A stretch of DNA of 58,906 nt from Stramenopiles sp. TOSAG23-6 (lineage: Eukaryota): positions 1 to 58,906 of the forward strand of contig LT635917.1 of the NCBI GenBank assembly GCA_900128565.1, written 5' to 3'. The translations under genes were made by a program, and so were the position numbers. The notes under the pieces were generated by a model. The model was not told the origin of the DNA. It ran no database searches and was given only the letters and a program-made list of their open reading frames with translations. How positions within the stretch are numbered: the stretch's first letter is position 1; the number at the start of each line of letters is the position of its first letter. Below, in pieces: positions 1 through 58,906 of the stretch.

Positions 1-896
1 GGCTCAAAGAAAGGCATTAAAAAAGGCTGCAGATAAAGCAGCAGAGACAGATAATACAGTACGGGAGCTTCGCAAAGACGATACAATGAAACGCCTTACA
101 AAGTTAGTTGGTGGTATCACTGATCCGGAATTTTCTCAAGCATTAGAAGATACACTTTCCACTCTAGGAAAACCTGGAGGTTACAATGGAAATCCAGATG
201 ACGTATTTGGTGGACCAGGAATAGATCCAAGTGTGTCTGAACCTACAGTGGACGCCAATATAGCAAAAACATTACAAATGTTATCTGAAGCTGGTAAATC
301 TGGAATTGATGGAATGGAACCAGCAGCAGCTGAAGCTTTAGGTGAAGACATGATGAAGAATATTATGCAAGATTTTGAACGCATGGGAGAAAAAGAAGAT
401 TTTCAAAATGTTGTAGACGGAATGATGAAACAATTGTTGGCCAAGGAAATTATGTATGAACCAATTAAAGCCATCTGTGAGAAATACCCTGAATGGTTAG
501 CTGAAAATGAACCTTTTCTTGAGCGTGTTGAGTATGAGCGTACGTTTTCATCACGATTTTTTTTTTTCATAGAAAATTTTGTACCTAACAAAAAAATTCA
601 AAAAAAAAATATTTTTTCGCAATACATGGTTTGGACGTCAATATCAATTTATTCAAAGAATTTGCGCTTGTTACGAAACTCAGCCAGATAATTTTGAGCG
701 ACTTATGGAACTAATGCAGGATATGCAGGAATGTGGACAACCCCCGGCAGAAATTGTCAAAGAATTAGCTCCAGGATTACAGTTTGGGTCCGACGGTATG
801 CCAATAATGCCTAATATGGGTCCTGGGATGCCGTCTTTCCCTCCGATGGATATGCCGAATGTCCCTGGTATGAATCCACAGTGTACCATTTGCTAG
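1..896 (+). CDS. PEX19: Peroxin-19 (5'-partial); exons <1-539, 628-896
   Basis: Frame open from base 2. Pex19 C-terminal motifs LLAKEIMYEPIKAICEKYPEWL and LMQDMQECGQPPAEIV, ending in a CaaX box (CTIC). Removing 540-627 joins the two ORFs as YER-FGRQYQ. Confidence 0.92.
540..627 (+). other. Family intron, GT-AT, 88 nt
   Basis: GTACGTTTTC...AATTTTGTACCTAAC...AATATTTTTTCGCAATACAT; restores the PEX19 frame (C|GG = Arg). Confidence 0.88.
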
Positions 897-1183
897 AATA
901 TTTTTTTTTTGCTTAAATAATTTGTTTTTATGATAAATGAAATATATTTTTTGTGTTTATAATAATATATCCACTTTGGTGAAAAAAATTCTGAAATCTA
1001 TAAAAAAAAAAAAAAAAATGTTACAAAAAAAATCACGAAAAACAAATCACAATCGCAATCCAATGACACGTGGCAAAAAAAATAAAAAAGCGCGCGAAAA
1101 ATTTCAAATCAAAAATTCAAATGCATTGTGACATCAAGTTTTCCCCCCTAAAGTAATTTATCTGTAGATAAAATTATTAAATA

Positions 1184-4100
1184 ATGAGTAATAATATTTG
1201 TTTCGCTGCTGCTGCAGAGCGAGGGTATGATGTCAATGAGCTCATTGGCGAAGGAACATTTGCTCAAGTATTCTCTGCGGTACATAAAAAAAGTGGTTCA
1301 AGAGTTGCACTAAAGGTAATGCGTAAGACTGAGCTATCAAGGCGAGGAATGCTACCTCGCGTTCGCGGGGAGATTGAAACGCACGCTTTCTGCTCAAGGC
1401 ACGCAGCTGTAGTAAGAATGTATGATAGTTTTGAAGATTTAAATAGTATTTATATTGTTCTAGAGCTATGTGAAGGAGTATCGGGACCATTAGATTTATA
1501 TGAACTGCTAAAATATAGCCCTAAAAAGTCTCTTGAGGAGAGTCAAGCACGTACCGCCATGGACTCTCTTCTAAGTGCAGTTTTATATTTACACGAGCGT
1601 GGCGTACTACATCGCGATATTAAAGCATCGAACCTTTTACTTTCTTCCCGAAATATAAATAAAAACAATGGGGAAAACAGAAAAGAAATAGGAACAGGCG
1701 CAGCACTTAAACTTGCTGACTTTGGTCTCGCAGTTCGACTTCAGCGTCCAGATGAGCAAAGATTTACAATTTGCGGAACTCCAAATTATTTAGCACCAGA
1801 AGTATTATCTGGTTCAGCACAAGGTACAGCAAGGGATATGTGGTCCGTAGGTTGTGTGTTGTATACGATGCTTATCGGGACGCCTCCCTTTGAAGCACAG
1901 CGACCACAAGAAACCATGGAAAGAATTCGACACATGGACTTCGAACTACCAGGTACCTTATCACTGGAGGCAAGAGATATCCTCGCACGCTTACTTACAC
2001 CTTTTCCAAACAAACGCATCACTGCCAAGGAAGCATTACAACATCCATTTATGAACAAAAACCGCCTTCGAAAACCTCTACAGCAAGAAAAAGTAAAGAT
2101 TTTAGAGAAAAAGCGGGATGTTTGTCCTTCCCGTCAGTTTCCATTGCCCGAAGTTATTGATGTCACAACCTCTCTACTACAGTCTGAAGTTGAAGTAGAA
2201 GCTGAATTAGAATCACTTTTTGGTAGTGATGTATGTGATACATCAAGTCGGAGTATTATGACAATACATTCTACAACTAGTCAAGTGAAAAGAAGTCGAT
2301 ACCCAGGGGACGGTGAAAAGCGCCAGACGACTTCAACAATGTTAAAGGACATTGGAATCGAACCTAATCATATAAATATGGACAATGAAGTGTATTTAAA
2401 GCCTTGTAATACAAAACGAATAAAAGCAGTTTTCAATGCCGAAAGAGTCCTTAGTAAAGATGTAAAAGCAAATCTCGCTGATACAAATAAGAATTCAAAT
2501 ATTCAGACAAAGAGTGTTCATATTTTAAAATCAGGGTGTATTTTATGTGAAATTAATGCAATGAATATGGATAATATATTATGGCTTCAGAGTCCTACAC
2601 GATTAGTACTTCGTATATCTAGAAATGGTCAAATGTGTCATTTAGGGTTGATATACTCCCCGAATTCATTCAAGATCAAAAGAGTAATATCACGTTATTC
2701 TCTTTCTAAACTACCTATCGAATTGTGTGGTATCTATCAATATGCATCAATCATTGTAAAAGCATTGCGCTCGAAAACCTCAAAAGTAGTTTTGTCGTCA
2801 TCTTGTTGGAAAGCTTCTTTAATGGAAAGTAGGGATTTTGTGTTAGCATTTACTCAAGACGAGATGCCGATTACACGTACTGGGCGAAGAATTCAACGGG
2901 TTTTATTAGATGCAAATGGATCAACTGCAACACTGTGGTTCAAAAGTAATGATTCTTGCAACGTGTCACGACATGTCGATAGTATTACACTTTGTCTGAG
3001 TGACACTATCTTTCTGACTGAAGGAAATTCAGACGAAAATGAAGTAATAACTGCTATTTTATTACAAGCTCAACAAATCCAGAAAAAATGTCTTTTGGAA
3101 GAAAGTTTATCCATAAAAAACATGAATTCAAAGTTTCCCATTACAAAAACTGTAAGAGATATCTTTAGTGACGAGCAAATATATTCCCAGAAAACAACAC
3201 AACTGAAACCACCTCTAGTTGTAGGACCATCAATGCGTGATATATCAAATTCGACGCCTTTTTCTTCTATGAGGTCTAACCCAAATAATGATACATCTTT
3301 TTGTACGTATGCTTCACGTGCCAGTTCTGTCTGGACATCCGCGACCAGCTCATGGAATACTTCTGTAACATCAATTATGATGTCTTCAAATGTTGGCGTC
3401 CCAGTCACAAAATACTCAAGAACATCAGATTCCAATGATTCGCCTGGTTGCATTACATCGTCTGCATCTTCGTCAATGTTAACAACTAGTTCTAGTGCGG
3501 TGAGTGGTGGTACATCTATGTTAACGACAAGTTCTAGCGCTGTGAGTGGTGGCAATTTAAGTGTAAATATGAGTAGTGATGCTTCATTTAGCAAATATCT
3601 CATTGCTGGTAATATAGAAAATGATCAGTGGATAGATAATGAAACTTCATGGTTCGTTAGCCCTGAATGTATCGAAGAGTCAGAAGCACAAGTTCAAGAG
3701 ATAAATGAAGATAGAAATGTTCTACAAAACACTTCATCAAGGTCATGTTGTAACATTAAAAAAAACACACAAAACCTAATGGTTTTACAACGTGAAATGA
3801 ATACGCCATGTGTGACTACAGATATGTTATCAGCCGCATCTGATGCATTAGATCTCTTGAAAGTTCCACTTGAAACTTCTATAGAAGAAACAACAAATGA
3901 ACAAACCTGTCAACAAAATTTAAACAATACTCAACCTAATGAAACCGACCTTGAGAACATTTCAGTATGTCAAGCTAATCGATCTTCAGAAGGGGATTTA
4001 CACGTATCGTTCAGCGATGGTGCATCAATAGTTTTAAGCCAAGAGGCAAACTACGTCAGTTACCGTACTTCATTGGAGAAGACTGAAAAAAGTAAAATAT

Positions 4101-4192
4101 TTTATTTAAATGGAATTTCTAGCTCAAATGATCTCCCTAAACATATTCTTGTACGGCTGGCATTGGCCGCTCAAATGGAGAATATTTGGTAA
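1184..4192 (+). CDS. PLK4: Polo-like kinase 4 (SAK-like), single exon
   Basis: Kinase motifs GEGTFA, HRDIK, DFG, TICGTPNYLAPE. Cryptic polo-box-like segment YQYASIIVKALRSKTSKV..KASLME..DF and C-terminal PB3-like VSFSDGASIVL..LPKHILVRL. Confidence 0.85.
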   Translation: MSNNICFAAAAERGYDVNELIGEGTFAQVFSAVHKKSGSRVALKVMRKTELSRRGMLPRVRGEIETHAFCSRHAAVVRMYDSFEDLNSIYIVLELCEGVSGPLDLYELLKYSPKKSLEESQARTAMDSLLSAVLYLHERGVLHRDIKASNLLLSSRNINKNNGENRKEIGTGAALKLADFGLAVRLQRPDEQRFTICGTPNYLAPEVLSGSAQGTARDMWSVGCVLYTMLIGTPPFEAQRPQETMERIRHMDFELPGTLSLEARDILARLLTPFPNKRITAKEALQHPFMNKNRLRKPLQQEKVKILEKKRDVCPSRQFPLPEVIDVTTSLLQSEVEVEAELESLFGSDVCDTSSRSIMTIHSTTSQVKRSRYPGDGEKRQTTSTMLKDIGIEPNHINMDNEVYLKPCNTKRIKAVFNAERVLSKDVKANLADTNKNSNIQTKSVHILKSGCILCEINAMNMDNILWLQSPTRLVLRISRNGQMCHLGLIYSPNSFKIKRVISRYSLSKLPIELCGIYQYASIIVKALRSKTSKVVLSSSCWKASLMESRDFVLAFTQDEMPITRTGRRIQRVLLDANGSTATLWFKSNDSCNVSRHVDSITLCLSDTIFLTEGNSDENEVITAILLQAQQIQKKCLLEESLSIKNMNSKFPITKTVRDIFSDEQIYSQKTTQLKPPLVVGPSMRDISNSTPFSSMRSNPNNDTSFCTYASRASSVWTSATSSWNTSVTSIMMSSNVGVPVTKYSRTSDSNDSPGCITSSASSSMLTTSSSAVSGGTSMLTTSSSAVSGGNLSVNMSSDASFSKYLIAGNIENDQWIDNETSWFVSPECIEESEAQVQEINEDRNVLQNTSSRSCCNIKKNTQNLMVLQREMNTPCVTTDMLSAASDALDLLKVPLETSIEETTNEQTCQQNLNNTQPNETDLENISVCQANRSSEGDLHVSFSDGASIVLSQEANYVSYRTSLEKTEKSKIFYLNGISSSNDLPKHILVRLALAAQMENIW
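3473..3553 (+). repeat. Two-copy in-frame tandem repeat (SMLTTSSSAVSGG) in the PLK4 linker
   Basis: 42-nt period with synonymous differences. Confidence 0.8.
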
Positions 4193-4363
4193 ATTCCAAT
4201 TTCAACTTGTATTTATATTATTAAAAGTTAACCGAAAAAATCGGTTTTGTTCCCCCCCCCAAAATATCAAAATATTTGTGTAGCTAGTTTTTATTACAAA
4301 ATAAAATAAAAAATAAAAAATAGCTTTTTGTATTATTTTTTTTTTATAATGTTTTTATAAATA

Positions 4364-5863
4364 TTAAAAAGTATTTGGAAATATTTCGTCTGAAATCGAG
4401 TCTCCTAATATGGAATCAACTCCTTTCAATTCTTTCCAGCCTCCATACTTTGCTATATAGAGTACTGCAAGTTGATTAGGAAGAGCTCTAAATACAATTG
4501 CAACATCCATTGGTGTAGACTTAAAATCCATATCCATGATTGGCAAATGAAGTATCTGTGTAGTGTCACGGGCTGTGAAGAATATTAAAAAAAAAAAAAT
4601 GTTACATACAAAATTTGGTACAAAAAAAGTTACATTTGAAATGAGTGATGAAAACGTACATTTCCCTGAAGATCAAACGGGGGCGAGGAAGAACCTAAAC
4701 TAGCCCAACTTGTGATAAAGGCACATTTCGTCTTTCCAAAAAACCCAGGGTATTTGGATGTAATTCCAGAGTATGAACCATCTTGCCGAGGAGAAAGCCA
4801 AGAGCGAACGTCTTCTGGTGTTTTGAATCCTCCTTTATCTGCCAAAATCACTCCTTCATAGTTCCCCCCGTATGTTTTGTGAAAAAAATATTTCAAACAT
4901 TTGAAATCGTTAGGTACGAAATTGCGTACGAAAAAAAAATTATAAATTTGAAATGGAAGAGGACAACATACATGTTGCATCTTGCAATTCTTCCCATCTA
5001 CTACGATAATTTATAGTCATCATTGAAATATCAGCATCACACGAATTAAGAAAATGTGATGTAATAATATCATTTGATGAAACATAAGGCACTACATTGT
5101 TCTCAAGAACTCTACTTTTTGCAATGTCAATTTGCTTTTTATCTACATAAAATGCTAGTGGACGCCCCTTTGGCTTACTAAATACACCTTGAACCATAGA
5201 CTTGATAAATGCAAGGCTATTACCATACTTAAAATCGGATTCTCCCATTAACCTTTTTTCCTGCGTTTTCTCATAATCAAATTTACGTTTAGGTATAATT
5301 TTTGGAATTGGAGATAATTCACCAGAGTCGTTAACAATGTCTGCCAATGAGTTCAAGACTTCGTAGTATGTAAAACCGTCAGCAACTACGTGGCTCATTG
5401 AAAAGATCATGGCAAAACTAGTTTCATCTATTGGAGCCAATAAGCATTTAGTGACAGGCGTTTGATGTTGGAGAATAACTTTCCCCTTCCCTACAGCTAA
5501 TTTTCTGCTCAAATCGACGAGACGAGAATATTCCGTTTTCATACTTAGATCTTGTACTGGAGTTTCTTTGATAGTGAGAATTTTCTCAACGTGAAATCGT
5601 TCAATCACAGAAGGATAGACAAGTTGAACACTTTCGCCTTTAAATTTACATAAAGTTCCACAAATCCAAGGATTTTTTTCAGCAACGAGATACAACCGAT
5701 TTTCAATGTGAGTTATGACGTTGTTAATATTTCCTCTAAAAAATGTTATAGTGCAAATTGGTGGATGTTTAAATTGTCCTGTTGCGCCTGAACTAAGTTC
5801 TCTCTTAAATAGCGGCTCTGCACAGTCATAAGGACAATTTTCAATAGAAATACCGTTTCCCAT
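4364..5863 (-). CDS. CoA-dependent (HxxxD) acyltransferase-like protein; exons 5863-4972, 4871-4660, 4567(or 4555)-4364
   Basis: SHVVADG HxxxD motif; three ORF fragments joined in frame by two family introns. Confidence 0.65.
4568..4659 (-). other. Family intron, GT-GT (92 nt) or GT-AG to 4556 (104 nt)
   Basis: GTACGTTTTCATC...AAATTTTGTATGTAAC...AATATTCTTCACAGCCCGT. The first AG is out of frame; both the positional end (4568) and a later AG (4556) are in frame. Confidence 0.7.
4872..4971 (-). other. Family intron, GT-AT, 100 nt
   Basis: GTATGTTGTC...TTTCGTACCTAAC...CACAAAACAT; joins DAT-YGGNYEG in frame. Confidence 0.82.
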
Positions 5864-6125
5864 TTGTTACTATGAAATAGAAATCACGTAGTAGTAGTTA
5901 CCAGTAGTATGTAGCAAATAATGACAACAAAAAATTGTTGCCGTTTGTAAAAAAACGCAAAACAAAACGCCACGTGTTTTTTCTCGATTCAGTTCAAAAG
6001 GAAACACATGAGTCCATAGTACATGGTACAAATAGGTACTGCAGTGGAATACATACTACGAGATTTTGCCTCTAGCTAGGAGCCAGTATTCTCCGTCGTG
6101 AATATTTTAGTTGAATATTTTGACA

Positions 6126-8675
6126 ATGTATAATGTGTCGTTTGCATCCCGAACAGTGATATCTGTTTCAACTCGTCGTTTGACGATGGTTGTGTCTCAG
6201 AACTCGAGACAGGGCGTACATTGCCAAAAGCGAAATTTCAGTATACGAACACCCTTTTCAAAACCAAACCGAAACAACAGAAATAAACGTTTCTTTTCAG
6301 CAGCATCAAATAGTTTAGCATCACAGCGTCATGTAAAGGCGGGTGGAATTATAGATTTGGATACAGACCACGAATTTTGTGATAAAAATGACAGGAAAAC
6401 ATATAATAAAATGGGAGTGTCTTTTCAAAGTAGTAGTGAATCTATTGTTACTCCAGTTGAAGAAGATAGACAAGACGATGAACCGCCCACAGTTCAAATA
6501 GTTACACAAAAGTTAAATCGAGAACAAAGTAATGACCTTCTTCAAGGTGTACTAGATTCGGAAATTATAGGAAATACTGATTGGACCGGTGAGGAGTTAA
6601 TCTCACAACTTTTAGCAGATGTTTTTCAGTTACAGCCCAACGTAAGTGCAGAAGAGTTAGTCTCTATGATCAATGATTTCAATACAAGTAAAGATAGTAG
6701 AAATTACAGAAAAGGTATGGCTGCAAGATTTTCAAGGTTGTTATTTGGGTTTATTAAAAAACAAGCGGAAAAAGCTCCGGCGGACATCAAATCGAGTTTG
6801 ACTTCTCCCCATCCTCCCGAATTTCTGAAAAGTCTGATATCGAAATATATGCTTGGTGAAGGTTGGAATTCTGCATATGCAGAAAGTGAAATTTCTAGAC
6901 CAATCAATGATGCACTTGTGTATTTACGATCTCATTGGGCTGTAGAACTTCAAGCTCTACATAGTACCGCTTTAGCTTGGTCAGATGAGTTTGATAATTC
7001 TCTATATTTACACCGCGAATTTGGTACGAGAGCTTTACGATTACATCGTATATTACGTGCAACATTGTCAAAAGAGAAATATATTTCACTTTTTCAACTT
7101 TTAGGCGCTTTTAATGATCAAAAAGGAATTCATTCAAAACGTGAAAAAGAACAATTATTTCTTGACATGGAGTCTCTAATAACAACTGACGAAAATTGGT
7201 GTCCACGTGACATGTCGCCTGAAGCTTATGATCCTTCATATGCCAAAAACTCAGAAAAGAAGATTAAATTGACGTTTGGTGTATCTCCTGGTGTTCCGGT
7301 TGGTGGGAAGGTTAATGTTGTTATGCCTGATGGACAAGTGAAGGAGGTGACACGTGGCATGCAGAATGAGTATGATTTAAATGCTCAAGTTACGCGTGGT
7401 ATGCAATATGAATATGATTTAAAGAAAAATACAGCAGAAGCAGTTCCTGCAGAAACAACATCTGTAAACTTTGATATGAAAGAAGTTGAGAAGGCGCCGA
7501 AAGTTGTTGAATCGCCAGAACATAGACATTTGGTAGAAATGTTGAAGTGGTTGATTCAGGGAAAACCTGCCACTGAACGCCCTTCAGATTTAAGTGTTCC
7601 TCCAAGTAATATTGCGGCTGCTATTTTACATGCTCGATATAGATTTAGACGAGGTGTTCGACGTGTTCAAGTGAGAGAGCACAAGAAGCAAAAGCGTCAA
7701 GGACAACGTGAAAACGAAAAGCGAAACGAACCGTTCGAATCTGGTAAAATTGTTGATCGTGCTAGCCATGAAGATTCTGATATAAATGAGGCGAATCAAT
7801 CAAATGATTCACTTGATCCATTAGATGCTGATAAATCTATGAATTATATTGATGTTACTCCGAAAAAGAAAAAATTCGACAAAAGTATTCCTCCATTTGT
7901 TTTACAAGCAGGATTAAACCCTGCTCCTTTTGTTTCAGCCAATGTGTTGAGAGAGAACAAAATACCTAATGACGATTTAGTTGTACTTGTTGAATCTGTT
8001 CCAGCATTTGTAAGTGAAAACGATTTGCGTAAGGCTTTTTCACGATGTGGTGAAATTGAGAATGTATCGATTATTGGGAGAGAAAAAAATGAAGCCAAAA
8101 TAGTTTCTGAAGACAATGTGAAGATAGAAAATAAAGTAGAAAATAAAAGTAAAAAAAGTAAAAAGGGTAGAAAGGGTAAAAAGAAAGGTGACGCTCGAGC
8201 AGATGGAGAGAGAGGTAAACAAGAACTTTCATTAAGAAGTAGAAATGCCCGTAGACTAGCCATGAAAGACTGCTGGCGTAGTTTCGGAGTAATAGAATTC
8301 AAGAACAAATCTGGTCGAGATGTTGCTTTGTCATCCTCATTGAGATGTATTGGAATGTTCATTAGAGGTGAAGCACTACGCACAGTTTGTCCAAAGTTAA
8401 GGTCAACTTTGTATGTTAATAATTTAGATTTTAATCTTACAACTCATGAAGTGGCACATATGATGACTGATATGCATAGTTATGGTGATGTTCCAGGTAT
8501 TGAAATTAAAGCCAACCCTAAAGGTGAAAATGGTTCAATTTCTGGTACTAATTCTGGGCATTGTTTAATTGAATATCCAAATTATGCTGTCGCAATTTCT
8601 GCCTTAGCAAATGTCACTGGTCAACATGTTGATGGAAAGCGGCTCAAAGTAAGATGGCCAAAAAGTAAGTATTAA
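6126..8675 (+). CDS. RRM-domain protein, probably organelle-targeted
   Basis: Two C-terminal RRM-like segments (LVESVPAFVSENDLRKAFSRCGEI..FGVIEF; LYVNNL..GHCLIEY). Arg/Ser-rich N-terminus resembles a mitochondrial presequence. First ATG at 6126. Confidence 0.7.
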   Translation: MYNVSFASRTVISVSTRRLTMVVSQNSRQGVHCQKRNFSIRTPFSKPNRNNRNKRFFSAASNSLASQRHVKAGGIIDLDTDHEFCDKNDRKTYNKMGVSFQSSSESIVTPVEEDRQDDEPPTVQIVTQKLNREQSNDLLQGVLDSEIIGNTDWTGEELISQLLADVFQLQPNVSAEELVSMINDFNTSKDSRNYRKGMAARFSRLLFGFIKKQAEKAPADIKSSLTSPHPPEFLKSLISKYMLGEGWNSAYAESEISRPINDALVYLRSHWAVELQALHSTALAWSDEFDNSLYLHREFGTRALRLHRILRATLSKEKYISLFQLLGAFNDQKGIHSKREKEQLFLDMESLITTDENWCPRDMSPEAYDPSYAKNSEKKIKLTFGVSPGVPVGGKVNVVMPDGQVKEVTRGMQNEYDLNAQVTRGMQYEYDLKKNTAEAVPAETTSVNFDMKEVEKAPKVVESPEHRHLVEMLKWLIQGKPATERPSDLSVPPSNIAAAILHARYRFRRGVRRVQVREHKKQKRQGQRENEKRNEPFESGKIVDRASHEDSDINEANQSNDSLDPLDADKSMNYIDVTPKKKKFDKSIPPFVLQAGLNPAPFVSANVLRENKIPNDDLVVLVESVPAFVSENDLRKAFSRCGEIENVSIIGREKNEAKIVSEDNVKIENKVENKSKKSKKGRKGKKKGDARADGERGKQELSLRSRNARRLAMKDCWRSFGVIEFKNKSGRDVALSSSLRCIGMFIRGEALRTVCPKLRSTLYVNNLDFNLTTHEVAHMMTDMHSYGDVPGIEIKANPKGENGSISGTNSGHCLIEYPNYAVAISALANVTGQHVDGKRLKVRWPKSKY
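7348..7420 (+). repeat. Two-copy in-frame repeat VTRGMQ(N/Y)EYDL
   Basis: 42-nt period duplicate inside the CDS. Confidence 0.7.
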
Positions 8676-8717
8676 TCTAGCATTTTATAAATAATATATT
8701 AAACAATTAATAGAATT

Positions 8718-8820
8718 GTATGTTTTTTTTTCCAATTTTTGTCTAATTTTTTTTTTCATACGAAATTTCGTACCTAACAAAAACATTTAGAAAATTCAAT
8801 TTTTTTTTTTTGAAAAACAA
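8718..8820 (+). repeat. Non-coding copy of the intron family (probable 3'UTR intron; 3' end uncertain)
   Basis: GTATGTTTTT at 8718 and CATACGAAATTTCGTACCTAAC at about 8757-8778, starting 43 nt after the stop codon. Confidence 0.7.
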
Positions 8821-8896
8821 AATCTTGGTTTTCATAAATTTGAAAGTATAAATTGTTGACACCTAGTAGAAGTTACTACATATAATCATATCATAG

Positions 8897-10526
8897 TTAT
8901 AGTGTTTGCTTCTCGGAATGTTGTTTCTGTTGCTCTTGAATTATCTTTTGTTGTTGTTGTTGTCTAATCATCAAATACTGTGAAAAAGTATGTCAAATTT
9001 GTTAGGTGTTAAGTACAGAATTTGATACAAAAAACATTTTTAAAAAAATTAATGATGAAAATGTACATGTTTCTCATCCGATACTTCAAAACGTTTTCAA
9101 ACAGTACAATTGATTTATGAAGTCTATCGCGCGAAATTTGATCTAAATTAGGAATATTTAGTTTTTTTATTAAATCTTGACGCAACATCTCGAGTTTCTC
9201 ATTACTCATATTAGCAGTGGCATTTAAAGTAGCTTGAGACAAATGTTTAGGATTACTGATTCGAGGATCGGGAAGTCTTTTACTTGCCATCTTCATTTGT
9301 TCTTTTTGATACTCTAAATGTCGCACAATATTCTGTGCATTCTGCAAGCGAGCTTCAGCAGCACGCACAGCAGAATTACACATTGCCATGTGTGCTTGAA
9401 GTTCTTGCTGGCGTTTCTTCCTGTGTAAATATGTATTGTGAAAAAAAATATTTTTAGAATGTTTTTTATTTTTTTTGTTAGGTACGAAATTAGGTACGAA
9501 ATTTTCATCGTAAAAAAAATACATTTGAAATGAATGATAAAAACGTACATACCACAGGGTCAAAGCAATTCTCTAAATTTGCTTTTCTATTATATAGCTG
9601 TTTCTGAACACGAGAAATTCGTTTAGTTTTCTTATTCACATCGTTGCTCTTCGGAATCACATTTTCTTGATTACTCAATCCCGTAGGATTGACACTGCTA
9701 TTATCTCTATGTAAGAATAATCGTAGACTTTCTCTATATTGAATTTTACTTGGAGCTGTAAGTGCAGGTATTTTGGAAAATATTTCAAAAAAAAATTGTT
9801 AGGTACAAATTTTCGTACGAAAAAAAATGGAATTTGAAAAAAACTAAAACATACAGTAAACTCCGAAGCTCCGCGAGAAAATCGGATAAGATTTCGATCC
9901 CGTTCTAAAAGACATGTCAAACGTTTTGCAGGGGGTATGTCAGTATCAGGAACTGTTCCATTGACTTTATCCCATGATCTAGAGAATCTAAACGCTTCGT
10001 CAGTATATCCAATTTCCCTAGGTCGTTTTTCTAATCGTCTACTTCCAGATGCACCTGCCTTTTTACCATCAACTTCAGTGGATTTACCCTTACTCTTACC
10101 GCGACTTTTACCTTTACTTTTGGTCTGGCGCTTTGTCTTTCCTCCTGTTTTTAATCCAGCTCCACCCTGCACACTTCCCCCTCTATCAAGTGATTGACTC
10201 ACTTGAGCTAATTGCTGCGCGCGAGCTAAAGCAGCTTTATCTAATTGTTCTCTTGCCCATTGCATTAATCTAGCCCCATATTCATACATTGTCCTTAACA
10301 TCGGATTAGTTCCATGTAAGCACGCTGCGTTGAAATCATTGTGAAAATCGTTCAACGTTCTGTATCCGCCGTGCTGATTAAGTCTCTGTCTCATTGTGGT
10401 GAGATTCGGGGCTCTTGAGCGTGTCTGTTGATGGACCCCCTTAATATGAAGATCCCACCGACTAAGACGATCAAGACATAGTTTTAATACAATATGAAGA
10501 GTACTGTAGTCGCTTTCAGTTGACAT
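8897..10526 (-). CDS. Uncharacterised protein with a degenerate bromodomain-like N-terminus; exons 10526-9855, 9765-9549, 9430-9067, 8972-8897
   Basis: PNLTTMRQRLNQHGGYRTLNDFHNDF resembles the bromodomain PMDL..I..Y....F..D segment. Continuous frame after removing three family introns; the last exon is less certain. Confidence 0.6.
8973..9066 (-). other. Family intron, GT-TT (94 nt) or GT-AG to 8978
   Basis: GTACATTTTCATC...CTGTACTTAACACCTAAC...TTTTTCACAGTATTT. The positional end gives a Gln-rich 25-codon tail; the AG gives an almost immediate stop. Confidence 0.65.
9431..9548 (-). other. Family intron, GT-AT, 118 nt, with duplicated branch motif
   Basis: GTACGTTTTT...AATTTCGTACCTAATTTCGTACCTAAC...CACAATACAT. 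The downstream CAG would create TGA. Confidence 0.82.
9766..9854 (-). other. Family intron, GT-CT, 89 nt
   Basis: GTATGTTTTA...AATTTGTACCTAAC...AATATTTTCCAAAATACCT. This end opens a 217-nt exon in phase with the next intron; the downstream CAG leads to a stop at 9675. Confidence 0.8.
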
Positions 10527-10786
10527 GCTAGGTTGGTAACACTTAGTAACACTTCCTGTTCAAACACGCAAAAATAATCTATCGAAAAAGCTTTTCTTTT
10601 TTCTTCGAAATTCAGCTTTTTTGACCACATCACATAGTGACGTCATCCCAAGTTTATTTTGGCCAAGTGCTACGTATAGTCTATATCACATATGACACTA
10701 CCTGGCTATAAGATAAACAATCTAATTTTGTGAGCAAATTGTTATACTTTAGTGTATTCTTTTTTTTTGGCAAATTGTATTGGATC

Positions 10787-12675
10787 ATGTATATACCCAA
10801 AGTAGCAAATATTAAAAAGCTTGTTGAAAACCCAGCATGTGTAGTCCAAGATATGATTGACGGATTAATTGAACTCAACCCCAATACCCGCCGTTTAGAT
10901 GGTTTCCCTGAAATCAAAGTTGTTGTTCGTGCTGACTGGTGTATTAAAAACAACAAAGTTGCAATAATATCAGGTGGTGGTAGTGGACATGAACCCGCGC
11001 ACATTGGCTTTGTTGGTCAAGGAATGTTAACTGCTGCTGTAGCTGGTGAAATATTCGCAAGTCCCTCAGCGGATGCAGTATTGGCTGCTATTCGTGCTGT
11101 CACTGGCAAGGCTGGAGTTTTACTCATTGTGAAAAACTACACCGGGGACCGCTTAAACTTTGGTCTTGCGGCTGAAATGGCAAAGGCAGAAGGATACAAT
11201 GTTGATATAGTGGTGGTACGTGACGATGCAGCGCTAGAAGGAGATAAACAACGGGGTATTGCAGGGACAGTATTAGTTCATAAAATTGCTGGGGCTTGTG
11301 CTGAAGAAGGCAAATCACTCGCAAGAGTGCGCGAAGTAGCCGCAGAAGCTGCATCACGGGTATATTCAATGGGCGTTGCTCTCAGCACATGCACGAAACC
11401 GGGACAAAATATAAAAACACAGGAGGATAGATTAGCGAATGGAGAGATGGAGCTTGGTATGGGTATGTATGTTTTATTATTTTCAATTTCGATTTTTTTT
11501 CGTACGAAATTTTGTACCTAACAAAAATATTGAATGTAAAATATTTTTCAAAATACATACACGGAGAGCGAGGACGAGGTCGTTCGAATATGCTCCCAGT
11601 GAGTCGTATTTGTACAGTTCTATTAGATACAATATTAGAAAAAATGGAAAACACGACATTTGGGTCAGTTGTTTTAATAAATAATCTAGGAGGTGCAACC
11701 GCGATGGAAATTGCAGTTGTTGCTAAATTTCTTATGGCAGATTTACGAAGCAGAGAATTTCGAGTTTCTCATTTAATTTCTGGTCGATTGATGTCTGCAC
11801 TTGACATGCAAGGTGTTTCTGTCAGTATTCTTCCTCTATCTCGTGAAACTGCGTCATTCATTGAAAGTTACACAGATGCTCCTGGTTGGCCACGAGTTGC
11901 TAAGTTAGCGTCTTCACAGCGTTGTCCTCAAGAAAATTCAATTTCAATTCCAGAGTTCACTACTACAGAAAATATGTATGAAATCCAAAATATGGAAACT
12001 ATAGCACCTCATATTGAATTATTACAAAAAACAATTCGTGCTGTCGCTGAGTCTGTTATATCAAAAGAAGCTATGTTGACACATTGGGATGGTATTGTAG
12101 GCGATGGTGACTGTGGTACTACTTTAAAATTTGGATTTGAATCAGTACTCAATGATTTACCTAGCTATCCTTTGTTATATCCTAAAGGTGCATCTTTAGT
12201 TATGAGAGCTCTTAGTAGATCTCTTAGAGGTATGGGTGGCTCTTCCGGGGCTCTATATGCTATTGGTCTCTCTGCTGCAGAACGTTCGATGTCAAGTGAC
12301 GAAAATCTAGACGAAACAAATATGCAAATGCAAAACTTTTGCTACTGGGTCAGAGCACTTCGCTCAGCGATTCATGCTATAATGTCTCATGGTGGAGCTA
12401 AACTCGGTGATCGCACAATGTTGGATGCTTTATTGCCAGCCATAGATGTTTTGGAGTTGGCAATTGAAAGCAATAATACTTCAGACTGGAAGAAAGCTGT
12501 TAGTGCTTCGGCATCTGCGGCTGAAATTGGAGCGCATTCCACCAAATCAATTCATATTGCTGGTGCTGGAAGGTCCGCATACATTGAACAATCTCATTTA
12601 GGAGGAATTCCTGATCCTGGTGCTATGGCTATTTCCTACATAATGAAAGCAATATCAGACTCTCTTATTTTATAG
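10787..12675 (+). CDS. DAK1: Dihydroxyacetone kinase / triokinase (DAK1+DAK2 domains); exons 10787-11466, 11559-12675
   Basis: SGGGSGHEPAH, VKNYTGDRLNF, ELGMGIHGE (across the junction), GDGDCG, GDRTMLDAL, GRSAY, PDPGA. Confidence 0.95.
11467..11558 (+). other. Family intron, GT-AT, 92 nt
   Basis: GGT AT|GTATGTTTT...TTTTGTACCTAAC...AAAATACAT|A CAC GGA GAG restores GIHGE. Confidence 0.93.
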
Positions 12676-12971
12676 TTAAAAAAATCATTTTTATTCATAT
12701 TGAGTTTTAGAGGTTGTTTATATTTTGTAATAGTTTGAAATTTTATTGTTTTTGTTTCGAAGGAAGTAGAAATGTTTTTAGTAGGTAAATATAAACACAT
12801 AAAAAAAAATTGGAGAGGAGAGGGGGGTTTTCTCTTTTTTCGGAGATTATTCAGTTACATCTTACTACAGTAGATAGTCAAAAGATATCCTATCAATTGC
12901 AGCTTTGTTAAGTAAAAAAGAACATCGAAGAACAAAGGAATGAACTAACTACTCACTAGGCGAGACCAATA

Positions 12972-15900
12972 ATGAAGATATCTTTGATTGAAGAACAACT
13001 AGCTACTTGCAGCTTATTGCCAGGTTGGACAGAATCAGAAAATGCAGACGGTGAAAAATACTACATTCATGAAACTACTGGGGAGACATCCCTAGACGCA
13101 CCGACGTTACTCGAAAGAGTAATTGAAGGAGCAAAGGCTAGTGCCCCATTAAAAGACGGTTGGATTCAAAGCCACGATCATGAAGAAGATGTTTATTTCA
13201 TACATGATGTATCAGCTGTGAAATCTTGGGATAGACCGACTGATCTTGAAAAGCCTATTGAGACGTCTAGGGCTACATCGTCTCACTCTAAAAGTGAGTT
13301 TCCTTCTGGTACAACTTCTCGTGGAACAAAAGGTTCACTCCCAACTTTAGCAAGTATAACATTGGCCTCAAAAGTGCGATCAAATGCATTGAGCTTGCAA
13401 TCAATAGTTGATAACAAGCATGCTTTTGTCCAGGGCTTTGACCCCAAAACAAATGAAATGTATTACCATAACAACGAAACAGGTGAGAATCAGTCAGAGG
13501 AACCTGTAAACTATGTGACATTTCTGGATGATCTACATATGTTTGCAGTCATGAAAATACAATGCATGTTTAGAATGCATAAAGCAAGAAATATAGCTAA
13601 ACAAAGACGGAATAAACATATTTCAAATGAAGGTTTGGACAATGTAGCGAAAAGTAGAAATTTTTGGAAAGATCGCGAAACTGCAAAGAAAGAAATAGCA
13701 AAGGCAAAATACTCTGCAAAATCTAAAGAGCAAAAAATCAAAGAAAGAAAACTACGCAAAATACAATTGAAAGACCGATCAATAGAAGAAAACATCGAAA
13801 AGATGGAAACTTTGCATTCTGAAAAAGAAAAAGAGTTGCGTCTGAAAGAAAAAGAATCAAAAAGATTGATTGAGGCAGCAAATGCAATTCGATCTCGATC
13901 AGACGAAGCTGCAGGAGTTGTCGAAGTCACAGACGAAGGCCCATTGAGAGAAGAAGCAATCATTGAAGCAAAAAAGTTATTGAAACGGGCAAATTTTGCA
14001 GAGAAAGAGTCAAATGAAGCACAAGAAGAAGTAAAAATTGCAGCTGATGAACTTTTTATGGCTGTAAATAAACTTCTTCATGCAAGAAAGGCAAAAATTG
14101 CAATCAAATTACTCCGTATACGAAAAGACAGAATGATAGCTGAACGTACATTAAAAGAAATACACGGATCGTGCATTCCAAAAATCAGTGACGCTGAAAT
14201 AGCAGCACAGAGGTCGGTAAAAACACACGGGAAATGGAAACGGGCTCGTCGATCAATGTCAGGGCAGCTTGTCGCTTTGAAAAAGATGGGAATAGCTCAT
14301 GCGAATGCGGAGCGCATATTGAGAGGAAAAACAAATAAAATACTTGTAGAATCTAAAAACATTGAGATGGTTTCCATAGAAAAAAACAAAGCAATAAACA
14401 TAGAAAGAAAAATTCATGTACAATACCAAGACATTGGTGTCGAGATGGCCAAACTTAGTGTAGAAGAAGCATGGAAACGTTGCGAAGTAGCTAAATCAGT
14501 TGTGGCTTCACTTGATGCATTTCGTGACACAGATAGCAATGCCAAATTGAAAGAAATTTATGATGCTGATGCCGATCTTAAAGAAAAAAATGCAAAATGG
14601 GAAAAATTACATATTCTTTTTAGTCTTGCAAAACAAAGTTTTAAAGACACTACAAAAGCTGTTGAGGAATCCTTAGAATTCACAGAATCGGAAATGAAAT
14701 CACACAAAGATCGTTGGATCGATTTTGACACTTCTGCAATTGGTACAAACCAGCATTCAAAATTTGAAATAGGAATTATTCAAGTATTCCTCAAATCAGT
14801 ATTGAAATGCCAGGCTAGATTTCGAGGAAATAAAGGAAGAAAAAAATTTAAAGCTTTACAAGCTGATGAGCAAATACGTCTAGATGAAGAAGTATTTAGT
14901 TTTCTGATGGATATTCCATTCATGTCGGAGGTTTCACAAGATAATTTGTCCAAGTTTACATCGGAAATTGCAGTAAAAAGGTTCAGAAAAAATGAAAATC
15001 TCGTGACCGAAGGAAATACCTGTACGATCCAAGGTGATACAGGAACTTTCTTTTTTATCATGAAAGGAGAAGGTAAATTGTTTATTGGTGAAAAAGAAAT
15101 TATCACCTTAACAAATGGAAACTATTTTGGGGAAGAATTCATTTTTGGCCACATAAAACGATTGTGTACCGTTGTTGCTTTCAGCAGTTCAGTGACATGT
15201 ATATGTGCATCCTTAAGTACAATGAAAGAATTAATCAAAATCTCACCAAAAATGAAAATGTCTATTGAAGCTGAAGGAAGACGCTTACGCTCATTTCGGC
15301 GGCCTATAGAATATTTAGTTGAACACCTACCTATGTTTGCGTCTCTTACGCAGCAACAAAAAGAAAAAGTAGACGCAGCAGCTCATCGATTGTCATTTAA
15401 CGACGATGTACATATTATTGATGAGGGAGATGAAATCGATGATACATCTAAATTTTACATAATTGAGTCTGGATTTGTCAGATGTGAAAAAGTCTTAGTA
15501 CAAGGACTTCCCCCACAAGCTTTAGATACATTACGGGGTAGCCAATTTTTTGGTCAAAGAGCTTTCATTGGGCATGGTGTCCGACTATCAGGGGTGATTG
15601 AACGCACAGTTACATGTATTACAGAAGGAACGGTTTTGTGTATTGCAATTGATAAGCCAACGTTTACATCTATTTTTGCTTCTGACCATCCTGATATTCT
15701 AGCTGCAGAGCAAATGTACGAACTTTCAAATGCTCACAATTCGCTGTCAAAAGAGGAGTTGATGGAAAAACGACTGAAGGAGCATATTCAAAAAGAAATG
15801 GAAATTTATAAAAGATCTTTAGAGATACAAGACAACGAAGACTTATTAGAAGAAGAGGAAATGAGACTTCGAGAACTAAAGATAATGCAGGAAGAAGATA

Positions 15901-17565
15901 GGCTTAGTGCAGCGAATGAGAGAATGCTAAGAAAACGCGTTGCCAAACGTTGGAAAAATCAACATATGACGAAAATGAGGGAAATGTGGAAATCTAATAC
16001 AGAAAGCATTAAAAAAAAACAGTTGGAAGACGCTCGAAAACGCAAAGAAGCTGAACGACAAAGACGTATTGAAGTAGCAAATCGTGAGCACAATGAATGT
16101 TTACAAATGAGAATAGAAGAACATGCACAGTGTAATTGTGGTGATTTGTTCTGGGGCATCGAATTACTAAAGGAAATGATTAGAGATGAATTTGCTGCAG
16201 CACAATCTCATAGAAATAGAATTAATCAAAGAGTCAAAGAAAAACAACACGTTAAATGGCATCACGAATTGCGTCGCAGAAAGAAAGACAAGGCAGAGAA
16301 ATTGGCTGCTGTGTACGCATCGCGACATCGTAATTATATGAATAGATTCTGGAAATCTAAGAACTCGGCGGATATCATTGCTCATAATTGGACTCGCCAA
16401 AAATCAGATGAGAAGATAATAAAAAAACTAGTTTCTGGACCAGTAGGTTTCATTATTCCCATAGATGAACCTTCCCCATTAGATGCGATTCTACCTGATC
16501 TTAAAGGTCGCCCAATGACTGTAATTCCACAACGTGCACGTCGATTACAATCAGTTCACAATGAAAATGTTGATGTCTACTTACCCCCCTTACTTGCAAT
16601 TACACGTTCTTCTCCTAACCCGGCGGACCTGCCTCCAGACACGGTTAGAAGTATCGAAAAAGATGTGTATAGCCCTAGAGTGCGGAGTAGACGAGGTTAT
16701 ACCACGTACAGTAGAAACCCTAAATGGAGGGACGGATTTCGAAGCAGAGCTGAAACATCACGAAAGTCCAAAGATGTTAAGAGTAGGATGTTACACAAGA
16801 GAGCAGCAACATCACGTGCTAAACTCAACACAACCGCGACATTAAAGTCTCCACCGGCATCGCCCACAGCAATACCACAAAATATAGATCTTTCCGTAGA
16901 CATTCCAAAAGAGCTTAAAGCTTTTGTTGAACAAGTAAATATAGTTGTCAATGAAAAAGGAACTCTTTTTGCTGCGGAGATGAATTCTTTACGCCATGCA
17001 TTATCAGATGCTGATGAAGATCAAACACAAACTACAACAGAAGCACAAATTATTAATCAATTGCGAAAGCAAGGATTAGGTATACCACGTAAGTTTGTCA
17101 CTGCAATGTTTGTATCATTAGCAAAGCTAACACATAAAAGTTCAGTAGAAGAAACGCGCATTCAGTATAATAGCCTAATAGACTGTATGAGTAAATTTGT
17201 GGTGCCGATTTCACCAAAACAAAAGAGAAACCTATTTTTGAAAGGTTTCTCAAAAATGCAGTTCGCAGTTAAAAAGGGAGTACATGTACATTTTCAAAAT
17301 TGAATTTCGAATTTCTTTTTTTGTACCAAATTTTGTACCTAACAAAAAACAATTGAAATATGTTTTGACAATACATGTCCCACCAAATGATAAATTGAAT
17401 AAACGTATTTTCAAAATGAAGTATGCGCTTGCAATCAAAGCAGGTATGAAAATAGATCATTCTGATAGCGCTAGTGGTGATGGGGTAAGTAGTATAGAAT
17501 CTGATAGTGGATCATTTTTTAATACAGTGGATGACTTACAAGCTAAAAAAAATAAAATTAAATAA
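12972..17565 (+). CDS. Large WW / IQ / coiled-coil / two cNMP-binding-domain protein; exons 12972-17285, 17377-17565
   Basis: WW-like GWTE..YYIH..T and GWIQ..YFIH..SWDRP; IQ-like IQCMFRMH and CQARFRG; cNMP-like FFFIMKGEG..GNYFGE and FYIIESG..SQFFGQRA. Confidence 0.75.
17286..17376 (+). other. Family intron, GT-AT, 91 nt
   Basis: CAT|GTACATTTTC...TTTTGTACCTAAC...GACAATACAT|GTC; no AG near the 3' end; joins two ORFs in frame. Confidence 0.8.
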
Positions 17566-17779
17566 ATTTTGACAAAACTGTTGATCCAATGTTACGATTT
17601 ATTAACGCATACGTTATTTTTATTTCTATCACTCCTTGCTTGCGCTTGAGATACGTACTATTCCAAATACTAGAGGTACTGTTAGTATCTTTTTTTGTCA
17701 ACTACAAAAGTCAAGTGGTATCGCATCATTACACTATATTTCGATACAATTAACACAAAGAGTATTTCAACTTTCTCAT

Positions 17780-19852
17780 ATGAGTGCTAACACTAATACC
17801 GCGTCGGCTGAAGCAAAATGTATTTCTTTGCCATGTTGGCCTCTCGGTGTACCACATGTTGAGAGCAGAAAGCAGCAGCCGACTCGTATAGACTTGCCTG
17901 ACACACGTAATAAAAATATACGAGCTTCTTCTTTAGATATACAGCACGATATTCCAAGACTACCTAATGCAGAGGAAGAATTTCTCCTTGAACAGGGCAT
18001 CTCACTCCCCGAAGTTGATGAAATAAGCTCTGATGTAGACAATCAAACCTGTTCATGTTGGCCACCTGGTCAACGAGTTGAATCACAAGCTGTTTCTCCA
18101 AATCCAGCGAATATTCATCAAACAAAAGACGTTGTATATAAAGGCATTCCATTGAAAGAGAAAGAATCTTACACAGATTCAGATGGTGTCGCGAAAGTTC
18201 AAGAAGAATTGTGGTTAATATTTACTTTTTATGCTATCCATGGGAAACCGCAAAAGCCCCATATGATGACAGAAAATGAATGGATTCGATTTCTTGTTGA
18301 CTGTTGGTTACTTCCCATAAGTTCGGTGAATAAAAAGTCGCTGCGTAAACGACGCTCTGTAAAATCTCAAAACTTAATGAAGGGAAAAGGATATCCCAAA
18401 TTATTGAGTCCACAGGTGGCTTGTTTATTGTATAAACGTGCTGTAAATTATCGATCCGACGGTATGTACGTTTTCATCATGAATTTTAATTTTATTTTTT
18501 TCGTACGAAATTTTGTACCTAACGATTTTTTATTTTATTTTTTTTCACAATACATGTATTTTCAAAACTTTTTGAATGCTTTGATATTCATTGGTTCGAA
18601 ACTTTATAGTAAAGAATCCAGTGACAATGGTCTTGGAAAATTAACTGCAAATGGTGCATTTTCATTAATCCTCCAGCGGCATGTTTTACCGAAATGCCTC
18701 GCACGGCGTAGAATTATTCCAGTCGTTCATGTACATTTTAATTTTAATTTCGAATTTATTTTTTTTTTCGTACCCAAATTTGTACCTAACAAAACATTTG
18801 CATATAAAATATTTTTCACAATACATCATATTCTTGCATCACACGATGTGACACAACTTTATCGATACTACAAAAATCCCCTCCTAGAAATATTTAATTT
18901 GTATACAGTGGATAAGGGAGAGTTTTTTTCTCGTATTGATGAGAGATACAAAGAAAAAAGTACAAAAAATGGTATAAAATTTAAATTGGGTGTCGGCGTG
19001 AGGACTATGGGTAACGAGAAATGGTGGAAATTTTGTAATGACTTTGGCTTATCTAAATTACTATCCCACTGTAAACTGAATGAGATTTATCTTAATGTGG
19101 GCTCCATTGTTCAAGTAAAAGACAAAATTGTACAGGAAATGTTTTTTGAAGGATTTTGGGAAGCTTTCATTAGAATATCTCAGTTGGTATATGATGACCC
19201 ATCTGCTTCATTTGGTGTTTCTTTTATACGCCAAATTCGTGCAGTATTTCTCATGATGTGGAGATCTATTGAAGAAGGTGCAAGAAATACCAGGAGAGAG
19301 TATAATTCTATACGTTGTGGAAGAAATTGTTCGGACGAAGTGAAACCTTTAGCTGCTAAAATATTTGGAGATGCATTCTTGAATGATTGGCGATCAACTA
19401 ATTTTCATGATTATGGCGAATACAAACGCCTTGGAGTTTACTCTTCGGATTGTGTTCTTTCAAGAATGACTGAAGATAATGCTCGTGTATCACTCAATAC
19501 TTCTAATATGATAAAAGAACAATTACTAATTTCTGGGCGAAATAAAACAAAGCAGATCATCGAAGACACAAAGTTTCAAAATGATTTACAAATAGGATCA
19601 GACGTTGAGCTAGCACGTTTTGTAGAGGATAGAAAAAATAGTGTTTCCGAAATAGCCAACTTTTCAAAAATAATCCCGAATGATAAATTATCGAATCACA
19701 ATGTAGATAAAAGAGGTAGAACAAAACTTGTAAATCATTCATCAAAGCAGCGACAGCTTGAATCTGTACGACTTGTAGGTAGATTACCCGGTAGAAATTT
19801 TACACCTCTAACTGAAACGGATAAAAAGGGACGATGGTCTATTTTGACATAA
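17780..19852 (+). CDS. Uncharacterised protein with degenerate EF-hand-like helices; exons 17780-18465, 18556-18730, 18827-19852
   Basis: Long ORF with repeated L..IF..Y / M...EW..F..D segments; two stop-free family introns inside. First ATG at 17780. Confidence 0.6.
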   Translation: MSANTNTASAEAKCISLPCWPLGVPHVESRKQQPTRIDLPDTRNKNIRASSLDIQHDIPRLPNAEEEFLLEQGISLPEVDEISSDVDNQTCSCWPPGQRVESQAVSPNPANIHQTKDVVYKGIPLKEKESYTDSDGVAKVQEELWLIFTFYAIHGKPQKPHMMTENEWIRFLVDCWLLPISSVNKKSLRKRRSVKSQNLMKGKGYPKLLSPQVACLLYKRAVNYRSDGMYVFIMNFNFIFFVRNFVPNDFLFYFFSQYMYFQNFLNALIFIGSKLYSKESSDNGLGKLTANGAFSLILQRHVLPKCLARRRIIPVVHVHFNFNFEFIFFFVPKFVPNKTFAYKIFFTIHHILASHDVTQLYRYYKNPLLEIFNLYTVDKGEFFSRIDERYKEKSTKNGIKFKLGVGVRTMGNEKWWKFCNDFGLSKLLSHCKLNEIYLNVGSIVQVKDKIVQEMFFEGFWEAFIRISQLVYDDPSASFGVSFIRQIRAVFLMMWRSIEEGARNTRREYNSIRCGRNCSDEVKPLAAKIFGDAFLNDWRSTNFHDYGEYKRLGVYSSDCVLSRMTEDNARVSLNTSNMIKEQLLISGRNKTKQIIEDTKFQNDLQIGSDVELARFVEDRKNSVSEIANFSKIIPNDKLSNHNVDKRGRTKLVNHSSKQRQLESVRLVGRLPGRNFTPLTETDKKGRWSILT
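18466..18555 (+). other. Family intron, GT-AT, 90 nt, in-frame and stop-free
   Basis: AT|GTACGTTTTCATC...TTCGTACGAAATTTTGTACCTAAC...CACAATACAT|G. Confidence 0.8.
18731..18826 (+). other. Family intron, GT-AT, 96 nt, in-frame and stop-free
   Basis: CAT|GTACATTTTA...AAATTTGTACCTAAC...AATATTTTTCACAATACAT|CAT. Confidence 0.8.
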
Positions 19853-19873
19853 TAAACTTTATTTACATATTAA

Positions 19874-22800
19874 TTAGTCTTGTTCACGTTCATTGCAATA
19901 TACACTAGATGACCGAACATAGATATTATGTCTCAACTTCCGTTGAGTTTGTCTGGTCGAATTATTCGCTATTTGGTTTACTTTTATTCGTTCTTTTACA
20001 TTTTGCATGAGTATACTATCCGATGATATATTTAAAGATTTTGTGTTGGTATCTGAACCACCAGACTCTTTTGAGGGGAAATAATGAACATTACCGAGTA
20101 CACTCTTTTCAATATTTTGTTGGTTATATTCTTTGGATACATTAATCTTTTTTTCTATATCTTCTTCCTTATGCTGGGCTTTTGATAATTTATTTGAGAT
20201 AATGTGATGTCGATGATGATCAATACGCTCTATATTACGTACATTACTCTTATTGTCATCACAATTATTTTCTTGTATTATGAAATCTAATCTTCTTTTA
20301 GCTTCTAAGGTTTCTTCATATTGTTGTTTTTGTATATTTAAAGATGTGGAGCAATATGGAAAGTCTCTTTTGCTGTGATACTCGTGCTTTAGCCTCTCTT
20401 TCAATACATCGACTAAAGTATTGGTTTGCTTTTCCAAGGACCTATTGGCTTCACAAGGAGAATAACATTCATCTTTTAATGCATGTATAAATTTAATTGG
20501 GAGTAGCGATGTTTTCATATTTCTATACATTTTTGCATCGATAATTTCTTTTTCGGGATCGTTTTTGTAATGATCATTAGGCTTCATCAATAAATATTCT
20601 AACATTGGATTATGATTTCTATTATCTTCTGCTTCAGCTTCAAATCGTTGAATATTAACCCATTCTGTTCGCCTATCTTTTAACTTTGATTTGTCTATTT
20701 CTTGTTGTTTATATAATGTTATATGTTTAGATGTTGTTTCTGCATGTAAACTTTCAAGCCACGCTACTGTATCGAGAGTGGTTGCATAGTCTAATACAGT
20801 GTAACCACGTGTAGTACAAAATTTGGTCGTTAGTATTTGAGACTGTGTTTGGTTTATAGCTATATTGTTTTGCAGTGAAGAGTACAAAAGTTGTGATACA
20901 TCCAGTCCCACTTGTACGCTTAAGTGGAGGGGTGTTTCCCGATTTCGATTTAAATTATCAGCATTCGCACCTGCTGTTAGAAATAATTGTATACTTTCAT
21001 ATGAATTATTCTCAGCTGCGATGTGTAAACATGAGTTCCCTTCAAGAATAAGTTCGCGAATATTAATGAGCTCGCTTATTGGCGTCCTAACAAATCCCAT
21101 ACCGTCAGGTGATTTTCGTTCGGGTGTATTTTCCATCAATTTTTTGAGTTGACATAAATTGTCCTTGTAACACGCACTAAAGAAGTCATCTGACCAAGAT
21201 CGCAAACGGGGACCAATAATCTTTGTTTTCCAGAATATCTGAATTGTTACTGCTGCTTTTCTCTTATCCTCAACATAATTTCTCATCCAAATTAATCGAA
21301 TAACTCGCTGAAATTTTACTATTGATAACTTCTTCTTTAATATGTTCATACGAAAATAATGTGTTCGGAAACAATTTATAATACGATTTGCAGCGTTTCT
21401 TCTTCTTACTGTAAATGTTTTCAATTGTAAAGATTTCTTCTTAAATGACCTCACAAGAAAGACAGCTGCATATAGTTTTTCCCGAGGCTATATGTAGAAA
21501 AAATATATCAACTTTCAAAATGTTAGTTTGTAAATTTAGAAAAATATTGAGAAAATAATGAAGATATATGAATGGGGAATATATTGTACCTTACTGCAGC
21601 TAAATGCTAATATGGAGCTACCGACTTTGTCTCCCATGAGCTTTTGATCCAAGAATTTTTTCTCCTTTTCTAATGTCCAAAGTCTATCCAAATATCCTCG
21701 TATATGTTTTTGTACTCTTGAGACATAAAATTCCGGCAATACTTTTTCAAAATTTCTTCGAGATAGATATCCTAGAATATGTGCACTAACTCTTGTTTTG
21801 AGTCGTTGATTATGAAGCGAAGTACGTATTTTCCCAGTAAACTTTGCCAAACAAAGTTTTCTATTCACACTGTCTACCACAGATGTCTCTAATAAGCCTA
21901 ACCCATTCAGCATGCGCACTCGTGTTAATTTTTTCAGTATACTATGAAAATTGTAGTATGTATTATAATTGTTCCATTTCTTTTGAATTAGCTTTGTGCT
22001 ATCTACTATAGCTTCCCGATGAAAGATGCGCCTCGTAACTTTTATCCAATGTCGTTTAGCGTTTTGAACCCTCCATATTTTGCGAATAAGTGATACTGAC
22101 TTCATCAAATGTCTTGAACGCAAAACTAGACGCCATTTTGATCCAATACAAAAACCAGCCCAGCTGGCTAATCGCAATGTTCGTCTGAGTAACAAGTATC
22201 GCACGAAAGGAGCTATTAAATCAACTACTTTAGTTTGGTGCCATGTCTGTAAGCGCTGCAAGGTATCAGTCTTTCCAAAAAACATTGTCATACCAAGAGC
22301 CCAAGAACAGTGTTTTACTTTTTTCCCTCTAGAATCAATCAACTGTGGTTTAGGTAAAGCTTCCTCTGCGAGTATTCTACAAGCTTCTTTAGGATCAGTT
22401 TCGGCATTTACATTATTCAAAAATTTAAAGTATCCCAGTTTTGCAGCCCGATTAATACAAAATGTCTGGTATTTTTCTCTGAATGGAAATCCTTCTCGCT
22501 TGATAGTGCACACATCCATAATACCTGAAAATAATAGTTGCCGGTACACTTTGAAGTAGTTATATGATGCAACACCATCTATTGGCCGAAAGTGTATGTC
22601 ATTAGGTTTGATACATCGGAGATACCAAGGATTTGTGTGATGCAATGTATATGCAAGGTTCTTTAACTGTGACATGTATTGACTTGTCATTGTCTTGTGT
22701 TGATTCTTATGTCGTTTCTTATTGTACAAATCTGAAATATACGAGATACTGCTATTCCGGAGTAAATCTAGAAGTTGCGGAGGTACTTTGTCCTTATTTT

Positions 22801-24805
22801 TCGAAACAAATTTTCGAGCATCGTACACAACTTTTCCAGCATAATGTTTAATGGTAAAAACATGTTTTTTTTTATTGTCTCCTTTGAAGTATCTGGAGGC
22901 TTCGACAACAGCTTTCGTTGTACATTTATTGAGCACATTCTTATCTTTTCCAAATATATTTTTACATGTATTCAAGAAAGTGTCATCATTACCAGCACCT
23001 TGCACGGATACGTCATCTAAAATGGGCAAAATACCCAGAAACTTTTTTGATTTTTTCCCTATCAGATGACAACACGGAGTGTTGTCTTTATGATCTGGTA
23101 TGATTGATAGATCTATTTTCTCTGCATCAAATATTGCTTTTTCATCCTCAAAAACATGTTTATTGAACATTTGCTGCAATTTTTCATTGGCAAAATTAAT
23201 ACATAGTTGCTCGTATGAATTTTTAGGCATGACTTCGAACCCAAAGATGTCCAGAAGTCCAACGAAAGTTTGTTTCTCTCCAGTTGGTGGTTCAAGTAAG
23301 TCATTACATACTACCTCTATAAGCCAAGCAAACACCTTGCTATACAAGTCTCGAGCCAAAGCGTCACAGTTTCCTTTTGATACTTTTGATTCACAAGGCT
23401 CATCTGCAATTTCTCCTCCAGGAAGTTTAAGGCGATATATAACTAACATATCTAAAAGTGTATCATCAAGGCCAAATAATTTAGATACTTCAGCGACCAT
23501 TTCCGGATTCTTTACAACAGATCCCTCTTTACCAGCAGGAATAAACTTTAGATTCATCAATTTTAGACACCCTGCAAGTATTCCCCACATTATCTGTTGA
23601 GTTTCTTCATTTACATTAGCCCTACGCAACGCTGAGCGTACAGATATTTCATTGTCGGAATTCATTTTCATACAATCAAACTCTTCTGTCAAACCATGAC
23701 CAACATCGCACTCCCCACCGATCATTAAGGCTGAATAATGAGAACATTGTTTAAGTTTTAAATCGCTGCATTCAGAAAAACCATGACTATTACCACCCCT
23801 TATGAGATGATAAAATATATGATAATTTCGCTCTCCTTTCCCTTGATTCGATATTCTTGATTTTTCTAAGAGATAATGTTCCATTTCTGCACCCACTATT
23901 TTACCATTATTGAACCAAATCTTTGTAAATTTGCCAAATCTAGAAGAATTATCGTTCATATTAGTCTTTGCATTACCAAATGCTTCAAGAAAAGGACTTA
24001 CACCAGATATCATATTTGTTACATCATTAGATTCATTTTTGTTCCCAAGAGATTCACCTAATTTTAACTTTTTCCAATCTGATAGTTTAGCTAGATATCT
24101 CATAATATTTGTGCAAGCTACAGTTTTACCTGAACCTGATTCCCCAGATACAATACATGATTGATTCTGCGATGTTTTGTTATCAGCATACTGCCCCCAA
24201 TACGATAAATGTGCAAGTGAATAGACACTTGGGTCAGATCCAAGTTTATACATCTTTTGCCTTGGATATTCCGCGATACAATCCATATCCAATAGCTTCA
24301 TATAGGGATTGACACTTATGACAATGTCACTACAAAATGTATAACAATTATAATTTTCTACAAATCTTCGCTTAATCATGATTAGTAAAGATGCTTCTCC
24401 AAAGCCGATTATATTGCAGACGTCATCTTCAACTTTTCCACTCTCGTGTGAATAATTCCAAACACAAACTTCATTTTTACTAAAATATTTTTCCTTACCA
24501 TTCCTTGTCCTCACTAGTGTTTTCTCGTTTTCTGTTGACAATAGGTCGCCTATTTCGTATAATTTTGTGCAAGTCGTTGCTTCTATGGATGATATACAAG
24601 GACCAGGACAGGTCCCATGTTTTTTGTATTGTTTAATGTACTCATCGGGTGACAATTTCGTCCAACCTAGTTTATTACGAAAGTCCTTGTCAGTCTCAAT
24701 GCTTTTGATGAAACTTTTTCGGTGATTATCTGCAAAGATAACATCTTTAAGTAGCTCGTATTTACCCTTTCTATCCTTTCCTGCTCGGTAGTAGCATTGT
24801 GGCAT
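19874..24805 (-). CDS. Unconventional myosin with IQ motifs and ankyrin repeats; exons 24805-21590, 21487-19874
   Basis: P-loop GESGSGKT, LEAFGNAKT, NSSRFGK, LLDIFGFE, RCIKPN; several IQ-like motifs; ankyrin-like GNSCLHIAA and ETPLHLSV. Confidence 0.9.
21488..21589 (-). other. Canonical GT-AG intron, 102 nt (divergent from the family)
   Basis: AAG|GTACAAT...ACTAAC...ATATTTTTTCTACATATAG|CCT; joins the myosin ORFs in frame. Confidence 0.85.
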
Positions 24806-25053
24806 ATTAGCCACTAAAGTGCAATTAATACTTATTTAGAAGGAGAAAGAAGGAAAAAGTGTAAGATTTCAATTTACTAAATGTAACTGCCGGTCGGTCA
24901 TATGATATGTCAAATCCTTTTCCCGTTAGTTATAACCTAATAACACCTTAACAAAGGCCACTATTCTGTCAGAAAACAATCCAAATGATTTCAAATAGGA
25001 TTAAATAGCTAAACTTTCACTTCATAATACATTTGGCAATATAACTTTTAGTT

Positions 25054-25686
25054 ATGCAAAGTTTAGTCTACCCTTGGTACGCGAAAGTAGATCCAAAGAC
25101 TGACCGCCTGTACTACGTCTCACAAAATGGACCCGGTAACTCGTGGATCTCTTTGTGGGAGTTACCCTATAATACACCTGTCGCAAATCATTTCGTTATA
25201 ATGCAATACAACAAGCGGAAACAAATGGAACTGCAGAGAAACAATCTCCTGAAGCAGCAGCAAGAATACTTTCGGCAGCAACAAGCTCAACTTCGAAAAA
25301 AAGAGGAGCAAAAACGGCAGCAAAGGTCCATGTTACAACAACAACTGGAAAGGAAAAAACAAAACGAATTGAAGGAAATGCAACAAAAAATGGAAAAGAT
25401 GGTAAATAAGAATAAAAGCAGATGTCGAATAACAACGATCGGTTCTCGGGTTACTGCGAAATTGTGTGACGACTGTTACTATGAACTCAAATCTAATTGT
25501 GTAGTTTGTGGGAATTCGTGTAGTAAATCTAAATTTTTCGGAAAACTATGTGTACTCTGTGGTTTTGGACTTCGCGCGAATGAATGCAGTCAATGTAAGC
25601 AATATATTAAACACGGCAAACCAGCTTTATTATGCTATGACTGTGGTTTTGGTTTGAATAATGACTCATGCTGTGCTAAAGGATAA
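25054..25686 (+). CDS. WW domain + Gln-rich coiled coil + PHF5/Rds3-like zinc-cluster protein
   Basis: WW-like W..KVDPKTDRLYYV..SLWELP. C-terminal C, five CxxC pairs, C spacing as in PHF5A (CR..KLCDDC..CVVC..LCVLCGFG..CSQC..ALLCYDC..C). Confidence 0.65.
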   Translation: MQSLVYPWYAKVDPKTDRLYYVSQNGPGNSWISLWELPYNTPVANHFVIMQYNKRKQMELQRNNLLKQQQEYFRQQQAQLRKKEEQKRQQRSMLQQQLERKKQNELKEMQQKMEKMVNKNKSRCRITTIGSRVTAKLCDDCYYELKSNCVVCGNSCSKSKFFGKLCVLCGFGLRANECSQCKQYIKHGKPALLCYDCGFGLNNDSCCAKG

Positions 25687-25852
25687 AATAATAAATAATC
25701 TCCATATATATATAGTACCGGGTAACATTTTTCTATTCAGTCCAAAAAAAAGCGCACACGCTTTGATAATTCCTGTCTTCTTCGCGTGTCTGGCGTGTTT
25801 GGTCTCTTTCAAGCATAGACCAATTACTCTCAAGTGTTGTAGCTCAAACAAA

Positions 25853-26185
25853 ATGTCTAACCACGATGAACTCTGTATGTCCTATGCTGCTTGCATGCTC
25901 CACGATGGTGGTGTCGAAGTAACCGAGGAGTCTCTCCTCGCTGCTGTTGAAGCTTCTGGAAACGAAGTTGAAGGGTACTGGCCAATGCTTTTCACCCAAC
26001 TTCTCAAGAACCAAGACATCAACGAACTCATCTGCGTACCTCGCGGTGGCGGTGGTGGTGGCGGTGCTGGAGGTGATGCTGGCGGCGCTGCTGCTGAAGA
26101 GGAAGTAGAAGAGGAAGAAGAAGAGGAAGAAGAAGAAGTCGAAGTCGGAAATATGTTCGGCGGTGACGACGATGACGCTTGGTAA
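25853..26185 (+). CDS. RPLP1: 60S acidic ribosomal protein P1
   Basis: ELCMSYAACMLHD..V.VEGYWPMLF, Gly/Ala hinge, acidic tail; ATG at 25853. Confidence 0.92.
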   Translation: MSNHDELCMSYAACMLHDGGVEVTEESLLAAVEASGNEVEGYWPMLFTQLLKNQDINELICVPRGGGGGGGAGGDAGGAAAEEEVEEEEEEEEEEVEVGNMFGGDDDDAW

Positions 26186-26418
26186 TTTTCTCCTCGCGTT
26201 GAACTCTCAATGACGCATTTTCCCTGAAAAGTACTCTGCAGCGAAATAGATAATTCAATAATGTATCTTTATGCTATTTAATTGTATTTGTTTTGATGTG
26301 GAGTGTTTTTTTTTGTAGGATTAGATAAGTTTGAACTTCAAATCTTTTTTAGATTTTGTTGGTTAATCTTCTTCTTTTCTCCCGGAATTTGAGTCAAAGA
26401 GAATCGTTGCATTATGAA

Positions 26419-26443
26419 TGTGAAGCGCAAATTGCGCTTCACA
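26419..26443. repeat. Perfect 12-bp inverted repeat TGTGAAGCGCAA-A-TTGCGCTTCACA
   Basis: Read directly in intergenic DNA. Confidence 0.85.
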
Positions 26444-26516
26444 AAATTTATTGTCGAAATTTTGTACATAGTAGAATTCATTTAATGTGATATTTCATAT
26501 TTATAATATACATGTT

Positions 26517-26626
26517 GTATATTTTTCGTTAATTTAATAAAAAGACATCTTGTTTCTTTTGTTTTTTTTTGGTACGAAATTTTGTACCTAACAAAAACTT
26601 TTACAACATATTTTCTTACTATACGT
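26517..26626 (+). repeat. Non-coding copy of the intron family
   Basis: GTATATTTTT...GGTACGAAATTTTGTACCTAAC...CATATTTTCTTACTATACGT between RPLP1 and YIP1. Confidence 0.65.
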
Positions 26627-26856
26627 ATATAAGTTATTTCTTGTTTATTGAATATTTATTGATAGTATGCTTGACACAATTTTAATTATTGGAGCTTGTA
26701 CTTTCCCATGTTTATTAATTCTGTTTTTATGATTTTTATGATTTGTTGCGTAGAAATGAATTGCACAGATGTCACAAGTTGACTAAGTTGAATTACAACA
26801 CTAACAACATAGCTCTGAGACAGCTAAGAGATACTGAGATTACTTCACGTTTGTGC

Positions 26857-26874
26857 GGGTTAGGGTTAGGGTTT
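26857..26874. promoter_or_regulatory. Short interstitial telomere-type motif GGG(TTAGGG)2TTT, possible telo-box
   Basis: About 180 nt upstream of the YIP1 ATG; function inferred. Confidence 0.35.
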
Positions 26875-27052
26875 CAAGCAAAAAAAAGAGAAAAGCATCA
26901 AAAAGTTCGCCAAAAAGTTCAACAGAGAAGTCGAAGTCGCTCGCTACAGCAACCTGCTAATAACTAGTAAATACAAATAATAGCCGTTTATTACGCTCCG
27001 AATATTCTGTATTTACATAGTAGACCTTTTCAATCAATAGCAATAGAATACG

Positions 27053-27721
27053 ATGGACTCTTTTGGTGGAGGATTTGGTGGAGGGTTCAATGATAAAAGT
27101 ATGGGTGGAAATAACCAATATGGACGCCCTGTAAACTCTATGAACCAAATGGGCTCTATGGGCCCCCCTATGCACAACAGCGGTAAAATGGGCATGACCC
27201 CTTTAGATGAACCTCCATTATTGGAGGAACTTGGTGTAGACTTTATCCACATGAAAAAGAAAACTTTAGCTGTTCTCAATCCAATGATGAAATTAGAGCC
27301 AGAAATTATCAGTGATGCAGATATTTCAGGCCCGATCTGCTTTTGTTTGCTCCTTGGGTTCTTACTTACTTTTAGTGCTGAGCTTAAGTTTGGATACATT
27401 TACGGATTCTTCTTATTTGGCTGTTTCGGTGTATATGTGGTATTGAATCTACTCTCAGAAGTTGCATCTATTGAAGTTCTTCGGGTGTATTCCATACTTG
27501 GTTATGCATTGCTACCGATTTTACTTGTAGCTTTACTCAAAATTTTTATCGAACCAAAAGGATTGATTGCAGGCACATTTGGATTAGTTTGCATCTTCTG
27601 GTGTACCGTAGTATCTACTCGATTTTTCGAAAAAGCTTTGAATTCTAATCAACAACGTTTTCTAATTGCGTATCCTATATTTCTTTTTTATGCATGCTTT
27701 GCTCTCATTACAATATTTTGA
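27053..27721 (+). CDS. YIP1: Yip1 / YIPF5-family Golgi membrane protein
   Basis: EPPLLEELG, DADISGPICFCL, FGYIYG, SILGYALLP, QQRFLIAYP..LFY. Confidence 0.93.
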   Translation: MDSFGGGFGGGFNDKSMGGNNQYGRPVNSMNQMGSMGPPMHNSGKMGMTPLDEPPLLEELGVDFIHMKKKTLAVLNPMMKLEPEIISDADISGPICFCLLLGFLLTFSAELKFGYIYGFFLFGCFGVYVVLNLLSEVASIEVLRVYSILGYALLPILLVALLKIFIEPKGLIAGTFGLVCIFWCTVVSTRFFEKALNSNQQRFLIAYPIFLFYACFALITIF

Positions 27722-27865
27722 GTGTAAGTGTAACACTATTAATACTGTCTGCGTCAAATAAAATATATTACAAATACCTATATCATTGACGCAGATTGCG
27801 TATATCATTATTATATATATATTATGTTTGAAAGTTTGTCTAGCGATTATCACTTCCAGATTTTT

Positions 27866-30800
27866 TCAAATTAAGGTAGTTAAATGTGCAGTTTGCAAAG
27901 CAGACTTTATCCAATCTACGTCGACTTTTGTATTTTGGTTTACAGATATTCGATACGCATTTTCTCTATTTGTCTCCCATAAGGATTTCAGATTATGTTT
28001 TATCCAATTTGTGTACTCTTCCGTATCTGGGAGTATCTGCTTGCCGTCCTTTCGTAGTGGAAGTTTAAATTCAGAGAAATTTATATCTTCGTTTTCCCAA
28101 ATTTTGTGTTTCCTACCTTGTGCTTGACTAATTCTTGAATATTGTCTTGCAAGTGATTTCTCAAAGCCAAATGGAAGCAAATGCAGAACTAGAACGTCAT
28201 TTCTAGGAGGAAGAAATAAAGCATTGATAAGGCCGCCACCATGTAAAGCAATTAATACATCAGTGATATGCATCGCACGGACCTGCTCAAGAAATGTTAG
28301 TTTTTCCATTTGTAGACGTTGTACGCGAAATCCTTCTTCAATTGCCACTTTTTCAACTTCATCCCAATTTAAAACACGATGATTTTCTCGCTCTATAATT
28401 GTGAAAACAGGGGTTGAATTAAGTTTGATTTTCTGTTGTTGACTCCAATAACTTTGTAATTTTTTTCTGGTGTCTTTGCTATTTGAAATATAATCATTTT
28501 GTTTTTGTTTTGCAGACTTTTTTTTGTTCATGTTTTGTAAAATACCAAGGTTACTGTAGAAAAATTGAAGAAACTGATTGCTCCAATACTCTCGAGAGTG
28601 ATTATTTGCATCACTTGATACTTGTTGTTTATCTGTATTACTTGTTATGTTTCTATTCTCAAGAGTATGCATTTTTTCACCTTCTGTGCTACTTTTATCA
28701 TGACATGTGTCATTTGAAGTATCGGAATTACAGTCTATAGAGCTGTCATGAGGTATTATTATTTCATTAGAGAGCATACTTAACCGATCATTCAATCCGA
28801 CAATAGCATGTCTAAAACACATTGGCCATATTGATTCCGTTGAGGTAGCTTCTTGTAATTCAGCCCACGTGATAATTCGATGACGAGATATCATTTGAAA
28901 AAGGGAATAATATTGACCAAGTTGTTTTACTAAAGTGTCACCTCCATTTCGCATGTCATTGGAAATTAGAACCAACTGAATATCACGATCTGCAGCAAGA
29001 TATTCAGGTGCATGTTCCATCACAGTTGCCCAGAGAGCCATAAAACTATCATGAAACGTAGACCAATGTTGTGGGAAATTTGTCATGGAAAAGAAGAAAG
29101 TTGGCGCCATTACTATTTGCTTACACCGAAGTCTTGCTTCTTCCCATCTTTGGCCAACTGTACGTAAAGCAAGGCCACGAGGCTCGTTATTGTAATGCAT
29201 ACCCCTGAAGGAAGGTATCGAAAACAATCCATGAAATCGACGTGGTCGAATAGTGCGATCCCTAGTATCTCTCGGGTCATGAAGGATTTCTTGGCCATGA
29301 AATACCTTTGAAGCGCCTAAGCTTACGTTTCCTTCCATCGATGGAGTTAGTGGCATGGCTGATGGATCAGGCCCAAATTGTTTATCAAAGAATATAAATT
29401 CCCCATGTTTAATAGCGATTCTTTCGAAAGAGCATGACATTGTGATATTGCTGTCTGAACAACGCACAGATGACATTGACGGTGGTGCGCTGGAAATTGT
29501 ACTATTGTTCGTTTGGAATTTATCCCCAGTCCGGATTGAAGGTAACCTCTGAACATCTCCACTAGCACGTAAATAATGTTTACGTTTATTAAATACATGA
29601 TGGGAAAAGGGATTATCAATCGGTCGATGTAAATAATCAAATACAGCGAGAGTATCAATAGCTGGTGTATGCATGTTAATCGAAGGTTTTGCAATAATAC
29701 TATGGTGTAACTTTGACTTTCCAAGACCTTCAAATTTAACTAATTGGCTATGGTACAATTCTTTCATATTTGAACTTTTAGTATTTGTACCAATTTCGGA
29801 ATGGGTAAGAGAAAGCCCTGCTCCTCTATGCTTATTTATATTGTGAAAAATATTTAAAAAAAAAAAAACTTAGGATACAAAATTTTGTACGAAAAATAAC
29901 TAAATTTAAAATTCATGATGAAAACGTATTATGGCTATCAATTGAAGCACCTGCAGGAGGTACAAAATTTGGGTATACTAGATAAAGTCCATTTTGTACC
30001 ATAAACCGCAATGCTAATCTCTTCCAGGATGACCATGTATTCCACTTATTCGACGCTGCATGAGGTAATGTTAATTTTAGCATTGATAATATCTCATGCC
30101 CTGCCTGCTCTGATTTATTTATTACATTTTCAGGTCGCCTGAAGATCCACCCTCTATTCTTCTTTGTTGTGTCGACAAGTGATGGTAATGCAACACCTGG
30201 TTCGGATAAACTATTCAGTTCGCTAATCCACTTACGAAACCGAAGCCATTGTCTAGGAAATAATACAGCCCCCCAAGAAGATGGTACTTGAAGTAAAAAC
30301 GGAGTATCACTTGCAGGAAAATCAAATGGGCGCCATAAAATGTCATTCCAATGTGGCCTATATAGAGAAACTCCAAAAATATTTTCATGATTCCCATATG
30401 CCACTACAGAAGCCGTTGCCCATTCTAAGAAGTGGGGTGATACTTCAACATCATCCTCTAATAATATTGCATATTCGTGATATTCATCTTTATTTGTGTT
30501 TCGATTTCTTCCTTCTGCTGTAGGCCACCAAGATTCCAAAGTTGATAATGCAGAGCCTGCATTACTTTCTCTCCAGTTAACTGTAATTTTTCCATGCGAC
30601 CACCGCAAGTCTTTTATTAGCTGCTGTAATCTATTGCGATGCGATGAAGAGTCATAATCAACCGTTATCTTCACATCAACAGGCATACCCATCACATCAG
30701 CTGCTAGAAGAGAATTCCAAAGCCTCTGCAGCGATTCAACTCGACTACATGCGAATATTAATAAAACAAATCGAAATTTGTATTTTTCATTCATAAAACT

Positions 30801-32459
30801 TTGCTTTAATGTGTTTTTAGGCGAGATTTCTTTTCGCTGTTGAAAATTAGGAAATAGTTCTCGCAAATTTTGGGCATTTGGTGTGCTTTGGGTTCTTTTG
30901 GTTCTACCATTTATTTCTGATAAATTATTGTACGAAATCGCACTAGTTGTAAATGGCACTATAACACTTCGATTTTCACCAACTCCCAAGAAATTACCTG
31001 CGATAGAACGAAATTCCCACAAATTCAGCAAGCTATCATTAGGCTGAATCCAAACTTTTAATCTAAATGAGCTATTTGGTCTCAAATCGTAAAGTCGTAA
31101 TGGTTCATCAACAGTTTCTCTACATGTACGAATCCTCTCTATAAACATTTGTTGCTTTGGTATCCCGCTGTCACTATCATTTGGATTTGGTATCCCGCTG
31201 TCACTATCATTTGGATTAGTATATGAACCAGTGTTTCCATCACCTGTAACGAATTCATCAACAACAATACATATCACCCCTTCTTCACCAACACGAAATC
31301 TTGTTGGGCGTAAAACGATCCACGCATTATCTGGTCCAACTGTTGCAAATCGATTTGGGGTGAGAACAAATATAGCAGGTCCCGCGTTTCGATGTATTTT
31401 TATTGAGTCATCGTATACTTCTTTATTAAATTTTGAGTCATTGCCGAGAGAATAATTTGTGCTTTCAGTATCCAAAATATCACCCTTGCGAGAATAGTCA
31501 TTAGATAGTAGATGATTTGGTGGTAACAAATCTACCTCAAATATAATGGTTGTTATTTTACCTAATAATAAACCAGTTGAAGAAGAATGTAAACTTGCGT
31601 GTATAAAGTGCGGTCCATGAGATAGATTTACTATATAAATACCATCATTTAAGGCGCCCCGATTGACACAAGATAACCGATAATCCTCTGATTTATTGTT
31701 TGTGCCAATGTATCTATTATTAAGGTTGACAGTGTAATCCAGTGTAATACAAATATCAACATTTTTTGGTAGAGCAAACCCGTCGCGACCAGAGCCAAAA
31801 CCGGAGAAAAGAAAGAGAACTTTGACGGTACTACCATATACAACTTCCGATTCTACTGGTGTTAAGAATGTAATTGTAGGGTTATTCTGTCTATCTATAT
31901 CTCCAATGAGATGGTTACTGGAGTGTGGCCGTATGATTGCGGCTAAAGAAAGCGGAAATCGTAATTTTATTGCTGGAGTAGCATCAGGATCTAAAACTTC
32001 AAAAATGACTGTGCATTTACTACAGCCATACGTGGAATATGTAGGATAAATTATCCCAGATTTAGATGTTGGGTATTTCGGCAATGATTCAATAGAGATA
32101 GTATGAGTCCCTGAATCAATACGATCTACCAGGATTTGTAAACTAAAGTACTCATGTAATTCTGAAGACTGATTGGCAACTGGAAGACAACTCGTTGTCC
32201 TTCCTTGGTCAATATGTACACAAATTTTATCTACCTCTGGACACTGCCTCGCATTTCTCAATGGTGTTGCTACTTTATCATCATGCAGGAAACGCTGCAA
32301 ACTATTTGCGTATCTAAGTCTAACAATAACGGCAAAGGGATTTAATACAACCGAAAAAGGTCTCGGCCATTCGATGCTGAGACAATCACTTTGAAGTCCC
32401 AGTGTTTTTTTTTGTATAAAGCATAAGCAAAATACTAGATACAATCTTGTTGCATTCAT
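27866..32459 (-). CDS. Secreted multi-domain glycosyltransferase: GT-A-fold domain fused to a GT61-like domain; exons 32459-29930, 29835-27866
   Basis: Signal peptide; RVESLQRLWNSL..ESWWP..LLEDDVEVSP..QVPSSWGA..YPNF; C-terminal TFLEQVRAMHITDVLIALHGGGLINALFLPP typical of GT61/DUF563. The ORFs are joined by an AT-AA family intron. Confidence 0.7.
29836..29929 (-). other. Family intron, AT-AA, 94 nt
   Basis: A|ATACGTTTTCATCAT...TTCGTACAAAATTTTGTATCCTAAG...AATATTTTTCACAATATAA|AT gives SH-N-KHRGAG in frame. Confidence 0.75.
31156..31215 (-). repeat. Perfect 30-nt tandem duplication (NPNDSDSGIP x2)
   Basis: TTTGGTATCCCGCTGTCACTATCATTTGGA twice. Confidence 0.9.
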
Positions 32460-32820
32460 TCTGCTATAAATACTCTAGGTGTATCCGTCGCTCTTGGTCC
32501 TGTAGCAGTTATTGTCTGTCGTAATAGGACAAAAGATATCAATATATATTGTATCTTAGTGCGTACTAGATGTGTTACCTCTTCGTTCGTGTTGGCAGAA
32601 ATTTGAGATTTAGATTTGGTCGTACACAACACGAAATACCGGGTTCCAAGTTCCAACTTCGAAGTTCTTGGATCTGAAGCAGGTTTGTATTAAATTCGTC
32701 AGTTCCTCATGATCACTCTTCTGGCAGTCAGTTCAGAGTTCAGAGTTCAGAGCTTGACCAGTTGATCCGGAATACTACATCTCTGGAGGTGAGAAATCAT
32801 TGATTCTTCTTTCAAATACA

Positions 32821-34170
32821 ATGAGAGATCGATACAATTCCACGACTTCTTCGTATACAAAGAAGCAAAGATCATTATCGATGAATGCAGAGTTTCCAAA
32901 TCGAATAGATCCGACCTATCATAGATCTATCTCTGTTTCACAAAAGAGAAGAGACATTAAAACTCGAAGAAGTGATGACTCAGTCTGGGACAAAAAGAGA
33001 GATAAAAAGAGCCATATGTCTCGATGCCAAATGGCTACATTGAGTGTCACAATAACGTTGTTACTATGTACCATTGTGTTGTTGCTTATGGCGAGTAGCA
33101 TGCTTGGTCGGCCTGGTAATTCTCAAAATCTAGTACCACGGTCTCCTGTCCCACGTAACATCCCTGTTCCAGTTGTTGAAAGTAAAACATTCACCCTTGC
33201 CACTCTTAATATCGCAAGCTATAAATATGACTCTGAAGATGATACATTTTCTTCCGCAAAATTCATCGGGACAGAGTTGGCAGCATTACCTCAAGGTGAA
33301 CCCGATGTAGTTTTTGTACAAGAAGCCGGAATGATCACCGGTATTAAGTTTCATTATGACCACGAAAATAAGACTCCAAAAAGATCAGAAGATTATCACA
33401 AGCTAGAAAGCCCTTCACGGTGGGCTCAGTTGCCTCACTATGCCTTACATCATTTCACACCGAGGGATGCAAATGCTCTAGCAACATATGTTCATAGGGA
33501 GGATAATCCTTTAATTTTTGGAAAGAAAAAGGGTAGAGTAAAGGTATTTAATGCAAACATTGAAGATTATGACAAAGAGAAACAAAGTGAAGAATATGAA
33601 TGTGAATTCAAAAACAGTGCAACAGTCACACCGTTAAAATTGGGCCGTGGTAATGAAATCAAGGTCGCAAATATGTTGCTGAAGATAAATGAAACACCCC
33701 AATGTAGTAATAAATTTAAAAGAATGATCGAAAAAATGAAAAGTATCACCTCGGTGAGACTTCAAGTCGAATTTGTCAAGAAAATCAAATTAGATTTGTT
33801 GAAAAAGGTTGTGGAAGCCAATGCTGGGATCATTGTAGGTGATTTTGATACAAACCGGAATAAGTCGAATCGAAAATTATTCGAAGATTTTGATGATAGC
33901 GTTAGAGCTGCTTGGAATGGATGTGCTCAAACGTATTTGAAGCAGAAGGGATACGAAAGTGCGAGAGTGAAGGGTAAGTATAGAACTTCTTATTATGGTG
34001 GTGTGACGGATTACATATTTTATAGATCTAGTTTAATCAAACTAAAAAGTGTAGAGTTAATTGATTTATTAGAAAAATATGAAGATGGAAAAAATGTGAT
34101 CACCGATCCATTTTGGGAAAAGATTCCAACGGATCATAACGGACTTGTAGCAAAATTTGAATTTAGGTAA
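32821..34170 (+). CDS. Type II membrane protein of the endonuclease/exonuclease/phosphatase (EEP) superfamily
   Basis: One TM segment, then TLNI, DVVFVQE, IVGDFD, TDYIF, TDHN motifs; first ATG at 32821. Confidence 0.75.
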   Translation: MRDRYNSTTSSYTKKQRSLSMNAEFPNRIDPTYHRSISVSQKRRDIKTRRSDDSVWDKKRDKKSHMSRCQMATLSVTITLLLCTIVLLLMASSMLGRPGNSQNLVPRSPVPRNIPVPVVESKTFTLATLNIASYKYDSEDDTFSSAKFIGTELAALPQGEPDVVFVQEAGMITGIKFHYDHENKTPKRSEDYHKLESPSRWAQLPHYALHHFTPRDANALATYVHREDNPLIFGKKKGRVKVFNANIEDYDKEKQSEEYECEFKNSATVTPLKLGRGNEIKVANMLLKINETPQCSNKFKRMIEKMKSITSVRLQVEFVKKIKLDLLKKVVEANAGIIVGDFDTNRNKSNRKLFEDFDDSVRAAWNGCAQTYLKQKGYESARVKGKYRTSYYGGVTDYIFYRSSLIKLKSVELIDLLEKYEDGKNVITDPFWEKIPTDHNGLVAKFEFR

Positions 34171-34255
34171 AAAATAAAAAAAATTTGGGAAAAGATTCCG
34201 ACGGATCATAACGGACTTGTAGCAGAATTTGAATTTAGATAAAAAATAAAAAAAA
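34112..34255 (+). repeat. 72-nt tandem duplication covering the EEP gene's last codons and stop
   Basis: Copies start at 34112 and 34184; three substitutions. Confidence 0.9.
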
Positions 34256-34417
34256 TGTTTCAATTGAAGCATTTCATTTTTGGTATTTGAAAGATTTAGT
34301 GATAAAGTTACACACGATAATCAAATGTCATCCATACACAATCTTTGGTACCACAAAGTGTCGTGCTATATATTGATACGGAATATTAATAATTATGTCT
34401 TGGCTTCTAAATCTTCG

Positions 34418-34447
34418 TTTTTTTCATAGATAATTTCGTACCTAACA
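34418..34447 (+). repeat. Degenerate non-coding core of the intron family
   Basis: TTTTTTTCATAGATAATTTCGTACCTAAC between convergent genes; no clear donor or acceptor. Confidence 0.5.
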
Positions 34448-34464
34448 TCTACGAAGTGTAATAC

Positions 34465-37400
34465 TCATTCCCAATCACTTCCCTCACTCTCTCCATCGTC
34501 AGAAAAATCACTTTCTGCAACATCTGAATACTTTCCTTCATCCTCATCATCATCAGAATCACACAAATTTGTGTAACTGATAGGTTTACGATTTCGACCA
34601 CCTCGCCGCGATGATTTCTCAGTATCCATTGATCTTTCATCAATAATATCACCATCGTCATCATCGATGACGTCATCAACATTAAATTCTTCTTCACTAG
34701 AAGATGTATTTTGGAAGAATATTTCAATTTGTTTTTCGTTAGGTACAAAATTTTTATAAAAAAATAAATTCGAAATTGAAAAAAAAATAAAACATACATA
34801 ATATTTCAATAGATTTCTTTTTTGCTACTTTCTTTTTTGATTTCACTTTGACTCTTTTTGCCTTTGGAGTCTTTGCTGTTGGTGATTCAGTTGATACATT
34901 TGGTTTCTGGTACAATTTTACTCGTTCAATCAAATCGGATTTCTTACCTTTTGTTGATATGCCATACTCTGCACAATATGTTTTCAAGACTGCAACTTTC
35001 ATTTTTTTCAATTCACCATTAGTGAATATTTTTTTCTGTTTAAATCCATCGCTTTGCTGAGACTTTGACTGAGGAGTATGAATTGTGAAAAAATACTATG
35101 TAGAAAAAAATCGTTAGGTACGAAATTTCGTATGAAAAAAAATTAGGTAAAAAAATTATCATGAAAACGTACATCCGCCTTATCAGTTTTAAAATTACTG
35201 TGCGATCGCTTTGTTGGCTTCGAAATCATTGGTGAAAATGTGTTTTCAGACACTGCAATTTGAGCCATTCGCCTGTTCTATGAAAAATATTTTTTTTTTT
35301 TACCGAAAATAAAAAAAATTGTTAGATACGAAATTTTCATAGTATAATAAATCAAAATTCAATTTTGGAAAACATACATGGATAATGGAAGATCATTGAA
35401 GTCTGAATCATCGGAGGAGTCATCGGATATATTCACGGTTTTTTTCATGATTTTTTTTGATTTTTCAGGATTTGGAATTGAAAGCGATGAAATATTAGAT
35501 GTTGGAGATTTTTTCGTTATTTTTGGTTCTTTTTTTACTTTTGGTTCAAAAAATTGAGAAATTGGTTTTGTGTTGGCTTTTGCTTTTACATTCTCGTTAC
35601 TTGCTTCTTCTTTTACTTTCTCTTTTTTTACTTTTGGTTTCTTCTTCACGACTCTCTTGCGTCTTTTCTTTTTATTACCATTTTGAGCAGCTTCCTTCGC
35701 TTCTCTTTCTGCATCTGCATCGGCTTGCATAGCATCTTCAAAACGTATAATAGATGCTTCTAAAGCAATGAGATCGGCCTCCCATAATTCCTGAATAGAA
35801 GTTTTTTGAAGTAATCGCATTACAGCAGTTTTTTCATCAAGTTCCTTTTTCAACTTTTGGACTTTTTCGACAGTAAGTGACCGAATATTCATATTCAGCA
35901 TATAATCGTACCCACGCTCACGAGTTTGCTTTTCTTTTTCTTCATCATCTTTCTTCTTTTCCTTCTTTGAAGCTGGTTGAATAAGCACATAACCATTAAT
36001 CTTCATTTCAGCCACGAGTTCGGCCTCTTTCCTCCTGGAAATTACAAGTTTACCTTCAACGACTTCAGTCACAAAACGCATTTGGTTTGCAAGACGTGTG
36101 TGTTCAGCTTTCAAAGTCTTTAATAAATGGCGTTTGCGGTGTCCATACATACGTAAACGTGTTTTATAGAAGCGGTCAATAATACTTGAAATAGTTTTAA
36201 ATTTCGTGACTTTTTCAGACACAGTTTCACTTTCAATCTCTGGCATGGCCAAAGGTGCATTATCAACGATCATAGAATCCATCACAGGAACAATAGCCGG
36301 AGCTTCTTCATTTTCATTAAATTCGGTCGCTGGTGGAAGACCCGGTTGGACTAGAATCATATTCGAATTGGAAAGTTTTGAAGTCATCTTAAAATCACTT
36401 AAAAATGTTGCATTTTTCAATGGTTCTTCTCCGTAATCTACAGTAGGTGCTAGAGTTATAGTGAAACTGACGGTTGCATCTGTATGGTTTTCGTTATAGT
36501 CAACAACGAGTTGCTTTCTAGGCTTACTATCAGTCTTTTTCTTTCCCTTCGATTTCGATTTTGATTTCGATTGATTCTTTTCAGGTTCGGATAAAACTTC
36601 GAGTAATTCTTTGAATTTTTGAGTCCACATTCCGACAGGAAGTTCAGAAATATGAAGGATTCCTCCAGGACCTGGTTCGATCACTTCGACCAAGCCTTTA
36701 CACATAAACCCAAACGCATTCTTTTTCTGAAATACTTCTGTCGTGCCTTGAAAACCACGATACCAGGGAACAAGGTTTTTAGCTACAGTAATAGAATCAC
36801 CTCCTGATAGTAATTGACGAAGACAATTGATAATATCTTTGGGATTGTAATTAGGAATTTCTGTAGACCAACCCGTACCAATACCAGCACATCCATTAAC
36901 AAGCACAAGTGGAATAACTGGACAATAGTATGAAGGTTCAACACTTATACCGTCATCATCAAGGTAATCAAGTATAGCATCATCATCGGGATGAAAAATA
37001 TGTCTTGTAATTTCAGCTAATCGAGTAAAAATATAACGAGGTGACGCTGAATCTTTTCCACCTTGAAGACGTGTACCAAATTGACCACCAGGATATAAAA
37101 GGTTGAGATTATTAGAACCAACATAATTTTGTGCCATACCCACAATTGTACCCATTAACGACGCTTCACCATGATGATACGCAGCATGCTCAGAAACGTA
37201 TCCTGCAAGCTGTGCTACTTTCAGCTCTTTGGTTAATTTACGTTTAAAACAAGCAAAAAGAACTTTTCGCTGAGATGGTTTGAGTCCATCAATGAGGTTC
37301 GGGATGGCTCGTTTTACAGAAGCCTGAGAAAACAAAACAAATTCCTTATTGAAAAAATCTTTGTATGTCATTTCTTTCATGGAAAAATCTACGTACGTCC

Positions 37401-39788
37401 CAGCTTTCACTGCACCAATCCAATCCTTCCTTGCATGTATTTTGGAAAAATATTTCAAAAAAAAACAATTAAATTTGTTAGGTACAAAATTTCGTATGAA
37501 AATGTTTTTTCGAATTAAAAAAAAAATAAAACATACATCAGCATTATCTTTTGAAAAGGCAAGTTTAATCAGTTCAGCATCACCATCAATCCATTTGAAT
37601 GGGATGACATTAGTATCAAGATTAGCAAAATATTGCTTTGCTTCTTTAGAAGTTGAAGTACCAAGACCTTTATAATACTTGATATGCCAACCTTTCTGTT
37701 TTGGTAAAGTTTCATTGCCTTCCTCATCAATTCCAAGAATATTACGAGACTTCCAAGTCTCATACTCAGGAACTGTATGAAACAAAATTTGCTTCTTATT
37801 TCGTGTTACTTTTACAATCGGTGTTATAAATTCTTTGATAAAACCTGGAACTTGCATTAAAGAGGGATTAAACCAGTGTAAGAAATTCAAAAGTAGCCCT
37901 TTAATATGAGATCCATCGTAGTCTTGATCAGCCATAATTAAAATTGAGCCATACCGAAGTTTCTTAATATTTTCTGTGTCATACGAGACATCTCGTCGAA
38001 TTCCCATAATTTTAATAATGTTTTGGATTTCATCATTATTTGATACCTGAGAATGCTTTGCTTCGCGTACATTTAAAGGCTTCCCTATAATAAAAAAAAT
38101 GTGTACAGTTTTGAAATTTGTTAGGTACAAAATTACATACGAAAAAAAAATCAAATTGAAATGATAAAAACATACCTTTTAAAGGAAAAACACCATAAAA
38201 ATCTCTGCCTACAATGGAAAGACCAGAAACGGCAAGTGTTTTTGCAGAATCTCCCTCAGTCAGAATAAGCGTACATATGTAATTTTAGGAAAATATTTCA
38301 AAAATTGATTTTTTTTGTTAGGTACGAAATTTTGTATTAAAAAACATGGAAATGTATGATGATGAAAACGTACTGATAACTCTTTGAAGTACCAGCCTTA
38401 TTTGCATCATCTAATTTCGGAATCCCACGAATTTTTTTCAACTTTGTCGCTTGCTTACCAACGTTACGAGACCGAAAATTAGCAAATTGCATTGCCGCAT
38501 CCACGATTCCCATACTCTTTGACACAACTTTCTTCAATATTGCAGGAGACAAAATTGCAGAAGAACCGAAATCTTTATGCTGAGTAGTCAGAGCTTCTTT
38601 TGTCTGTGAATCAAATGATGGATTTTCGATAAGGCAATTGATAAAAACACAAATGAAGTTTTTTGTTGCTGCTTTACTTAACGCTTTGGCTTTCTTATTT
38701 TTTCGTGCACATTCTTTTTGAATAACAGAAACGAGTTGATTCACAATAAAATCAACATGAGTTCCACCTTTAGTAGTAGCAATACTGTTCACAAATGAAA
38801 CTTGTTCGAAACGTGTTCCATCACTAGGACAAATCGAAATTTCCCAACGATCATTCAAGCGTTCGTGAAGCATTTTCGTAGATCGGCCCTCTGCAGCCAA
38901 CGTCGAGAGACAGGATCGTGAACATAATTTCACATAATCTGGAAAGTTTTTGATGTGAAGTTTCTCGCCATTAAGATACACACGAACAGATTTATCAGTA
39001 ACACCGGCTAAATCATAAGTACGTTTTTTGAAAATATTACATATTTCTTCATTTAATTCAAACATTCCAAATTTTTCAAGGTCTGGTTTGAAAGTTATCT
39101 TTGTATACGATTGAGTTTTATGAGCATCTGTGATTACAGGCGACTCTGTCTTTGTCATATTGTTACGAAAAACTTGAACGTATTTCTTTTTCAATTTTGA
39201 GTCAACTGTTTCAACAATAAACTTTGTGGAGAAAATATTAGCAAGCTTAGCACCAAAGCCATTTCGACCGCCTGTGACTTTTTTCTTATCATCGTTGTAA
39301 TTTGAACCAGTAAGAAGATTTCCAAAAATTAATTGAGGTACATACATTTTCTCTTTCTTATGCATCTGTACAGGTATTCCCTTCCCATTATTGGCGACGG
39401 AAACAGTCCCAGACTCGCGGTTAATGCAAACTTTGATCCACGTCATCCCTTCTGGATCACGCTGTTTATTGTCAGCTGCATTTACGAGAATCTCATCAAA
39501 TATCTTAAAAAGAGCTGGAACATATGTACACGTCTTGCGAACTAGGCGACCTCCTTTATCTGCTAAATCTTCAAAATTATCTGCTGCAGGAACGTCCGCG
39601 TTTTCACTTGATGTTGGGAGAACAGCGGGGACATCCGTAAAAGTCCACGTATCATACGTAGTTGGTTGAACACTACCAACATAAGTATCTGGGCGTAATA
39701 GAACATGCTCTCGCTGATTTACTTTTTTGTAAATATTTTCTACCCTATTTGGAGTCAATGTCTGGCGTCTGTTGAAGTTTTCCGACAT
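34465..39788 (-). CDS. TOP2: DNA topoisomerase II with C-terminal SAP domain; exons 39788-38374, 38276-38176, 38084-37537, 37434-35378, 35272-35173, 35077-34798, 34703-34465
   Basis: EHVLLRPDTYVGS, DEILVNAADN, GGRNGFGAK, TEGDSAK, PLKGKPLNV, DQDYDGSHIKG, YYKGLGTS, DGLKPSQRK, YHHGE, SPRYI. Six family introns restore a continuous frame. Confidence 0.97.
34704..34797 (-). other. Family intron, GT-AT, 94 nt
   Basis: TAT|GTATGTTTT...TTTTGTACCTAAC...CCAAAATACAT|CT opens the acidic TOP2 tail; the nearby TAG gives another frame. Confidence 0.8.
35078..35172 (-). other. Family intron, GT-AT, 95 nt (in-frame CAG 9 nt downstream also possible)
   Basis: GAT|GTACGTTTTC...TTTCGTACCTAAC...CACAATTCAT|ACT. 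Confidence 0.75.
35273..35377 (-). other. Family intron, GT-AG, 105 nt
   Basis: AT|GTATGTTTTC...TTTCGTATCTAAC...AATATTTTTCATAGAACAG|G; the second AG is the in-frame one. Confidence 0.82.
37435..37536 (-). other. Family intron, GT-AT, 102 nt, in-frame and stop-free
   Basis: Removal converts FSKDNAD[34 aa]ARKDW into the conserved FSK..AD.RK.W helix. Confidence 0.9.
38085..38175 (-). other. Family intron, GT-AG, 91 nt
   Basis: AAAG|GTATGTTTTT...TTTTGTACCTAAC...ATTATAG|GG restores PLKGK. Confidence 0.92.
38277..38373 (-). other. Family intron, GT-AT, 97 nt
   Basis: CA|GTACGTTTTC...TTTCGTACCTAAC...AAAATTACAT|A restores SYQCTLILTEGD; contains an in-frame stop. Confidence 0.92.
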
Positions 39789-40054
39789 GTTAAATATCAA
39801 TGTTCGTATGTCAGGCAAAATTTTCTTTTCAAAGCACACTATTTATTGTTTAGGAAGTCGTCTTTTTTTTTTTTTTTGATGTGAAAAATATCATTTGAAT
39901 TCCCGCCAAAAAAAAATACTGATGTCACAAAACTGCTCGACGTCGTAAACAAAAAAAACCTAAATCTCTATTATTTTATATTTTTTAAAATAAATTAAAA
40001 TCCACATTCCTCGGAAACAAATTTAATTTTCAAACTACTTTGACTTTTTGAGAA

Positions 40055-43027
40055 TTAAGGATCAATTTTGCTTTCTTTTCCATGCAACAAGGACTTAAAT
40101 GATCCGAGCATTTTATTGATTTTTTTATTCTGCTCGGAACTTCTCGGGCTTTGCTTTCCCTTCTTGTGGAGCTTTCCCTTCTTGTGGAGATTCTTTTGAA
40201 ACGCCTTTCCAATTTTTTTTTCCAATGAATTAAGTGCAACACCCTGTTGATTGACTTTTGAATGCAATTCTTCATATTTTGTCTTGTTGTGCGCTTGTGC
40301 CATCTTCAGAAACTTCTTAACTATGGTTTCATTATGGTTCTTCATTTTTTCTTCTAAAACTTTATTCTGTTTTTGTGTCTCATTCAATTTTTCTTCTAAT
40401 GATTTGTTGTGTGCATGACTCTCCTTCATTTTTGATTCCAAATGAGCAAATGTGTTTTTGTGGATCTTTGTCTTGGAATCTAACTTTTCTAATTCAGATT
40501 TATTCTTTGAAGTATGATGATTCGTCTGCTTTAGTTTTTCTTTCAGCGAGTTATATTGTTCCATCATGTGTGATTTTAATTCTTCAATATGATTCATTTT
40601 TACTGTCAGCTCATCCGATTCCTCTTGCTGCATAAATTTGTCTTCTGAAACATTCTGTTGCTTCAGTTTTGCCTTTAATTTGTTCAGCTGCAATTCTTTT
40701 TGTTTTATGGAATGTTCCAGCTGCTTCAATTTTTCTTTATTCTTCTTCATGTGCAATTCTCTTTCTTTCATGGAATTTTCAAGCTGCAAAAATTTTTCTT
40801 TTGGAACATAATGTACGTTTATTTTCCTTTGTAATTCGTTCAGCTGCAATTCCTTCTCTTCCAAACGCTTCTTAAATTTGTCTTTTCGAATATAATTTTC
40901 CCTCGTTTTTGCTTGAATTTTTTCTGAAGAATCTTCATCTTCCATTCTTAACCTTGACATCTTCAAAGCATTTAAATGAATATGTTTTGGAACATGGTGA
41001 TTTTCCATTTCTGCTTTTAACTTTTTAATTTCTGCTTCTTTTTCTCTATGAAGATGTTTCGAAACATAATTATTCTCAATTTCTGCTTTCAAGTTTTCGA
41101 TTTCAATGTTTTTCTCTTTAATTTGGTCATCCATGTCCCAATCTTTATTTTCATTGATTTTCTTAGATTTCCTCTTTTTCACGAGTTTCCACCCGTGGAG
41201 ATTGTAGACTTGATTAGCATAAGTTTTATGGCGTTCAAGTAAATCCTGAATATTTTCCATACGACGGCTATGATTCAAAGTCGCATGCATATTCTTCATC
41301 AGCATATTTTTAAATGAATTTCGACGTTGTAATGTTTGACCACCATTGTCAGACTCACCATTGACAGACTCAAAAATATTCTCCATTGAAGATTTATAGT
41401 TTTCATTCGCTTTGTCGATAGCACTTGAAAGTGTGTCACCTTCATCATGATTCGCTTTAAGGTTGCTTATTTCATTTGCATGAGTCTCAACTACATCAAG
41501 AATTTTCTTTTCTGTCTCTTCGTGTTTGTTGGCATCTTTATATGTTGAATCCACTAGGTGATTTCTAATATTATCTTTAATGATTAACCTATGGTCGGCC
41601 TCAGCAAAGACACGAGCATGTGTAGTTGATTCACGCTGTGCTTGAACATATTGTCTTTTGCGTTCATGTAATGCTCTCAACCTTACTACAGACTTCCAAT
41701 ATGTTTCAGGTTCATCCATATTCTTCATGGTCATGTACTTGTATGATAATCTACGCTTTAGCTTTGAACCTCCAATTCGAGCATTTGTGGTGTTCTTCAT
41801 AGATGATCTATAGTTTTGACGTGCATCTTCCATGGCGCTTTGAAGGCTTTTTTTATTCGTGTCCCCATTGAGATTGGTTTTAGCCGGTGTATAACCCAAT
41901 GAAGGAAAAGGATTCCAGCAAGCTGAATGCGATTTTTGAAGATCCTTAATTTGATTTAAGTGATCCGCATGCGCCTTTTTCATTTCATGGTGTTCGCCAT
42001 GGATACTAGGATTAGCCTGAAGGGTAAGCGCAAAAGATTCTTTGTGTGCATTTCGGCTTTCTTGTAGTGCTAAACGAAGTGCAGCATTCGCATTCTGTTG
42101 ATGATCATGATCTTCAATTTTAAGTCCTACAAGAGATCCAATATGTTTGTTAGAAGCATGCGTCATTTTTTTTTCAATAGTCGCATACTCTTTAGAACGT
42201 TTTTTCACATCTAAGTGAGCACTCAGAATATCAGCCACTGCTTTTTTATGATTTGATTTTATATTTCTCATCGCAAAAGCTTCTTTATCTGCCCGTTTTT
42301 TTTGTGTTGGTGTATTATTACCTTCTTTTGCAGCTTTTCTTCTACGTCTGTGTACAAGTTGTAATCGTAAAATGTCATCACTGTGCGCATCCCCCATTCT
42401 TTTAAATTCTTCATGTAAGTCCGCTTTTTTTCTCTTATCACTTATATGGTGAATATTCTCCAATGCTGAATCGAATCTGGCATGTTCCACCTCGATATTT
42501 TGCCTTAGTTTCTCCTCATAATCCTTTTTCACTGATGACTTGTACTTTCTTACTGAGCTCTTCACAGCCAATACGTGGTCTTCTTCAGCTTTTTGGATTG
42601 AATCAGAATGAAAAGATCTCAGTCTTGTGACCTCGGTATCAGAGATTCTGGCGATGTCACCGTGATACTTTTCGGCCACCCAAAACATTTGTAATAGAAA
42701 ATCATCTTGAATAAATGAATTAGAACGAGATAGAGTTCTACCTCTTGTATGCCTCTTTTTGTCTAACAACGAATCCAAAACATCTGTAATTGCTGAATAA
42801 AATATAACTTTTTCGTGAGCTTTATCAGTGGCTGTTTTATTCGGAGTAACCACGTGCCGAACGTATTCGTCGGCGGCGTTAACGATGAGCATCAGTGCCT
42901 CATCCTTATCTTTTTGTTTCAGATGAATTCCAGCTTTATTTATCCGAGCAGTCAAAAGCTTCGAAAGCGATAATTGACAATCTTCTCGAAGTTTCTTGGC
43001 TTGTTTCTCGTCGACATATAAAAACAT
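40055..43027 (-). CDS. Uncharacterised His/Lys-rich coiled-coil protein with internal repeats
   Basis: About 990-codon ORF with heptad-rich C-terminal half and recurring L.SA...A..NY.SSM segments; first ATG at 43027. Confidence 0.7.
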   Translation of the reverse strand: MFLYVDEKQAKKLREDCQLSLSKLLTARINKAGIHLKQKDKDEALMLIVNAADEYVRHVVTPNKTATDKAHEKVIFYSAITDVLDSLLDKKRHTRGRTLSRSNSFIQDDFLLQMFWVAEKYHGDIARISDTEVTRLRSFHSDSIQKAEEDHVLAVKSSVRKYKSSVKKDYEEKLRQNIEVEHARFDSALENIHHISDKRKKADLHEEFKRMGDAHSDDILRLQLVHRRRRKAAKEGNNTPTQKKRADKEAFAMRNIKSNHKKAVADILSAHLDVKKRSKEYATIEKKMTHASNKHIGSLVGLKIEDHDHQQNANAALRLALQESRNAHKESFALTLQANPSIHGEHHEMKKAHADHLNQIKDLQKSHSACWNPFPSLGYTPAKTNLNGDTNKKSLQSAMEDARQNYRSSMKNTTNARIGGSKLKRRLSYKYMTMKNMDEPETYWKSVVRLRALHERKRQYVQAQRESTTHARVFAEADHRLIIKDNIRNHLVDSTYKDANKHEETEKKILDVVETHANEISNLKANHDEGDTLSSAIDKANENYKSSMENIFESVNGESDNGGQTLQRRNSFKNMLMKNMHATLNHSRRMENIQDLLERHKTYANQVYNLHGWKLVKKRKSKKINENKDWDMDDQIKEKNIEIENLKAEIENNYVSKHLHREKEAEIKKLKAEMENHHVPKHIHLNALKMSRLRMEDEDSSEKIQAKTRENYIRKDKFKKRLEEKELQLNELQRKINVHYVPKEKFLQLENSMKERELHMKKNKEKLKQLEHSIKQKELQLNKLKAKLKQQNVSEDKFMQQEESDELTVKMNHIEELKSHMMEQYNSLKEKLKQTNHHTSKNKSELEKLDSKTKIHKNTFAHLESKMKESHAHNKSLEEKLNETQKQNKVLEEKMKNHNETIVKKFLKMAQAHNKTKYEELHSKVNQQGVALNSLEKKIGKAFQKNLHKKGKLHKKGKQSPRSSEQNKKINKMLGSFKSLLHGKESKIDP

Positions 43028-43340
43028 CGTAGCGGTTATCTGTGTCACCTGTTTCCGTAAAATATATGATTTACTGATTTACTCAGTGAACGGTAGTATA
43101 CACAGAATATCCTTGAAAGATTTTTCGGTTACATCATGTGAAGCAGATTATAGCTCTTACGTACAAAATTTTGGTACGAATCTTTTTTTGAAACGTTTTG
43201 TACATGTCCTATGCTTCTGATATATTTTTTTCATTAAATTTTTCAATTAGGATTTTTCTTTTGTAGTCAGTCTAGATCTGTGCATCACTACCAAAACCAC
43301 TAATAGTACCTACTACACTACGAGACGTATCATCATCATC

Positions 43341-44559
43341 ATGAATAACTCTTTTCATGAGAAACCCTCTCTGTATACTGTAGCAACACATTCTGTGGAA
43401 AGTTTAGAAAATTTTTGTAGTACTTGGGATAGCTCTAGTGATTGCTTTCCTGATAAGCTTCTAGCTCCACTTCCTTTGACAACTCCAAATCCAACCAAAA
43501 TCCAAAAAAGAAAACAACACGATGACACATCTTCGTACACTTTTGAAGGGGAAAACATATTGAAGACGAAAAATGTATCACGTCGTCTAGAAAAATGTGC
43601 TTCAAAACTTAAAATACCTATAAAATTTTTNTCTCCGGCCGCTTGGCGTGGTGTTATGCGGAATGTACCAGCCTCGTACCGTGATGAATCACGTAAAGCT
43701 TTGGCAAAACAAACTTTTATGAACACAATTGTTGCGAAAGCATCTAGTAAGGAGCATGTTATTTTAATTTCCAGAAATAAGCCTCGAATGGTAGGTACTG
43801 GTCGCATTCTTGTCCTTGTTGGGCTAAAATACCGAGGAAACGTTGGAAGTATTGTCCGGTCTGCCGTGCAAGCAAACGCATTTGATGAAATATATTATGT
43901 GGAAAATAGATCGTCAGATGAGGAGTATCTCAATTTGACAACTCTTGTGAAGCGAAAAGATGGTAAAACTGGAGAGGATGAATCTGAACATGGTATTCCT
44001 GGTTATGAACTCAAAACAAAAAAACGAATGCGGGTGACTGATAAAGAAGTGGACTACTTTTCTATTTTTAATGCTCCACTGATTCCGTTTCGAAGATTTA
44101 AATCCGTGGGTGATTTTATGAGTGTTGCCTCTAATGAATTAGTGACGGTAAACAGTTCTTGTAATTCTGGTGTTTCTAATATTCCGAATGAAAACTTAGT
44201 TACAATGAAAACTACAAACGGGCGGGTAATGGTTGCATTAGAATGCTGTGACTCTGCTTTCGACATGTATGTTTTCAACGTTCAAAATTTCAAAAGCAAA
44301 TTGTACCAAATTTTGTACCTAATTTTTTTTTTCTTTAAATATTTTCTCAAAATACATTTACAGTGAAGATGCTAAGAATATTTTAGCCAAGGAAGATTTG
44401 TATCTTGTCATGGGTGCTGAAGATATCGGTGTGCCCATGGAAATAATGAATTCTTGTAGTGCTTTAGTAAAAATACCAGCATTGTCCGCTTCAGTCAATG
44501 TTTCGTGTGCTTTTAGTGCAGTACTGACTATTCTTAAAGACTTAGATTACAATAAATAA
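43341..44559 (+). CDS. SpoU/TrmH-family (SPOUT) RNA 2'-O-methyltransferase; exons 43341-44266, 44358-44559
   Basis: GNVGSIVRSA; second exon LVMGAEDIGV and VKIPALSASVNVSCA. Confidence 0.85.
44267..44357 (+). other. Family intron, GT-AT, 91 nt (in-frame CAG at 44363 also possible)
   Basis: CAT|GTATGTTTTC...TTTTGTACCTAAT...AATATTTTCTCAAAATACAT|T. Confidence 0.78.
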
Positions 44560-44857
44560 AAGCCAATATTGAATATTAATAAAATTTCAAATTTCAAAGT
44601 TGACCGTTTTTTTCCGTTGAAAGTCACGTACTAAAATGTCTCTAAACTCTCTAGCTAGAACTATATACAGTAGTAGCAGCTACTGTACGACTATTTTTAA
44701 GTAGGTTTGAGTTTAGTATCTCCAGCTTCATCAGATTCCTTGATCTCGATCGATGCTGCACATTATTTAAGCAATTACATAAACTTCATGATGTATCGAG
44801 AGAACTAAAATGCATAATAAGTTAGCGTGACTCAGTTAAATTGGAGTGTAAAAAAAA

Positions 44858-45124
44858 ATGCTGAATAATTCGGACGTAATACTGCAGCAGCAGCGCAAAC
44901 GTATTTTAATAAAAAAAAGAAACCACGTTTCAGGAAGTGATCAAATGGTTGTAGATGATATTTTGCGGCCGCATATAGCGTCACAACGAAATCAAAAAAG
45001 CAATCCTGCTCTGCGTTGCAACTGTTTTCAATGTCGGTGGATACATAGTAGTGAATTGAGACAAAGATTATTAGATGAACTAAAGACTCAAGTAGATGTC
45101 CTCAAAGATGCATTGAAGCAATAA
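44858..45124 (+). CDS. Small hypothetical protein (88 aa)
   Basis: ATG-initiated ORF in otherwise gene-free space with a C-terminal coiled coil; no recognisable family. Confidence 0.4.
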   Translation: MLNNSDVILQQQRKRILIKKRNHVSGSDQMVVDDILRPHIASQRNQKSNPALRCNCFQCRWIHSSELRQRLLDELKTQVDVLKDALKQ

Positions 45125-45223
45125 CACGTTATAGTAAAAGTGTAAACTAGAATTATAAATTAGTATCAGAATTATTTATTTTTTTATCGTGGTCAATAGA
45201 AAATTAACTTGTAAATAGACAAT

Positions 45224-48200
45224 TTATCGCAACTCTTCAACAATGTTAGAACCTTCTTGATTATTTGATCTTTCACTGTCGCTTGATAAACTACTTTGGT
45301 TTCTTTTCTGTGCCCTCATCAACGCTGGGTTCATTTTTTTCTGTGCAGCAATAACAGTTTTCAAAATTGAAGCTTCATTTTCAAGTTTTTCTTCTTCAGT
45401 GGGTTCTCTCTTTTTGGTCCTTTGTCCCGTCCGAGCGTAGTGTAACTGCAATTCTGCTAGCTTTGCAGCATTCTCTTTTGCCAGGTCAGGTAAAGGAAGA
45501 CCTTGGGAATCTGTTCCTCGTGGGGCAAATAAACGATCTAAGTTTTTCCTTATGACATCACAACCTGGCATAGTTTTTATAAAAGTAGCAATGCCATCCT
45601 CGGTCATTCTATGACACTGGCTAATATCACAAGATTTCAGAGCTGGGCAACATTTACTTAAACTGGCTAATGAAACGTCAGTCAGTAAAATGTCCCATGT
45701 AACATTCAAGATTCTGAGGGTGTTAAACGACTCTGAAATATACCCGAGCCCTTTGTCAGTTACATATTTGCAGTGTGAAATGTCCAACTCTTCGATGAAA
45801 AGTTGTTCTGCCAAAACTTTCAGCCCAGCATCTGTTATCTGTGTACAAAATGAGAGGTTAAGTCGATGGACTCTATTCATTCTTTGTGCAATAACGGACA
45901 TTGATGCGTCAGATACCTTTGGGCAACCTGCAAGAGAAATATATTCCAGATTTATCATATTATCAATAAATCCTTCAATTGCCTGGTCTGAAAGCGCGAG
46001 TATATGACCCAAATCAATCTCTACAAGTCCTAGATGTCTTGACTCGCCCTTTTCTTCATCGAGAAAGAAGTTTTTCCAAAGTGAATCCACATCTAAATTA
46101 GTGCAACTATTTAGCTGCAACTTATGGAGACTTTTAGCACGCTTTGCGATACCAAGAATAGCATGGTTTGAAAGTGAAATACAGTCGTTCAAAAAGATGC
46201 TTGATATTCTTCGAAGCATCAATCGCTGAGCTTCAGGTCGACCATCACCGACTTCATCAAACCAGAAACAGTCATCGGTGATATATGGAAGGTTTGTCAA
46301 GTCTAGCCATTCCAATTGCCAACAATTGTGTGTCAAATTCTTTATGGATTTATCAGTCAATTGTGGCAAATGAGCGAGATCTAAAGTTGTAAGGCATGTG
46401 AACGTTTTACTAACAGAGAATATAGCATCATCTCCAATACGACTACAGCCTCGCATCTTCAACTCTTTTAGTTTACTTCCAAATGGTGCAGTGTCAGCCC
46501 ACGATTTTACTCCTTTAGTAGTTACGTGAACGCACCATGTTAAATCAAGGTATTCAAGTTTGCAACATCCTTTCGCTAAACTTGAAATTGAAACATCTGT
46601 AATAAATTTACAATGTCGGATATCTAGTTCACGTAAATCATCACAATGTTTTGTGATTTCACACAATCCCAAATCACTTACGCGAATGCAACCAGCAATA
46701 TTAAGACGTCGAAGCCTACCACAAGACTCGCCAAGACACTGCATCGCATCATCAGTAATTGTTCTACAATTTTCGATGTCTAACTTTTCAAGAAATTTCA
46801 TTCTTTCTGTCATACTGTTGAGAATAGTATCGTTCAAATGCTCGGCGCGATTTAATTTAAGTTGTAAAACATTTCGACAGTTGTAGCAAATGGCAAGTAA
46901 ATCACTTGCTGGTGCGTCTTCAAGATCTTCTAAATCAATGACATCAGTGGGCAGCATTCGCTGTGCACGATCTACAAAAAATACCACAATACGGGGATCA
47001 TGAATTTCATGAAGCCATCCGAGGTGTATATCATTGTAAATGTCAGGTTGTACATGGAGAGCGTACTGATATATTTCTGCAGCACATCTGACATATTTAA
47101 TTGGCATTCCTGGCCTCATTAGACCAAATTTAATGGGAATGTATGCCAACTTTGTAACATTATCTTCAAAAAATGCTGGGTTAATCTCTTTTAGAGCTTC
47201 CCAAATATCCAAACAAATATCTGCAAATGTTGGATCGCCAGTATCCGGAAGACCTTCGAACATTGCTGCTGCTCCTGCTGCGTTCTGACCATTACGAAAC
47301 ATCAACAGGGCGTCTTTTATTCTTGCCCTATACTCGGCTTCACCCCGTTTACGATCAGTGCCGTACCCAAAATGATTACACAATGCAGACGCGTAGGCAA
47401 CAAGTGTATTTCTATCATATGGATTTTCATTAAGCACTCGTTTAAAAGACAACGATGCAAGATAATATAGGCGATCTGACTCAAGACGAAGATCTGATGT
47501 ACCCATGAGGTAGTGCTCGTGAGCATGTTCAGCGGTGAGGCCAATGCGGTAAAATGCAACTTGCTGTACAGTACCAATGAAGTATTTCCCCCCATCGCCA
47601 TCAGAAGAACCAATGCGTAATGGCATTCGAGATCGCTCAATCATTGCTGACTTCATATGTTCTTCATCTACCTGAATTGCCTCCCGTCGCCGATTGCAGC
47701 TATTTTGAATATCCTTCATAAAACTATTTTGCCTCTCCCTTATTAAACCTTGTCGAACTATATCTTCTGCTTGCCTCTTAGTAATTCGAATGATTCCCTC
47801 TTCTTTTAATTCTGCATCAGTCTTTTTTGATAAACTAATCTTCAGAGTTGTCTCTTGATAGAGTTTCATGGCTGTTTTTAGCATTTCACGCTTTGCTTCC
47901 GGGTTTTTCAATTCTTCTGCAATAACTTTTCGAGCACGTGCCTCGCATTTTATTGATTCTGTGTTTTCTTCATCTTTAATTCGGATTAATTCTTTCGCAC
48001 GAAATTTCGTATGAGCTTCTTTCGCTTCTTTTACGGATCTTGTGACATCCAGAAAAGCAACAAGATGACCATTAATGTACATTCGGCATTGACCACCATC
48101 GTATGTACACACAATATGATACCAAGTATTATATTCAAATGGTTTCGGTGATTTGACTCGTAAATTTACCATTTCCAGAGGCATGTATACAAGAAAAATC

Positions 48201-51200
48201 CAGTAATTAGCTTTACTTGCCTGTAATAAGAATCTTCCATTTTCAATTAAAACCTTTTCTTTCTGAGGTGCACCTGTTACTTTTGTCCAGCACTCAATAG
48301 AAAAGTGAACTTTTGGCTGCATAGGGCATAACAGGTCACTCGCCGTGAAATCAACGTGTGCTCTTGCACCTTCTACGAACGCAATGCCTTTTGAACATAA
48401 TGCATCTTCGGCCGAATCATTTTTTACAAATCCATCCGCACGGAAACGAACTGCACGAGAGTAACGGCCATTTAATTTTTCTCCTGCGGAGCCTAAATTC
48501 TTTGCATGTTTACTATTGACTAAATCATCCAGTGGCCAGTATCCTACAGGAGGATCAGAACCATCTTTCGGTGTAAGTATACGGGCACGATATGTTGTAT
48601 TTCCTGCCATTTTTGCATCTGCGGCTAATACTGAACCTTTTGAATAATGCCGAAGTTGTTCTACACTGAGGCGAATTCGAGCAGATACATTATGTATATC
48701 GGGCACTTCAAATCTAAAACAAACGGGCTGTAATTCAAATCGCTCCTTTGTAGGTGCAGTTACTTCAATCTTCAACATCTCACATAATCGCGACAGTGTA
48801 GGTACTAGATAATTTTCTGTCATTATTGTATGTAATCTCCAACGTTCAATACCACTTAATGCAAATCGACCAAATCGTTCTTCAATTGCTAACATCACAT
48901 CTTCAAGCCAGAATTTACCGTATCCAGGTGCAGCACCAGTCATTAAATTGAAAATATGACATGCAACTTCTGCAAAAGCAGATTCTGAAAATAATTGCTG
49001 GATTCTAGCAGACTCACGGGCTTGGACACGAATTATTCCTTTTAACGCACGAGCAGCCATTTCAACAAGTAGAGATGAACGTACGGCATGACTATTTGCT
49101 TCATTCTTAACCTCACCAGCATACACCTCTATATCGCCCTCTGGTTCATCGTTCACTGGCGGATGCACAGGAATTTGGATATTATCCCATTCACCATCGG
49201 CCCTTACTTTATAATAGGACGACCCGATACGAAGTTGGCTCCCTCGGCGAATTTCTAATCGCCAATCTTTATTACAGAGTATATGTTTCTTTCCGAATTC
49301 AAGCCCAGCAGTTCCGTCAAGTTTGCGCCAGAAGCGTGACCGAATTTCACCAAGTAACCTCATATTCATCCCTCGAGTATGCATCTCACCAGACCAAAAA
49401 ATAGCTTCTATTTCGCTCGCAGATCGATTTGACACCTCCTCTGCAAAATCAGTTACAATCTCATGTATAAGTTGATGTGTCGCGGCAGTGCATTCTGCAC
49501 CATCTTTAACAGCTTGAATGCGATCACCATTATGTGCAACCAAATTAAATGCATCTGAGCTGAGTGGTTTATCTAACGCGTGCAAAAGCTCCGGCCTGAA
49601 ATGACGCCAAAATATCGACTGACCTCGAGCTGATGAAGATTGACCTAGTCTTTTGGAAAGTACATCAAAATCAATGGGAGGAAAGGTTCTACTTGGGTTA
49701 AGAATATAGAACTTACCATCAGTCCCCACATAACAACGAGTATCAAATGCAGTAAATGCATCGCATGCCATCATATCATCTCGACCCTTAACTCTGTGTT
49801 CTTTTATATTTAAACGTGCAGCAGCTTGCTTCAAGTATGATTGAGCATCTTGGTTCTTCATTGTAACATGAAATCCTCTGTCTATTGAGCCAAATACAAG
49901 TTTTTCTTGTAAACCCAGAAGCTTGCCTTTTTTATCGCGTTCTTCGTGTACAATTGGAAGTATCGCTGTACAAAGAACACGGAAACCAAGAAAATCTACG
50001 ACACACTGTAAAGGCACTCGAAGTTTAGGAATATTGCATCGATAATACGCCATTGTAGCTCTTAATTCAGCACCCCCCATCTTCATCGCTGCTTGGTCAT
50101 TTCCATTGTAAACGCCATGATAGTCTAATAATACTTTGAAGCGGATTCCATGGAAAGCAAATTTTTCTCTTACAAATCTACCCCCATCGCCTTTCTTAAC
50201 TGCAAATGGTTTGGCTAATTTTTCTGAGCGGGGCATGAAGAATTCTTTCACTATTTTTTTGGCATGTGTTTCTGCAGTATCAACAAAAAGGTCAATGACA
50301 AGATGCATTTCTTTATACTTTTCATATTTTTGCGCTGGTGTTCTTTCTGGCATTTCCGAAGCATGATAAAATCTCTCAACCCAATTAGTCCGATCATCGG
50401 GAGATACTTGCATCATTTGTAGAGCAGCATTAGCATCATCACCAACAGCTTCTTGCACACGAACTATTTTACTAATTCGCTCTTTTTCGCGCTTCGCTTC
50501 TTTTAGTTTAAGTTCAGCTTCCTCTACAGCAGCCATTCTTCTTTTAACCTTTTGAGAAAGGTGTTCTAATTTATCCCGCATTTTCTTTTTATTCGCTTCA
50601 AGGATTTGCATTGCACGCTCTGGGTCTTCCTGGCTTTGAGCCATCAAAATGGCTCTTTCTGCAGCTTCTTTTTGCACACGCAATGCTTGCCCTGCACGAT
50701 ATTCAACCATTGCTTTCAACGTCGCATCTCTTTTCCGTTGTAACGACAAAGCTCTATTTGTCATTTTACCGTATTCAAGATCAGTGTGTAATATTCGTTT
50801 CAAAGATTTTGCAAAAGCAACTGCCCATTCCTCTCGAAAATTAAAGTTATTTACATAATGCTCAGCAATCTGTGGGAGAGGCCAGAACCTAAATTTCTGT
50901 AGTAAAATACGCTTACTTGGACACTCTAAAAGCAAATTTCGAGCTTTGTGCTCAGTAACGAATTTGTGCATCCAGCGCATCCTTTCATACAATTGAGTAT
51001 AGCTAGGATCAGGTCTCGCCATTTCTAGTCTCAATAAAAACTCAGATGACTCTTCCCCCCCTCTAAATAGTTCTGCAGCTTCAGGTAATGCTTCTTGCGC
51101 TCTGACAAGAGCTCGTTTGCGTTCTGTATCAGGTAGGTTGGGAGGCGGACGTACTTTATTTCCAATCATCGTTCTGAATGCATTGACTGCATTATCTGAA

Positions 51201-53845
51201 AGCCCTTTCATTCTAGCCATATCATCAAATCTACGTTCTACCTTTTCCCACATGACAGCTATTTGTTCAGCCATCATAAGTTGTATAATGTCATCACGTG
51301 TTGGTTTCTTACCTTTGTCGCTGAGAGATTGTTTCATTTGTCGCATGCGGACCTTTGCATTCCATTTAACTTTTCTCTGACCGACCATATTTTCTTTTTT
51401 TTCAAATTCTACACGTACTCGTTCAGCTGCACCCTGCTTGGCTCGTTTAAGAGCTTTGAGGAGCGCAGCACGTTCTTTAGTGACAATAGTACCATGTCGC
51501 CCTTGTCGTCCCCTAAATAAAGTTTGTATTTTTTCTGAAGCTTTCATTAAGATTAAATTATCATGAACTTCAGCGTTTTCATACCACCCGTGTTTCAATG
51601 CAACTGTCTTTCCACCACCACCTGTATTCCGTGGCATCATATCAGCATAATTTGGTTTGAGAGGATCGGACCTACCCATTAGAAGCGCACGCTTATGTAT
51701 CCTCGATTTATTAGCATTTCCCAAGAGGGGTCTAAATTTAGTTGCATCTTTATTCATACTGTTGATAAAATTCGACATAGTGATCATTCCTGCTTGTACT
51801 TGTTCTATACACGACATGTGCAACAATTGGAATTCGCTCATATGGGTGTATCTGTGTGGCAATCCAAGTAATTCGGAAAAGAACATAGAGCTATGTATTA
51901 GTTCAAGACACCATTCACGAAATCTATGCTGACTGAGAAAATTCGTACCACCACTATCATATTTAAATGCTCGAGCTACAAGCCCTTGTAGTTCTGAGTT
52001 GGTAGCCCTTCGTGATGGTTCCACATTTGCAAGACTTTCAATACCACGTGTAGCTCGTACTAATAAATTAAGTAGATCTTCCTTTGTCATCTTTTCATCA
52101 CCTACTTCATGAGATGTTTTGAAGTGCCAATATGCCCAATCCATTTTTTCTCGAAGAGATGATGGTAAATACATATTATTCGAATTTTTACCACAAAAGA
52201 AAACAACAAGAAGAAAGATATCTCGCAAATCTGCACCTGGAGCTCCGAGTTCATTGGCAGCATCAGGTGTAAGTTCTAACACAGCTTCAAATAAAACTGA
52301 AAATTTCGCTTCGCGAACACGCAATCTTTCTGCAAATGCTTGCTTATCACGAAGATATTTCAACTTCTCTTCGCTTTCATCGAATACTTTCTTTGCAGCA
52401 TCAACTTCACCTTGAAGCATGATGATAATCCCGCGTGAAATAGTATCATCACCTTCAGTTTTTTCTTTCAAGTCTTCTTGTTTTTCTTTCCATTTCTTTT
52501 TATTTTGATTCCAACGTCTTCCCATCAGTCCAATTTGTTCCTGATATCGATTATATAGTACAAGACCACGTGGCATTTCCATTAGAAGAGACTCTTGTCT
52601 CAAAGCAGTGTGGTACGTTTGTCGAAGACTCTTTTCTTTACTATTTGCTTTCATATCATTTTCCCGTGCTTTCTTCAAGCTTAATGCATCTTCCTTCTTT
52701 TCTTTTGCTTTTACCTTGTCTTCTATACCTTGCCATGTTTTCATATATACTTTATACTCATCAGGGTCCAGTGCCTTTTCATTCGTGCGCCTTTCTTTTT
52801 CTCGTTTTAAGCTTGCTTTTTCTCGTCGCTCTTTTCGCGATTCTTGTGCATCTTTACGTCGTTTTTGTTCCTTTTCTATGGATACTAGATGCTCTTGAAG
52901 CTCATTGTCATTGATAGAGAAATCCTGTGGATCATAGGCATCTTCCTCCAAAACAGATTTCTCCGATTTTGAGAGTATTTCAGATTCTAAATCACTTGCA
53001 AGTCTCGAGCTAAAACCAATAAAAATGGGGCTCATAATTTTGACGTCGAAAGCTTTTTTCAAAAGTTTTTTTCGAGCATATTCTATTATTATTTCGTCTT
53101 CATCAGTCCAATCTTCATCATCATCCTCATCGTCGGATATAAAAGCATCAACGTCCATGTCCTCACCATCATTAAAAGCATCTTCGTCATCCTCATTATC
53201 ATCATTTTTTAAAAGAAGTTTCCTTGATCTAGGTCGAGTTTTTTTTGATCTTTTTTTACGTTTTTTTCGTTTTCTATTATTTTCAGCGTTTTCTTGCTTT
53301 TTGCGAAATTCCCTTTCACGTTCCAATTTAGTTTTCTTTCTTCTTGGTTTTGAGTTTCCCTCTTTTTTCTTAACACGACGCTCTAGAAGGAGATCTTCAT
53401 CGCTAGTATCGTCTTGTATGCTCGACGACATATTCTTTTTCTTTTTCTTTGGGAAAAATATTTGATGCTGTTTTTCATTTGAAGCATCATCATCTGATTC
53501 TATATCTATCTGTGGAAAGTTTCTTAAATAATGCTCTTCTTTATTAAAATGTCCTATTTCCATGGCATATTCCTTTACAGCTGGATGCCAGACACTTCGA
53601 GTTTTTGCCCTTTGATCGGAGTCTATTTTGCGAGATATATTCTCAATTACCTTGAAAAATTCAGACCAATATACCCTCCAAGATCCATCTTGAAACCCTT
53701 TGAACATTTTGATAGCCTCAGTAGCATCATGGGCACTCCAGCGTTGAAATATTTTATCTAGATCATTCTCACGGATTGCATCCACAACTTCTGGCGCGAG
53801 GCGAACACCAGTAAGAGAGAAACCACAACCAAGTGAGGCTCCCAT
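45224..53845 (-). CDS. Giant single-exon protein: EF-hand-like/IQ + Clu domain + LamG/ConA-like domain + cysteine-containing LRRs
   Basis: Clu-like VPLQCVVDFLGFRV, GTDGKFYILNPSRTFPP, EMHTRGMNMRLLG, LVEMAARALK; LamG-like FSIECW..WYHIVCTYDG..MYING; many LxxLDLxxCxxITD repeats; MGASLGC N-terminus. Confidence 0.8.
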   Translation of the reverse strand: MGASLGCGFSLTGVRLAPEVVDAIRENDLDKIFQRWSAHDATEAIKMFKGFQDGSWRVYWSEFFKVIENISRKIDSDQRAKTRSVWHPAVKEYAMEIGHFNKEEHYLRNFPQIDIESDDDASNEKQHQIFFPKKKKKNMSSSIQDDTSDEDLLLERRVKKKEGNSKPRRKKTKLEREREFRKKQENAENNRKRKKRKKRSKKTRPRSRKLLLKNDDNEDDEDAFNDGEDMDVDAFISDDEDDDEDWTDEDEIIIEYARKKLLKKAFDVKIMSPIFIGFSSRLASDLESEILSKSEKSVLEEDAYDPQDFSINDNELQEHLVSIEKEQKRRKDAQESRKERREKASLKREKERRTNEKALDPDEYKVYMKTWQGIEDKVKAKEKKEDALSLKKARENDMKANSKEKSLRQTYHTALRQESLLMEMPRGLVLYNRYQEQIGLMGRRWNQNKKKWKEKQEDLKEKTEGDDTISRGIIIMLQGEVDAAKKVFDESEEKLKYLRDKQAFAERLRVREAKFSVLFEAVLELTPDAANELGAPGADLRDIFLLVVFFCGKNSNNMYLPSSLREKMDWAYWHFKTSHEVGDEKMTKEDLLNLLVRATRGIESLANVEPSRRATNSELQGLVARAFKYDSGGTNFLSQHRFREWCLELIHSSMFFSELLGLPHRYTHMSEFQLLHMSCIEQVQAGMITMSNFINSMNKDATKFRPLLGNANKSRIHKRALLMGRSDPLKPNYADMMPRNTGGGGKTVALKHGWYENAEVHDNLILMKASEKIQTLFRGRQGRHGTIVTKERAALLKALKRAKQGAAERVRVEFEKKENMVGQRKVKWNAKVRMRQMKQSLSDKGKKPTRDDIIQLMMAEQIAVMWEKVERRFDDMARMKGLSDNAVNAFRTMIGNKVRPPPNLPDTERKRALVRAQEALPEAAELFRGGEESSEFLLRLEMARPDPSYTQLYERMRWMHKFVTEHKARNLLLECPSKRILLQKFRFWPLPQIAEHYVNNFNFREEWAVAFAKSLKRILHTDLEYGKMTNRALSLQRKRDATLKAMVEYRAGQALRVQKEAAERAILMAQSQEDPERAMQILEANKKKMRDKLEHLSQKVKRRMAAVEEAELKLKEAKREKERISKIVRVQEAVGDDANAALQMMQVSPDDRTNWVERFYHASEMPERTPAQKYEKYKEMHLVIDLFVDTAETHAKKIVKEFFMPRSEKLAKPFAVKKGDGGRFVREKFAFHGIRFKVLLDYHGVYNGNDQAAMKMGGAELRATMAYYRCNIPKLRVPLQCVVDFLGFRVLCTAILPIVHEERDKKGKLLGLQEKLVFGSIDRGFHVTMKNQDAQSYLKQAAARLNIKEHRVKGRDDMMACDAFTAFDTRCYVGTDGKFYILNPSRTFPPIDFDVLSKRLGQSSSARGQSIFWRHFRPELLHALDKPLSSDAFNLVAHNGDRIQAVKDGAECTAATHQLIHEIVTDFAEEVSNRSASEIEAIFWSGEMHTRGMNMRLLGEIRSRFWRKLDGTAGLEFGKKHILCNKDWRLEIRRGSQLRIGSSYYKVRADGEWDNIQIPVHPPVNDEPEGDIEVYAGEVKNEANSHAVRSSLLVEMAARALKGIIRVQARESARIQQLFSESAFAEVACHIFNLMTGAAPGYGKFWLEDVMLAIEERFGRFALSGIERWRLHTIMTENYLVPTLSRLCEMLKIEVTAPTKERFELQPVCFRFEVPDIHNVSARIRLSVEQLRHYSKGSVLAADAKMAGNTTYRARILTPKDGSDPPVGYWPLDDLVNSKHAKNLGSAGEKLNGRYSRAVRFRADGFVKNDSAEDALCSKGIAFVEGARAHVDFTASDLLCPMQPKVHFSIECWTKVTGAPQKEKVLIENGRFLLQASKANYWIFLVYMPLEMVNLRVKSPKPFEYNTWYHIVCTYDGGQCRMYINGHLVAFLDVTRSVKEAKEAHTKFRAKELIRIKDEENTESIKCEARARKVIAEELKNPEAKREMLKTAMKLYQETTLKISLSKKTDAELKEEGIIRITKRQAEDIVRQGLIRERQNSFMKDIQNSCNRRREAIQVDEEHMKSAMIERSRMPLRIGSSDGDGGKYFIGTVQQVAFYRIGLTAEHAHEHYLMGTSDLRLESDRLYYLASLSFKRVLNENPYDRNTLVAYASALCNHFGYGTDRKRGEAEYRARIKDALLMFRNGQNAAGAAAMFEGLPDTGDPTFADICLDIWEALKEINPAFFEDNVTKLAYIPIKFGLMRPGMPIKYVRCAAEIYQYALHVQPDIYNDIHLGWLHEIHDPRIVVFFVDRAQRMLPTDVIDLEDLEDAPASDLLAICYNCRNVLQLKLNRAEHLNDTILNSMTERMKFLEKLDIENCRTITDDAMQCLGESCGRLRRLNIAGCIRVSDLGLCEITKHCDDLRELDIRHCKFITDVSISSLAKGCCKLEYLDLTWCVHVTTKGVKSWADTAPFGSKLKELKMRGCSRIGDDAIFSVSKTFTCLTTLDLAHLPQLTDKSIKNLTHNCWQLEWLDLTNLPYITDDCFWFDEVGDGRPEAQRLMLRRISSIFLNDCISLSNHAILGIAKRAKSLHKLQLNSCTNLDVDSLWKNFFLDEEKGESRHLGLVEIDLGHILALSDQAIEGFIDNMINLEYISLAGCPKVSDASMSVIAQRMNRVHRLNLSFCTQITDAGLKVLAEQLFIEELDISHCKYVTDKGLGYISESFNTLRILNVTWDILLTDVSLASLSKCCPALKSCDISQCHRMTEDGIATFIKTMPGCDVIRKNLDRLFAPRGTDSQGLPLPDLAKENAAKLAELQLHYARTGQRTKKREPTEEEKLENEASILKTVIAAQKKMNPALMRAQKRNQSSLSSDSERSNNQEGSNIVEELR

Positions 53846-54157
53846 GAATTACTGAGTTTAGCCAGAAAATTCGTCTAAATAATTAGTTGTACCAGAATTA
53901 TCCATTCTATCATGAAAGTAACATTGTAAGGAGAAGTTTTTCGAAAGACCTTGAATTTGGTGATACTAGTATGCAAATAAGAGAGATTGCTTCGGTTACG
54001 ATCTGATCTGAGTCAACAGTTACATTTTTCTAGCTAAATTCGAAATTCGCGACCGTTGGAAAAATTTGAAGAAGATACTCAACAAATAAAACAAACAACA
54101 AACAACAACAACACATTGATATAAGATCTCAGATCTAGCTATAATCTACTTCCAGGG

Positions 54158-56973
54158 ATGCTGCCTGGCACCCCAAGGGAATTACGGATTGCCATTTCAA
54201 ATGCAAAAAATAAATTGAGTGAATTACAAACAAATTTGCCGGATAGATTAAAAGAGCTTAAACATTTAAAGAATGAGTTATCCAAGGAGCAACTACAAAC
54301 TGAAGACTTGTGTGAAGACTTCTTGGATAAAACACTTGAAGCAAAGTCAAAATCAGCAGAGAAGGCTAAAGTAAATCGCGTAACATGGGATTGTCCTCGT
54401 AGAAGAATGAAAAATCGTTGGATTGGCACAGATCCTCATCCAAAAAGTGTTGATGCAATTGTAAAGAAAAAAACTGAGGAGACTATAAAAATAATAGAAA
54501 GACTCCGCTCAGAGCTATCCTTTTCACTATCGCGTGAGAAGGGAGTCACTTTACGAACGATCAAAATGATGGAACAAATTCGTGCTAGTATTAATTTGCA
54601 TAATATTACTAGAAGAAGTACTTTATTGACTCAAAGATTAGCTGACCTTTCTCAGAAAAAGGAGAACGATGATAAAAATGTAGAATTATCTAAAGCCAGT
54701 TCTTCAGACTATCATATCGAGACGTTAAAAGATAGAAAATATGAAAACCATTGTGAAATATTATTAAGGTATACTGAAATGCTGGACGATCCTATTTTCA
54801 TTGTGTTGTCAAGATTTGACGAAATAAATGATGAATGGGAAGAAATAGGACGAAGTGAGGTGTCTTCACAAGTTGACGGCACATCTCCGAGCTTTCTAAG
54901 AACAACTGTAATACCGACTGATGGTCGATCATACCCAATTAATATTAGTTTATATAGCATACAAATGGATGATAGGATTGCCATTAAGTTCGTAGGTTCT
55001 ACAGAAACCTCTCTTGCTGAGCTTGTGGATGATAATGGTCGTATGTTTTCATCATAATTGTTTTTACCTAAATGTTTTTTTCGTACGAAATTTTATACCT
55101 AACGATTTTTTTTTCAAATATTTTTTAGCATCGCATATGAACTGCATTTGTTTATTTATAAAAGAATTGGTGTCGAAGATTCGAAATCTGGAATCCTTTC
55201 ATTGCGTCTTTTACCAAACATGTTTAAAAAAATAAAGCATTACGACTTTGTTGGAACTCATCGAGAATGTACGTTTTATTTTTTTTTTCAATTTCGATTT
55301 TTTTTTCGTACGAAATTTTGTACCTAACGATTTTTTTTGAAATATTTTCCCAAAATACATGTGCAACATTTTGTTTATCTATACCAGATGTTGAACAGAT
55401 TACCCCGGGACTTCGTTTAATAGAACAAACTCAAGAATCTCCATTTTCCATCATCGTACCATTCCAACTTCTCGCAATATTTATCGAAAGGATAAAGAAA
55501 ATGATTGGATTCTTGAAAAGTTCAAATTTTGAAAATGTAACAACGAAACAGAAAATTCAAATTTCTGTAACTTTGAAACATCAATCAAATTTATTACAAG
55601 AATATCAAAATTATCTAAATGAATTAAGCGAATATAAACAACCTTTTCTTAAAACTGTTGATTATATACAAAACAAAACAGCACTGCGATTTGTTCCAAC
55701 AAATTGTCATTTAAATTCTATGCTACTTATTAATGGTAGTAACACAGAAACTATTTGCACTGTCACAGCTGGATTTCCTGCTGCTCATTCAGTAGGATTT
55801 CGTACAGGAGGTCTCCTTTCCCTCTGGGAGAAATTTCATGAAGCATCAGAAAAGTATAAAGATAAAGATGTCTTCAGTATCGGAAAAGAAGGACCATCGT
55901 ATAAAATAGACAAAGAAGTCTCAATAGCTAATATACATGATCTTGCTACACAAAGCATCAAAATAGCACGGCGTAGGGATGTCGTGTTTTCTCAGGCAAT
56001 GTCCATATTGATTTCAAGTTTTCAAGCACAGCTACGAGTGATGTCAGAAAAATCAGATTCATCGTATGCACGGTGGTGGAAGCGGCTGGTAGATGTTGGG
56101 TTTCTCATCCATTTCAGTACTTTTATTGAACTTGATGAAGACAGCAGAGCTCAACTGGAAGACATTGTAGATATAGTAAACTGCCTTCAAAATGTTCACA
56201 TACTTGTAACACAAAAAGAAGCACCAATGAACAGTGGTATTTGTATTCAATGCAAAAAAAAAGATTACGTTATAGAATTTTGGTCACCGGAAATAGATTG
56301 GAGTCGAGTTCCACATAAATATTTAAAAAGTCACCGAATTTCTATATTTCCAGTTCTTACAGCTCTAAATGTACGTATTGATAGGCTTGGCAAACATGTT
56401 GAAGCTTCTATGCTCTTGCAGAAAATTAATGAGACTGCTTTAACAGCATTAAAAGACTATCAAGATCAGATTCTGGAAGCAAATATTGGTGTAGCGGTTG
56501 CTGCTATGTTGCAGCCTAACTCGCATGGTATTGTGGAAGATGAAAAGTCAAGGAATGAAAAGGTACAATTATTAATTACGGAAATGAAAAATATACCAAA
56601 GCAGCCAGTACATAATTCCAAACAGACGTTTCGAGATTCTAGTGAATTACACGACGATGTTGTCGACTCTCTAATATTATTTCAAAATATAGCAATTCAA
56701 AGTGATTCAGGTCATGTGATTCTATGTGTAGATGGCATTGACATTTCTCACATGGTATTAACATTAGAGAATGCAGTATTTTTAGTTGAAAAGTATGGAC
56801 TATCACCAGAAGAGTTTAGTAAAATAATGACAGCGATAAGAAGTCGAGGTGTATCTCCTACAATATGCGAAAAAAATAGAAATTTACCTTTTTACAGATT
56901 TAGTCAGGATACCTCAGAGCATTTACCTCCATTTTTACGACCACCGAGAGAATCAATAAAGCAAAGTTCATAA
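54158..56973 (+). CDS. Inositol polyphosphate 4-phosphatase-like protein (C2 + INPP4 domain) with degenerate catalytic motif; exons 54158-55040, 55137-55268, 55361-56973
   Basis: C2-like EIGRSEV..SPSF; INPP4-like FVPTNCHL, GFPAAHSVGFRTGGL, DVVFSQA, VTLE-like LTLE; CVDGIDI in place of CKSAKDR. Confidence 0.75.
55041..55136 (+). other. Family intron, GT-AT, 96 nt
   Basis: C|GTATGTTTTC...TTTTATACCTAAC...AATATTTTTTAGCATCGCAT|AT; the TAG at 55128 is out of frame. Confidence 0.8.
55269..55360 (+). other. Family intron, GT-AT, 92 nt
   Basis: AAT|GTACGTTTT...TTCGTACGAAATTTTGTACCTAAC...CCCAAAATACAT|GT. Confidence 0.85.
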
Positions 56974-57331
56974 TGAATTTATTGAAATAAATCGTTGTAA
57001 ATAGTTCACGTAGATTTATTCAATTAATTATGTTAATACATTAAGATCATGTAACTTTCAAAAAATTTATACGATGAGCCATGCGGGAAACAGCCATGAG
57101 GAAATCGAAAAAAATTGAGTTCTAATAAATATGTAAAGCTTTAAGTTCCTCTGTCCAATGTCATATACCCAAGGTTTTGTCGACACAATTTAAAATGGCC
57201 TTTTGGGTCCGGGACCCGGGTACCGGCCAAGAACGAAATTGATGATGGCCGAAACTTCTCACGACATGCGCTGCGAGGTACCGCGACCGGGGTTCTAAAC
57301 ATCGAAATACTGTAATACATAGCTGTTGAAA

Positions 57332-57502
57332 ATGCCAAGAACTACAGCATTAGGGTCTGTCTTTCGCTTTACTGCAATCGCTGTAGGCGCTATTTACGGT
57401 GGCAAGAAATTGGAGAATCTTCAGGCTATGGAGGCAAAAGGTGAGCTTCCCCATCAGAAAGTTGCAGCTGCCCACGGTCATGCAAAGGCCGGGGCTCACT
57501 AG
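57332..57502 (+). CDS. Mitochondrial ATP synthase subunit e-like (56 aa; not in the ORF track)
   Basis: MPRTTALGSVFRFTAIAVGAIYGGKKLENLQAMEAKGELPHQKVAAAHGHAKAGAH matches the R(Y/F)xA(L/I)xxGxxYG single-TM signature of subunit e. Confidence 0.7.
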   Translation: MPRTTALGSVFRFTAIAVGAIYGGKKLENLQAMEAKGELPHQKVAAAHGHAKAGAH

Positions 57503-57654
57503 TTAGTTCATAGAGCTCACTGGTTAGTCTATCGAGCTTTTATCGTACAAATGATGTCATTGTAGTAGTGACATGTATAGAATAGTTGGTATGGTTTATA
57601 TGTGGTGATATTGATTAAATATTGAACATCAAAACAATAATTTACGTATGTTGT

Positions 57655-58843
57655 TTAATATTTATTTTTGAGAATTAAAAGCCTTGTCCGTCTTTGGTCC
57701 ATTGGAATAACTTCCCGCAAAATTTCTTGCACTCGCACAATAATCGAATCTTTATCATACAGTACTGAAATTGAACCAGCTATACAGACTTCAAGATTAT
57801 TACAACTCTTATTGACACTTTTCTTCGAATCTTTTATCGGTTTTGTCGTTGATTTTGAACGTTTTTTTTCATTCTCTTTTTTTGCCTCTTTCATCTTTTC
57901 GTCGTGACGCATTATACAATCTTCTCGAAGTCTACGAAGAATGTCATTGGCATTTTCACCATTGGAAAGCATGCGGAGTCGTGGCATTCCACGTTGAAGC
58001 AATTTCTGGGCTGCTTTGGCACATGTGGGGCAAGTCACGTCCAGAACGATGGTGTCTATTGTGCCTCTATATAAGGATTCCTCTCCGTTTGCGTCTACAT
58101 GTTTGACTTCACAACGTTGTCCACTCTCAAAACCATCCTGTTTGAGTAAAGCTATTTTATACGTATCATCCAAGGCCAGTTTTAATGTATCGTCGTAATC
58201 TCCACGTACTTCACGACCTCTAAATATCTTTTGTATTATAATTGCTTTATCGTTTTCCATTTTGCGTTTTTCTTTACATTTTCTAAATTCTATACGTCCA
58301 CATTGACCACGGTACAATCTCTGGGTAATCATTGCTGATTTATACCGTCCTTCAGAACGGCGTTTTTTTTGTAATGCGTTTAATCGACCAATTTTACCTC
58401 GTTGTACGGATTGTATACGAACTGCTGATAGAGTGTGAAGTTCTGGTGTTGGTGGAGGAATTGCAATGCACTCGTCGCCAACTTTCTGTGCAAATCGCGT
58501 TGCATTGATTGCATCGAAGCATTCTTTAGCTAGAGCTTCCTTCCCAACACTTGCAAGTGACCACATTAGTGTACCTTCTGCACGTTTGACCAAACGCCAT
58601 GCCTCGTCGATTGATGAATGTAGTCTCATTTGATTTGGTTTGTGTTTTTGAAGATAAACAGGCATATCATTAAAGATACTTTCTACTTGACGAAGAATTC
58701 GTTTTGTAGGTGTTAAATCATAAAGATCGATATCTTTTCGTAAAATTGAAACACGAGTTGTGCATTTAACTATAGTATTACTACGCCGCAACAAGGAAGT
58801 CTGAAGCTTCATTTCAGTGCTTACATCTGCTTCATTGGTTTCG
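57655..58843 (-). CDS. IQ-motif protein, 3'-terminal exon (5'-partial)
   Basis: Three IQ-like motifs (IQSVQRG, TQRLYRG, IQKIFRG); frame open up to the family intron at the window edge. Confidence 0.7.
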
Positions 58844-58906
58844 ATGTATTCTGGAAAAATATTTCAAAAAAAATCTAAAAAAAATTGTTAGGTACAAAAT
58901 TTCGTA
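58844..58906 (-). other. Family intron, 3' part only (ends CCAGAATACAT)
   Basis: TACGAAATTTTGTACCTAAC...AAATATTTTTCCAGAATACAT; truncated by the window end. Confidence 0.75.

What the first reader, a model, noticed from the sequence alone, without database searches (positions are those of the whole stretch)
55041..55136. 3' end set by distance from an AATAT box; a textbook TTTTTTAG is skipped
TTTTTTAG at 55128 leads to a stop at 55235, whereas CAT at 55136 keeps the frame into the next intron. Across the copies with a clear box, the end lies 19-21 nt from the start of AATAT whatever the terminal bases, while branch-to-end distance varied from 33 to 49 nt in those I measured. Inference: a ruler-like mechanism anchored on AATAT(T)n replaces first-AG scanning.
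Basis: partly seen in the sequence, partly recalled or inferred. Interest (0 to 1): 0.8.

Follow-up and report, generated by a model that had tools for sequence, protein, structure and literature searches.

The report
Mobile intron family ending in AT

Summary
The sequence facts hold. TTTTTTAG ends at 55128 and that frame stops at 55233-55235. CAT at 55136 keeps the frame up to the next intron at 55269.

The intron 55041-55136 is one copy of a 88-118 nt intron family with at least 23 nhmmer hits in the window. Its parts are GTAYGTTTT, the palindrome TTTCGTACGAAATTT, TACCTAAC, AAATAT(T)n and CAMAATACAT.

Non-AG ends are real:
- RNA contigs join exactly across 55269-55360, 38277-38373 and 37435-37536 (GT..AT), and across 38085-38175 (GT..AG).
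- Pfam profile continuity confirms CAT ends in the Dak1 and Pex19 genes.

The target junction itself has no RNA contig. Reading frame, a gap-free family alignment, a codon score and a 4.5-bit HMM advantage support 55136.

An AATAT-anchored ruler is only partly supported:
- The spacing is 19-22 nt, and the cut follows CAT.
- 4 of 18 copies have no box.
- Better post hoc predictors are pyrimidine-run end +9 or +10 (17/18), or the first Y-A-[G/T] at least 6 nt past that run (17/18). First AG after the branch motif predicts 1/18.
- Pyrimidine-plus-AG sites are passed over in three copies.

Verdict: an introner-like family with GT-AT ends and a position-dependent 3' site whose mechanism is unresolved. 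I found no report of it in four full-text searches.

The parts
55041..55136 (+). Target intron, 96 nt, a diverged copy of the family (GT...CAT). The 3' end is inferred, not RNA-validated.
   Evidence: nhmmer E 2.5e-19. Frame analysis. Gap-free alignment of its last 12 nt to the family, with 5 substitutions. HMM of homologs 263.6 bits versus 259.1 for AG 55178.
55041..55049 (+). 5' splice site GTATGTTTT (family consensus GTAYGTTTT).
   Evidence: Column conservation 0.9-1.0.
55079..55093 (+). Internal palindrome TTTCGTACGAAATTT.
   Evidence: Exact match; 21 matches with up to 2 mismatches versus 0.68 expected.
55096..55103 (+). TACCTAAC, the branch-site-like motif. The putative branch A is at 55102, 34 nt from the intron end.
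   Evidence: 10 matches versus 0.77 expected.
55117..55126 (+). AATAT box plus T run, the start of the conserved 3' module. AATAT starts 20 nt before the intron end.
   Evidence: column conservation 0.8-0.9.
55121..55128 (+). TTTTTTAG decoy acceptor, 8 nt upstream of the inferred end. It arose by substitution within the family's last 12 nt.
55134..55136 (+). CAT, the inferred 3' end of the target intron.
   Evidence: In frame and at the family-homologous column.
55137..55268 (+). Exon 2, 132 nt. Its first 14 residues align with a conserved x-L-x-L-x-L strand of distant homologs.
   Evidence: Its 3' part is joined to exon 3 in an RNA contig.
55269..55360 (+). Next family intron, GT...CAT, removed in RNA. 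The downstream CCAG at 55387 is not used.
   Evidence: Joint 55266>55359, skips 92, ambiguity 4, run X4.
38277..38373 (-). Family intron in the topoisomerase II gene, GT...AT. The junction is unambiguous.
   Evidence: Joint 38276>38374, skips 97, both=0, side 95, run X3. Splicing restores CTLILTEGDSA as in homologs.
37435..37536 (-). Family intron, GT...CAT, 102 nt, in frame and without a stop codon.
   Evidence: Joint skipping 102, ambiguity 3, run X4. The ARK residues are kept as in 3 homologs.
38085..38175 (-). Family intron that ends in TAG (GT...AG). It has no AATAT box, and a CAT 14 nt upstream of the end is not used.
   Evidence: Joint skipping 91.
11467..11558 (+). Family intron in the Dak gene, GT...CAT, box-to-end distance 19.
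   Evidence: Pfam Dak1 profile runs 2-201 to the last upstream residue and from 203 at the first downstream residue.
540..627 (+). Family intron in the Pex19 gene, GT...CAT.
   Evidence: Pfam Pex19 profile is continuous across the junction.
35273..35377 (-). Family intron ending in AACAG. The TTTTTCATAG 5 nt upstream is out of frame.
9766..9854 (-). Family intron whose only homologous in-frame end is ACCT. It is preceded by exon CT, a 2-nt direct repeat.
   Evidence: Codon score +14.2 for the exon after CCT versus +3.0 after the next AG.
4556..4659 (-). Family intron with an unresolved end, either 4568 (homologous position, CGT) or AG 4556. TTCTTCACAG at 4573 is out of the coding frame.
   Evidence: codon score +28.7 versus -12.9.
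4872..4971 (-). Family intron, CAT end supported by reading frame.
9431..9548 (-). Family intron, CAT end supported by reading frame, box-to-end distance 22.
17286..17376 (+). Family intron, CAT end supported by reading frame.
18466..18555 (+). Family intron without an AATAT box, CAT end in frame. It is 90 nt long and has no stop codon in frame.
18731..18826 (+). Family intron, CAT end supported by reading frame. Two upstream CATs are passed over.
34704..34797 (-). Family intron, end ambiguous: CAT 34704 or TAG 34697.
35078..35172 (-). Family intron, end ambiguous: CAT 35078 or TAG 35096, both in frame.
44267..44357 (+). Family intron in a SpoU-methylase-like gene, end ambiguous: CAT 44357 or CAG 44363.
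29836..29929 (-). Family copy with A instead of G at its first base (ATACGT) and TAA at the homologous 3' position. Not resolved.
58844..58906 (-). 3' part of a family copy, cut off by the window end. It contains CCAG 7 nt before the CAT.

Best explanation
The stretch 55041-55136 is an old copy of an introner-like mobile intron family in a marine protist. It has diverged from the family by substitutions only.

What the element carries:
- A strong U2-type 5' site, GTAYGT.
- A near-consensus branch motif, TACCTAAC.
- A conserved 3' module: AAATAT, a T/C run, then a 9-10-mer ending in CAT.

What I propose happens:
- Splicing removes the element together with its last two bases. In most copies those two bases repeat the two exon bases in front of the GT, like a 2-bp target-site duplication, so the reading frame is restored exactly.
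- The 3' cut does not need AG. It normally falls after A-T and sometimes after A-G.
- The cut is position-dependent: candidate sites within about 5 nt of the pyrimidine run are not used, and the first acceptable site about 7-10 nt beyond the run is used.

The constant AATAT-to-end spacing is therefore mainly shared ancestry of the 3' module, not a ruler that reads AATAT.

Shown: the family exists, GT..AT and GT..AG junctions occur in RNA contigs, and profile and homolog continuity hold across CAT ends.

Inferred: the target's own 3' end, the exclusion zone, the target-site-duplication reading, and the idea that the major spliceosome does the cutting.
For: Family:
- 23 nhmmer hits at E <= 3.1e-8 in 59 kb; 14 of them built the profile and 9 are new.
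- Mean pairwise identity 0.70 over the whole length of 17 copies.

RNA:
- The joints match the predicted introns to the base: 38277-38373 with no ambiguity, 55269-55360, 37435-37536 and 38085-38175.
- Runs X3 and X4 are polyA libraries.

Homology:
- Dak1 profile positions 201|203 and a continuous Pex19 profile across CAT ends.
- In topoisomerase II, CTLILTEGDSA and ARK are restored only by the CAT ends.

Target 3' end:
- CAT 55136 is in frame, while AG 55128 and CAT 55131 are not.
- Its tail aligns to the family without gaps.
- Codon score +2.03 for 55139-55177, against 4.10 +/- 3.17 for in-frame windows and -7.47 +/- 7.09 for off-frame windows.
- The HMM of 21 homologs gives 263.6 bits with one continuous hit for CAT 55136, 259.1 for AG 55178 and 257.8 for skipping exon 2.

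Rules tested on 18 copies:
- First AG after the branch motif: 1/18.
- AATAT+20: 7/18.
- Pyrimidine-run end +9 or +10: 17/18.
- First Y-A-[G/T] at least 6 nt after the run: 17/18.

Other:
- The 2-nt direct repeat is present in 14 of 18 copies, including CT/CT and AG/AG.
- All genic copies lie in sense orientation to their host ORF.
Against: - No RNA contig covers the target junction. AG 55178 is in frame and loses by only 4.5 bits.
- 12 of the 18 'true' ends rest on reading frame alone, 3 of them are ambiguous, and the rules were fitted afterwards to the same copies.
- Each simple rule has an exception. 9766-9854 ends in CCT, with no Y-A-[G/T] in frame. 38085-38175 is cut at +7 from the pyrimidine run.
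- The AAATATTTT block is as conserved as the branch motif, so it may well have a function.
- The terminal inverted repeat is only about 5-6 nt (ATGTA...TACAT), and RNAalifold finds no conserved helix (-0.74 kcal/mol). A DNA-transposon origin is therefore not shown.
- The joints are flagged 'between: not known', and contigs cannot show strand.
- No genome is held, so the snRNAs and U2AF/Slu7/Prp18 genes could not be examined.
Confidence: 0.6

Rival explanations
1. One reading: a strict ruler. A factor binds AATAT(T)n and the cut is made a fixed ~20 nt downstream, whatever the bases are.
For: - In the target, AG at +12 and CAT at +15 from the box are out of frame and CAT at +20 is in frame.
- In 35273-35377, TAG at +14 is out of frame and CAG at +19 is in frame.
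- 9766-9854 ends in CCT at +19.
- The box is conserved at 0.8-0.9 per column.
Against: - The distances are 19, 20, 21 and 22, and the end is CAT in every one of those classes. This includes the RNA-validated 21-nt copy (no ambiguity) and the Pfam-validated 19-nt copy.
- 4 of 18 copies have no box but still end at the homologous place; 38085-38175 among them is RNA-validated.
- AATAT+20 predicts 7/18 and +19..21 predicts 13/18.
Confidence: 0.08
2. The real branch point lies in or next to the AAATAT block rather than in TACCTAAC. The 3' site is then the first usable site beyond a minimum branch-to-acceptor distance of about 15-20 nt. This resembles the short, narrow spacing of U12-type introns, which also tolerate GT-AT ends.
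For: - The passed-over AG and CAT sites lie 12-15 nt from the box start and the used sites lie 19-22 nt from it.
- The box is as conserved as the branch motif.
Against: - The 5' site is GTAYGT, not RTATCC.
- AAATAT pairs poorly with the U2 or U12 branch-binding sequences as I recall them.
- TACCTAAC is the best-conserved internal motif, and 4 of 18 copies lack the box.
- No snRNA data are available.
Confidence: 0.15
3. The target intron is not spliced at 55136. It uses AG 55178 (in frame, 14 residues shorter) or AG 55128, which would give a truncated or decayed product. In that case nothing unusual happens in this particular copy.
For: - AG 55178 is in frame.
- No RNA contig crosses the junction.
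- The homology margin is small, 4.5 bits.
Against: - AG 55178 has no pyrimidine tract and would itself require two AGs to be passed over.
- The 14 residues lost align with a strand present in most of the 21 homologs, and the HMM hit breaks at that point without them.
- The codon score of that segment falls within the in-frame range.
- Every other copy that could be resolved ends at the homologous position.
- AG 55128 gives a stop at 55233-55235 ahead of a conserved 536-residue region.
Confidence: 0.1
4. The elements are cut out of the DNA (programmed elimination, as for ciliate internal eliminated sequences). The 'spliced' contigs would then come from a somatic genome that lacks them.
For: - Short AT-rich elements with a 2-nt direct repeat at both ends that are removed precisely.
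- Contigs from RNA libraries cannot by themselves exclude DNA (note).
Against: - All genic copies are in sense orientation to their host gene. By my own arithmetic that has a chance of about 2^-19 for 19 copies if orientation did not matter.
- The 5' site and branch motif are the most conserved parts.
- The joints come from polyA libraries.
- Long ORFs read with the standard code.
Confidence: 0.02
5. These are not mobile copies. They are ordinary introns that look alike because this genome has very strict splicing signals.
For: - Follow-ups on other windows of this scan found exactly that in a green alga.
- I found no convincing non-family intron in the window.
Against: - Similarity runs over the whole ~95 nt, including a 12-15 nt palindrome and the 5' third of the intron.
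- Degenerate copies lie outside genes at 8717-8790 and 26559-26628.
- One further copy sits in an unrelated metagenome contig.
Confidence: 0.05

Closest known systems
Introners: transposon-derived intron families of Micromonas, Aureococcus, Chrysochromulina, dinoflagellates and others
   Same: - Many similar copies form the introns of unrelated genes.
- The element brings one splice site, and the other boundary involves a short direct repeat. Chrysochromulina introners carry the 5' site and co-opt the 3' site from a target-site duplication.
- Such elements are enriched in marine organisms.
Sources: passages of 10.1101/2022.06.06.494994, PMC12130899 and PMC11282704.
   Different: - Described introners use GT/GC/GA...AG. 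The curation step quoted lists only AG and AC as accepted 3' ends.
- Here 15 of 18 copies end in AT.
- The direct repeat is only 2 nt and the inverted repeat about 5-6 nt.
- No autonomous partner was seen.
Non-canonical introns of Fritillaria borealis (tunicate)
   Same: - Recently gained introns with transposon features and non-AG 3' ends (AG-AC, AG-AT), removed by a modified major spliceosome.
- Divergent U2AF paralogs recognise the odd 3' ends.
Sources: abstract of PMC13326754; passages of PMC11282704.
   Different: - In Fritillaria the 5' end is also non-canonical (AG...).
- Here the 5' site and branch motif are textbook yeast-like and only the 3' end departs from the rule.
- U2AF genes could not be examined.
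Introner elements of the Amoebophrya parasites (Syndiniales)
   Same: Marine protists with repeated introns that carry direct repeats of 3-5 nt across the junctions and have non-canonical splice sites (passages of PMC7789003).
   Different: - Amoebophrya elements have 8-20 nt inverted repeats that pair the two intron ends and show no consistent terminal dinucleotides.
- Here no conserved helix is predicted, and the ends are consistent: GT at the 5' end and mostly AT at the 3' end.
U12-type (minor spliceosome) introns
   Same: - The 3' site is chosen within a narrow distance window and the terminal bases are tolerated loosely.
- GT-AT is a documented boundary pair (passages of 10.1101/2020.10.12.336362).
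   Different: - The 5' site is GTAYGT, not RTATCCTT.
- The CCTAAC motif lies 33-49 nt from the intron end, not 10-20 nt.
- The minor snRNAs could not be tested.
Non-conventional introns of euglenids and hemistasiid diplonemids
   Same: Non-GT-AG borders, repeats resembling target-site duplications, and a suspected origin from miniature transposons (passages of PMC11282704; abstract of PMC12621601).
   Different: - Those introns lack a U1-type 5' site and rely on base pairing that brings the two ends together.
- This family has a strong 5' site and branch motif and shows no such pairing.

Membership tests
Introner / transposon-derived intron family | Many sequence-similar copies occupy introns of unrelated genes. 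| tested here: met
   23 nhmmer hits at E <= 3.1e-8. Host genes include Pex19, Dak, topoisomerase II, a SpoU-like gene, a glycosyltransferase 61 gene and others. Mean identity 0.70.
Introner / transposon-derived intron family | Copy boundaries coincide with intron boundaries. | tested here: met
   4 RNA joints, 2 cases of Pfam profile continuity and the topoisomerase II alignment.
Introner / transposon-derived intron family | Target-site duplication and terminal inverted repeats. | tested here: inconclusive
   The 2-nt direct repeat is present in 14 of 18 copies, including the informative CT/CT and AG/AG cases. Most repeats are AT/AT, which a target-site preference could also explain. The inverted repeat is only ATGTA...TACAT.
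Introner / transposon-derived intron family | Presence/absence differences between strains or relatives, or an autonomous element. | not testable with these tools
   No genome is held. The metagenome protein scan found nothing. The motif scan found one contig.
Canonical U2-type GT-AG intron | 5' GT with a U1/U6-type extended site, and a branch motif. | tested here: met
   The 18 copies tabulated all start with GT: GTAYGT in 16 and GTACAT in 2. CTAAC or a close variant is present in all 18.
Canonical U2-type GT-AG intron | 3' end is YAG, the first AG downstream of the branch. | tested here: not met
   2 of 18 copies end in AG. First AG after the branch motif predicts 1 of 18. GT..AT joints are seen in RNA contigs.
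U12-type intron | 5' site RTATCCTT. | tested here: not met
   The consensus is GTAYGTTTT.
U12-type intron | Branch motif TTCCTTRAC about 10-20 nt from the 3' end. | tested here: not met
   CCTAAC lies 33-49 nt from the intron end.
U12-type intron | Minor-spliceosome snRNAs present in the genome. | not testable with these tools
   No genome is held. Rfam found no match in the window.
   Distances are 19-22 nt with CAT in every class, and 4 of 18 copies lack a box. The rule predicts 7/18 exactly and 13/18 within +/-1.
Structure-defined non-conventional intron (euglenid or Amoebophrya type) | A conserved helix brings the two intron ends together. | tested here: not met
   RNAalifold gives -0.74 kcal/mol and 5 pairs, none joining the termini. 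The 3' tails fold no better than shuffled sequence, z from -0.96 to +1.31.

The most novel reading that the evidence does not exclude
In this marine stramenopile the major spliceosome no longer reads the 3' AG. After recognising GTAYGT, CCTAAC and a U-rich tract, it cuts at the first sterically reachable site about 9-10 nt beyond the tract, and a terminal U can take the place of G. A mobile intron with a 2-bp target-site duplication is then removed exactly whatever the two duplicated bases are (AT, CT or AG). That would explain how one element could become nearly every intron seen in this 59-kb window.
Probability: 0.3. Interest if true: 0.85.

Novelty: new variant of a known kind. Interest (0 to 1): 0.7.

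Why it matters
- **A natural test system.** The 3' AG is among the most constant signals in eukaryotic genes. This family keeps a textbook 5' site and branch motif but usually ends in AT, and it passes over pyrimidine-plus-AG sites. It could be used to ask what selects the 3' splice site in the second catalytic step.
- **An extension of the introner idea.** It adds an element whose removal does not depend on creating an AG.
- **A practical effect on annotation.** A public gene model (P0152) matches the window's topoisomerase II at 1178 of 1185 aligned residues. At two family introns it forces AG acceptors and so loses conserved residues (CTLILTE and ARK). Gene counts, and any calls of pseudogenes, for such genomes could be distorted by unrecognised GT-AT introns. 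That last point is my inference and was not tested.

Tried and rejected
- **RNA evidence for the target junction.** The single read-laying run gave no contig across 55040|55137. Exon depth there was about 0-2, and the bin is swamped by family repeats.
- **Whole genome.** None is held.
- **Protein searches with the target gene.**
  - The word-based search with exon 3 found nothing.
  - The search with exon 2 against longer proteins found nothing.
  - The exhaustive search gave only distant homologs of at most 38% identity. Their tblastn hits do not cover exon 2.
  - Pfam finds no family in the target gene.
- **Metagenome scans.** The protein scan returned no relative. The motif scan returned 1 contig, and viral contigs returned 0. 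No empty site or orthologous locus could be examined.
- **Structure explanations.** There is no conserved consensus structure. Eight branch-to-exon tails fold no better than shuffled sequence, and the target AG is unpaired at -1.7 kcal/mol.
- **Simple selection rules.** First AG after the branch motif predicts 1/18, and first CAT predicts 11/18.
- **Other look-ups.** Rfam found no RNA family in the window. Earlier scan notes hold nothing on this genome or sequence.
- **Unresolved copies.** The copies starting at 9066 and 29929 could not be resolved. The end of the copy starting at 4659 is also unresolved.
- **Literature.**
  - Four full-text searches found no report of a GT-AT intron family or of non-AG introners: searches listed nothing relevant, and one search returned no paper.
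  - The one paper on single-cell genomes of MAST stramenopiles that I opened contains 'splice' 0 times (find mode).
  - Supplementary files were not seen and might bear on this.
Full report
**1. What is at the coordinates**

The window is eukaryotic, about 36% G+C. Contigs of seawater metatranscriptomes contain parts of it.

Read directly, the flagged stretch contains:
- 55041: GTATGTTTT, the 5' splice site.
- 55079-55093: the palindrome TTTCGTACGAAATTT.
- 55096-55103: TACCTAAC.
- A T run, then AATAT starting at 55117.
- 55121-55128: TTTTTTAG.
- 55134-55136: CAT.

The upstream exon ends in phase 1. One search gives these outcomes for the possible acceptors:

| Acceptor | Result |
|---|---|
| AG 55128 | 34 codons, then a stop at 55233-55235 |
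| CAT 55131 | out of frame |
| AG 55164 | out of frame |
| CAT 55136 | frame open to the next 5' site at 55269 |

**2. It is one copy of a repeated intron family**

- The two motifs recur far above chance: 10 matches versus 0.77 expected, and 21 versus 0.68 expected.
- A profile built from 14 copies finds 23 places at E <= 3.1e-8, nine of them new.
- Seventeen copies align over their whole length with mean pairwise identity 0.70.
- The conserved blocks are GTAYGTTTT, TTTCGTACGAAATTTTGTACCTAAC, AAATATTTT and CA.AATACAT.
- All genic copies lie in sense orientation to their host ORF.
- Degenerate copies lie outside genes at 8717-8790 and 26559-26628.
- One more copy sits in an unrelated metagenome contig, L001.
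- A scan for other GTAYGT...CTAAC introns found none that was convincing.

**3. Non-AG ends are real**

RNA contigs show these joints:

| Joint | Skips | Ambiguity | Matches predicted intron |
|---|---|---|---|
| 38276>38374 | 97 | 0 (side 95) | 38277-38373, GT..AT on the minus strand |
| 55266>55359 | 92 | 4 | 55269-55360 |
| 37433>37536 | 102 | 3 | 37435-37536 |
| 38083>38175 | 91 | 3 (cut +1) | 38085-38175, GT..AG |

Caveats on these joints:
- They come from contigs, one contig each.
- All four are flagged 'between: not known'.
- Contigs cannot show strand.

Independent support from homology:
- The Pfam Dak1 profile runs 2-201 to the last residue before intron 11467-11558 and resumes at 203 with the first residue after it.
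- The Pex19 profile is likewise continuous across 540-627.
- In topoisomerase II, splicing at the CAT ends gives ...SYQ-CTLILTEGDSA... and ...NAD-ARKDW..., without gaps against three homologs.
- A public gene model, P0152, is identical to the window's gene at 1178 of 1185 aligned residues. It forces AG acceptors at these two introns and so loses CTLILTE and ARK.

**4. The target's own 3' end**

No contig crosses 55040|55137, so this end is inferred. The support is:
- It is in frame.
- Its last 12 nt align to the family without gaps, with 5 substitutions. The AG is a product of those substitutions.
- The codon score of 55139-55177 is +2.03. In-frame 13-codon windows score 4.10 +/- 3.17 and off-frame windows -7.47 +/- 7.09.
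- In an alignment with 21 distant homologs, the first residues of exon 2 (HELHLFIY) fall on a conserved x-L-x-L-x-L strand.
- An HMM built from those homologs alone scores the three models as follows:

| Model | Bits | Hit |
|---|---|---|
| CAT 55136 | 263.6 | one continuous hit |
| AG 55178 | 259.1 | broken at the junction |
| Exon 2 skipped | 257.8 | broken |

I put CAT 55136 at about 0.9.

**5. Is there a ruler on AATAT?**

tabulates 18 copies. The evidence class for each end is:
- 4 supported by RNA.
- 2 supported by Pfam profile continuity.
- 9 supported by reading frame.
- 3 ambiguous.

The measured features are:
- Branch-motif A to intron end: 33-49 nt.
- AATAT start to intron end: 19 (4 copies), 20 (7), 21 (2), 22 (1).
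- No box downstream of the branch motif: 4 copies.
- Terminal triplets: CAT 15, CCT 1, CAG 1, TAG 1.

The validated copies at 19, 20 and 21 nt all end in CAT. The cut therefore follows the homologous bases as the T run or the tail gains or loses a base. That argues against a fixed count from AATAT.

Copies without the box (18466-18555, 35078-35172, 38085-38175 and L001) still end at the homologous place.

Post hoc rule tests on the 18 copies:

| Rule | Correct |
|---|---|
| First AG after the branch motif | 1/18 |
| First CAT after the branch motif | 11/18 |
| AATAT+20 | 7/18 |
| AATAT+19..21 | 13/18 |
| Pyrimidine-run end +9 or +10 | 17/18 (miss: RNA-validated 38085-38175, cut at +7, TAG) |
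| First Y-A-[G/T] at least 6 nt after the run | 17/18 (miss: 9766-9854, CCT) |

**6. What still looks positional**

Three copies carry a well-formed pyrimidine-plus-AG just after the T run that is incompatible with the coding frame:
- The target, TTTTTTAG.
- 35273-35377, TTTTTCATAG. The AACAG 5 nt further on fits the frame.
- The copy starting at 4659, TTCTTCACAG. The downstream coding frame scores +28.7, against -12.9 for the frame after that AG.

Upstream CATs are also passed over in six copies.

RNA structure does not explain this.

A window or exclusion zone next to the pyrimidine run, combined with a preference for A-T or A-G, fits best. The informative diverged copies are few, and their ends are frame-inferred.

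**7. Direct repeat**

The two exon bases before GT equal the last two intron bases in 14 of 18 copies. This includes the two informative non-AT cases, CT/CT and AG/AG.

That fits a 2-bp target-site duplication, with splicing removing the element plus one copy of the repeat. A target preference for AT could produce most of the pattern.

**8. Comparison with what is known**

The nearest kinds are:
- Introners.
- Fritillaria non-canonical introns.
- Amoebophrya introner elements.
- U12-type introns.
- Euglenid and diplonemid non-conventional introns.

This family differs in keeping a canonical 5' site and branch motif, lacking end-pairing, and ending mostly in AT.

Four literature searches found no description of such a family: searches listed nothing relevant, and one search returned no paper. 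The source label printed for P0152 suggests a MAST-3-type stramenopile; that reading of the label is mine. The paper on single-cell genomes of that group that I opened does not contain the word 'splice' (find mode). Supplementary files were not seen.

**9. Verdict**

- The ruler reading is partly supported: position matters, AG is neither needed nor sufficient, but AATAT is not shown to be the anchor and the terminal bases are not free.
- The broader finding is a GT-AT introner-like family that gene finders mis-splice. It is the more interesting result.

Noticed in passing
window 35362-39842 (-): A public gene model (P0152) matches the window's topoisomerase II at every aligned residue except 7. 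It reads into or mis-splices the family introns, giving YVFIIIHFH in place of CTLILTE and losing ARK, and it has many further internal deletions relative to my spliced model.
   Followed up: partly
window 29836-29929 (-): A family copy has A instead of G at its first base (ATACGTTTT) and TAA at the homologous 3' position, which is in frame. This could be a natural first-base/last-base variant, or a dead copy inside an ORF that stays open across it.
   Followed up: partly
window 37435-37536 (-) and 18466-18555 (+): Two family introns are multiples of 3 (102 and 90 nt) and have no in-frame stop codon, so the host ORF reads straight through them. RNA contigs nevertheless show that the first one is removed.
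   Followed up: partly
window 45224-53848 (-): A 2874-codon ORF without any intron combines a CLU (clustered mitochondria) domain, a laminin-G-like domain and many leucine-rich repeats.
   Followed up: no
window 8717-8790 (+), 26559-26628 (+), 34402-34448 (+): Degenerate or partial family copies lie in AT-rich stretches outside the long ORFs, as expected of a mobile element that also lands between genes.
   Followed up: no
window 37300-37966 and 54642-55975: The summed contig depth over family-intron segments is hundreds to thousands, against about 0-5 over neighbouring exons. Sequences of this family are therefore abundant in the RNA-library contigs, from unspliced RNA, lariats, DNA or many loci.
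   Followed up: no
L001 about 1890-2060 and 2270-2330 (numbering as): The metagenome contig that holds one more family copy also has a tandem repeat of about 50 nt and telomere-like CCCTAA/TTAGGG motifs. One RNA contig also joins window sequence to CCCTAA repeats.
   Followed up: no
window 8976-9086 (-): In this family copy near the end of a gene, neither CACAG (8978) nor the homologous TAT end is in frame with the upstream ORF. It could not be resolved.
   Followed up: partly
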